From assembly GCA_002269645.1 (NCBI GenBank), contig NIVC01000257.1:186001-250000 (forward strand): DNA of 64,000 bases, read 5' to 3'. The DNA is from Macrostomum lignano. Lineage: Eukaryota. Below are positions 1 through 64,000 of the stretch, in pieces (positions within the stretch are counted from its first letter, which is position 1; every line of letters starts with the position of its first letter). A model generated the notes under the pieces. The model was given only the letters and a program-made list of their open reading frames with translations. It did not search any database and had not been told where the DNA came from. Position numbers and translations under genes: made by a program.

Positions 1-1184
1 AATCATCGCCTTATTGGGGAGGCAACAAAGAAAGGAATAAAAAAATCGAGTAAAATCCATGTAGCTTTCGACCTTGCTATTCTTAAAGAAAATGTTGCTT
101 ACAGCAAAAAGCATCAGCTCAGAGAGCCAGATATCTAGCCTAGGATATCAGCATCCTCTGAGAGCTTTGGCACCCAAGCCTCCCTTTAAGCCATGGCTGA
201 ACCCTATAACTCTGCCTTTGATCTGCCTTTGGCTTGGCCTACCAACTTCTAATTGACCTTTGACATCCCTTGACATGAGCACAGCATTTAAGCAACCCCC
301 CATTGAGCTTTGACGATTCAGTAATGCTCACCAAGAGTCACAGAATTTCAGCAATTTCCACCCCCGAGTTTGACATCTCAGAAACTCCCACATGAGCCTT
401 GATATCTCAACGATTCTCCCCAAAAGTCACAGCATCATAGCCATTTTCCCAGCCTTCCAGTCATGAGTCTTCGATGGTCGGCAGGACGCTTCTTTAATAT
501 TTAAAATGACGCACTTTTTTGTTTGACAAGACGCTATTTTTTCTTGACAAGACGATATTTTGTGTTTGACAGGACCATTTGACTTGACTTACTTAACTGC
601 AGGACAGTCCGAAGACGCAGCGGGGAGGCGATCGCCGCCCTTTCCGCTAAACCCTGGTGACCCGCTTCGGCTATGGTGCAGGGCCCAGTCAGGGCGGTAC
701 GCCGGTTCGTCCTGCAGCGTTTTCTTCGTTGGGGAAGAAAAAGGCTTGTCTAGTTGCCCGAAGAAACCGGACGAGCCGTGGGATGTTCTCGGGTCTGCAA
801 GCGTCATCGATAGATGGGTTTGGACCGAGGTGGTTTAGCCGCTCTCTAGTGAAGAACGGACTGCTTTCTCCGGGGTGACATCCGGAATGAACTGTGCCAC
901 TTTGGCGGCTATGACAACGAAGTGCTGGGCATCAAGGATTCAATGCCATCGGTCACTTGCTTCTGCACGTGTGCTTGATGGAGATACGGATAGTTTGATC
1001 CTGGCATTGGTTATGGCCGACCCGGAAACGGCTCCTAAGGAGACGTTTAAAGAATTGGTTGAGTGCGGTGTATTAGACACAGGCAATTATGGTAGGTTGC
1101 TACGCCTAATATTAATTAGTAGTAAGAAAAACAAATTTATCATTATAAGCTATATCTAACGAGATTTTGTGAACGATATATTTT

Positions 1185-1790
1185 TTAGTTTAGCGACATG
1201 TTTCGCCACACAAGTGGCATCGTCAGGCGATGAGTTATGGATAGGTTAAACGAAAACCGCGCGAAAATATAAGTGGATAAGAGTAAGAGGGTAAAGGCTA
1301 ACAAAAGTGGTGGTGGGTGAACGCACAGAACAAGAAAAGACAGGTCAGAAAATCTTTAAATATAAACTAGTGCCTCCGTTAAATAGCTGGCTGTTGAGGG
1401 TGGGTTTAAGCTCTTTTATGTACAATGCTTCTAAAGTTGGCAGCTTTCCACTGTATTGACTGTTGTCAATAATACTGAATTGGTCAATATGCTTGCGTTG
1501 GGTACATTGGTGGCACACAAGAAGGTGATCATGTACAGCGGACACTTTTCTGAAATGTTCCTTCGCTCTTGTGTGAAGGTGTCGCTCTGTTTTACCAATG
1601 TAAAACTGGCTGTGCTCAGCAGCGCACGAAAATTTGTAAAAGACACCAGCACGTAGCGGCTTAGGAATAGTAGTACATTTGGGGTTTTGAGTAAATTGAC
1701 CAACTTTCATGCTGGAGAAGCTTAACCGACATTAACATGAGCTTCTCCACTACTCATCCTAAGGTTGATCTCTACTCATAATTCCCATTT
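1185..1790 (-). mobile_element. Penelope-like element (PLE) 3' remnant: GIY-YIG endonuclease ORF (1345..1710) plus downstream tail
   Basis: ORF reads FYKFSC...FYIGKTERHLHTRAKEH...SAVHDH...FSIIDNS...LEALYIKELKPTLN, the PLE-type GIY-YIG pattern (YxF/C..YIGxT.R.L..R..EH, LE..I....P.LN). A hammerhead motif follows downstream. Confidence 0.85.
1191..1230 (-). ncRNA. Minimal type I hammerhead ribozyme motif (PLE-associated)
   Basis: Minus strand reads TCGC-CTGACGA-T-GCCAC-TTGT-GTGGC-GAAA-CATGTC-GCTA: core CUGANGA, 5-bp stem II, GAAA, palindromic ACATGT stem III and GUC cleavage triplet. Stem I has one mismatch. Confidence 0.7.
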
Positions 1791-2014
1791 GGTCATTGGC
1801 GGTTGACTTCAATCGTTCTCTATTGTCTGTCTGTTTATGTTGTTTTGCTCGCAAAATATGCGCTATCGAATGTATGTGCAAGAATTTGATTTCCGTCTTT
1901 CTTTTTTCTCAATGTATTTTTTTCTTGGATGATAGTGGGGTTAGTACTAGGCTTAGTACTAGACTCATTATAGAAGGCGATAAGAATCTTATGAACTATG
2001 AACCCTCAGCCACG

Positions 2015-2471
2015 ATGAGTACTACATCCAGCGCCTGCTCGACAGTCCCGCTGCGCGTCGTGCTAGTGGATCACGGCGCTGTGATGCCGCGGCGGGGCAC
2101 GGCGGGATCAGTTGGGTACGATTTGGCTACCTGTGAAGATCGGGCCGTGAAGGACTGTGATACTGTCATCAGGCCTTCGCGTTATCCTGCCGCCGGGCAC
2201 CTATGGCCGGATTACATGCACGAGCCGCTCAAGTTGGGCCAATCGGGGCCTGACTGTGCAGGGTGGCGTGGTGGACCCGAGCTCCGCGTGATTCTGTACA
2301 GCACGCCAGATGAGAAGATCCATCTGCCATGCGCGACGCATGTGGCCTTGCTGGTTCTGGAACGTTTTGCCACATCCCCCCCCGTGGAGGTCGGTCGGGC
2401 CAGGGAGGACCAACTGTCCACTGTTGGTGACGGTTCGGGAGTCGGGTGGTATGGGCAGCACCAACGTATGA
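2015..2471 (+). pseudogene. DUT: Intronless, frameshifted dUTPase
   Basis: Motifs occur in order across changing frames: MPRRGTAGSVGYDL (motif 1), ILPPGTYGRI..RSSWANRGLTVQGGVVDP (motifs 2-3), ELRVILY...HVALLVLERF (motif 4 region), TVRESGGMGSTNV* (motif 5, stop at 2469-2471). At least 3 frameshifts. Confidence 0.8.
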
Positions 2472-3394
2472 TGCTGGCTCATGGGGGTGACAGGAATTCG
2501 TGTTTTGGTGGAGGGTTAAATTTGCTTTTTTTATGTATTGCCCGTGAATTTGCACATGTGCAAATTTGCACAAGCAAATGCTGTCTCTTAGTAGAATCAA
2601 GTGAGATGGGAACTCAACGCCGTCAGAAGAAGAAACGAGTGCTTGAGCGAGTTAGGCTTGCACGTTCTGTTCTTTTCGGCGTTTAGATCGAACTGAAGGA
2701 AGTGTGTGAAATTCAGTTAAGAGTGCCGTCGAACTACCTATTCATTTTTACATGTAAAATTTGGGGGTGTGCAATTAGCTATTTGGGATAATGGGGGAAT
2801 TTCTAATTGGGAGAATGTGGGCTTTCTGGCTTGGAAACTGGGGGCAGTTCCCTTCATGGCAGGCAAATTTTCACAATCAGAAGTTGAACAGATGAAGAAA
2901 TCTGCATAATTTGAGATGGAAATTTATGGGAGAAAATTAGTTGGAGAAATCAGTGAGTAATTTTCTGTAGTCAGAAGGGGCTTGCAGGAGCAGAGAGTTC
3001 AGCCCCCCCCCCCTCTGTTCCACACGTGTTATTTGCGATGTGGGAAAATTCCGCACAGATGTTGCCCCCGGTTTGCTCAATTTAACTTTGCTCCCGTTTT
3101 GAACAGCTGACTAAAGCTTACGACCCGTTCGTTATTCGTTAAGTATTTCTCTGAAAATATTTCCCAATAAAATCTGAATTGAAGGAACTCTTCAGCGTGC
3201 TACTGTTAGTATCAACATTTGTGTGCTTGACTCTTTTTCTGTATAAAATTTACCGTATATTTTTGATTAACATATATCTAAATGATTATAAAAAATCCTG
3301 AAGCATAACTAGCGAAATTTGAATGGGGAAAAGTATTTATGTAGATATAATTACTAAACAAGCTCACACTGATCATGTTGAACGTGGTGGTAAC

Positions 3395-3650
3395 TCCTTA
3401 ATAGTCATAACAATCACTCCTTAATAGTCATGAAGGTCACTCCTCAATAGTCATGAAGGTCACTTTTTAATAGTCATGAAGGTCACTCCTCAATAGTCAT
3501 GTTGGTCACTCTTTAATAGTCATGACGGTCACTCCTTAATAGTCATGACGACCACCCTTTAATAGTCCTTATGGTCATTCCGGTTTGTCACTCCTGCCTG
3601 GTCACTCCTGCTTGTCACTCCCACTGGTCACTCCTGCTGGTCACTCGACG
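3395..3650. repeat. Degenerate 13-bp then 23-bp tandem repeat (core GTCACTCC) overlapping the FAXC stop codon and 3' UTR
   Basis: Recurring ggtcactccttaatagtcatgaa and gtcactcctg units. Confidence 0.8.
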
Positions 3651-5216
3651 CTTCCTTATTGTCCTCGGTCGGCAGTTTTTCACTCCCCTGCACATTGGCC
3701 GCACAAAATTCTTCCCAATCGGGCCAGATTATGCTCTTCAGCCTGTCCAGGTAGGGCCCCAGATTCTTGGCTTCCGTCTCCATTACCGCTTTGTGCGGCG
3801 GCTTCAAAGGCGAATACCTGGAATGGTCGAAGGTAGTTAGTTTTAGTTAGAGGCAGGGGGCTGGCTGCGTGCACCCTTGCGCACTTCAAGCGACATTGTC
3901 ACACAACCGGCGAGAGGCATTACTGCCCATTCTGCCGACTCCCCTGAGACCAGGCACACAAACGCGCGGATACGTACGCAGTCATACGCACAGGCACACA
4001 CTCACACGAGTGTACAGCGGCCCTAACTTTATTTATCGTCAGGCATATACACCTAACTGTGCCTTGGCGGTTGGCCCTCAAGGGTGTTAATTGCACGAGC
4101 AGAGCCAAGCCGAGATTTCAGTTTAGCCGCAAATTAATGTGACTGCAATTGGAATCGAGCCTGGGCCGCTGGCACATCAGAGCACCACTGATTCCGGCTC
4201 CTCTATGGTTGAAGATAGTTTTTGAGCTAAATAATGCTGCAGACAGTTGCTAGGTCATGGAGCATGTTCACTTTGCCTATCCTCCAATAAGCCAACAGAC
4301 AACTATTAGCAAGGACCACTAGGGGAACACTTCGTTCCAGAAGTCCTTGATTACTGAACTCTCCTGAGGGAGTCAAGAATGTTCTGCCAACAGCGCAGGC
4401 CCCAGCACCCAAGGCACAAGAGTATGCACAAAGCGCGATAACTAGAAAGTCAGACCCTGTGTGAGTACGGTGAGTACCTGCGTACGCCCGTACCTTTGCC
4501 CTGATTCGTCATTTGTAAATTTGTAAGATTTGTAGATTTGTAAATAATCCGCACGGTGATCAAAACCCTCACCAGATCTGCGCCAGGTGCGAGAATACGG
4601 CGCAATCGACTGCCGTGGGCGCCTCGCCGCCCATCAGGAACTGCTTGTCACCGAGCAGGCCAGACAGAGCCCGGATGTCGTCGCAGCCCATGGCGTGAAT
4701 CTCCTCTACTGTGTTCCGGCCGATCCCGTGGCCCTCCAGCCGGGATCTGTAGTTGCGCGGAATTGTCCGGGACGCGATGGCGCGCTTCACCGCGCCCATT
4801 CCCTCCCACATCTCGAAGAAGACGGGAGCTTCCGGACCGAGCATCCGGTAGTGGCTGTACGACCACACCAGGTGGTTGTCCACCATGGCCTCCACCATGC
4901 TGGACACGGCCTGCTGCTCGGCAGTCAGGTCGTCCAGCTTGTTGAACTTGGCCGCCAGCTCCTTGATGATGAAGCTGGACTCGTTGATCTCTCTGCCGTC
5001 GACTTCAACGAACGGCACCTGGCCCTTCTTGCTCCAGTGGCTGTAGCTGCGAATAGCCTCGTACTCGATGCCATTGAGCCTCAGCCAGGACTCCACCTTC
5101 AGAGCGAACGGCGATATTGTTGGGCAGCACCGGACGCTGGGAAAGGTGAACAGGTACACTTTGCCAGGCTTGTAGTTTGGAATCCTTGGTCCGCTGCTGC
5201 TGGTCAGGTTGCCCAT
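3628..5216 (-). CDS. FAXC: Failed-axon-connections / metaxin-like GST-fold protein (FAXC, CDR-4/6 family), 277 aa; exons 5216..4573 and 3817..3628
   Basis: N-terminal LFTFP....PTISPFALKVESWLRLNGIEY, SKKGQVPFVEVDGREINESSFII, FLMG..PTAVDCAVFSHLAQIW. Donor ATCTG|gtgagg and acceptor ttccag|G restore W-YSPLKPPH...NLGPYLDRLKSIIWPDWEEFC, the typical FAX C-terminus. Confidence 0.9.
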
Positions 5217-6244
5217 TGTTCCTGCTGATCCTGTTGTGAATATTTGCTGAGCGATAGCAACAAGATTGCAAGTCTATACGAGTATGCGGGTTATTACGGT
5301 CCGGTCGGGCCCTGGCTTTATTTCATTCTTCTTTACCTCAAGACCCGCAGCAAGCCACCCCATCTACATCTCTTTCTCTCGGAGTGTATTTTTGCGACTC
5401 AGTCCCTGAGCACGCGTATGCGCAGTGCATTCCTATCTAGGCTACAGCAATAGCAAGATAAAGTAGTCTGCACCCCCCCCTCTCATAAGCTGGCGGGTGC
5501 TTGCGGTCGTAAATCGTTGAATAGTTGGTGACAATCTGTGGAGTTCTATGGAGTACTGAGACTCAGCATCTGGAGTGGAGTATGATGGCCAAGTCGTGGA
5601 GTCCTCAGACTTACAATATGGAAAGCTTTGGAACCGCCATTGTTTGTACACAAATTCTGGCTGTCAGTGCTAAACTTCTTTTGCGAATTTCCTTTGCAAA
5701 CTCTTCTGTCATGATTTGCTCGTCACACTCCACGCACTGCCCCTCATGGGGCATCCACCTTAATTGTTCCGAGCCTGGTTTTATCGCAACTGCTCAATGC
5801 TTGATTTCTCAACGCGTTGACCTATGATAAAAAGCAGAATTCACTTGTTTATCAGCTAGGTGGTCACGATTATTTGGTCTGACATTTGAATTTACATTAT
5901 ATTACACGTGAGGGCGTTTAAGTCAGAGCCGTTCAGGCGCGAATTCAAAGTTTGATACATTTACGAGTTTTTTTTGAGATTTGCTTTTTCCCACCAGCTA
6001 GATTTTCTTGTCATGATCGATTTTCTTATGATTCGAGCGTAGTTCGAGACAAACATTTCTTGCAGAGTAAATTTTTGAATGAAAGTTTTTTTCTGTTCTG
6101 TATAAATAAAAATTGCGCTTTTCTCGATATCCGAATGAAAACTTGAGTTTAGACGCCAATTGAACAACAGCGATAGAATTCACCACATGACACGTACGGT
6201 GCATGTATCAATAGCTGCACGGAGACCAGAGGTGCTTTGTCCCC

Positions 6245-6494
6245 AATAATAATGATAATAATGGATTACAACTGTCCCAATAGGCAGATGTGCAACCGAC
6301 AGATCAGCCGCAGCTATTGCATGGCGCATCTGAAGGCTGCGTACGGCTGTTCAGTCTAAGGACTGGGGGGTCGCCATACACACCCTCACTTGCTTAAGGA
6401 CCACAAATTGTTCCAGTGATATCGGGAATCGAACCTCCGACCTTCAAATCGTGAGTCCGTCGCTCTAACCACTTGTCTGCGAGCTACAAGCCCC
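6245..6494 (-). mobile_element. tRNA-derived SINE
   Basis: Minus strand has GGGGCTTGTAGCTC..., an A-box (GTGGTTAGAGC, plus-strand 6462-6472), a B-box (GGTTCGATTCCC, 6424-6435), a unique body and an (ATT)n-like tail at 6245-6262. Confidence 0.75.
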
Positions 6495-6847
6495 TCAACA
6501 GAAGATGGAGATCACACTTCAAAGTACAGTATTCTGCACTTTCACTTCTATTCTGCCTTTGTTTTTTTGGTATTCATTCCTGGACAGGATGGTTGCCTCA
6601 TAGACAGCGCTTCGCTTTTGAAAAGTCTCGCACGCAGCTGAAAGTCTCTACAAGTAGGGAACCCTTTATTCTTGTGAATAAATGAACTCGGTTGTTATTT
6701 TTTGATAGTATTCTTTAATAGTGTCTATCTTTAAACAATTTTTGAGTAGCCTGTCATATATATTTTCCTTCATTCCCCCAAGTTGACTGGCGGGGGCCGC
6801 AGGGCGCGCATTAGCAGTTGAGGCAGTCCGGCTCTAGTTGCAGGCAG

Positions 6848-7357
6848 TCAGCCGAGGGTCTTGATGTACACTCGGCACCGCTTCACCTGCACCTTCAGGC
6901 GCTGATAGGCCCGCAGGCCGTAACAGTTGACCCCGGTATCAACGAACGCGGTCTCGTCGTCATTCCTGAAGCTATCGTCCTTGGAGCAGGCCAGGGAGCT
7001 CGGAAGAAACTGCTTGGGATAGACGTCGTTGCACACCTGCTGGCGAAAGCAGGGCGCGCCAGGCAGGCACCTGTCTCCGTTGCCCATGCTAAAAACCTTC
7101 TCATCGCGGAAGTTGCACGGCAGACTGGCACTGTTGACAGCGTCGCTTCGATTGCCGATCGGATCCTGGTAGTCGCCGTCGAACGGGCTGACGACGGTCC
7201 AGATGAGGTTCCCGTTGAACCAGTCTTGGGTCTTGGCTTTGGGCAGGCGTCTGGCACAGTGGTGCCTCAGCCGGGCCGCGAAGTCCCATTCGCCTATGGA
7301 CAGGGCGACGGACGAGGCGACAAGAACAAAGATGGTCAGGAGGCGCAGCGACACCAT
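6848..7357 (-). CDS. Single-exon putative secreted protein, 169 aa, 8 Cys, family not recognised
   Basis: Hydrophobic signal peptide MVSLRLLTIFVLVASSVALS; GC-rich coding-like composition; Cys-rich mature region. Confidence 0.65.
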   Translation of the reverse strand: MVSLRLLTIFVLVASSVALSIGEWDFAARLRHHCARRLPKAKTQDWFNGNLIWTVVSPFDGDYQDPIGNRSDAVNSASLPCNFRDEKVFSMGNGDRCLPGAPCFRQQVCNDVYPKQFLPSSLACSKDDSFRNDDETAFVDTGVNCYGLRAYQRLKVQVKRCRVYIKTLG

Positions 7358-9331
7358 TTTATTAGCAAGAGCAGTCGGTAACTCGTAATATCCTTTGCTT
7401 GGCTCTCCAAAGACCTGAATGGATGTCGAACTGCTTTTGGCGCACCAGCTGGGGACTCTCTAGCGCGAAATTCCTTTTATACTGTCTGCACTGGTTAATC
7501 CTTTCCCAGCACTATTGGCTTTGAGATTATTAAAAATTCGATTCCAATGCTCCCCATCTCGACTGAGTCGAATAATTCGCCCCCGCGCTAGAGCTATTCT
7601 CGACTTCGTCTGCGATCTGCTGAGGTACCGAGACACCGCTGTGCAACTGGAAACCTTGGCAAACCCGGCTGGGACCAAATTGCTCTGGGTTGGAACCAAA
7701 CACGGAATCTCTCCCATCGCTCGTATTCCACCTGAAGTCTAGCGATGCCGCTGGCTCCTTGCCAGGTTTCCGTCTTCCAAATCAACGTAGGCGTTGGATA
7801 TTGTATCACTACGCGGATTCTACCTGCTTCCTAATTGAAATACGCGGATTTCCGTGTGGAGTCTTCCCAGTGTGGAATGTCTTGAGGAAATTCCATGTTT
7901 GCGGAGGCGGAGAATCCTTCAGTTGAGATGCAACGCAGCACTGCATCCCAATTTAATGTGTCTCGACACAGCAATGTCATGCTTTTTGTTACTTGTGGGG
8001 GGGGGGGCGTTGGAGTTAAAATTACGAAGTGATCTTTTGATATTTTTGGGAAAATCCTTCTTTATGACATGGTAATCTTGATAATTTCTCTTCTTGTCTC
8101 ACTATATCGATTAAAAAATACCACTAATAAAATCTTATTTATTAATTTGAATATCACCAACGTAATTGTAATGCGAATGTTTGCATTAGTGGCAAAATAC
8201 TCGTAATAACGCATGGAAATGACTGGTAATATAGTATTGGCGTTAAACGAAAATTTTACTTTACTTCAGGCTGTTCACCTACTAGCTAAGATAGAATTCA
8301 GAAGGAAGAGATTTTAACGCATGTCTCCACTCGTGATGAATTTGTCATTTGGCAGGAGCAAGATGGCAACATCATCATCACCAACACTCATCAATTAGCT
8401 TGGATTACATAAGACTCAGTGTACGAGATCATGAACTATAGTTTGCTTTCTATCCCTAATATTTTAGAAGTCCACAGAGCATAGACAAGTTAAGTGCACA
8501 TGTAGCTCCAGATGTCCATTTTTTTATTTTTCTTACACCTTAATATAACTATGTTGTTATATCCAATGCGGAAACAATTCCTTCCTTATTTCCTCATGAT
8601 CCTTCCGTTGTCCTCTGCAGCAGTCTCGGCAGCAGCCGCCGAATTCTCCCACGGATGACCAGTGGGTAGGAGACCGCCAAGAGTCTACATGCGTCTTCTG
8701 GAAAAAAATCTCGGGGGCTTATTGGGCATTATTTAGCAAATCTTTGATTTTATATTTGAGCAAATAAAATACATAATATAAGCTACATTTATTTTTTCTT
8801 TCTCTTTTCTTTTTTCAAAAGGCTTATTCATTCATAAACAATTAGTGTTAATGCATATTACTATACAAATAATTTTTACATATTATTAAATCAAGGACCA
8901 CTACTACTGTGGACACACGAATCCACTAAAAGTATTGAAGTATTGAATCCACGAAAAAATGAAAATTAGCAGATTCTTTAGTTTCTGGACTCTTATCACT
9001 TAACTTTCATAAAAACTTATTGAGTTGAGTGGTTTATTTTTAATTAGTGTTTCCGATTTCTAAGCAACATAACAAAAAACGGCTGTTGTTTTTGAGATTG
9101 CAAGCAATAATACTAAAAAATGCAACCTGCGAAAACAGTATACATTTAAAAAAAGTAAATTTAAATTATATTTATATTTTGGCTGGGGGTGTGTCCGCTT
9201 CCTACTAAAAGTTCAGTGTGCTGTTTTTTCACTGACCTTCCATTGATACTGGTTTGTCAAACTGAGTAATTGCTTTGTTTGCGTTATTATTATCAATTAT
9301 CATTATTTGTAAACAATAAAGATATACGGAA

Positions 9332-12300
9332 ATGAGCTCACCAATCGATACCAACTGTATGACGCTCACAAGGTTCATCCTTGAAGAGCAAAAGAAGCAC
9401 AAGTCTGCTTCTGGTGACTTCACCAATATTATGACTGCCATCTGCACTGCTGTTAAGGCTGTTTCATCGGCAGTTCGTCGTGCTGGAATGAATTCCATGT
9501 AAGGCCAATCAATGTCTGTCATTTTTACACAAGTCAGAATGCATATAGGTTTTCTTCAATCAACTAACAATACTATTGTCTGTCATTAACTAGAGTCAGG
9601 TACAAACAAAGGTCATAGCTAGCTATTAGGGCTTAGGGCTTAAGCTAGGCCTATATAAAATATCTTATAAACTTGTATAATGTTACTATCACAATATACT
9701 AAATAGCTAAATATGCTGTCCTTCATCCTTCTTTCATTCAAATTATAATTTTATAGACAAAGCATTGATTGAATTGCTAAATTAAAATAGTTATATATTA
9801 TGTTATACTTTATATTATTGTTAAGCAGGTGCAAAGCCAGGATTAATGTCCAAGTGAACACAAAGACATCAATCTATCTCCCTTATTATATTAAACAGTC
9901 AGCAATCAAAGCAAAATATAAAAGTAATAAAAAAATTATCTCCCTTCTAAGATAGGACATGTCCTTGGTTGGTGTCCTCCCTATGCCCTTATTGTTAGAT
10001 ACTATTCTAAAATTTAGATAAATAATAAATATTATTTTTAATGTTTAGAATGCTCTTTATAATATAAATTATATAGGCATAGCTAATTAGTATTTTTATT
10101 TCTAATAAGTCTTAGCTATAATAAGTCTTATATTATATATAATATGTAATATTTTCTTTGCACTAATAATTGTCAACAAAAACTTGTAGTCTATAGTTAA
10201 ACTTAACAAATTGTCTAGAATAATTTGTTTTTTTAGTCAATCAGAATTGGGTTTTCTCAGAAACCTTTTTTGAATGCTTTTTAATTATCAATAAAAATAT
10301 GTTTAGCCAAAGGAAATTTACCCTTGTAATTTCTATTGCATAGGTTTGGCATGGCTGGTGGTCAAAATGTCCAAGGTGAAGATGTCAAGAAGCTGGATGT
10401 GCTGGCCAATGATCTCTTCATCAACATGCTGAGCTCAACATTTAAAGTGTGCGCTATGGTATCTGAGGAGAATAAAGACCTGATTGTGGTGGACTCTGAG
10501 CACGAGGGAAGGTACATCGTGTGCTTTGATCCTCTAGATGGTTCATCTAACATTGACTGCCTGGTGTCCATCGGCAGCATCTTCTGTGTGTTCCGCCGAC
10601 TTGGCGATGGCCCTGTGAGCACCAAAGACGCCCTGCAGCCTGGCGACCAGGTGGTTGGTGCCGGATATGCTCTGTATGGCAGCGCCACCATGGTTGTGCT
10701 ATCTCTGGGCGGTGGGGTCAACGGGTTCATGTTGGACCCGTCCATTGGTGAGACTGCCTGGCCTGCTTGGCCTTCCAAAAATTAATAATAGTGTGGTTAT
10801 TGATTCCTTTCTTTAGTATCCCACTGGGCTGCCATCTTTTCAGAGCCTCTCAGATTCTCCCAGATCCTCAGCTGCTGGCCAGCCTCCCAGATCCTCTGTT
10901 GCTGGCCAGCCTCCCAGATCCTCAGTTGCTAGGCCAGACTCCCAGATCCTCAGTTGCTGGGCCAGCATCCCAGATCCTCAGTTGCTAGGCCAGCATCCCA
11001 GATCCTCAGTTGCTGGGCCAGCATCCCAGATCCTCAGTTGCTAGGCCAGCCTCCCAGATCCTCAGTTGCTAGGCCAGCCTCCCAGATCCTCAGTTGCTAG
11101 GCCAGCATCCCAGATCCTCAGTTGCTAGGCCAGCCTCCCAGATCCTCAGTTGCTAGGCCAGCATCCCAGATCCTCTGTTCCTGGGCCAGCCTCCCAGATC
11201 CTCAGTTGCTAGGCCAGCATCCCAGATCCTCTGTTGCTGGGCCAGCCTCCCAGATCCTCAGTTGCTGGCCAGACTCCCAGATCCTCAGTTGCTAGGCCAG
11301 CATCCTAGATCCTCAGTTGCTAGGCCAGCCTCCCAGATCCTCAGTTGCTAGGCCAGCCTCCCAGATCCTCAGTTGCTAGGCCCGCCTCCCAGATCCTCAG
11401 TTGCTAGGCCAGCCTCCCAGATCCTCAGTTGCTAGGCCCGCCTTCCAGATCCTCAGTTGCTAGGCCAGCATCCCAGATCCTCAGTTGCTAGGCCAGCCTC
11501 CTAGATCCTAAGTTGCTAGGCCCGCCTCCCAGATCCTCAGTTGCTAGGCCCGCCTCCCAGATCCTCAGTTGCTAGGCCAGCATCCCAGATCCTCTGTTGC
11601 TGGGCCAGCCTCCCAGATCCTCAGTTGCTAGGCCAGCATCCCAGATCCTCAGTTGCTGGCCAGACTCCCAGATCCTCAGTTGCTAGGCCAGCATCCCAGA
11701 TCCTCAGTTGCTAGGCCAGCCTCCCAGATCCTCAGTTGCTAGGCCAGCCTCCCAGATCCTCAGTTGCTAGACCCGCCTCCCAGATCCTCAGTTGCTAGGC
11801 CAGCATCCCAGATCCTCAGTTGCTAGGCCAGCCTCCCAGATCCTCAGTTGCTAGGCCAGCATCCCAGATCCTCTGTTGCTGGGCCAGCCTCCCAGATCCT
11901 CAGTTGCTAGGCCAGCATCCCAGATCCTCAGTTGCTAGGCCAGCCTCCCAGATCCTCAGTTGCTAGGCCAGCCTCCCAGATCCTCAGTTGCTAGGCCAGC
12001 CTCCCAGATCCTCAGTTGCTAGGCCAGCATCCCAGATCCTCAGTTGCTAGGCCAGCCTCCCAGATCCTCAGTTGCTAGACCCGCCTCCCAGATCCTCAGT
12101 TGCTAGGCCAGCCTCCCAGATCCTCAGTTGCTAGGCCAGCATCCCAGATCCTCAGTTGCTAGGCCAGCCTCCCAGATCCTCAGTTGCTAGGCCAGCCTCC
12201 CAGATCCTCAGTTGCTAGGCCAGCATCCCAGATAGGCATATTGTGGCCTAAGAATCTCTAAGCCGCACCACCCCACGCAGGCGAATTTGTGCTAACGGAG

Positions 12301-12717
12301 CGCAACATGCGCATCAAGCCACGCGGCAAAATCTATTCAATCAACGAATCGTACGAGTCTACCTGGGACCAGGCTGTGAAGACCTACGTGCACAGCAAGA
12401 AGTACCCGGAGCCTGGCAAGCAGCTGTACGGAGCCCGCTACATCGGCAGCATGGTGGCGGACGTGCACCGGACCATCTGCTACGGTGGCATCTTCATGTA
12501 TCCGGCCACTAAGGACGCGCCGAAGGGCAAACTGCGCTTGCTGTACGAGTGCATCCCCATGGCCTTCATCATGGAGCAGGCGGGCGGTCAGGCCTCCACC
12601 GGTCGTGGCCGCATCCTGGAGATTGTGCCAACCGATATTCACCAGCGATCGCCAGTGTTCATGGGCTCCAAAGACGACGTGCAGGATGTTATCGATCTGT
12701 ACGCTAAGCTAGCTTGA
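9332..12717 (+). CDS. FBP1: Fructose-1,6-bisphosphatase class I, 335 aa; exons 9332..9498, 10344..10747, 12281..12717
   Basis: [77 protein letters not shown]; GT-AG junctions with matching phases (2, 1). Confidence 0.97.
10850..12232. repeat. 28-bp minisatellite (CCAGCCTCCCAGATCCTCAGTTGCTAGG), ~49 copies, FBP intron 2
   Basis: Directly visible tandem units. Confidence 0.95.
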
Positions 12718-13349
12718 CTGGTTGCTCATTGGAATTTACTTTATGATCCCATTGCTGAGCGGTTCACGGCTTGTAGTGTGTCCTTAGACTCATATTTAAT
12801 AATTTTCTTTTTCAGTCAAATTTTAAGCCTTAAGTGGAATCTGCTGGTTTTTTGTGTTTGCTATCTTATCAACTCTCCCGGTATCCCGATTAGCTTTTGC
12901 AGTATAGATTTTTGTGTAGCCAGCAATTTTCGGTAGATATGATTTAAAACATGCCAGCCATTATTTATATTTAATTCGATTTATGTAGTATCATTATTTA
13001 TACATCTGGTTGATTCAATCAAAATGCACAATTCAGTTAAATATATATTTACAAAAAAACTAGACATTTGTTTCAGCTTAATTTAGCTTCAAATTTACCA
13101 TTAACGACTTGATGTGCTCGTGTGTTTAAACTACTACTGAGTTGCGTTCAGTAAGTAGGATGTTTATTGTTATTGAAAATCGAGGTTTTTCGGCTCTACG
13201 ACTCATCGCCACCGGAGGGGACAGGGGCCGGTCCCCGTAGCAAAGGCTACGGGGTGAGACATGCCAATGCTTTGTTCCTCCCGCCCTACCTCGTGACCCG
13301 TTATGGACATCAGTAATTTTGCTGTGGGGTGCCAAAATATAATGTGACT

Positions 13350-13955
13350 CGGCGCCTAAATGAGTGCCTGAGGTGAAAATGGGTGCCTTTGGCGCCAAAA
13401 TGAGTGCCTGAGGTGAAAAATGGGTGCCTTTGGCGCCAAAATGAGTGCCTGAGGTGAAAAATGGGTGCCTTTGGCGCCTAAATGAGTGCCTGAGGTGAAA
13501 AATGGGTGCCTTTGGCGCCTAAATGAGTGTCTTCGGCGCCAAAATGAGTGCCTGGGGTAAAAATGAGTGTGCGGCGCCAAAATGAGTGCCTGAGGTGATA
13601 AATGAGTGTCTGCGGCGCCAAAATGAGTGCCTGAGGTGATAAATGGGTGCCTTTGGCGCCAAAATGAGTGCCTGAGGTGATAAATGAGTGTCTGCGGCGC
13701 CAAAATGAGTGCCTGAGGTGATAAATGAGTGTCTGCGGCGCCAAAATGAGTGCCTGAGGTGATAAATGGGTGCCTTTGGCGCCAAAATGAGTGCCTGAGG
13801 TGATAAATGAGTGTCTGCGGCGCCAAAATGATTGCCTGAGGTGATAAATGAGTGTCTGCGGCGCCAAAATGAGTGCCTGAGGTGATAAATGAGTGTCTGC
13901 GGCGCCAAAATGAGTGCCTGAGGTGATAAATGAGTGTCTGCGGCGCCAAAATGAG
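13350..13955. repeat. ~41-bp minisatellite (GGCGCCAAAATGAGTGCCTGAGGTGATAAATGAGTGTCTGC)
   Basis: Directly visible tandem units. Confidence 0.9.
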
Positions 13956-13964
13956 TCACTATGG

Positions 13965-14242
13965 CAGGGGTCAGCAAAATTTTTTTACCTGAAGGGCCAG
14001 ATAGAGAACCCAGCGAATGAGGAGGGGCAAAAGAGGAGAGGGAATAGAGAAGAGAGATGGGCGAAAGGAGAAGCGAGGAGACGAGAGATCAAATAGGGGA
14101 CAGGAGAGGCGAAAAGAGAGCTGAGAAGAGACACAAACTTTGAGCGGGCCGGATTGCTATTGTGAAGTTTCAAAGGACCCGAGGGGCGGATAGAGGCTTT
14201 GCGGGCCTCATGTGGCCCACGGGCCAAAGATTGCCGAGGCTG
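13965..14242. mobile_element. hAT/Charlie-like non-autonomous MITE, degenerate copy
   Basis: Ends CAGGGGTCAGCAA ... TTGCCGAGGCTG; internal ~80 bp (14115-14195) nearly identical to 58375-58455. Confidence 0.65.
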
Positions 14243-14859
14243 CATGCTCTGTGGCGCCAAAATGAGTGCTAACAACACCGATTCACAAAATGGTATAGGA
14301 ATTTAGTTATGTAGAATTCTTTCGCTTTGTCCGTCCACTATAAAATCCATGCTGTTAGAAGTACATGTAAGGAGGTGTGATGTCTGCGTTTTTTAGATGT
14401 CTATGGCTTAACCCAGCCTACGAGTAAAAGGAGAATTTGACGTCTGGTTGGGAATACACTGACTGACTCAAAGGAGCAAAAACATGCGTGTGATTTGTGA
14501 ATTTTGCACTCTCAACTGAGTCTTCAGCGTTGCTTCGCTCTTCAATCCAATAAAAATTTTTGACAAGCTTGCGTTCTCTTAACAGATTTTACAAAGAGGC
14601 TTTAGCCATAGACAACTTCAGTCGAGAAAAATCCCGTCTAGAAAAAAATCTTTTCTTCCGAAAGATTAACAGGAATTTTCCGGAACTGTTCTTTGCTGTC
14701 GGTCTCTGGTTATATTTCAGAAAAGGTAGCTCTATGAACTCAATATGCGCTCGTAGATTTGTATTTCATGCATAGGATTATGTTCCCTTACGGTAGGGAC
14801 TTCTGATCTTCTATCATCCTTAGAACACTTCCCATCCCTTCCTATCCATCTGCTTCAGC

Positions 14860-15590
14860 GCATGCACGTAGTTGGATAATCGTCGGCTGTTGTCGTCGTC
14901 GCCGTCGTCGGCTGAAGGCGCTCAGCGGCTGCTGGATGGCCTGACGGCAGCAGCATCGCGAGTCGGCCTCATGCTGAACGCGCGGAAGACGGTAGTCTTC
15001 ACGGTGCCTTTCGACCTGCCTGCCGAGATCAACTACCGAGACGCTGCCGGGGAGGCAATCATGCCTACCCGTTGCCAGCGGTTCCTGTACCTCTGCGGCC
15101 TCGTGCCGGACGTTGCCGACGACCTGGTGAGACGACGAGGACTGGTCTGGGCCGCGTTTCGTTCTGGATGATGGGCTCAAGGCTCGGCTGTTTCAGGCAG
15201 TCGTTGAGACCTGGACCATGACGGACGCTTTGGAGAGGCAGCTGGACGCTGCACATGCGGCCATGCTGCGTGCGGCGTTCGGAGTGCGCAGCGGTCCAGG
15301 CAGCGAGACCAATGCCGCGCTCTACACGAGGGCACGCCTGATGCGGCCTTCTGCTTCTGACCTACTGCGTGGGCGGCGACTTCGACTGGCTGGCCATGTC
15401 ATCCGGTCGGGGGCTCGCTGCCCTGAGCCGCTGCACGAGGTGCTGCTGCTCAAGCTGCAGTGACCGCGCAGGCGAGGCCAAGGGCGAACGGCGAGATACC
15501 CTGACAGGCTTTTGACCGATGCTGGCGCCCCGGACCAAGCTGAGGGTGACTTTCTGAGGGCTATGGCCCAGAGACGCGCTCTCTGACTTC
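14860..15590 (+). mobile_element. RTE-type non-LTR retrotransposon, 5'-truncated decayed RT C-terminal fragment
   Basis: LLSSSP..AQRLLDGL..AASRVGLMLNARKT, FLYL.GLVPD, LDAAHAAMLRAAF, LRLAGHVIR; contains stops and deletions; homologous to 52526-53150. Confidence 0.85.
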
Positions 15591-16037
15591 CCCCTTTCTA
15601 GCCACAGCGTGGCTGGTGGGTGAAACAAAAGACTTTTGTTTTTGGGTAATCATTCAGTTATATTCTTCATACATGTACATCCACCTACTTATTACTCATT
15701 GAGGTTTTAGAAAAAACAGTTTTAACGAGCAGTGTACGAGCGGGCACTGTACAGCGGGCAAATTAATAGCTATTATATTTTTAGCTCTGACTCAACACTT
15801 GGTTCCAATTTTTATTAGACGAGACAGAACGGCAGAATGCTGTGTGCGCGGACTGGCCTATTTTTAGACTGCGCGGTTGGTAAGCTCGTACTTTATTCAC
15901 GATTTTCCTGGGCTTCATGCAGTTCCATGTTTAAATTTTACGTGGGTACAGGCGCTGCAGAAAGCAAGACAGAACATATAAAGCAGAAAGCTGCAAACTA
16001 GACCTTATCATACTATAGCGTGAATAGCCGCTGAATA

Positions 16038-17364
16038 ATGCTTCTAGTGATTGCACTGCTTCTGCTTCTCCACACCTGTGGGGCAGGTAAGTTATCTGGG
16101 GGTATTTTGATTATCAGTGGAGCACGTTGATAAGTTCTACTTCTAGGTCCTTGAAAGGCCAATCTACCCTCTCTGATCCGCTGTCCATAGAGCTGCTGCT
16201 ACCCCCTCTCCGCTTCCATGGAGTTGCCGCTACCCCCTCTCCCCTTCCATAGAGTTGCTGCTACCCTCTCTCCGCTTCCATGGAGTTGCCGCTACCCTCT
16301 CTCCGCTTCCATGGAGTTGCCGCTACCCCCTCTCCCCTTCCATAGAGTTGCTGCTACCCTCTCTCCGCTTCCATGGAGTTGCCGCTACCCTCTCTCCACT
16401 TCCATAGAGTTGCCGCTACCCCTCTCTGCTTCCATTGAGTTGCCGCTACCCCCTCTCCCCTTCCATGGAGTTGCCGCTACCGTCTCTCCGCTTCCATGGA
16501 GTTGCCGCTACCCCCTCTCCGCTTCCATGGAGTTGCCGCTACCGTCTCTCCGCTTCCATGTAGTTGCCGCTACCCCCTCTCCGCTTCCATGGAGTTGCCG
16601 CTACCGTCTCTCCGCTTCCATGGAGTTGCCGCTACCCCCTCTCCCCTTCCATGGAGTTGCCGCTACCGTCTCTCCGCTTCCATGGAGTTGCTGCTACCGT
16701 CTCTCCGCTTCCACGGAGTTGCCGCTACCGTCTCTTTGCTTCCATGGAGTTGCTGCTACCCTCTCTCCGCTTCCATTGAGCTGCCGCCACTCCCAGTTCT
16801 ATGGTCATTGAACTCATCAACTTCCGCTTCCCTTCATCAGACGCCAATGCCCTACGGTCTTCATGCAGCGAGTTCCGCAAAGCCGCCGACTGTCCCTCGT
16901 CTTTGAGCTGTGGTCCCTGCCAGCACCCGGACTCGATGTGCGTTGAATGCCGAGACTGCCCGACCGAGTATGTGGGGGCCCTGCCTCAGGCCGAGCAGGA
17001 CATCATTCGCTGTCTATACGATGTGACAGGCGCCTGCAACCTGACCTGCCGGCCGGAAACTACTACACCTGTTTTAACACTCGGGTCTACTCCAAGCCCT
17101 ACTAGCACTTTTGAACAGACAAGCCCGCACCAATTCGAGGTTTCTGAGGCCCCGCAAAATCAAACAACTCCCATAATTATCTGCTTCGCTGTCCTGGGCG
17201 TATCCATCGTGTCAGCTGGTGTGGCCTTCTACCAGTTTCGGCAGCGGTTTTGTAGGAAAAAGCAACAGCGCTCGCTTCTTAATGTAGGCATCTGCACTGG
17301 TTGCGAGAGAGTCGTTGCTGGCAGCGGTGTAGCTCCAGACGGACTCTACTGCGAGTGCACATGA
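16038..17364 (+). CDS. Putative type I membrane protein with 10-Cys ectodomain (TNFR/Grindelwald-like architecture), ~190 aa; exons 16038..16086 and 16841..17364
   Basis: Exon 1 MLLVIALLLLLHTCGA G|gtaagt is a signal peptide. A polypyrimidine acceptor cttccgcttcccttcatcag| joins in frame. Then a Cys-rich domain, a T/S/P stalk, TM IIICFAVLGVSIVSAGVAFY and basic RQRFCRKK. The 3' end is uncertain. Confidence 0.65.
16175..16790. repeat. 31-bp minisatellite (TTCCATGGAGTTGCCGCTACCCTCTCTCCGC) in the intron of the membrane-protein gene
   Basis: Directly visible tandem units. Confidence 0.95.
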
Positions 17365-17419
17365 TTTTTGTTAATTAAACATATTTTTTATCTTACTGCT
17401 TTTCTCTTTGTGTTATATT

Positions 17420-17960
17420 TGAAACCCCCACCCCACTCCCTTTTGCGCGTGATTTCAAACCCCACCCCTCTCCCTCTTGTATGAGATTTCCAATCCCATT
17501 CCTCTCCCCTAGTGTGTGATTTCAAACCCCACCCCACTCCTCTCCCCCTAGTGTGTGATTTCAAACCCCACCCCACTCCTCTCCCCCTAGTGTGTGATTT
17601 CGAACCCCACCCCACTCCTCTCCCCCTAGTGTGTGATTTCAAACCCCACCCCACTCCTCTCCCCCTAGTGTGTGTTTTCAAACCCTACCCCACTCCTCTC
17701 TCCCTAGTGTGTGTTTTCAACCCCCACCTCACTTCTCTCTCCCTAGTGTGTGATTTCAACCCCCACCTCACTCCTCTCTCCCTAGTGTGTGTTTTCAACC
17801 CCCACCTCACTTCTCTCTCCCCTCTCTCCCTAGTGTGTGTTTTCAAACCCCACCCCACTTCTCTCTCCCTAATGTGTGATTTCAAACCCCACCCACCCTT
17901 TCCTCTTGTGTAAGATTTCACGTCGCCAGCCCTCTCACATCCCATTGCGCGTGATTTCAA
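17420..17960. repeat. ~39-bp minisatellite (GTGTGTGATTTCAAACCCCACCCCACTCCTCTCCCCCTA)
   Basis: Tandem units; related to 20925-21460. Confidence 0.9.
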
Positions 17961-18199
17961 ACCTCAGTGTACTACTGTGAGTAGGAAAGTAAAAATATTT
18001 TATGGATAAAGCGTATCTTTAAAAAATGTGTAGAATTAAATGCTCGTCTACATTTTAAACTCATTAAAAGCATATCTTTTCTAACAATATTTTACGCATA
18101 TTCGGACGCTTCTGTGCTTAAATCTTATGCTCTGTGAGTCCCATTAATCCACTCTAAGCAACAATAAGACAAGAGAATTACTGTTGATGGAGATAGGAA

Positions 18200-19508
18200 G
18201 GGAAGACAGGAACCCTTGAGATGAGAGTCGAGAGGGAGACAGGAACCCTTGAGATAAGAGTCGAGAGAGAGACAAGAACCCTTGAGATGAGAGTCGAGAG
18301 AGAGAGACAAGAACCCTTGAGATGAGAGTCGAGAGAGAGACAAGAACCCTTGAGATGAGAGTCGAGAGGGAGACAGGAACCCTTGAGATGAGAGTCGAAA
18401 GGGAGACAAGAACCCTTGAGATGAGAGTCGAGAGGGAGACAAGAACCTTTGAGATGAGAGTCGAGAGGGAGACAAGAACCTTTGAGATGAGAGTCGAAAG
18501 GGAGACAGGAAACCCTTGAGATGAGAGTCGAGAGGGAGACAAGAACCTTTGAGATGAGAGTCGAGAGGGAGACAGGAACCCTTGAGATGAGAGTCGAGAG
18601 GGAGACAAGAACCCTTGAGATGAGAGTCGAAAGGGAGACAGGAACCCTTGAGATGAGAGTCGAAAGGGAGACAAGAACCCTTGAGATGAGAGTCGAGAGG
18701 GAGACAAGAACCTTTGAGATGAGAGTCGAAAGGGAGACAGGAAACCCTTGAGGTGAGAATCGAGAGGGAGACAAGAACCTTTGAGATGAGAGTCGAGAGG
18801 GAGACAGGAACCCTTGAGATGAGAGTCGAGAGGGAGACAAGAACCCTTGAGATGAGAGTCGAAAGGGAGACAGGAACCCTTGAGATGAGAGTCGAAAGGG
18901 AGACAGGAACCCTTGAGATGAGAGTCGAGAGGGAGACAGGAACCCTTGAGATGAGAGTCGAAAGGGAGACAAGAACCCTTGAGATGAGAGTCGAGAGGGA
19001 GACAAGAACCCTTGAGATGAGAGTCGAAAGGGAGACAGGAACCCTTGAGATGAGAGTCGAGAGAGAGACAGGAACCCTTGAGATGAGAGTTGAAGAAGAG
19101 ACAAGAACCTTTGAGATGAGAGTCGAGAGAGAGACAAGAACCTTTGAGATGAGAGTCGAAAGGGAGACAGGAAACCCTTGAGATGAGAGTCGAGAGAGAG
19201 ACAAGAACCCTTGAGATGAGAGTTGAAGAAGAGACAAGAACCTTTGAGATGAGAGTCGAAAGGGAGACAGGAAACCCTTGAGATGAGAGTCGAGAGGGAG
19301 ACAAGAACCCTTGAGATGAGAGTTGAAGAAGAGACAAGAACCTTTGAGATGAGAGTCGAAAGGGAGACAGGAAACCCTTGAGATGAGAGTCGAGAGGGAG
19401 ACAAGAACCCTTGAGGTGAGAGTCGAGAGAGAGACAGGAACCCTTGAGATGAGAGTCGAGAGAGAGACAGGAACCCTTGAGGTGAGAGTCGAGAGAGAGA
19501 CAGGAACC
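18200..19508. repeat. 33-bp minisatellite (GAGATGAGAGTCGAGAGGGAGACAAGAACCCTT)
   Basis: Directly visible tandem units; source of spurious ORFs. Confidence 0.95.
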
Positions 19509-20924
19509 GGGATATAAGAGAATGTATGCTTCCAACTGTTGGGCTAAACAGCCGCTTACACCTAGGTCTCTCTGTATTAATACGATTACATCATAGCGTG
19601 ACTAATGATGCAATAAGTGGAATTAGCGAATCGGAAAAGTCAAATTGGCAGTCGGGTTGGCTGTGGACTCTGCACTCGGCAGCCGGTGAAGCGGTTAAAG
19701 CCGTTTGAATGACTAAATAAGTAAGCAGGAAGCCAGTTCGCATGGTAGCTGGGCAACTCAATGCTTAACAGACCGAGACGCGGAGAGAGCTGGCTGAGCA
19801 AATCCCGAGCTCACTGATCCTTCTATTCGAGCTGCCGGAGGAGCGCCTCATTTCGACTGACCTCACTGCAGCTGATACCGGTAGCAACTTGAATGCTGCG
19901 GTTGCTGTGGGATCTAATCCTCGTATATCCCTATAAGACATCCGCATTGGACAGACCGGCTTTGCGGGATCCTTAGCAAACACACTATTGCTTGCATATG
20001 CAGTGATTAATCAAATCCTTTTTGCCCGAGAATTTGCTATGCCTAGTGGCATCGTATCGTGGCACGGACCTCCCACGCTTCATGTTTTGCTACTCTACAC
20101 TTATATCAGTCTCCAAAGATTCCAATGCTCAAACGGGGTTGCTGAGATGTCAATGCTCAAAGGGAATTACTTGTTCCTGTGCGAAGGTTCTTGGTTGGTT
20201 AATCGGTCTGCTGAAAAAATACATGCACTCAACAGAGCATTTTTCGTAATAAATATTTATCTGTAAGATTCCTCGTGCGCCTGCGGTGCTCCATTTGAAG
20301 GCAACGAGAAATTGTCAAGAGTATTTCTTGGTATTTCTACAGCTTGGAGTAGCTCGTATTAAAAAAACTCGATTTGAAAAAACAACAATTTCGCTTCGCA
20401 GACGGAACGAGCGGTAGTACAATGCATGCACTTGGTAACCAATCAGTGAGTAGTAATGTGACGTACATTGAGAGAAGGAAAACATTGGATTAACTAATAC
20501 TTGTAATTACTTTCAGGCAAGCACGACATAGTGATTTGTGTTGGGAGCTGGGACAATAAGTGAGCAATTCTCTTTAGATAAAATTCGCACTGCTCCTAGA
20601 ATCATGGCCTATCATAAATTCGAAAGAGAATCAAGCAAAACATTGCTGATATCAATCAGGCAGAGAGGTTTTCGGTTGAAGTAATGCACTAACAGTTCAA
20701 AATGAAAGCAATAGAATGCTTTAACTATCCGGATTGAAATTTGTAAGCACAACCTTTGGCAGCGCAACCAAAATCATCATAAACTTGGAATTCTTTCAGA
20801 CCTACTTGACCCCTTACCTTTATCGATCATCTGGTGTGACTTGAACCAGCAAACCCTGGCTACAGCTATTTTATGTCCGCCACCTCTCTCGGTGCGTAAA
20901 TTCGTAAATTTCGAACATCCACCC

Positions 20925-21460
20925 TTCCCCTTGCGCGTGATTTCTACCTCTACCGGCCCCGACCACTCTCCCCATTGGGCGTGATTTCTACCCCCGGCCC
21001 CGACCCCTCTCCCCCTTGGGCGTGATTTCTACCCCCGGCCCCGACCCCTCTCCCCCTTGGGCGTGATTTCTACCTCCCCCCGGCCCGACCCCTTTCCCCC
21101 TTGTACATGATTTCTACCCCCGGCCCCGACCCCTCTCCCCCTTGGGCATGATTTCTACCCCCGGCCCCGACCCCTCTTCCCCCTGGGCGTGATTTCTACC
21201 TCCCAAGCCCTATACTCGTACCCCTTGTGCGTGAGATCAACTCCCACCCTTCCCCCTTGTGCTGAATTTCAAACCCCCACCCCTCTCTAATTGTGCCCAA
21301 TTTCAAACTCTCGCCCCGACCACTTTTCACTTGTGCGTGATTTTAAACCCCTACCCCTCTTCCATTGTGCGTAATTTCTACCCCTGAACCCGGCCCTTGT
21401 GTGCGTGATTTGATTCAACCCCCTCCCTCTCTTACTTTTGCGCATTATTTCAAATCCACC
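20925..21460. repeat. ~40-bp degenerate minisatellite (GCGTGATTTCTACCCCCGGCCCCGACCCCTCTCCCCCTTGG)
   Basis: Tandem units sharing the GTGATTTC.A.CCC core with 17420-17960. Confidence 0.85.
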
Positions 21461-21640
21461 ACAGCCACTGAGGCTGTTCATAGATTTTTTATGTCACGAT
21501 TTTTAACCCCCAGCTGTTAAAATAGTTTATAAATTGCCAGTGAAATGCTCGCTTTGCAACAAAAGCCCTTGCTAAGCTCACTTAACAGATAGCAATACAA
21601 TATGCTCTTGAAGTTAAAATCTAATGACAGGTATAGAAAC

Positions 21641-24600
21641 TCAGCTGGGTACAAATTTCTCGAAGCGATTTTTCAGTTCCGTCACGACAGCTTCCTGTTG
21701 AACAAAGTCCAGAATGAACGGCGCGTTCATTAAAATGGCAATGGTTCCTATAACTGTCACTGTGCTGAAAATGACCAATTGAATTCTGTCAATGACCGAG
21801 GCCACGTATTTCCAGTCTTGGAGAACCTGAAACGAAAAGATTGAATAAGGTGAAAAGTTGAAGCAGATAATTTCTTATGGGACGCTGCTTATGGGAGAAA
21901 ATCGACACGCTAAAAACAGACAGGGGTCAACTTTCTCCGTTAACCACTTTTCTCTCTCCTTTCTTGCCTTCTTCACTCGTCATCTGCAGCAAAGTAGGCT
22001 GTTTTCAATTGCAGGAGGGCTGCGAATTTCACCTAGTAGTTTCCCCTCAAGTTTTCTCTCTCCTTGCATTCTGCCTTGGGTCAGACACGCTCGCGACACA
22101 CTAGACAGCACGAGATGGATGCTTATCGAGTGGCACAAGAAGTTTTAGCGTAGCCTCAGCCTCCCCTAAGCCGGGCCCAACTGGCTTCATCAATACATGA
22201 CCAAGAGTAGCTGACGTCTCCCCTCCCATCCTATACTATTCAGTCTCCGTGAGTATGCTAGCCCAGTCTGCCGTATATATTACTGAGCCCGGCTTTCATA
22301 TTTAATCAGGTCTTCGCGACTGGACTTTCATCTGCCGGCATGCGCGGGAGCGGTGGGTGGCGGAGGGTCAATGTGGCATCGATTTCTGCAGGAACTCGCT
22401 TGAAATGCTTGGCTGTAGCATCACCCAGAGACTACACCCTCACCTTAAATAAATTCTCATGCAAAACGATCGACAGTGCTGTTAAAGGAGCGCTAATTAG
22501 TGACTGGACTGCGACCCAGTCTCTTGTGTGAGTTAGGCTTACGCTTCCAACACACTGCACTCCAGACAGATGGTGCAGTGTGTCATTTAATTTGGCAGTA
22601 AGCACCAGCCGATATAATTTTTTACGCCTGGCTCATCAATCAGACACACCTGAATCACTCATAGGACACACCTGGCTCACCAATCAGACACACCTGAACC
22701 TGGCTCACCAATCAGACACACCTGAACCTGGCTCACCAATCAGACACACCTGAACCTGGCTCACCAATCAGACACACCTGAACCTGGCTCACCAATCAGA
22801 CACACCTGAATCACCAATAGGACACATCTGGCCCACCAATCAGACACACCTGAATCACCAATAGGACACACCTGAATCACCCATAGGACACACCTGGCTC
22901 ACCAATCAGACACACCTGAATCACCCATAGGACACACCTGGTTCACCAATCAGACACACCTGAATCACCCATAGGACACACCTGGCTCACCAATCAGACA
23001 CACCTGAATCACCCATAGGACACACCTGGCTCACCAATCAGACACACCTGAATCACCCATATGACACACCTGGCTCACCAATCAGACACACCTGAATCAC
23101 CCATATGACACACCTGAATCACCCATAGGACACACCTGAATCACCCATATGACACACCTGAATCACCCATAGGACACACCTGAATCACCCATAGGACACA
23201 CCTGGCTCACCAATCAGACACACCTGAATCACCCATATGACACACCTGAATCACCCATAGGACACACCTGAATCACCCATATGACACACCTGAATCACCC
23301 ATAGGACACACCTGAATCACCCATAGGACACACCTGGCTCACCAATCAGACACACCTGAATCACCCATAGGACACACCTGGCTCACCAATCAGACACACC
23401 TGAATCACCCATATGACACACCTGAATCACCCATAGGACACACCTGAATCACCCATAGGACACACCTGGCTCACCAATCAGACACACCTGAATCACCCAT
23501 AGGACACACCTGGCTCACCAATCAGACACACCTGAATCACCCATAGGACACACCTGGCTCACCAATCAGACACACCTGAATCACCCATAGGACACACCTG
23601 GCTCACCAATCAGACACACCTGAATCACCCATATGACACACCTGGCTCACCAATCAGACACACCTGAATCACCCATAGGACACACCTGGCTCACCAATCA
23701 GACACACCTGAATCACCCATATGACACACCTGGCTCACCAATCAGACACACCTGAATCACCCATAGGACACACCTGGCTCACCAATCAGACACACCTGAA
23801 TCACCCATATGACACACCTGGCTCACCAATCAGACACACCTGAATCACCCAGAGGACACAACTGGCTCACCAATCAGACACACCTGAATCACCAATGGGA
23901 CACATCTGGCTCACCAAAATGCACACCGAGTCATTTTCTTATCCGCATCTTACCCGCATGTACTCGTCCTCAATACGCAGATGCGTCGCTATGAGGTTAA
24001 TGGCGGCCACCGACTTTTGCAGCTCCGGTGTGACCCGCAATCCTCGGAGGCCTCGAGGCGGCTGCTCAGGTTGCTGCTGGGGCTGCTGCTGATCGTAGAG
24101 GCCGCCAGAACTATCGAATCCAGCGTCGAAAGACGACGAAGGCATGGCGCCGATGTGCTGAGCCTGTCGCTGCCGATCAGCTCCAAGGTCGGCGGTGTCG
24201 CCGCCGCCGCCATTGCACTTGTCGGCATCGGTCATGCGGTCCATTCGCCACTTGTCCGCCTCCTCCTGGTCGATGTGCTCCGGTCGTTTCATAAGCAAAA
24301 CTTGGGGCAGGTATTTGAGGAACACCAGGCGGACCCAGTTCGGCATCTTGTGCGTCCTCGGCGTCCGGAAGTTCCAGTTGATGATGATCACGGTGAACAC
24401 AATGGTGATAGTATTCATGATGAATGTGAACAGCAAGAACTTTGAGATCAGCGGTATTGAGATTGAAGTTGGCGGCAGAATCTTGCTGACTAGCAGGAGG
24501 AACACAACCAGAGCCAGCAGAATCGAGATGCAGAGCGTCATCTTTTCTCCAGCATCCGCTGGCAGATAGAAAACGCACACGCTGAGCAGGGAGATGAGAA

Positions 24601-27600
24601 CACAGGGAATGATCAGGTTGACAGTGTAGAACAGGGTCTTCCGCCTGATGGTGATGGTGTAGATCATCATAGTCTGGGGCGCCTGACCGACCTTCTCAAT
24701 TTTTGTTACATTTCCCGGACAATCGATAATGTCCCAGGAGCCAGATTTCCAATACGAATTCATGTCGGCCACTCCCGGACCGTCAAGCATCACCTGCGTT
24801 TTTGATAAACACAAAAATGATACATAAATGGTTTTAAAAAGTGAGAGATTTCTAGCCAGACCTTGGACTTGAAGGCACTGCGGCAAAGAATAACTACTCG
24901 TACGACATGGACTGACTACATTGACCATTCTGTCTGACAGGATGTACATTTCACCCCACCCTCCGCGACCATTCCTTGCGTCTCCATTTCTACCGTTCCC
25001 GCCAAGCCTGTCTGATAGTATGTACATTAACTGAGTGCGGCTTCTACCCAACTCCATTCGAGACTTTCACTTCGTCCCGATTCCTATCCTCGCCAAGCCT
25101 GTCCAATAAAATAAAGTGTACATTCACTGAGTGCGGCTCCCACCCCAAACCACTTCATTCCGATACTTTCACTCCAAGCCTGTACGATAGTATGTACATT
25201 CACTGAATGCGACTTCCCACCTCATTCCAGTCCACCACCCCTATCTCCGTCTCCATTTCTCCATGTATGTACATTCGCTGAGCGTATAGCTACCACCCCA
25301 CTCCATTCTTTGTTCTCTCCCTTCTTTTTTATACAAATCGTTTTTCTTATAGTGCCTCACTTGAGTAGCATCAAACGTCCAACTGCCGAACTTCATTTCG
25401 CACTCCTGCTGATCAAACGGGAAGTATCTGACGTGAATTGTACAGGTACTCTGGTAAATTGCAGGCGGCATCCACATAATGTAACCGCTGCTGTAGATCA
25501 AAATGTTGGGCAGCCATGACGTTTCATACTTGCCGTCCGCGCTGCAAAGTTTCAAATGAATTTTCGATTTCTAGGTAAAACGGTCACTGAAGGGACTCAA
25601 ATCTACTCTAATGATCTGCCCCACCACAAGCTTCAGTAGTGATCTGCCCCACCACAAGCTTCAGTAGTGAACTGCCCCCACTACAAGCTTCAGTAGTGAA
25701 CTGCCCCACCACAAGCTTCAGTAGTGAACTGCCCCCACCACAAGCTTCAGTAGTGAACTGCCCCCACCACAAGCTTCAGTAGTGAACTGCCCCACCACAA
25801 GCTTCAGTAGTGAACTGCCCCACCACAAGCTTCAGTAGTGAACTGCCCCACCACAAGCTTCAGTAGTGATCTGCCCCACCACAAGCTTCAGTAGTGATCT
25901 GCCCCACCACAAGCTTCAGTAGTGATCTGCCCCACCACAAGCTTCAGTAGTGATCTGCCCGACCACAAGCTTCAGTAGTGAACTGCCCCACCACAAGCTT
26001 CAGTAGTGATCTGCCCCACCACAAGCTTCAGTAGTGATCTGCCCCACCCCAAGCTTCAGTGATCTGCCCCACCCCAAGCTTCAGTGATCTGCCCCACCCC
26101 AACTGTCCCTACGCGTCACTCACTTGTTAAACAGGACAATGTCCGGATTCCATGCCCGGTCGGGGTGAACTCGAATAATTGAAACGCCGCCAAAGTCCTT
26201 CGGATCCCATCTGAGCTGATAGTCGTACCAGCTCTGTTTAATAGAGAATTATTAAAGGTGTAGATCTGATCTACCGAGTGTCTCTTGACTGAAAGACCTA
26301 AAATCAATTTCAAAATAAATATCTACCAAGTTTCCCTTTTTAGCTCCTTACAAAGTTGACGAACTGTAAACAGTTGTTCGCTTGGAGAGTGAAAAACAGG
26401 GGTACTGGAAGAATGTAAAAATAAGGATAAAACATCCCGCTTGACCAGCTGTTGGGTTAACAGAGGGCGAACCCTACGAAAAGTGCGCCTATTTGGGTCT
26501 TGAAGCACAAATTCAAACCCATCTCTCACCAGCTTCAACCAAACGTTGCTCTTCATGATCTGAGCCTTCTCTTCCTGAAAATTGTTTCAGTTAGAGCTTC
26601 ACGACTGCTTGAAGTGAAGTTTATTCATGCTATATATGGTAGTAGTATATGCAGCACGTACCACATTGATGATCTGTATGATTGACAGAGTGAATTCAAC
26701 TTTCACCGTGGCATTTAAACTGGTTACTGGCCGTATTAGCCTATTGTAGCCCTTGTGCTGGAAGAGCAGGTGAGCCAGGCGCACTTCCTCATCGGTTGTG
26801 GCGGCTGCGAAATCGAGATTCGGGGGAAGCCTTGTGGATTGATAGCTGATTGACTGACATTGGAGCTAAATAGACGGTACGTTGGCTGGCTGATATGGGA
26901 ATGTACGAGCTTCATAGGAGCTGAATATTAGGGGAGGGTTGACTGACTGGTCTGGATGTACATTGGAGCTGAATATTAGGGGAGGGTTGACTGACTGGTC
27001 TGGATGTACATTGGAGCTGAATATTAGGGGAGGGTTGACTGACTGGTCTGGATGTACATTGGAGCTTAATATTAGGGGAGGGTTGACTGACTGGTCTGGA
27101 TGTACATTGAAGCTTAATATTAGGGGAGGGTTGACTGACTGGTCTGGATGTACATTGGAGCTGAATATTAGGGGAGGGTTGACTGACTGGTCTGGATGTA
27201 CATTGGCGTTAAAAGGATTGGCTGACTGGTCTAGATGTACATTGGAGTTAAAAGGGTTGGCTGACTGGTCTAGATGTACATTGGAGTTAAAAGGGTTGGC
27301 TGACTGGTCTAGATGTACATTGGAGTTAAAAGGGTTGGCTCAGTGATCTGGGTGTACTTTGGACTAAAAAAGACAGAGGGTTGGATGACTCATCTAGATG
27401 TGCATCGGTAAACAGAGTTTTGATTAATAACTCATCTAGACGTAAAAAATAATAAAGTAGGTAAATCCTTTGATTACATGAGCGTCTCACAGTCTTTACT
27501 CTGTAATACTGATTAAATTAGAAACTGGCTAAGCGGTATTTGAAGCAAAGATAAGAAAGATTTCATTCAATTACTCACCGGCTGCGGTGCCGAAATTTGA

Positions 27601-27639
27601 GGCAGACATGAGAAGCAGCAGCAGCAGCGTCCGCAGCAT
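21641..27639 (-). CDS. nAChRbeta1: Nicotinic acetylcholine receptor non-alpha (beta1-like) subunit, paralog A, 521 aa; exons 27639..27579, 26804..26662, 26574..26530, 26233..26124, 25541..25361, 24793..23954, 21826..21641
   Basis: Signal peptide, [15 protein letters not shown], [10 protein letters not shown], W.PDIVL.NNADG, Cys-loop [59 protein letters not shown]. No loop-C vicinal Cys. All junctions are GT-AG and in phase. Confidence 0.95.
22630..23915. repeat. 22/44-bp higher-order minisatellite (CACACCTGAATCACCCATAGGA / CACACCTGGCTCACCAATCAGA), nAChR-A intron 6
   Basis: Alternating related 22-bp subunits. Confidence 0.95.
25612..26100. repeat. 28-29-bp minisatellite (GATCTGCCCCACCACAAGCTTCAGTAGT), nAChR-A intron 4
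   Basis: Directly visible tandem units. Confidence 0.95.
26920..27360. repeat. 48-bp then 42-bp minisatellite (GACTGACTGGTCTGGATGTACATTGGAG...), nAChR-A intron 1
   Basis: Directly visible tandem units. Confidence 0.9.
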
Positions 27640-28719
27640 CCCTGCTGCTGATCAGCCTCTGTGGCGGCTGACGCCCCGCTCAATATCAATCCGTCTCCGA
27701 CAGTGTTTCACTAAGCACTGCTCAAGACGCCCGAGACGAAGCCGAAGACGCTGAAGAATCGGTAGTCAGTCGCCGCCGCGTCGACGCTGCTGGACTTTCG
27801 CCAAACAGATTTTCTCCCTCAATTCTCCGGCACGGAAGCCTTCATATTCTTTCCCACTCTCCCCCTCACATCCCGGATTCTTCCCGAAGCCCCCTTTCTC
27901 CCCATCAGTGACCCTCCCAAGCCCACTCCTTCCTCACCGATGGATCCCGTCTCTCTCCCCAACTAGTCGATGAGGGGGGCGGGGAGAGTGGGAGGAGGCA
28001 GGGGGGGGGGAGAATTTCTCGCAGCCGCTGTTCGAACTCTGGTTAGTTAGATCGGAGCTGTGTGTGTGTGTGTGTGTCAAGTGTGTGCGAGTGTGGTGTG
28101 TCAAGCCGTTGCCTAAGGGCCAGTCGCAGCTGAAGCAAGATAGAGAGGGAGGGAGGGAGAAAAGAGAAAGAGAGAGAGTGATGGAGAGAGAGAGGGAGGC
28201 TGCAGAGCAGGGCCGGCCGTCTTGGGAGGCGGGGCTCTTTTCGGCCAAAGTTGCGGCACTTTTTCTCTTCCTTTTCCTTCGCGGCAGCCTCGCTTAGTTC
28301 GGCCCCCAGTTCCCGCCTTCCGCTCCCCTTTTTTCCCCGAACCGATTGGCCGACCGCTGCGGGGCTGCAGATTTGGGACAACTGGGACGAAGGGTTGATG
28401 GACTCAGAACTGGGGGGGGGGGTTGTTGATGAAGCCTTCGGGGCGGGCTCTGAAATCAGTCAATACTGCGGTGAAGTACGGGAGGGGGAGGGAATCTGTG
28501 CCGCAGAGATGGGGCTGGGGGATTCGGGATTTGGGAACTTGATACTAGGAATTTTTAAAGAGAATTAAAGAATTACGCAAATGTATTGATAAACGTTTAT
28601 AGATCGAATATCGATTAAACTTTTATTGCCTTGTTATATTTCTCGTCTATAAAATACACCACAAGTTTCTTCCTATCATGAATGATCATCATTTTATCAT
28701 CATAAACGATACAACGCAA

Positions 28720-29825
28720 AACTACACGAAACAAACGATATGATGCGATAAGACACGATACGATACGACACAATACGACACGATACGATACGATAAGACA
28801 CGATACGACACGATAAGACACGATATGACACGATAAGACACGATAAGGCACGATAAGACACGATAAGACACGATACGATACGACACAATACGACACGATA
28901 CGACACGACACGATAAGACTCGATAAGACACGATACGACACGATACGACACGATACGACACGATACGATAATACACGATACGACACGATGCGACTCGATA
29001 CGACACGATACGACACGATAAGCTAGGCACGATAAGACACGATAAGACACGATACGATACGACACAATACGACACAATACGACACGATACGATAAGACAC
29101 GATACGACACGATAAGACACGATAAGACACGATAAGACACGATACGACACGATACGACACGATACGACACGATACGACACGATACGACACGATACGACAC
29201 GATACGATAAGACACGATACGACACGATGCGACACGATACGACACGATACGACACGATACGACACAATACGACACGATACGATACGATACGACACGATAC
29301 GACACGATACGACACGATACGACACGATACGACACGATGCGACACGATACGACACGATACGACACGATACGAAACGGTACGACATGATACGACACGATAC
29401 GATAAGACACGATAAGACACGATACGACACGATGCGACACGATACGACACGATAAGACACGATACGACACGATGCGACACGATACGACACGATAAGACAC
29501 GATACGACACAATACGATACGATACGATACAATACGACACGATACGACACGATACGACACGATACGACACGATACGACACGATACGACACGATACGATAA
29601 GACACGATACGACACGATGCGACACGATACGACACGATACGACACGATACGACACGATACGACACGATACGACACGATACGACACGATACGACACGATAC
29701 GACACGATACGATAAGACACGATACGACACGATGCGACACGATACGAAACGATACGACACGATACGAAACGGTACGACATGATACGACACGATACGATAA
29801 GACACGATAAGACATGATACGACGC
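28720..29825. repeat. Pentamer microsatellite (ACGAT/ACGAC/AAGAC variants)
   Basis: Directly visible. Confidence 0.95.
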
Positions 29826-30769
29826 CGCTAGATTCTCGCAAAATGAGCAATATATTATAGTGCATCATCAGATTTATAGTTCAAAACTCGAGCTGTAGGA
29901 TTCAGGGTTGACACGAGTGTGGGGTGGACATCGAAGGACCATTCGACAAGCAATTTAGAATCCTTTCTATCCACCTTTGAACATTGACGCTTAGCCCAGC
30001 TACAGACACTGGCGCAGGGTGGAAATCAGAACTGTATTGATAAAATTTCAAGCTGCAAGTTGCCAGACCGTTTCGAGGAGCTTCGGGGCTTGAATCGTTC
30101 GCAGGCCTCGCCCTTCAACCCCACGCCCCCCTCTCACTCCGAGATTTTCTTTAACCCTGCCGCTTGCAATAGATTTTCGACGCTTTCACTCACGCAATCT
30201 GAATAATGCAGGGTGCAGTGGCCAGTTGAGGCAGGAGGCAGCGCATCAATAGCCGGGGTTATTGTTCAAGTATGGCATGCGTATGGATGTGCAGCAGAGG
30301 CAGCAGCTCAGCCCCATGGGAGGTCGCCGTTCCACGCAGATGTTAATTAGCCCCCTATTGGGAAGGGCTGATAGCGGCTCTGACCTCAGCCCGACAAGGA
30401 AACTTCTGTCTTCTGGATTTTGCTCTTCTGGAAATTTCATCTTTAGCGGTTGTAGCAGCAGCAGCAGCAGCAGCAGACTTCATCGATTTTTTCCGGCTCT
30501 TTCCTTCATCTTGTTTTGCGTCTGGCAAGCCGCTCGCTAATCTCGCTAATCTCGCGAAAATGCCGCCGTTCGGACCTGACAGATTAGTCAATCAGGGCCG
30601 GTCACTTCACCACAAACAGCGCATTCTCTGAGCAGTGGAGAGTCAAAGTGAGCTGAAGCTCAAAGCAAGTGCTGACCATGCACCGAGATTAGAGAGATTA
30701 AAGATAAATATTTTGAAACAATTTGTCTAAGTGACGGAGTAGCTGCTTTCTTTGGCTAAGAGCGGTTCT

Positions 30770-31150
30770 TCAGCTGGGGCGATTATTTGGTGGGGTGTTC
30801 TTCGGTTAGGGCGATTCTTAGGCTGGGGCGATTCTTAGGCTGGGGCGATTCTTAGGCTGGGGTGATTCTTAGGCTGGGGCGATTCTTAGACTGGGGCGAT
30901 TCTTAGGCTGGGGTGATTCTTAGGCTGGGGCGATTCTTAGGCTGGGGCGGCTCTTAGGCTGGGGCGATTCTTAGGCTGGGGCGATTCTTAGGCTGGGGCG
31001 ATTCTTAGGCTGGGGCGATTCTTAGGCTGGGGCGATTCTTAGACTGGGGCGATTCTTAGGCTGGGGCGATTCTTAGGCTGGGGCGATTCTTAGGCTGGGG
31101 CGATTCTTAGGCTGGGGCGATTCCTTAGGGCGATTACTTGGCTGAAGCGA
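30770..31150. repeat. 17-bp minisatellite (TTAGGCTGGGGCGATTC), ~20 copies; left arm of inverted pair A
   Basis: Unit is the reverse complement of the 31716-33325 unit. Confidence 0.95.
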
Positions 31151-31715
31151 TTTCAGGGCTCGGGCGATTCTTTCACAAACCAATTCTCTGTCACAGTTCT
31201 TTCGAGTCTGTGATGTCTGCCTGCAGGCTTTGACTCAGACTCATCTTACTGCCGCATCATGAGGACTTGTCTCTCATTATTCAACAATGATATCTGATTC
31301 TCTGCTGATTTTCCTGACCCGGCTCGGGTCGCAACCTGATTATTGATAATCAGAAGCTGGCAATCAGTCAGCGGGTTCCCAGCTGATGGAAGCTGGTCAA
31401 TCCTCTGAAAATTTCATACACAAATAGGATTTCATTATCCTATTCCCTGGTCAACCAAGTCATTATTCGAATTTCATCGATTTATTTGATCACTGAACTT
31501 GGGTTGCCCGCTGCTTTGAAAATTTCTAGGCAATTGAAAATGTTTTATTGCTGCTTATTTAAGCTCAGAAAATTAAAAAATTACTGCGCTTTTACTGAAT
31601 ACACTATTGGTAGTAGAGGGTTTGTTGAAAATTCGAAATGTCCTTGGGCATTTTTAATCATTGACCTATTTAAAAAAAGAAAAAAAAATCTACCAGACAA
31701 AACAATCGTCCGGAA

Positions 31716-33325
31716 AAATCGCCCCAGCCAAGGAATCGCCCCGCCAAAGAATCGCCCCAGCCAAAAAATCGCCCCAGCCAAAGAATCTCTCCCGCCAAGG
31801 AATCGCCCCAGCCAAAGAATCTCCCCCGCCAAGGAATCGCCCCAGCCAAGAAATCGCCCCAGCCAAAAAATCGCCCCAGCCAAAGAATCTCTCCCGCCAA
31901 GGAATCGACCCAGCCAAAGAATCTCCCCCGCCAAGGAGTCGCCCCAGCCAAAGAATCGCCCCAGCCAAAAAATCGCCCCAGCCAAAGAATCTCTCCCGCC
32001 AAGGAATCGACCCAGCCAAAGAATCTCCCCCGCCAAGGAATCGCCCCAGCCAAAGAATCGCCCCAGCCAAAGAATCGCCCCAGCCAAAAAATCGCCCCAG
32101 CCAAAGAATCTCTCCCGCCAAGGAATCGCCCCAGCCAAAGAATCTCCCCCGCCAAGGAATCGCCCCAGCCAAAGAATCGCCCCAGCCAAAGAATCGCCCC
32201 AGCCAAAAAATCGCCCCAGCCAAAGAATCGCCCCAGCCAAAGAATCGCCCCAGCCAAAAAATCGCCCCAGCCGAGGAATCGCCCCCGCCAAGGAATCGCC
32301 CCCGCCAAGAAATCGCCCCAGCCAAAAAATCGCCCCAGCCAAAAAATCGCCCCAGCCAAGGAATCGCCCCCGCCAAGGAATCGCCCCCGCCAAGAAATCG
32401 CCTCAGCCAAAAAATCGCCCCAGCCAAAGAATCTCCCCCGCCAAGGAATCGCCCCAGCCAAAAAATCGCCCCAGCCAAGGAATCGCCCCAGCCAAAGAAT
32501 CTCCCCAGCCAAAGAATCGGCCCAGCCAAAAAATCGCCCCAGCCAAAGAATCTCTCCCGCCAAGGAATCGCCCCAGCCAAAGAATCTCCCTCGCCAAAGA
32601 ATCTCTCCCGCCAAGGAATCGCCCCAGCCAAAGAATCTCCCTCGCCAAAGAATCTCCCTCGCCAAGGAATCGCCCCAGCCAAGGAATCGCCCCAGCCAAA
32701 GAATCGCCCCAGCCAAAGAATCGCCCCAGCCAAGGAATCGCCCCCGCCAAGGAATCGCCCCCGCCAAGAAATCGGCCCAGCCAAAAAATCGGCCCAGCCA
32801 AGGAATCGCCCCCGCCAAGGAATCGCCCCCGCCAAGAAATCGCCCCAGCCAAAAAATCGCCCCAGCCAAAAAATCTCCCCCGCCAAGAAATCGCCCCAGC
32901 CAAAGAATCGCCCCAGCCAAAAAATCGCCCCAGCCGAGGAATCGCCCCCGCCAAGGAATCGCCCCCGCCAAGAAATCGCCCCAGCCAAAAAATCGCCCCA
33001 GCCAAAGAATCTCCCCCGCCAAGGAATCGCCCCAGCCAAAAAATCGCCCCAGCCAAAGAATCGCCCCAGCCAAAGAATCTCCCCAGCCAAAGAATCGGCC
33101 CAGCCAAAGAATCGGCCCAGCCAAAAAATCGCCCCAGTCAAAGAATCTTCCCCGCCAAGGAATCGCCCCAGCCAAAAAATCGACCCAGCCAAGGAATCGC
33201 CCCAGCCAAAGAATCTCCCCAGCCAAAAAATCGGCCCAGCCAAAGAATCGCCCCAGTTAAGGAATCGCCCTAAAGAATCACCCCAGCCATGGAATCGCCC
33301 AAAAGAATCGCCCTAAAGAATCGCC
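31716..33325. repeat. 17-bp minisatellite (AAGAATCGCCCCAGCCA), ~90 copies; right arm of inverted pair A
   Basis: Directly visible; source of the 500+ aa spurious ORFs. Confidence 0.95.
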
Positions 33326-34228
33326 CATCAAGACTCCGGGCTCCCCCATAACCAGTGTGCAGCGCACCCGTGGCGGGCTCACCAGCTGCACGTGTACTGA
33401 GAATCTGCCCACCAATACTCCGCTCTTGGTGACAATAAATCAAGGATGGAGTTGAAGCAGCGAGAGCTCATTGGGATGGCTGTGGGAAGGCTGTAAAAGC
33501 AAACAGCCAGCATCTTCTCGAACCCGAACTCAATCCGAGGTCCATCATCCCCAGAATCCAGCCTCCGCAAAGTTCGATATCCCAAGGACCCATCTCGTTA
33601 ATTAGTTCTCCCGCTCTCTCCTCCTCTCTTCTCCAATCTCCTTCCCCCGCAAAGAAGAATCATGCAATCTCGAGCTCAGGTTTTCTCCCAAACGGAAAAT
33701 AATTGCTTTGTTGGGCCGCCAGCCTCATCAAGCTTGAGAGGCGGTGCGGGTCACAGTTCGATCGCGGGGAAATCAAATATGGACATAAAAGCACGCCATT
33801 GAGGAACTGAGATCGTCATGCAGTTTTCATCGACCTGACGTGTTTATTAATTAAAATTCTCGGCAAAACTTGTTGCCTATGCAGAATGTAGAAAAATTAA
33901 CTATAGGAAAACATTGAATGAACAAAGTGTGGGAGGTGCAGTGTGATCTACCATGGAAATTATGATTAGAAAAAAAGTTCAAAAATTTCAAGCTCATTAT
34001 GCTAATTAGCCAATGCCCATACAGGTATCAATGCTACGCAGCGATGCATTAAAGCTTGTGTTGTTACAAGACATGATAAGGAAGATCAAATCCATGGACA
34101 GCAAAAGACTCTGGCTTTAGCTGTCCATGATCGAGTGTCTATAGCTGCAGTTGAAATTCGATATGCTGAGGGGCTCGCAACGCTGAAAGGCAATTAGAGG
34201 TAAGCAAACCGGCCGGTTCCATTTCATA

Positions 34229-37200
34229 TCAGGCAGTCTTTGCCTTCAGGGCGTTGATGATGGCCGTCTGGTCGACGAAGTCCAAAATGAACGGCGCGTT
34301 CAACAAAATCGCCCCGGTGCCAACCAGGGTGACCACGCCGAAGATGAGCAGCTGGACTCGGTCAATCACGGATGCCACGTATTTCCAGTCTTGGAGCACC
34401 TGCGGGAGCGTGGGAGAGTAGCTTGGTCTATGACCCGAGCTGTCCATGATCAAAGCTGTCTATGACCCAAACTGTCTATGACCCAAACTGTCTATGACCC
34501 AAACTGTCTATGACCCAAACTGTCTATGACCAAAGCTGTCTATGACCCAAACTGTCTATGACCCGAGCTGTCCATGATCAAAGCTGTCTATGACCCAAAC
34601 TGTCTATGACCGAACTGTCTAAGATCAAAGCTGTCTATGACCCAAACTGTCTATGACCGAACTGTCTATGACACCCCCAAGTGTCTATGACCCGAACTGT
34701 CTATGACCCGAACTGTCTATGACTCGAACTGTCTATGACCCGAAATGTCTATGACCCGAACTGTATATGACACCCCCAAGTGTCGATGACCCGAACTGTC
34801 TATGACCCGAACTGTCTATGACTCGAACTGTCTTTGACCCGAAATGTCTATGACCCGAACTGTATATGACACCCCCAAGTGTCTATGACCCGAACTGTCT
34901 ATGACTCGAACTGTCTATGACCCGAAATGTCTATGACCCGAACTGTATATGACACCCCAAGTGTCTATAGACCCATAGGTCATAGACCCGAACTGTCTAT
35001 GACCCGAACTGTCATGGCCCGAACTGTCTATGACCCGAACTGTTTATGACTAGAACCGAAACTCACCCGCTTGTATTCGTCCTCGATGCGCAGATGAGTG
35101 GAGATGAAGTTGATAGCCGCAATCGCCTTCCTCAGCTCAGGCGTCACCTCCACTCCGGCAAATCTCTGCGGCTCGGCGGCCTCGGCGGCCTCGGCCGTCT
35201 CTTCCGGCGGCATCGACGACCTGCCCGACCGTCGAAAGTCGCGCAGCTCCAGCAGCTCCGGCGACGGTTCCACGTCGTCGACATCGTTAACGCCGAAATC
35301 CAGGCCTCCGCCAGTGACGTCCTCGAAGCTGTGCAAGTCGCGTCGGCGACGCCGACTGACTCCGCCGCCGGTTTCGCCGCCGTTGCAGCGGTCGGTCATG
35401 CGGTCCATTCGCCAATTGTCATTCTCCTCGCGTTTGATGTGCTCTGGCCGCTTCATCCACAGCAGCTTGGGCAGGTATTTGAGAAACACCAGGCGGACCC
35501 AGTTCGGCATCTTGTGCGTCCTCGGCGTCCGGAAGTTCCAGTTGATGATGATCACGGTGAACACAATAGTGATGATGTTCATGATGAATGTGAACAGCAG
35601 GTACTTTGAGATCAGCGGTATTGAGATTGAAGTCGGCGGCAGAATCTTGCTGACTAGCAGGAGGAACACAACCAGAGCCAGCAGAATCGAGATGCAGAGC
35701 GTCATCTTTTCTCCAGCATCCGCTGGCAGATAGAAAACGCACACGCTGAGCAGGGAGATGAGAACACAGGGAATGATCAGGTTGACAGTGTAGAACAGGG
35801 TCTTCCGCCTGATGGTGATGGTGTAGATCATCATAGTCTGGGGCGCCTGACCGACCTTCTCGATCTGTGTGATGTTGCCCGGACAGTCGATGATGTCCCA
35901 GGAGCCCGACTGCCAGTAATCGTTCAGGTCCATGAACTTCACGCCTTCGTACCAGTCCAGCCCGACCTGCGAGTCACGTGAGGCGCTGGTGATTAATTAC
36001 CCGATGATTCAATATCCCACTGATCTAAGGTCCCACTGATCTATGATCCCAATGATCTAAGATCCCAATTATCTAAGATCCCAATGATCTAAGATCCCAA
36101 TGATCTAAGGTCCCAATGATCTAGGATCCCAATGATCTGAGATCCCACAGATTAATGATCCCAATGATTTATGATCCCACAGATTTAAAATCCTAAGATC
36201 TAAGATCCTAATTATCAAAGATGCCAGTGATTTAAAATCCCTAAAATCCCAATTATCTAAGATCCCAATGATTTATAATCCACATAGTCTAAGATATGCA
36301 TAGTCTAAGAATGCAAGGATGAAAAATTATTGGGAAATTGAAATGACACATTAAAAAGCCGACCTTTTGATGTCCTACGAGCGTAATATTTGAAAATCTG
36401 ATTGATCTTAATTAATTAAAATCCTGAAAGCTTCCAAGCACCGCAGTCGATTCTTCCAAGGTCCCACTTATAAAGCCGCATAAAAGATCCCAAGTCTTAA
36501 GAGGATCACCTGAGTTGCGTCGAAAGTCCAGCTTCCGAACTTCATCTCGCACTCCTGCTGATCGAACGGGAAGTACCGGACGTGGATGGTGCAGGAGCTT
36601 TTGTAAATCGCTGGCGGGATCCACAGGATGTTGCCCGTGTTAAAGATGAGGATGTTTGGCTGCCAGGACACTTCGTACTTGCCGTCGGCGCTGCGAAATC
36701 AAATGTACTTTTAATTACATTTCGAATATCCGTAATTAAGGAGACAATCTAGTGACAGAAATCAGTCAAATGGCTCACTTATTATACAGAACAATGTCCG
36801 GTTTCCATATTTTGTTTGGGTTGACTCGAATGACTTTGATGCCGCCAAAGTCCGTGGGGTCCCAGCGCAGCTGATAGTCGTCCCACGTCTGAAATGATTT
36901 ATTAGTTATGAGAATACTGTTTATGAACCACACTGTCTATGACCCAAACTGTCTATGACCTAAACTGTCTATGACCCAAACTGTCTATGACCTAAACTGT
37001 CTATGACCCAAATTGTTTAAGACCCAAACTTTCTATGACCCAAACTGCTGTCTATGACCTAAACTGTCTATGACCCAAACTGTCTATGACCTAAACTGTC
37101 TATGACCCAAATTGTTTAAGACCCAAACTTTCTAATACCCAAACTGTCTATGACCCAAACTTTCTATGACCAAAACTGTCTATGACCTAAACTGTCTATG

Positions 37201-40200
37201 ACCCAAACTGTCTATGACCTAAACTGTCTATGACCCAAATTGTTTAAGACCCAAACTTTCTAATACCCAAACTGTCTATGACCCAAACTTTCTATGACCA
37301 AAACTGTCTATGACCAAAATTGTCTATGATCCAACCTGTCTGATCCGAATCGTCTATGACCCGATCTATCTATGACCCGAAGTATCTATGACCCAAACTG
37401 TCTATGACCGAAACTGTCTATGACCCGAAGTATCTATGACCCGAGGTATCTATGACCCTGAAGTATCTATGACCCTGAAGTATCTATGACCCGATGACCC
37501 AAATTGTTTAAGACCCAAAAAAAACTTGACAAAAAAACTAGCCAAAACAGAAACTGCCCCCCCCCTGTCACAAACAGAAGAGCAAAATTAAAGTTAAATC
37601 ATCGTACCATTCGTAGCCAGACGTTACTTTTCATTATTTGACTCTTCTCCTCCTGAAAGCAGAAATCAGCGGGTTTGAAATATCATATTTCGTATAATAC
37701 ACGAGAACTGACTACTAAAGGGAGGTAATTCTCTCCTGACCATTTTTTGCTGCGCCGGAACTCAGCAATGCAGGCAAACGAAATTCAAGAACACGGCCTA
37801 AAATTTTTGTGCGCACCTTCTCAAACAAGAATCAAGTCGCCAGCCTTCCGGACCGTCGAGATATTCGACGATTCTGCCAGAAGGTCGGGTTTTTCCCATA
37901 AGAGTCTGTATTCAGTACACCCCTGTGCGCCAACCAGCACTGCACCTCAGTGCAGCCTTGCCATGCCTCCAAATTTCATCAGTACGCCGACCACTGACTT
38001 CGTTGGTCACTGGCCTTCACCCAGGCGGAGCTTCAAGACCTTCAACAGGGGGCACCATGTGACTATGGACACCTTGACCTTGACGCGAATTTCTCAAGTT
38101 TCGCTGATCAAGCCTCGACAGCGGGCAAGCCTCAACTGCTGGACATCCTCAGCTAGTTTCTCGAGCATTTAGTCATCACCCGGACGCCGTCGGCACCTTC
38201 AACAGGTGGCACCAGGTGACTATGAAGATCCTGTTGCAACTATATCAGATTTTTCTTATCAAGCTTCAATAATGAGCAAACCTCAACTGCTGGACAACCT
38301 CAGCTAGTCTCTCGAGCATTTAGTCATCACCCGGACGCCGTCGGCACCTTCAACAGGTGGCACCAGGACAGCCTGTTGCAAGTTTCTCCGATGTCTCTGA
38401 TCAAGTCTCGACACTGGGGCTGAATTCTGGCTGAATTGTTGAATATCTCGACGGTCAGGAGGGCTGGCGAGTTGATTCTTGTTTGATAAGATGCGCCAGT
38501 GTCCTTAAACTTCTTGTGCCCGCCTTGGTCCGTTCCCTGACAAGCTTATGACTGGCTCCTCAGTGGTACTCGGGTAGTGTTTATTCCATTATCCAAAGTA
38601 CAATTTGCACTTTTAGAATATTTTACACCCCACCGGGGCAGACCGCACAGCTCACCACATTGATCAGCTGCACCATGGCCAGTCCGAATGCGACTTTGAC
38701 AGTCTGGTTCAGGTCTGCCACCGGCCTGATTAGCCTGTTGTAGCCTTTGTGCTTGAACAGCAGGTTCACCAGCTTCACTTCGTCATCGCTGCCCAGGCCT
38801 GCGAGTGTGCAGTTGTGTTTTTAATGTGAAATTTGGGTTAGGGTTTTGTCTATGGCTATAGTTATGGTTAAGGTTGGGTTATGGCTAGGTTTAGGTTTAG
38901 GTTTAGGTTTAGGCTTAGGTTTAGGTTTGGGTTTAGGTTTAGGTTTAGGTTTAGGTTTAGGTTTAGGTTTAGGTTTAGGTTTGGGTTTAGGTTTGGGTGT
39001 AGGTTTAGGTTTAGGTTTAGGTTTAGGTTTGGGTTTGGGTTTAGGTTTGGGTGTAGGTTTAGGTTTAGGTTTGGGTTTGGGTTTAGGTTTGGTGTAGGTT
39101 TAGGTTTAGGTTTAGGTTTAGGTTTAGGTTTAGGTTTGGGTTTGGGTGTAGGTTTAGGTTTAGGTTTAGGTTTAGGTTTAGGTTTAGGTTTAGGGTTAGG
39201 GTTAGGTCTAGGTCTAGGTCTAGGTCTAGGTTTAGGTTAAGGTTAGGGTTAAGTTTAGGTTTAGAGTTTAGGGCTAGGTTTTCTGGTTTAGGTTAGGTTA
39301 GGTGTAGGGTTGGGTGACTGGACGATATCATCGTTAGGAATCGTTATTTTGTTTAATCGTTAATAATGAACAATACACGATTCATTACCGTGGATGCCAT
39401 TAAAAAGAAGTGTCATGCAGACCGCTATGCTTATTAAATGCATGGTTAAAACGACATAAGAACTCTTGTATGCCTATAGCTGGTCCTTATAATAGTTGGA
39501 TATAACAGTATTGCTATCTAGCCTCATCACATTGATGCTGAATCAGCGAGTCGTGTTGACTTAGGCAAACACAGAAAACACAGGCAGTCTGATAGTCAGG
39601 CAGTGCCTAAGCGGTACAGAGATTTGAGATCGGAAATGTCAATAAGTAATTCGTGTTCTGCATGTAGATGCCCAGAGCACATCACTCAGAAATATCTGAG
39701 CAATAGACTCCATCTCTCCCTGTCTGCCTCAGCTTGTGTGCTTATCTTTTTTTGCTAAGAAAAATTTAACAAAGCAATTAAAAAATTCAGTGCATCGGTG
39801 TCTGACAGGCAAGAGTATCACACGCTTTCATTTCCAATAATTTCAGCCAGACAGTTTATCAAATCGAGAGGTCTTTCGCGAGGCGAATAAGCTTGAAGGT
39901 TAAAAGTACATTTCTAATGTTTCCTCGTCTCGCTTCGTCCGATTTCTGCATGCTTGAAGCACCTGCCGCCCGATGAAATTATTGGTTAATTAGCACTCCC
40001 CTCCCAGAGCGTGGGGAAAATTGATGCGAAAATTGAAGGAAATATGGAGGCAGAAACTGATGTAGGAGAGAGGGACGACAGCGAGGTACAGAATGAGATT
40101 AATGAGGATTTAACTTTTACGATATACGAACAAGGATGAAGAGAGAGGTATGCGGCAGGTAATGAGGCTGGAGAGAGATATGAGGCAGATAATGAGGCTG

Positions 40201-41550
40201 GGGAGAGATATGAGGCAGATATTGAGGCTGGAGAGAGATATGAGGCAGATAATGAGGCTGGGGAGAGATATGAGGCAGCTAATGAGGCTGGGGACAGATT
40301 AGGCAGATAATGAGGCTAGGGAGATATGAGGCAGATAATGAGGCTGGGGACAGATTAGGCAGATAATGAGGCTGGGGAGAGATATGAGGCAGCTAATGAG
40401 GCTGGGGACAGATTCAGCAGATAATGAGGCTAGGGAGATATGAGGCAGATAATGAGGCTGGGGAGAGATATGAGGCAGCTAATGAGGCTGGGGACAGATT
40501 AGGCAGATAATGAGGCTGGGGAGAGATATGAGGCAGCTAATGAGGTTGGAGAGAGATATGAGGCAGATAATGAGGCTGGGGAGAGATATGAGGCAGCTGA
40601 TGAGGCTGGGGACAGATTAGGCAGATAATGAGGCTGGGGAGAGATATGAGGCAGCTAATGAGGCTGGGGACAGATTAAGCAGATAATGAGGCTAGGGAGA
40701 TATGAGGCAGATAATGAGGCTGGGGAGAGATATGAGGCAGCTAATGAGGCTGGGGACAGATTAGGCAGATAATGAGGCTGGGGAGAGATATGAGGCAGCT
40801 AATGAGGTTGGAGAGAGATATGAGGCAGATAATGAGGCTGGGGAGAGATATGAGGCAGCTGATGAGGCTGGGGACAGATTAGGCAGATAATGAGGCTGGG
40901 GAGAGATATGAGGCAGCTAATGAGGTTGGAGAGAGATATGAGGCAGATAATGAGGCTTTCTCCAATGGTTCAAATTTCTTTCTTCTTAATCTTTCCAGAA
41001 AATTTCACCGAAAGATTTTTATTTTGGAAGATTTACGAGATTCATAAGTCAAGAAAACACCGGAACAGCAGATAAATCTCCAGGAATGACGTCATGTTAC
41101 TGAATAAAGTTGAAACAAATGTGCGAATAGGATTCACTGATGAATATCAAGGAGCTTTGACTGGTGAATCAGCAGTTGGGGAGGGTGGATTAACAGCCAA
41201 CGCAGGTAGATCAGCAGCCAGCAAAGGTGAATTATCAGCTGAGCACAGATAGATTATCAGCTGAGTACATGTGGATTATCAGATAAGCACAAGTGGATTA
41301 TCAGCTAAGCACAGGTGGATTATCAGCTAAGTACAGGTGGATTATCAGCTAAGCAAAGGTGGATTATCAGCTAAGCGCAGGTGGATTATCAGCTAAGCGC
41401 AGGTGGATTATCAGCCAAGCGCAGGTGGATTATCAGCCAAGCGCAGGTGAACTTACCGCTTTCTCGCACCTGCAGCGACAGCCGCACGCAGAAGCAGGCG
41501 GCGATCAGGCAGCTGGCAAGCCGTGGTGTCGGCAACGGCGCCCACCTCAT
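34229..41550 (-). CDS. nAChRbeta1: Nicotinic acetylcholine receptor non-alpha (beta1-like) subunit, paralog B, 547 aa; exons 41550..41457, 38798..38656, 37652..37608, 36888..36779, 36690..36510, 35966..35067, 34399..34229
   Basis: Same motifs and intron positions/phases as paralog A (internal exons 143, 45, 110 and 181 bp); no loop-C CC. Confidence 0.95.
34425..35050. repeat. 16-bp minisatellite (CTGTCTATGACCC(A/G)AA), nAChR-B intron 6
   Basis: Directly visible tandem units. Confidence 0.95.
36010..36300. repeat. Degenerate ~16-bp repeat (GATCCCAATGATCTAA), nAChR-B intron 5
   Basis: Visible degenerate units. Confidence 0.8.
36925..37520. repeat. 16-bp minisatellite (CTGTCTATGACCCAAA), nAChR-B intron 3; same family as 34425-35050
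   Basis: Directly visible tandem units. Confidence 0.95.
38835..39310. repeat. Telomere-like hexamer (TTTAGG)n with TTTGGG/TTAGGG/TCTAGG variants, nAChR-B intron 1
   Basis: Directly visible. Confidence 0.95.
40140..40955. repeat. ~28-31-bp minisatellite (GAGATATGAGGCAGATAATGAGGCTGGGGA), nAChR-B intron 1
   Basis: Directly visible tandem units. Confidence 0.9.
41215..41450. repeat. 21-bp minisatellite (CAGGTGGATTATCAGCTAAGC-like) abutting the nAChR-B exon 1 donor
   Basis: Directly visible tandem units. Confidence 0.85.
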
Positions 41551-42374
41551 GGCGAGCGAGTTGGGAAGCTTGCGGCAAACCGTCAGAGCCGGAGGAGGCG
41601 GCAGACTTGATGAGGCAAATCGCTAATAACCATGCTCCAGACTATGGCTGCCTCTCCGCTTCATTTTGCTACTTTTTCAGGTGAGGAAACTGGAACACAG
41701 TCTGCGGCACTTCAAACTGCAGAGCTGGCCGGGGTGTTTAGGTGTGGTGAGGGTGGAGACTGCTTGAGGGATGAAGCAGAGAAACTGTATTTGTGTGAAT
41801 TAAGCCGGCTGGCTGAGGCGGGAGGGGCTGTGGGGGTGGGGGCTGCTGGGATCTGCGTGTGTAATGGAGGGGGGCTCGGCCGAGTTTCACAGCGAAGGGA
41901 TGAGGAAGCCGGGAAGGGAGATTGACCCCTGGCCGTGAGCCCGCGCGTGCTCCATCTTCATCATAAGCAGAATCCCAGGATTCCCCAATCCCATGCCCTG
42001 CAGCAGCTTTCTCTTGCTTCCTCGTCCTTTGCTGCTTTTGCACCAGCCTCCTCCCGTCTCCTAGCAGGTCAGTTGGACCGCTCGTCTCCTTCCGTGGACT
42101 CTCCTCTGCACTGCCCCCGCCTGCACTGTACTGGGCGCTGCGACGTCTCCTATTGGAGGGCGACATCGCATCAATCCGCCCTCATCCTGGTGGAATATTC
42201 AGGCTCTTCAGGGCTGCAGGCCTCAACCCATCCCACCCCCAGGGCTGTCCATCTCCGTCGCCTTCTCTGGCAGGGTGGGGCTGGTCGGTCACTCTCTGTT
42301 TTTCTCTCTCGCCCTCGCCCTCTTCTCCCTCTTCGTTGCTCTGCTTTTTTTTTCCTATTCTACTACTTACTATG

Positions 42375-45300
42375 TTGTCCTTGTCTGTCAGTGTCTGTTG
42401 TCCTTGTGTCTGTCAGTGTCTTGTAGTGTGAGCATCTTTTGCGATAGTTGTCCTTGTGTCTGTCAGTGTCTGTTGTCCTTGTGTGTGTCAGTGTCTGTTG
42501 TTTTTGTGTCTGTCAGTGTCTGTTGTCCTTGTCTATCAGTGTCTGTTGTCCTTGTGTGTGTCAGTGTCTGTTGTCCTTGTGTGTGTCAGTGTCTGTTGTC
42601 CTTGTGTGTCAGTGTCTGTTGTCCTTGTGTGTCAGTGTCTGTTGTCCTTGTGTGTGTCAGTGTCTGTTGTCCTTGTCTGTCAGTGTCTGTTGTCCTTGTG
42701 TGTGTCAGTGTCTGTTGTCCTTGTCTGTCAGTGTCTGTTGTCCTTGTGTGTCAGTGTCTGTTGTCCTTGTGTGTGTCAGTGTCTGTTGTCCTTGTGTGTC
42801 AGTGTCTGTTGTCCTTGTGTGTGTCAGTGTCTGTTGTCCTTGTCTGTCAGTGTCTGTTGTCCTTGTCTGTCAGTGTCTGTTGTCCTTGTGTGTCAGTGTC
42901 TGTTGTCCTTGTGTGTGTCAGTGTCTGTTGTCCTTGTCTGTCAGTGTCTGTTGTCCTTGTCTGTCAGTGTCTGTTGTCCTTGTGTGTCAGTGTCTGTTGT
43001 CCTTGTGTGTGTCAGTGTCTGTTGTCCTTGTCTGTCAGTGTCTGTTGTCCTTGTGTGTCAGTGTCTGTTGTCCTTGTGTGTCAGTGTCTGTTGTCCTTGT
43101 GTGTGTCAGTGTCTGTTGTCCTTGTGTGTCAGTGTCTGTTGTCCTTGTGTGTCAGTGTCTGTTGTCCTTGTGTGTGTGTCAGTGTCTGTTGTCCTTGTGT
43201 GTGTGTCAGTGTCTGTTGTCCTTGTGTCTGTCAGTGTCTGTTGTCCTTGTGTCTGTCAGTGTCTGTTGTCCTTGTGTGTGTCAGTGTCTGTTGTCCTTGT
43301 GTGTGTCAGTGTCTGTTGTCCTTGTGTGTGTCAGTGTCTGTTGTCCTTGTGTGTGTGTCAGTGTCTGTTGTCCTTGTGTGTATCAGTGTCTGTTGTCCTT
43401 GTGTGTGTCAGTGTGTGTTGTCCTTGTGTGTGTCAGTGTCTATTGTCCTTGTGTGTGTGTCAGTGTCTGTTGTCCTTGTGTCTGTCAGTGTCTGTTGTCC
43501 TTGTGTCTGTCAGTGTCTTTTGTCCTTGTGTGTGTCAGTGTCTGTTGTCCTTGTCTGTCAGTGTCTGTTGTCCTTGTCTGTCAGTGTCTGTTGTCCTTGT
43601 CTGTCAGTGTCTGTTGTCCTTGTGTGTCAGTGTCTGTTGTCCTTGTGTGTCAGTGTCTGTTGTCCTTGTGTGTCAGTGTCTGTTGTCCTTGTGTCTGTCA
43701 GTGTCTGTTGTCCTTGTCTGTCAGTGTCTGTTGTCCTTGTCTATCAGTGTCTGTTGTCCTTGTGTGTGTCAGTGTCTGTTGTCCTTGTCTATCAGTGTCT
43801 GTTGTCCTTGTGTGTGTCAGTGTCTGTTTTCCTTGTGTGTCTCAGTGTCTGTTTTCCTTGTCTGTCAGTGTCTGTTGTCCTTGTCTGTCAGTGTCTGTTG
43901 TCCTTGTCTGTCAGTGTCTGTTGTCCTTGTCTGTCAGTGTCTGTTGTCCTTGTCTGTCAGTGTCTGTTGTCCTTGTGTGTCAGTGTCTGTTGTCCTTGTC
44001 TGTCAGTGTCTGTTGTCCTTGTGTGTCAGTGTCTGTTGTCCTTGTCTATCAGTGTCTGTTGTCCTTGTGTGTGTCAGTGTCTGTTGTCCTTGTGTGTGTC
44101 AGTGTCTGTTGTCCTTGTCTATCAGTGTCTGTTGTCCTTGTGTGTGTCAGTGTCTGTTGTCCTTGTGTGTGTCAGTGTCTGTTTTCCTTGTGTGTCTCAG
44201 TGTCTGTTTTCCTTGTGTGTCTCAGTGTCTGTTGTCCTTGTCTGTGTCAGTGTCTGTTTTCCTTGTCTGTCAGTGTCTGTTGTCCTTGTCTGTCAGTGTC
44301 TGTTGTCCTTGTCTGTGTCAGTGTCTGTTTTCCTTGTCTGTCAGTGTCTGTTGTCCTTGTCTATCAGTGTCTGTTGTCCTTGTCTATCAGTGTCTGTTGT
44401 CCTTGTCTGTCAGTGTCTGTTGTCCTTGTGTGTGTCAGTGTCTGTTGTCCTTGTCTGTCAGTGTCTGTTGTCCTTGTGTCTGTCAATGTCTGTTGTCCTT
44501 GTGTGTGTCAGTGTCTGTTGTTCTTGTGTCTGTCAGTGTCTGTTGTCCTTGTCTATCAGTGTCTGTTGTCCTTGTGTGTGTCAGTGTCTGTTGTCCTTGT
44601 TTGTGTCAGTGTCTGTTTTCCTTGTGTGTCTCAGTGTCTGTTTTCCTTGTGTGTCTCAGTGTCTGTTGTCCTTGTCTGTGTCAGTGTCTGTTTTCCTTGT
44701 GTGTCTCAGTGTCTGTTGTCCTTGTGTGTGTCAGTGTCTGTTGTCCTTGTGTGTGTGTCAGTGTTTGTTGTCCTTGTGTGTGTCAGTGTCAGTTGTCCTT
44801 GACTGTCAGTGTCGGTTGTCCTTGTGTGTGTCAGTGTCTGTTGTCCTTGTCTGTCAGTGTCTGTTGTCCTTGTCTGTCAGTCTCGGTGTCCTTGTGTGTG
44901 TCAGTTTCTGTTGTCCTTATCTGTCAGTGTCTCTTGTCCTTATATGTCAGTGCCTGTTGTCCTTGTGTCGGTCAGTGTCTGTTGTCCTTGTGTGTGTCAG
45001 TGTCTGTTGTCCTTGTGTGTGTCAGTGTCTGTTGTTCTTGTGTCTGTCAGTGTCTGTTGTCCTTGTCTATTAGTGTCTGTTGTCCTTATGTGTGTCAGTG
45101 TCTGTTGTCCTTGTGTGTGTCAGTGTCTGTTTTCCTTGTGTGTCTCAGTGTTTGTTGTCCTTGTCTGTCAGTGTCTGTTGTCCTCGTGTGTGTGTCAGTG
45201 TCTGTTGTCCTTGTGTGTGTCAGTGTCTGTTGTCCTTGTGTGTGTCAGTGTCTGTTGTCCTTGTGTGTGTCAGAGTCTGTTGTCCTTGTTTGTGTCAGTG

Positions 45301-46072
45301 TCTGTTGTCCTTGTCGGTCAGTGTCGGTTGTCCTTGTGTGTGTCAGTGTCTGTTGTCCTTGTCTGTCAGTGTCTGTTGTCCTTGTCTGTCAGTGTCTGTT
45401 GTCCTTGTGTGTGTCAGAGTCTGTTGTCCTTGTTTGTGTCAGTGTCTGTTGTCCTTGTGTGTGTCAGAGTCTGTTGTCCTTGTTTGTGTCAGTGTCTGTT
45501 GTCCTTGTCGGTCAGTGTCGGTTGTCCTTGTGTGTGTCAGTGTCTGTTGTCCTTGTCTGTCAGTGTCTGTTGTCCTTGTCTGTCAGTGTCTGTTGTCCTT
45601 GTGTGTGTCAGAGTCTGTTGTCCTTGTTTGTGTCAGTGTCTGTTGTCCTTGTCTGTCAGTGTCGGTTGTCCTTGTGTGTGTCAGTGTCTGTTTTCCTTGT
45701 GTGTGTCAGTGTCTGTTGTCCTTGTCTGTCAGTGTCTGTTGCCCTTGTCTGTCAGTGTCTGTTGTCCTTGTCTATCAGTGTCTGTTGTCCTTGTCTGTCA
45801 GTGTCTGTTGTCCTTGTCTGTCAGTGTCTGTTGTCCTTGTCTGTCAGTGTCTGTTGTCCTTGTCTGTCAGTGTCTGTTGTCCTTGTCTGTCAGTGTCTGT
45901 TGTCCTTGTCTATCAGTGTCTGTTGTCCTTGTCTATCAGTGTCTGTTGTCCTTGTCTGTCAGTGTCTGTTGTCCTTGTGTGTGTCAGTGTCTGTTGTCCT
46001 TGTCTGTCAGTGTCTGTTGTCCTTGTGTCTGTCAATGTCTGTTGTCCTTGTGTGTGTCAGTGTCTGTTGTCT
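42375..46072. repeat. 3.7-kb minisatellite, 23-29-bp unit (GTCAGTGTCTGTTGTCCTT + variable (GT)n/GTCT)
   Basis: Directly visible; explains the 1225-aa and other Cys/Val-rich pseudo-ORFs. Confidence 0.97.
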
Positions 46073-46604
46073 ATTTATACCTCTTTCAGTCGGTTCTCAT
46101 CCCCAGCGGATTGTGCCTCAGGGACATTGCTAACAGCCAGATGGGCCGCTGGTCAGTGGTACGTGCACTCGAGTCTGTCCGTGCTTGGCATGCATCATTT
46201 TTAGAATTTCGTCTGTCAATTTTTCTTACTTGGGATTTTTTCCTCAACAGCCCCCCCCACCCCCAGCCGGACGGATTATCAGTGCGGCAGAAGGACTTCC
46301 CTCACTAGGTAGCCAGTCCTTAGCAGCCTTATAAAGTCCACCAGCTGACAGACTGAGATAATGGCTGCCTCAGCGGGGGCTCCCTGCGGGGCCGATGGTT
46401 GAGATGAAATAAAAAAATTACGCCGCACAGCACATGGCTGCGGTAGTGGCGCCAGTTCACGCGGTGCAGTGAATACAAATTGATGAGAATGAAAACCGAG
46501 GCTTCACTTCAGGGAGCCATTTGAATCTCTTCTGGCTAGGTTGAGGACTGCCGGTGGATGATTCGGTAAAGTGCACATCCACTGGGCGCCTTTTATGGTG
46601 CACT

Positions 46605-46985
46605 GATGCAGGCTAGATTAGCAATCCATTCTATTCCTTCATCATTGATGTAGGCTAGATTAGCAATCCATTCTATTCCTTCATCATTGATGTAGGCTAG
46701 ATTAGCAATCCATTCTATTCCTTCATTATTGATGTAGGCTAGATTAGCAATCCATTCTATTCCTTTATCATTGATGTAGGCTAGATTAGCAATCCATTCT
46801 ATTCCTTCATTATTGATGTAGGCTAGATTAGCAATCCATTCTATTCCTTCATCATTGATGTAGGCTAGATTAGCAATCCATTCTATTCCTTCATTATTGA
46901 TGTAGGCTAGATTAGCAATCCATTCTATTCCTTCATTATTGATGTAGGCTAGATTAGCAATCCAAGCAGGCTAGATTAGCAATCC
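46605..46985. repeat. 42-bp minisatellite (GATGTAGGCTAGATTAGCAATCCATTCTATTCCTTCATCATT); left arm of inverted pair B
   Basis: Reverse complement of the 50460-51583 unit plus a 3-bp insertion. Confidence 0.95.
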
Positions 46986-47474
46986 AAGCAACCAACCCCC
47001 AGCACTCCATATGGCCAGCCGATCTCTTAGCAGCCAAACATTTCTCCTTCCAGGCAGAAATACGCGAAACAGTTGAAGAGAATTCCTCTCAGAGTTTGCA
47101 CCGCAGTCCTTGAATCCAGCTCGGGCTCACAGTGAATCCCTCGGGACCGAATAGGAGTGATGGAAGGCGCGCAGCCTCGCAGACTCCGCAGGCCGCTTTC
47201 AGCTCGTCTGTGACAAGCCCGACAGAATTAAATTTGTCCCCCCCTCACTCGAACTCGCACAAGCACAAAAACTGACGCCCTGGCATCATTAGGCGGCCCG
47301 GCGTCTGGGCAAATCAATGAAATCAATGACCGGGAGGGGGCCGGGGTGGCTGCGGCGGAAGCCGGCCCAGCTTCCCTGTCCCTGCTAGAGCTGGGAGTTT
47401 TCCTCTCTCCAGTGCCTCTCTCTGTCTGAGGGTCTCCGTCTGATCTTGAAACCGGAAATGTGTTTGCGTCTCTT

Positions 47475-48185
47475 CTCAGTGACTCTCCTTCAGTGACTCT
47501 CCTTGTCTTCTCAGTGACTCTCCTTCAGTGACTCTCCTAGTCTTCTCAGTGACTGTCCTTCAGTGACTCTCCTTCAGTGACTCTCCTTAAGTGACTCTCC
47601 TTCAGTGACTCTCCTTGTCTTCTCAGTGACTCTCCTTTAGTGACTCTCCTTGTCTTCTCAGTGACTCTCCTTTAGTGACTCTCCTTGTCTTCTCAGTGAC
47701 TGTCCTTCAGTGACTCTCCTTGTCTTCTCAGTGACTGTCCTTCAGTGACTCTCCTTGTCTTCTCAGTGACTCTCCTTCAGTGACTCTCCTTGTCTTCTCA
47801 GTGACTCTCCTTCAGTGACTCTCCTTCAGTGACTCTCCTTGTCTTCTCAGTGACTCTCCTTCAGGGACTCTCCTTGTCTTCTCAGTGACTGTCCTTCAGT
47901 GACTCTCCTTAAGTGACTCTCCTTCAGTGACTCTCCTTGTCTTCTCAGTGACTCTCCTTCAGTGACTCTCCTTGTCTTCTCAGTGACTCTCCTTTAGTGA
48001 CTCTCCTTGTCTTCTCAGTGACTCTCCTTTAGTGACTCTCCTAATCTTCTCAGTGACTCTCCTAGTCTTCTCATTGACTCTTCTAATCTTCTCAGTGACT
48101 CTCCTAATCTTCTCAGTGACCCTCTTAATCTTCTCAGTGACCCTCCTAATCTTCTCAGTGACCCTCCCAGTCCTCCCAGTGACCC
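47475..48185. repeat. 14/19-bp composite minisatellite (CAGTGACTCTCCTT / ...GTCTTCT)
   Basis: Directly visible tandem units. Confidence 0.9.
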
Positions 48186-48847
48186 TCCGTTTCTTCTCTC
48201 ATAGTTTCTCTCATCCTCCATAAAAAATCTTTCCCTTTGCTGCTGCTGCAAGCAGGAAGCTTCTCCTCCCAGTTTGAGCTTTCCCGTGGCATTGAACTTT
48301 CGAAATCCCCTCTTTCAACTCAACCCCAACCCCTCTCTTCGTCCAACGCGTCCAGCCTCATGCAGTCCTGCCTCATCAGGCGCATTGATTATACACCATC
48401 CTCCCAGCCGGACCCCCCTCCTTGCCCCGCCCAAGTTGCTGGGAAGTGCACAACAAGCTCCTCAGCGGTAGCTGGCCTTGGGAATGATGCAGCAAGGCAG
48501 CCATTGGGTTTTTTGCCAGCATCGATTTGCGCCCGGTCTGTACTAATTACCTGTCACGCCTCGGAGCTGGCCTGAGTGCAATCTCATCTACTCCCTCTCC
48601 TTCCCTCCCTCTCTCGCTCTCCCTCTCTCGTCGGTTTTGCCAAAGTCTTAGTAGTTCAAAGTGCTGCAGGACAAAAGGCGCCTGGCTCTGCTAGCGGAGG
48701 TTCGAATGTGGAAATCTAATCAGCTTGGCGGTGGCAAAGAGGGGCGGCGAATGTCGATTATTCAAAGCCCGCTCCGACACGCTAAGACGCAATTCGAGCT
48801 CCGATCGAAAGAATGAGTTGGGCTCGGAGTGCGTGCCGCGGGTTGGG

Positions 48848-49365
48848 ATTGGCGCCATTAGGACTTAGTGGGCGCCAATTAGGATTTAGTGGGCGCCAAT
48901 TAGCATTAGTGGGCGCCAATTAGGATTTAGTGGGCGCCAATTAGGATTTAGTGGGCGCCAATTAGGATTTAGTGGGCGCCAATTAGCATTTAGTGGGCGC
49001 CAATTAGCATTTAGTGGGCGCCAATTAGCATTTAGTGGGCGCCAATTAGGATTTAGTGAGCGCCAATAAGGATTTAGTGAACGCCAATTAGAATTAGTGG
49101 GCGCCAATTAGGATTTAGTGGGCCCCAATTAGCATTTAGTGGGCGCCAATTAGCATTTAGTGGGCGCCAATTAGCATTTAGTGCGCGCCAATTAGCATTT
49201 AGTGGGCGTCAATTAGAATTTAGTGGGCGCCAATTAGCATTTAGTGGGCGACAATTAGCATTAGTGGGCGCCAATTAGCATTTAGTGGGCGCCAAAAAGC
49301 ATTAAGTGGGCGCCAATTGGCATATAGTGGGCGTCAATTAGAATTTAGTGGGCGCCAATTAGGTC
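48848..49365. repeat. 21-bp minisatellite (TAGTGGGCGCCAATTAGCATT)
   Basis: Directly visible tandem units. Confidence 0.95.
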
Positions 49366-49371
49366 TTTGAT

Positions 49372-49990
49372 CAGCCAGCTATGATCTATACAGCAGCCAG
49401 CTATGATCTATACAGCAGCCAGCTATGATCTATACAGCAGCCAGCTATGATCTATACAGCAGCCAGCTATGATCTATACAGCAGCCAGCTATGATCTATA
49501 CAGCAGCCAGCTATGATCTATACAGCAGCCAGCTATGATCTATACAGCAGCCAGCTATGATCTATACAGCAGCCAGCTATGATCTATACAGCAGCCAGCT
49601 ATGATCTATACAGCAGCCAGCTATGATCTATACAGCAGCCAGCTATGATCTATACAGCAGCCAGCTATGATCTATACAGCAGCCAGCTATGATCTATACA
49701 GCAGCCAGCTATGATCTATACAGCAGCCAGCTATGATCTATACAGCAGCCAGCTATGATCTATACAGCAGCCAGCTATGATCTATACAGCAGCCAGCTAT
49801 GATCTATACAGCAGCCAGCTATGATCTATACAGCAGCCAGCTATGATCTATACAGCAGCCAGCTATGATCTATACAGCAGCCAGCTATGATCTATACAGC
49901 AGCCAGCTATGATCTATACAGCAGCCAGCTATGATCTATACAGCAGCCAGCTATGATCTATACAGCAGCCAGTTATGATCTATGCAGCAG
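49372..49990. repeat. Near-perfect 22-bp minisatellite (CAGCCAGCTATGATCTATACAG), ~28 copies
   Basis: Directly visible; variants only at the last unit. Confidence 0.97.
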
Positions 49991-50459
49991 CGCTACCATC
50001 TATCAAATTCTATCGATTAGGAGTTTCCCGATTCAATTCGGTAACAAAAGTACACGCTGTCCCCGATTGGACGGCAGCTAAAATCAATTCCTAATTGACC
50101 TCCCCGTTCCTGAGGATCTAAAGAAACTTTCTCCCCCCTTCAAGCTGCTCCCCTGTTTCTCTACTTGAGCTCAGCAATTTTTCACTCGAACCCGACGTGA
50201 CTGACGCATAGTTAGCGGCCGACCCAGTCGGGAAAGTCAATTGCTAGAGAGCGGCGAGGGCAAGGGCGAGGAGCCAGTTGGGGTTTCGAATCCAGACTGA
50301 CAAGCATAAACGGCTGGGATACATTAGCTAGATTTTACCTGGCAACTAATGATTCTAGGATGCTCAGGACTGCCTTTTGATGGAGAATTGCCGATTTGAA
50401 TTAATCAGAGACTTTAGGCTACTGCTGCATGGGCTGCACGAAGCATCAAGGAATTTAGA

Positions 50460-51583
50460 GCAGAATGGATTGCTAATCTTGCCTACATCAGTGAAGGAAT
50501 AGAATGGATTGCTAATCTAGCCTACATCAGTGAAGGAATAGAATGGATTGCTAATCTAGCCTACATCAATGAAGGAATAGAATGGATTGCTAATCTAGCC
50601 TACATTAATGAAGGAATAGAATGGGTTGCTAATCTAGCCTACATCAGTGAAGGAATAGAATGGATTGCTAATCTAGCCTGCATCAATGAAGGAATAGAAT
50701 GGATTGCTAATCTAGCCTGCATCAATGAAGGAATAGAATGGATTGCTAATCTAGCCTGCATCAATGAAGGAATAGAATGGATTGCTAAATCTAGCCTGCA
50801 TCAGTGAAGGAATAGAATGGATTGCTAATCTAGCCTACATCAATGAAGGAATAGAATGGATTGCTAATCTAGCCTACATCAGTAAGGAATAGAATGGATT
50901 GCTAATCTAGCCTGCATCAATGAAGGAATAGAATGGATTGCTAATCTAGCCTGCATCAATGAAGGAATAGAATGGATTGCTAATCTAGCCTACATCAATG
51001 AAGGAATAGAATGGATTGCTAATCTAGCCTACATCAGTGAAGGAATAGAATGGATTGCTAATCTAGCCTACATCAATGAAGGAATAGAATGGATTGCTAA
51101 TCTAGCCTACATTAATGAAGGAATAGAATGGGTTGCTAATCTAGCCTACATCAGTGAAGGAATAGAATGGATTGCTAATCTAGCCTGCATCAATGAAGGA
51201 ATAGAATGGATTGCTAATCTAGCCTGCATCAATGAAGGAATAGAATGGATTGCTAATCTAGCCTGCATCAATGAAGGAATAGAATGGATTGCTAATCTAG
51301 CCTACATCAATGAAGGAATAGAATGGATTGCTAATCTAGCCTACATCAATGAAGGAATAGAATGGATTGCTAATCTAGCCTACATCAATGAAGGAATAGA
51401 ATGGAATGCTAATCTAGCCTACATCAATGAAGGAATAGAATGGATTGCTAATCTAGCCTACGTCAGTGAAGGAATAGAATGGATTGCTAATCTAGCCTAC
51501 ATCAATGAAGGAATAGAATGGAATGCTAATCTAGCCTACATCAATGAAGGAATAGAATGGATTGCTAATCTAGCCTACGTCAG
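50460..51583. repeat. 39-bp minisatellite (AATGAAGGAATAGAATGGATTGCTAATCTAGCCTACATC), ~29 copies; right arm of inverted pair B
   Basis: Directly visible tandem units. Confidence 0.95.
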
Positions 51584-51934
51584 CAAATTGTATAATTTAT
51601 TTAATTTCGAAATGGCTGCGGACACTCGTAACTTTAGCATACTACTAATACTGCCGCTACTGAAAATTTTGGTGTCGTAAAATCATTTGAAAATTAATGA
51701 TTTTAAAAATTTGTGCCGAATGATTTCTTGAACTCTACTTAAGTAGTAGTAATGTTTGTAGAAACAGAATGTTTGATAAACTAAATTTACTAACACAAGT
51801 CCAGTGTAAGTTGCGGAAAAGTATGAATTTTCTGCTGTTTCTTGAGTGATTGTAATGAGTAGAATAGGCTGCGTTTTATAATCTAATTTTGTAAATTGCA
51901 TTAATTAAAGTTTTTCTTTTAATAAAAATTTAGT

Positions 51935-52040
51935 AACTGTAGTAGTAGTAGTCAGTAGTCAGTAGTCAGTAGTCAGTAGTCAGTAGTCAGTAGTCAGTAG
52001 TCAGTCAGTCAATAGTCAGTAGTCAGTAGTCAGTAGTGTG
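51935..52040. repeat. (AGTAGTC)n heptamer microsatellite
   Basis: Directly visible. Confidence 0.9.
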
Positions 52041-52525
52041 AGTAGTCAGGCGGAGTTTTAGTGTAAATTCCGTGGCACCGGACTTTGATCTTTTCACTCC
52101 CTCGCCATCCCATGCCGCCGTTCTCCCAGATCTGGCAACAGGGGCGACTGGCTGCACTGCAGTCGCACTGCATATGAAATTCTGGCTACTATCGGAGACC
52201 CCAGGGAGGGGGCCGGGCAGTGGTCGTCGAAAACGGAAGGCTTTCTTGGCTGGGTAAGGGAGGGCTCGATAGTTATATATGCATGCTATATACTGCCTGG
52301 GGATGCGGGCCATGGAGCTGAGGTGAGCGGCCACCGGTCTCCAGCATCTTTGCCCACCTCATCGCCGGGGGCACGCCAAGAAAGCGGGATCAGGGAGCTG
52401 TGATTGATTTTCCCATCGACTCCCGTCCACCCGGGACAGGCCAGTGCAAACTATTAATTTCCCTACAGTTTAGCTTCCCTGCATCTGACTTTTGAGTGCT
52501 GTCTCTGTGCCTGTCTTAGTGTCTG

Positions 52526-53150
52526 GCTTCCAAGATGTCAGCAGTTCGTCTACCTCGGCGGTCTGGTTCCCGACGTCCGCGAGGATCTGCGGCGTCGCCG
52601 AGGACTTGCTTGGGCTGCCTTTCGTTCTATAAGGTCAGTCCTGCAGTCCGAGGCCCTACCGGACCGCCAGAGGGCGGCGCTGTTCCAGGCGGTGATCGAG
52701 ACCGTCCTGTTATACAACGCCGAGACCTGGACGCTGACAGACTCGCTCGAGGCTCAAGTCGACGCGGCGCACGCTGGCCTGCTGCGCGCCGCCTTCAAGA
52801 TCGGCAACGAGCGAGTCACCAACACGGCGCTCTATCATCGCGCCGGCCTGGCCCGTCCTAGCGATCTGCTGCGCCGTCGGCGACTCCAGCTGGCAGGCCA
52901 CGTCATCCGCGCCGAGGCCTACTGTCTGGAGCCGGTGCAGGAGGTGCTGCTACTTACGTTGCAGGCACCCTACCGGCGGGGACAGGCGAGGACTCGGCGC
53001 TACGTCGACTGTCTGCTGGCTGACGCCGGCGCCCCGGACTCTGCCGGCGGTGCGGCTTTTGTTCGCGCCCAAGCTTTGAAGCGCGCCATCTGACGCTGCT
53101 TTTGTGAACTGGCAGCGTACTCTGTTGTTGTTGTCTGTTGTTGTTGTTGT
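52526..53150 (+). mobile_element. RTE-type LINE, 5'-truncated 3' fragment with open reading frame to 53093 and (GTT)n tail
   Basis: LPRCQQFVYLGGLVPDVREDLRRRRGLAWAAF...VLLYNAETWTLT...RRLQLAGHVIRA...; stop at 53091-53093; tail at 53122-53150. Confidence 0.88.
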
Positions 53151-53572
53151 CTGTCTTGATGCCTGTCTCAGTGCCTGTCTTAGTGTCTGTCTTGATGCCT
53201 GTCTCAGTGCCTGTCTTAGTGTCTGTCTTAATGCCTGTCTTAGCGTCTTTCTTAGTGCCTATCTTAGCGCCTGTCTTAGTGTCTATCTGTGCCTGTCTTA
53301 GCGCCTGTCTGTCTTAATGCCTGTCTTAGTGTCTGTCTTAGTTCTTTCTTAGTGCCTGTCTTAGCGCCTGTCTTAGTGCCTGTCTTAGTGCCTGTCTTAG
53401 TGCCTGTCTTAGCGCCTGTCTTAGTGCCTGTCTTAGTGTCTGTCTTAGTGCCTGTCTTAGTGCCTGTCTTAGCGCCTGTCTTAGCGCCTGTCTTAGTGCC
53501 TGTCTTAGTGCCTGTCTTAGTGCCTGTCTTAGTGCCTGTCTTAGTGCCTGTCTTAGTGTCTGTCTGTGCCTC

Positions 53573-53607
<35 letters not shown>

Positions 53608-53610
53608 TAG

Positions 53611-53707
<97 letters not shown>

Positions 53708-53762
53708 TAGTGTCTGTCTGTCTGTCTGTCTATCTGTCTGTCTGTCTGTCTGTCTGTCTGCC

Positions 53763-53793
<31 letters not shown>

Positions 53794-53802
53794 GTGTCTG
53801 CC

Positions 53803-53839
<37 letters not shown>

Positions 53840-53842
53840 TAG

Positions 53843-53911
<69 letters not shown>

Positions 53912-53926
53912 TAGTGTCTGTCTTAG

Positions 53927-53965
<39 letters not shown>

Positions 53966-53975
53966 GTCTGTCTGC
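53150..53975. repeat. 12-bp (GTGCCTGTCTTA) array grading into (TGTC)n
   Basis: Directly visible. Confidence 0.95.
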
Positions 53976-54385
53976 CAGTTCTGAGATGCTCACTGCTTGA
54001 ACACGGAATTCTCCAGCACAGCCCAGTTGAACTGCCAAAAGGAGAGAGGATAAAATCAGGATCTCAGGACCTGCATCCTGAAGGTAAATGCAGAATTTTT
54101 AATTCCAGCCAGCCGCTGCTGTCGGTCGCGTGAGGCTCCGAATCCTCCCGAGGAGATTCTGAGTCCGCTATTCGGCTCACTTTTCCATGGGATTGCTTAG
54201 TTTGCTAAAGCAATATTTTTGAGCAGGATTTTTTTAATGTCTCCGACTCGAGCAGACTGGCTGAGGCCTGCTGACGAATCAGGGGGTGGGGGCAGCTTAG
54301 AAGGGATTTATCTACGCTTCCGTGATGGCCCGTCTCTGCCTCTATGGCGCTTCATCATTTTTCACAAATCGGCTAAAGCAGAAAG

Positions 54386-62904
<8,519 letters not shown>

Positions 62905-62915
<11 letters not shown>

Positions 62916-63450
62916 GACTAGGTGGAGACTGGGATGAGACTGGGTGAGACTAGGATGAGACTAGGGTGAGACTGGGTGAGACTAGGGTGAGACTAGGTGG
63001 AGACTGGGGTGAGACTGGGTGAGACTAGGGTGAGACTAGGTGGAGACTGGGGTGAGACTGAGTGAGACTAGGGTGAGATGGGGATGAGACTAGGGTGAGA
63101 CTAGGTGAGACTATGGTGAGACTATGGTGAGACTGTGAAGACTGCATTGAGGCTGGGATGAGACTAGAGTGAAAATATGGTGAAACTAGGTGGAGACTGG
63201 GGGTGAGACTGGGGTGAGACTATGGTGAGACTAGGGTGAGACTAGGGTGAGGCTATGGTGAGACTGGGGTGAGACTGGGTGAGACTAGGTAGAGACTTGG
63301 GTAAGACTGGGGTGAGACTGGGTGAGACTAGGTTGAGATGGGGATGAGACTAAGGTGAGACTAGGTGAGACTATGGTGAGACTGGGGTGATAATAGGGTG
63401 AGCTTACGGTGAGACTAGGGTGAGACTAGGTGGAGACTAGGGCGAGACTG
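62905..63450. repeat. ~10-bp minisatellite (GGTGAGACTA/G) starting at the DEG/ENaC stop codon
   Basis: Directly visible tandem units. Confidence 0.92.
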
Positions 63451-64000
63451 GGGTTCTCTGTTGGAAAGCTTCCAATAAAAAATATCGGTAGTTGCAATTG
63501 TAGTGCAGACGGCATCGCGAACATTGGCTTGTATTATTATGCAATATTTTCCCAGCCACCTGGCATTCTCCCTTGTTAAAATATATCGCTTTGAAGAGGA
63601 AGCTTTAATCCCCAGAGTATTGAGTTCCTGTTTGCAAATTCCTGTTTGCTTAGTGCGGCTCCCTTGATGTTTCTTAAAGAAGGTTGCATCTGGATTGTTC
63701 TGCAATTCAAGTAGCCAGCGCTTAGTGTTCCAGACGCTTCTGCTCCTAAATCTGCTGGTCATTTATTGCTGCTTATCGCATTGCGGCTTACGATAGGCCC
63801 TCTCTTTATCTTTTTAATGCTTTTCATGGGCTTCAGAACTGAATGCTTCAGTGTGTTTGCTCGAATTGAACTGAATTCAAAAGCTGGAATTCAGGTCTGT
63901 CTGTGTTCTGTGAAAGGCTTGCAAAATTATGTGAATTGACGACTGTGCACATACCATGTGTACTATTATAGTACCTGTGAACAACCTATATAAGCCTGTA

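Follow-up and report, generated by a model that had tools for sequence, protein, structure and literature searches.

The window analysed here, a stretch of 64 kb of DNA, contains two genes predicted to encode nicotinic-receptor-type subunits, termed A and B, which are located head-to-tail on the minus strand at a distance of 11,164 bp and share a tract that is identical base for base within coding regions that are diverged elsewhere. This raises the question of whether the tract reflects a transfer of DNA between the genes, constraint on its nucleotides, a young duplication or an error of the assembly. The original prediction had proposed a recent interlocus gene conversion that homogenises the channel pore while the ligand-binding domains diverge.

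Results

Gene models and receptor class

The regions of A and B were compared with each other. Both genes follow a common exon plan (Table 1), are complete with canonical splice sites (AG/GT borders) and are the only two such receptor genes within the window. Their reading frames are intact, with pN well below pS, and both look functional as judged from these properties. The interpretation of A and B as alternative exon sets of one gene was rejected, since each has a full series of exons 2-7, its own stop and its own plausible signal-peptide exon. Minisatellite arrays of up to 3.7 kb are resolved in the assembly of this region.

The assignment of both genes to the nAChR type, as originally made, is reflected in the presence of the Pfam domains PF02931 and PF02932 over nearly the full length of the proteins (E-values 1e-59 to 1e-67), in a signature Cys-loop of 15 residues with 13 residues between the two cysteines, in four membrane helices and in best matches to solved structures of the human alpha4, beta2 and beta4 subunits (E = 1e-119). 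A chimera of CHRNA7 and CHRFAM7A was also found among the PDB matches. The M2 entrance is of the cation-channel type in both proteins, with a Glu at position -1' as part of a GEK motif and without the Pro-Ala-Arg motif of anion channels, and a 27-residue M2 stretch, which is the same in A and B, aligns to M2 of human alpha4. By this entrance, both are predicted to be cation-type channels. The 17-residue loop C sequences contain no pair of adjacent cysteines in either protein, at a position where human alpha4 reads YECCAEIY, and the absence of this vicinal pair argues for non-alpha (beta-like) subunits. Judged by their sequences, A and B are thus classified as nicotinic-receptor-type Cys-loop subunits of the non-alpha kind.

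The two proteins share 49-55% identity with invertebrate proteins named 'acetylcholine receptor subunit beta-like 1', and the named proteins most closely related to them are P0124 and P0125 from Macrostomum lignano (71% and 68% identity, within a range of 68-73%). P0124 is the protein closest to B; the matches of the protein search contained no closer counterpart of A. The beta-like 1 proteins of arthropods, molluscs and annelids, and P0124 and P0125, resemble A and B in both Pfam domains, the 13-residue Cys-loop, the four membrane helices, the GEK ring preceding M2 and the absence of vicinal cysteines in loop C. The P0125 gene (locus L004) also displays the same seven-exon plan, but no second receptor gene lies within ±10 kb of it, whereas A and B form a tandem pair. 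Synteny with this locus is weak, with only a GST-type gene in common (43% identity). When exon 6 alone was used as query, the protein search yielded only exon-sized fragments with identities of at most 75%. The metagenome or assembly contigs with the best of these matches (L001-L003) contain single receptor genes and are therefore unsuited to a sister-species test.

Table 1. Features of the two receptor genes, with positions counted from the first letter of the window.
Feature	Position	Strand	Basis or remark
Gene A, predicted non-alpha nicotinic-receptor-like subunit	21641-26804	minus	gene model; Pfam Neur_chan_LBD, Neur_chan_memb
Gene A exons 2-7	26662-26804, 26530-26574, 26124-26233, 25361-25541, 23954-24793, 21641-21826 (with stop)	minus	gene model
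Gene A candidate signal-peptide exon	27579-27639	minus	gene model
Gene A exon 6 (840 bp; loop C, M1-M3, whole cytoplasmic loop)	23954-24793	minus	AG/GT borders
Gene B, predicted paralog	34229-38798	minus	gene model; Pfam Neur_chan_LBD, Neur_chan_memb
Gene B exons	38656-38798, 37608-37652, 36779-36888, 36510-36690, 35067-35966, 34229-34399 (with stop)	minus	gene model
Gene B candidate first exon	39389-39443 or 41457-41550	minus	gene model
Gene B exon 6 (900 bp)	35067-35966	minus	AG/GT borders
Cys-loop	A 25400-25444; B 36549-36593	minus	gene models
Gene A tract copy (inside exon 6)	24471-24697	minus	exact identity with 35635-35861; residues 192-267 of modelled mature protein
Gene B tract copy, probable donor (inside exon 6)	35635-35861	minus	exact identity; GC3; distance to M. 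lignano
Post-loop-C strand, gene A	24641-24697	minus	domain mapping
M1, gene A	24560-24640	minus	domain mapping
M2, gene A	24479-24547	minus	domain mapping
Gene A extension (rest of M2-M3 linker, M3, start of cytoplasmic loop)	24305-24470	minus	difference list
Gene B extension counterpart	35469-35634	minus	constant offset of 11,164 bp, no indel

The shared tract and its surroundings

In the assembly sequence, the exact match comprises 227 bp and cannot be extended by a single base on either side, in agreement with the boundaries that had been claimed for it and with the described identity at all synonymous sites. The tract spans M1 and M2, as had been stated, and the loop connecting them. Of the M2-M3 linker it includes no more than the initial three codons, and on the side of loop C it covers the strand that follows this loop. 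Among 338 aligned codons that specify the same degenerate amino acid in both genes, the longest series free of silent differences encompasses 72 codons (residues 192-266 of gene A), compared to a maximum of 39 in 200,000 shuffles, none of which reached the observed value (analytic estimate about 2e-18). At the nucleotide level, the run of 227 contrasts with a maximum of 52 in 20,000 shuffles. The identical run is far beyond chance.

Sliding Nei-Gojobori estimates of pS and pN along A and B illustrate that divergence is not uniform. Outside the tract, silent sites are saturated on both sides (pS 0.6-0.9), whereas pS drops to 0 over the 75 codons of residues 192-266 (58 silent sites) and amounts to 0.15 in the following 56 codons (residues 267-322), with both breakpoints residing inside exon 6. 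The divergence that had been noted for the extracellular exons, the M4 exon and the cytoplasmic loop, latter of which is also part of exon 6, concerns silent and replacement sites alike. The Cys-loop window (residues 131-160) serves as internal control, with a pN of 0.01 yet a pS of 0.92.

Beyond the exact match, near-identity had been described to continue through M3 with about eight differences. This number is correct: we count eight in the 393 bp between 24305 and 24697, seven of them in 24404-24470 and one at 24320, and near-identity reaches 24305. The low-divergence block consists of 227 exact bp, 67 bp with about 10% difference and 99 bp with a single one, and it is followed further downstream by a halo of lowered silent divergence. 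Two amino acids are replaced between A and B in residues 267-322 and none in the core. This mosaic suggests more than one event or a patchy repair of heteroduplex DNA, and ongoing local concerted evolution in this segment.

The gradation also bears on the possibility that similar tracts were made identical, or that one was collapsed onto the other, during assembly or polishing as a consequence of mis-mapped short reads. With a length of 227 bp and flanks that are 98% identical, the block is sufficiently short for such mis-mapping, short-read polishing could erase a few real differences and thereby inflate a near-identical tract to an identical one, and a scan of public metagenome contigs with a 56-bp piece of the tract revealed no independent copy. 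However, a pasted sequence would have sharp edges rather than a difference that is graded from 0% over about 10% to about 1% and into a halo, both breakpoints are located within otherwise well-resolved, diverged exons, and the resolution of the minisatellite arrays suggests that long reads were used. Were the true identity of the core no higher than about 98%, silent divergence would still collapse in this segment and the conflict between trees described below would persist. We thus consider an artefact to be improbable.

Comparison with M. lignano genes

As outgroup at the DNA level we have used one gene from one genome, encoding M. lignano P0125. In the tract, pS with respect to this gene is 0.46 for both A and B, and the 75 tract codons of B differ from it at 27 of the 58 silent sites, a level comparable to that in the remainder of the gene. 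When inspected in another nAChR-type gene, the silent sites of the tract are thus diverged, and silent-site constraint therefore cannot explain the identity of A and B. The alternative that would rely on such constraint assumes purifying selection on nucleotides, imposed by an RNA structure, an editing site, a splicing enhancer or an extreme codon preference, in the absence of any DNA transfer. It would find a rationale in the M1-M2 protein sequence, which is almost invariant across phyla, and in the fact that nicotinic-receptor transcripts are RNA-edited in some invertebrates. Besides the described silent differences between B and the M. lignano gene, it is opposed by the Cys-loop stretch, whose protein sequence is equally conserved despite its high pS. 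Nucleotide constraint is thus already largely refuted, and we regard it as extremely unlikely.

The relationships of the genes differ between tract and flanks. Over the extracellular domain, identity to the M. lignano proteins amounts to 88% and 83% for B, while A shares 72% with each of these two and with B. In the tract, the identity of A and B is 99%. In neighbor-joining trees based on identity distances, the extracellular domain joins B to the M. lignano genes and leaves A outside on a long branch, whereas the tract groups A with B. The same conflict is found in the site patterns of the triplet consisting of A, B and the M. lignano sequence (M). Outside the tract, 172 sites support B=M≠A, 106 A=B≠M and 85 A=M≠B, whereas the respective numbers in residues 192-266 are 0, 36 and 0 (Fisher p = 2e-15). 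The best-supported recombinant window extends from 24311 to 24705 (chi-square 83). The split of A and B appears to predate the separation of gene B and its M. lignano relatives. A young copy A that evolves fast and an old duplication are not fully distinguishable in neighbor-joining trees of this type, but the saturation of silent sites speaks for an old duplication.

The same data bear on a young duplication followed by very fast divergence of everything except the pore, or on a single unequal crossover that has generated a chimeric gene. The long branch of A in the extracellular-domain tree, which marks it as the faster-evolving copy, would be in line with the former. In contrast, fast protein evolution does not yield saturated silent sites on both sides of the tract (pS 0.65-0.9), an unequal crossover would leave one switch point instead of the two that were found, and in its flanks B resembles the M. 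lignano genes more than it resembles A. Either of these scenarios has, in our view, hardly any probability.

Direction of transfer

The third-position GC content (GC3) is 0.78 in the tract and 0.78 in B outside of it, compared to 0.63 in A outside the tract, and the codon-usage log-likelihood of the tract favours B by about 12 units. In addition, pS between A and the M. lignano gene, at 0.68-0.84 in the flanks, drops to 0.46 within the tract, where it equals the value of B. GC3 and codon usage, in conjunction with the distance to the outgroup, thus point to B as the most likely donor and A as the recipient. The sites that inform timing and direction are few, obtained from one genome and one outgroup gene, and GC-biased conversion or a domain-specific codon usage could mimic the direction signal in GC3.

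Discussion

The properties of the shared tract make it highly probable that a recent interlocus gene conversion has overwritten about 230-400 bp of exon 6 between two old tandem paralogs. This part of the original prediction is supported by the collapse of pS, by the freedom of the tract to vary with respect to M. lignano and by the conflicting trees of tract and flanks. In the course of events that we envisage, a tandem duplication in the same orientation would have occurred long ago, with silent sites having become saturated since. Non-allelic conversion would then have overwritten the segment of exon 6 encoding M1, M2 and M3, most likely from B into A, and repeated events or patchy heteroduplex repair would have left the mosaic block. 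Homology-dependent repair would begin and persist most easily in M1-M3 because conserved coding DNA runs here for about 400 bp within one exon, longer without interruption than anywhere else in A and B, whereas the equally conserved Cys-loop resides in a 181-bp exon between unrelated introns.

The location of the tract could also reflect selection. In this case, conversion would be real but its restriction to the pore would be maintained because identical pore helices are favoured in co-assembling subunits whose ligand-binding faces diversify. Repeated or nested events in the same segment and the apparent functionality of both genes would be compatible with this proposal. However, the homology length required for recombination accounts for the location equally well, and the pore is so conserved that conversion alters almost no amino acids. 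We thus judge selection for the restriction to be unlikely, and slightly more doubtful still is its extended form, in which recurrent, selection-favoured conversion would keep M1-M3 of putatively co-assembling subunits identical while their ligand-binding domains diverge freely. The proposed homogenisation of the pore alongside diverging ligand-binding domains holds as a description, and a selective restriction to the pore would go beyond it.

Interlocus gene conversion between tandem duplicates is well known from globin genes, the red and green opsins, RHD/RHCE and CYP21A2/CYP21A1P. As in these systems, the tract in A and B is hundreds of bp long with both breakpoints in homologous coding sequence, its silent sites are homogenised while the flanks retain their old divergence, and the copies are close and in the same orientation, with a mosaic tract that suggests recurrent events. 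Unlike in these cases, the genes concerned are predicted Cys-loop receptor subunits of a flatworm. Within the nicotinic-receptor family, human CHRNA7 and CHRFAM7A, the latter of recent origin and fused to another gene, similarly contain a coding part that is almost identical at two loci. However, these originate from a partial duplication, in contrast to the putative conversion patch between two old and complete paralogs described here. In full-text searches of one literature library, no paper was found that describes conversion restricted to the M1-M3 pore module in Cys-loop receptors, and searches for gene conversion in paralogs of nicotinic or other ligand-gated channels and for Macrostomum receptors found nothing specific; an apparent match turned out to be a CRISPR reference. 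The described case adds a further example to a process that is well known and ordinary for tandem duplicates, and it leaves the knowledge of the mechanism unchanged.

Collectively, the two genes offer a clean and well-bounded example of probable gene conversion within a neurotransmitter-receptor gene pair. They illustrate that orthology may be misjudged when such receptors are compared by trees of their transmembrane region, since the tract unites A with B whereas the extracellular domain unites B with the M. lignano genes, and that tracts of this kind should be left out when dating receptor duplications in flatworms and in other expanded invertebrate families. If the subunits encoded by A and B co-assemble, the pair would constitute a natural experiment on the independent evolution of ligand-binding and pore modules. 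If the reading based on selection were true, it would represent a modular concerted evolution of an ion channel, which could be a general route by which expanded invertebrate receptor families acquire new pharmacology with their conductance undisturbed.

Two tandem receptor genes and their surroundings

The original prediction that the two genes, here termed A and B, are paralogs encoding nicotinic receptor subunits is borne out by the ligand-binding and transmembrane domains of neurotransmitter-gated channels detected by Pfam in both proteins, by their top matches among solved structures (the human alpha4, beta2 and beta4 nicotinic subunits, E = 1e-119), and by the presence of a C-x13-C Cys-loop and a GEK ring preceding M2. 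Since the vicinal cysteine pair is missing from loop C, both are non-alpha subunits. The named proteins closest to them come from Macrostomum lignano (two sequences, 71% and 68% identical to A); 'beta-like 1' subunits from nemerteans, annelids, arthropods and molluscs rank next with some 50-55% identity. On these values, the window would derive from a flatworm that is a relative of M. lignano rather than M. lignano itself. Gene models built from a translated comparison of both regions and inspection of splice sites provided two complete genes of identical exon plan, with AG/GT at every internal border and a terminating stop codon in either case. The genes are arranged head-to-tail at a separation of 11,164 bp, and no third copy is found within the 64-kb window. 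Candidate signal-peptide first exons were picked by a scan for ATG, hydrophobicity and a phase-1 donor.

Coordinates of genes and other features in the window
Feature	Position	Strand	Remarks
Gene A exons	26662-26804, 26530-26574 (45 bp), 26124-26233, 25361-25541, 23954-24793, 21641-21826	minus	
Gene A candidate first exon	27579-27639	minus	MLRTLLLLLLMSASNFGTAA, GTGAGT donor
Gene B exons	38656-38798, 37608-37652, 36779-36888, 36510-36690, 35067-35966, 34229-34399	minus	
Gene B candidate first exon	39389-39443 or 41457-41550	minus	two alternatives
Fructose-1,6-bisphosphatase, two exons	10330-10782, 12262-12714	plus	Pfam FBPase, FBPase_C
GST_N_4/GST_C_6 gene	4572-5273, also 3685-3816	minus	metaxin/FAX-like
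DEG/ENaC long open exon	54377-55417	plus	matches N-terminal half of amiloride-sensitive sodium channel family
Two related ORFs	14872-15460, 52458-53090	plus	resemble C-terminal part of retroelement polyprotein; ~65% nucleotide identity
Example arrays	42373-46071, 10857-12233, 18199-19508, 31717-33300, 59864-61671, 55790-56668		

Arrays of minisatellites or microsatellites (repeat period 4-48 bp) occupy about 24.7 of the 64 kb (39%), an unusually high density for a gene-bearing region, and attain lengths of up to 3.7 kb (23-25 bp unit x153). Several reside within introns of A and B: introns 6 (34426-35050) and 3 (36916-37492) of gene B contain a common 16-bp family in arrays that are about 79% alike, to which the arrays in gene A introns (22633-23917 and 25612-26102) are unrelated. 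The fructose-1,6-bisphosphatase intron consists almost entirely of a 28-bp array of 49 copies, and the DEG/ENaC exon has a poly-Gln run in front of it and a GIGV/GWGL-type low-complexity repeat behind it. The two related ORFs, for which no Pfam match was obtained, may be decayed non-LTR elements. The GST gene is 43% identical to a GST downstream of the gene of P0125, the M. lignano receptor used as outgroup, which amounts to weak synteny between the two loci. Close to it, 3864-4181 shows translated similarity to a repeat in an intron of the P0125 gene (11458-13191 of its locus, L004), probably reflecting a shared mobile element.

Extent of the identical tract

Both copies of the tract are located on the minus strand. 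In an ungapped comparison, 24471-24697 and 35635-35861 match at 227 of 227 bp with a mismatch at the next base on either side, confirming the predicted boundaries as exact. Self-BLAST defines a wider similarity (24205-24754 versus 35375-35918, 91% identity) and four further, weaker paralogous blocks at roughly constant offset. The block 24305-24697 contains 8 differences in 393 bp, in line with the number anticipated for the near-identity beyond the core, seven of which are confined to 67 bp (24404-24470, four within 10 bp), with the last at 24320. As illustrated by this clustering (binomial tail ~3e-5, uncorrected and for a window chosen after the data were seen), the block is a mosaic of two near-perfect tracts flanking a less converted patch, which would fit two separate events as well as a single heteroduplex with patchy mismatch repair. 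A second identity island of 22 bp (24229-24250 and 35393-35414, codons for WRMDRMT) occurs in the cytoplasmic loop, where silent divergence is reduced over aa 323-352 of gene A, and may have been left by conversion tracts that were older and longer.

Silent divergence along the genes

Nei-Gojobori estimates from a codon alignment revealed the predicted non-uniformity, with a silent divergence (pS) of 0 in the identical tract (aa 192-266, 58 silent sites, replacement divergence pN 0), compared to 0.71 in extracellular exons 2-5 (pN 0.15), 0.85 in the 5' part of exon 6, 0.65 in the M4 region and 0.92 in the Cys-loop window (aa 131-160). The latter is a good internal control because the protein is nearly invariant (pN 0.01) yet its silent sites are saturated. 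The 5' edge of the low-divergence zone is abrupt, while downstream, pS is 0.15 at aa 267-322 (pN 0.016) and still somewhat low (0.3-0.5) as far as about aa 350, a stretch including the 22-bp island. The longest run devoid of silent differences comprises 72 codons, compared to at most 39 in 200,000 shuffles of the silent-difference flags. As the large exon 6 encompasses loop C, M1-M3 and the entire cytoplasmic loop, both tract ends fall within one exon. The two breakpoints and the saturated silent sites on both sides contradict a young duplication with fast-diverging flanks or a single unequal crossover.

Comparison with the P0125 gene

The genomic sequence of the P0125 gene was retrieved; the gene shares the seven-exon plan of A and B, and translation of its spliced CDS reproduces the protein exactly. 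Over the tract (75 codons), 27 of the 58 silent sites distinguish it from A and B (pS 0.46), which is comparable to the pS of 0.48-0.63 separating it from B outside the tract. These sites are thus free to change, which contradicts an explanation of the A/B identity by constraint at the nucleotide level. For the extracellular domain, the identity of B is 88% and 83% with the M. lignano proteins and only 72% with A, which in the corresponding tree lies outside a group formed by the other three, whereas the tree of the tract unites A and B (99% identical). Outside the block, 172 sites show B=P0125≠A, 106 A=B≠P0125 and 85 A=P0125≠B, compared to 0, 36 and 0 at aa 192-266 and 6, 23 and 2 at aa 267-322 (Fisher p = 2e-15), with 24311-24705 as best recombinant window. 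Polishing or collapse of the assembly may at most have inflated an identity of about 98% to 100%, but such an artefact would yield neither the graded, mosaic pattern nor the conflict between trees.

The silent distance of A to M. lignano decreases from 0.68-0.84 to 0.46 within the tract, which is the level of B. The GC3 of the tract (0.78) equals that of the B flanks (0.78) rather than the A flanks (0.63), and codon usage favours B by a log-likelihood difference of about 12. Silent distance and codon usage both suggest that B was the donor and A the acceptor. GC-biased conversion could account for part of the GC3 signal.

Discussion

Our observations are best explained by non-allelic gene conversion between tandem paralogs of old origin, with a recent date for the 227-bp core. 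The originally proposed recent interlocus conversion is supported by the collapse of silent divergence, the two breakpoints, the tree conflict and the P0125 control. With no difference at 58 silent sites, the divergence of the core is a small fraction of the distance between B and M. lignano, and the conversion affecting M3 and the halo beyond it would be older. M1-M3 is the longest unbroken stretch of conserved coding DNA in both genes (about 400 bp in a single exon), whereas the equally conserved Cys-loop occupies an exon of 181 bp whose flanking introns are unrelated. M1-M3 would offer the longest substrate for homology-dependent repair, which each conversion event would renew. We infer that the location is set by this homology length, which renders an adaptive explanation unnecessary but is compatible with one.

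The literature searched contained no report of a conversion tract in paralogs of nicotinic or other Cys-loop receptors, which is weak evidence of absence. In every respect tested, the tract conforms to classical interlocus conversion between tandem duplicates, adding a further example of an established process. It is of moderate relevance for the evolution of the receptor family and advises caution in phylogenies based on transmembrane regions.
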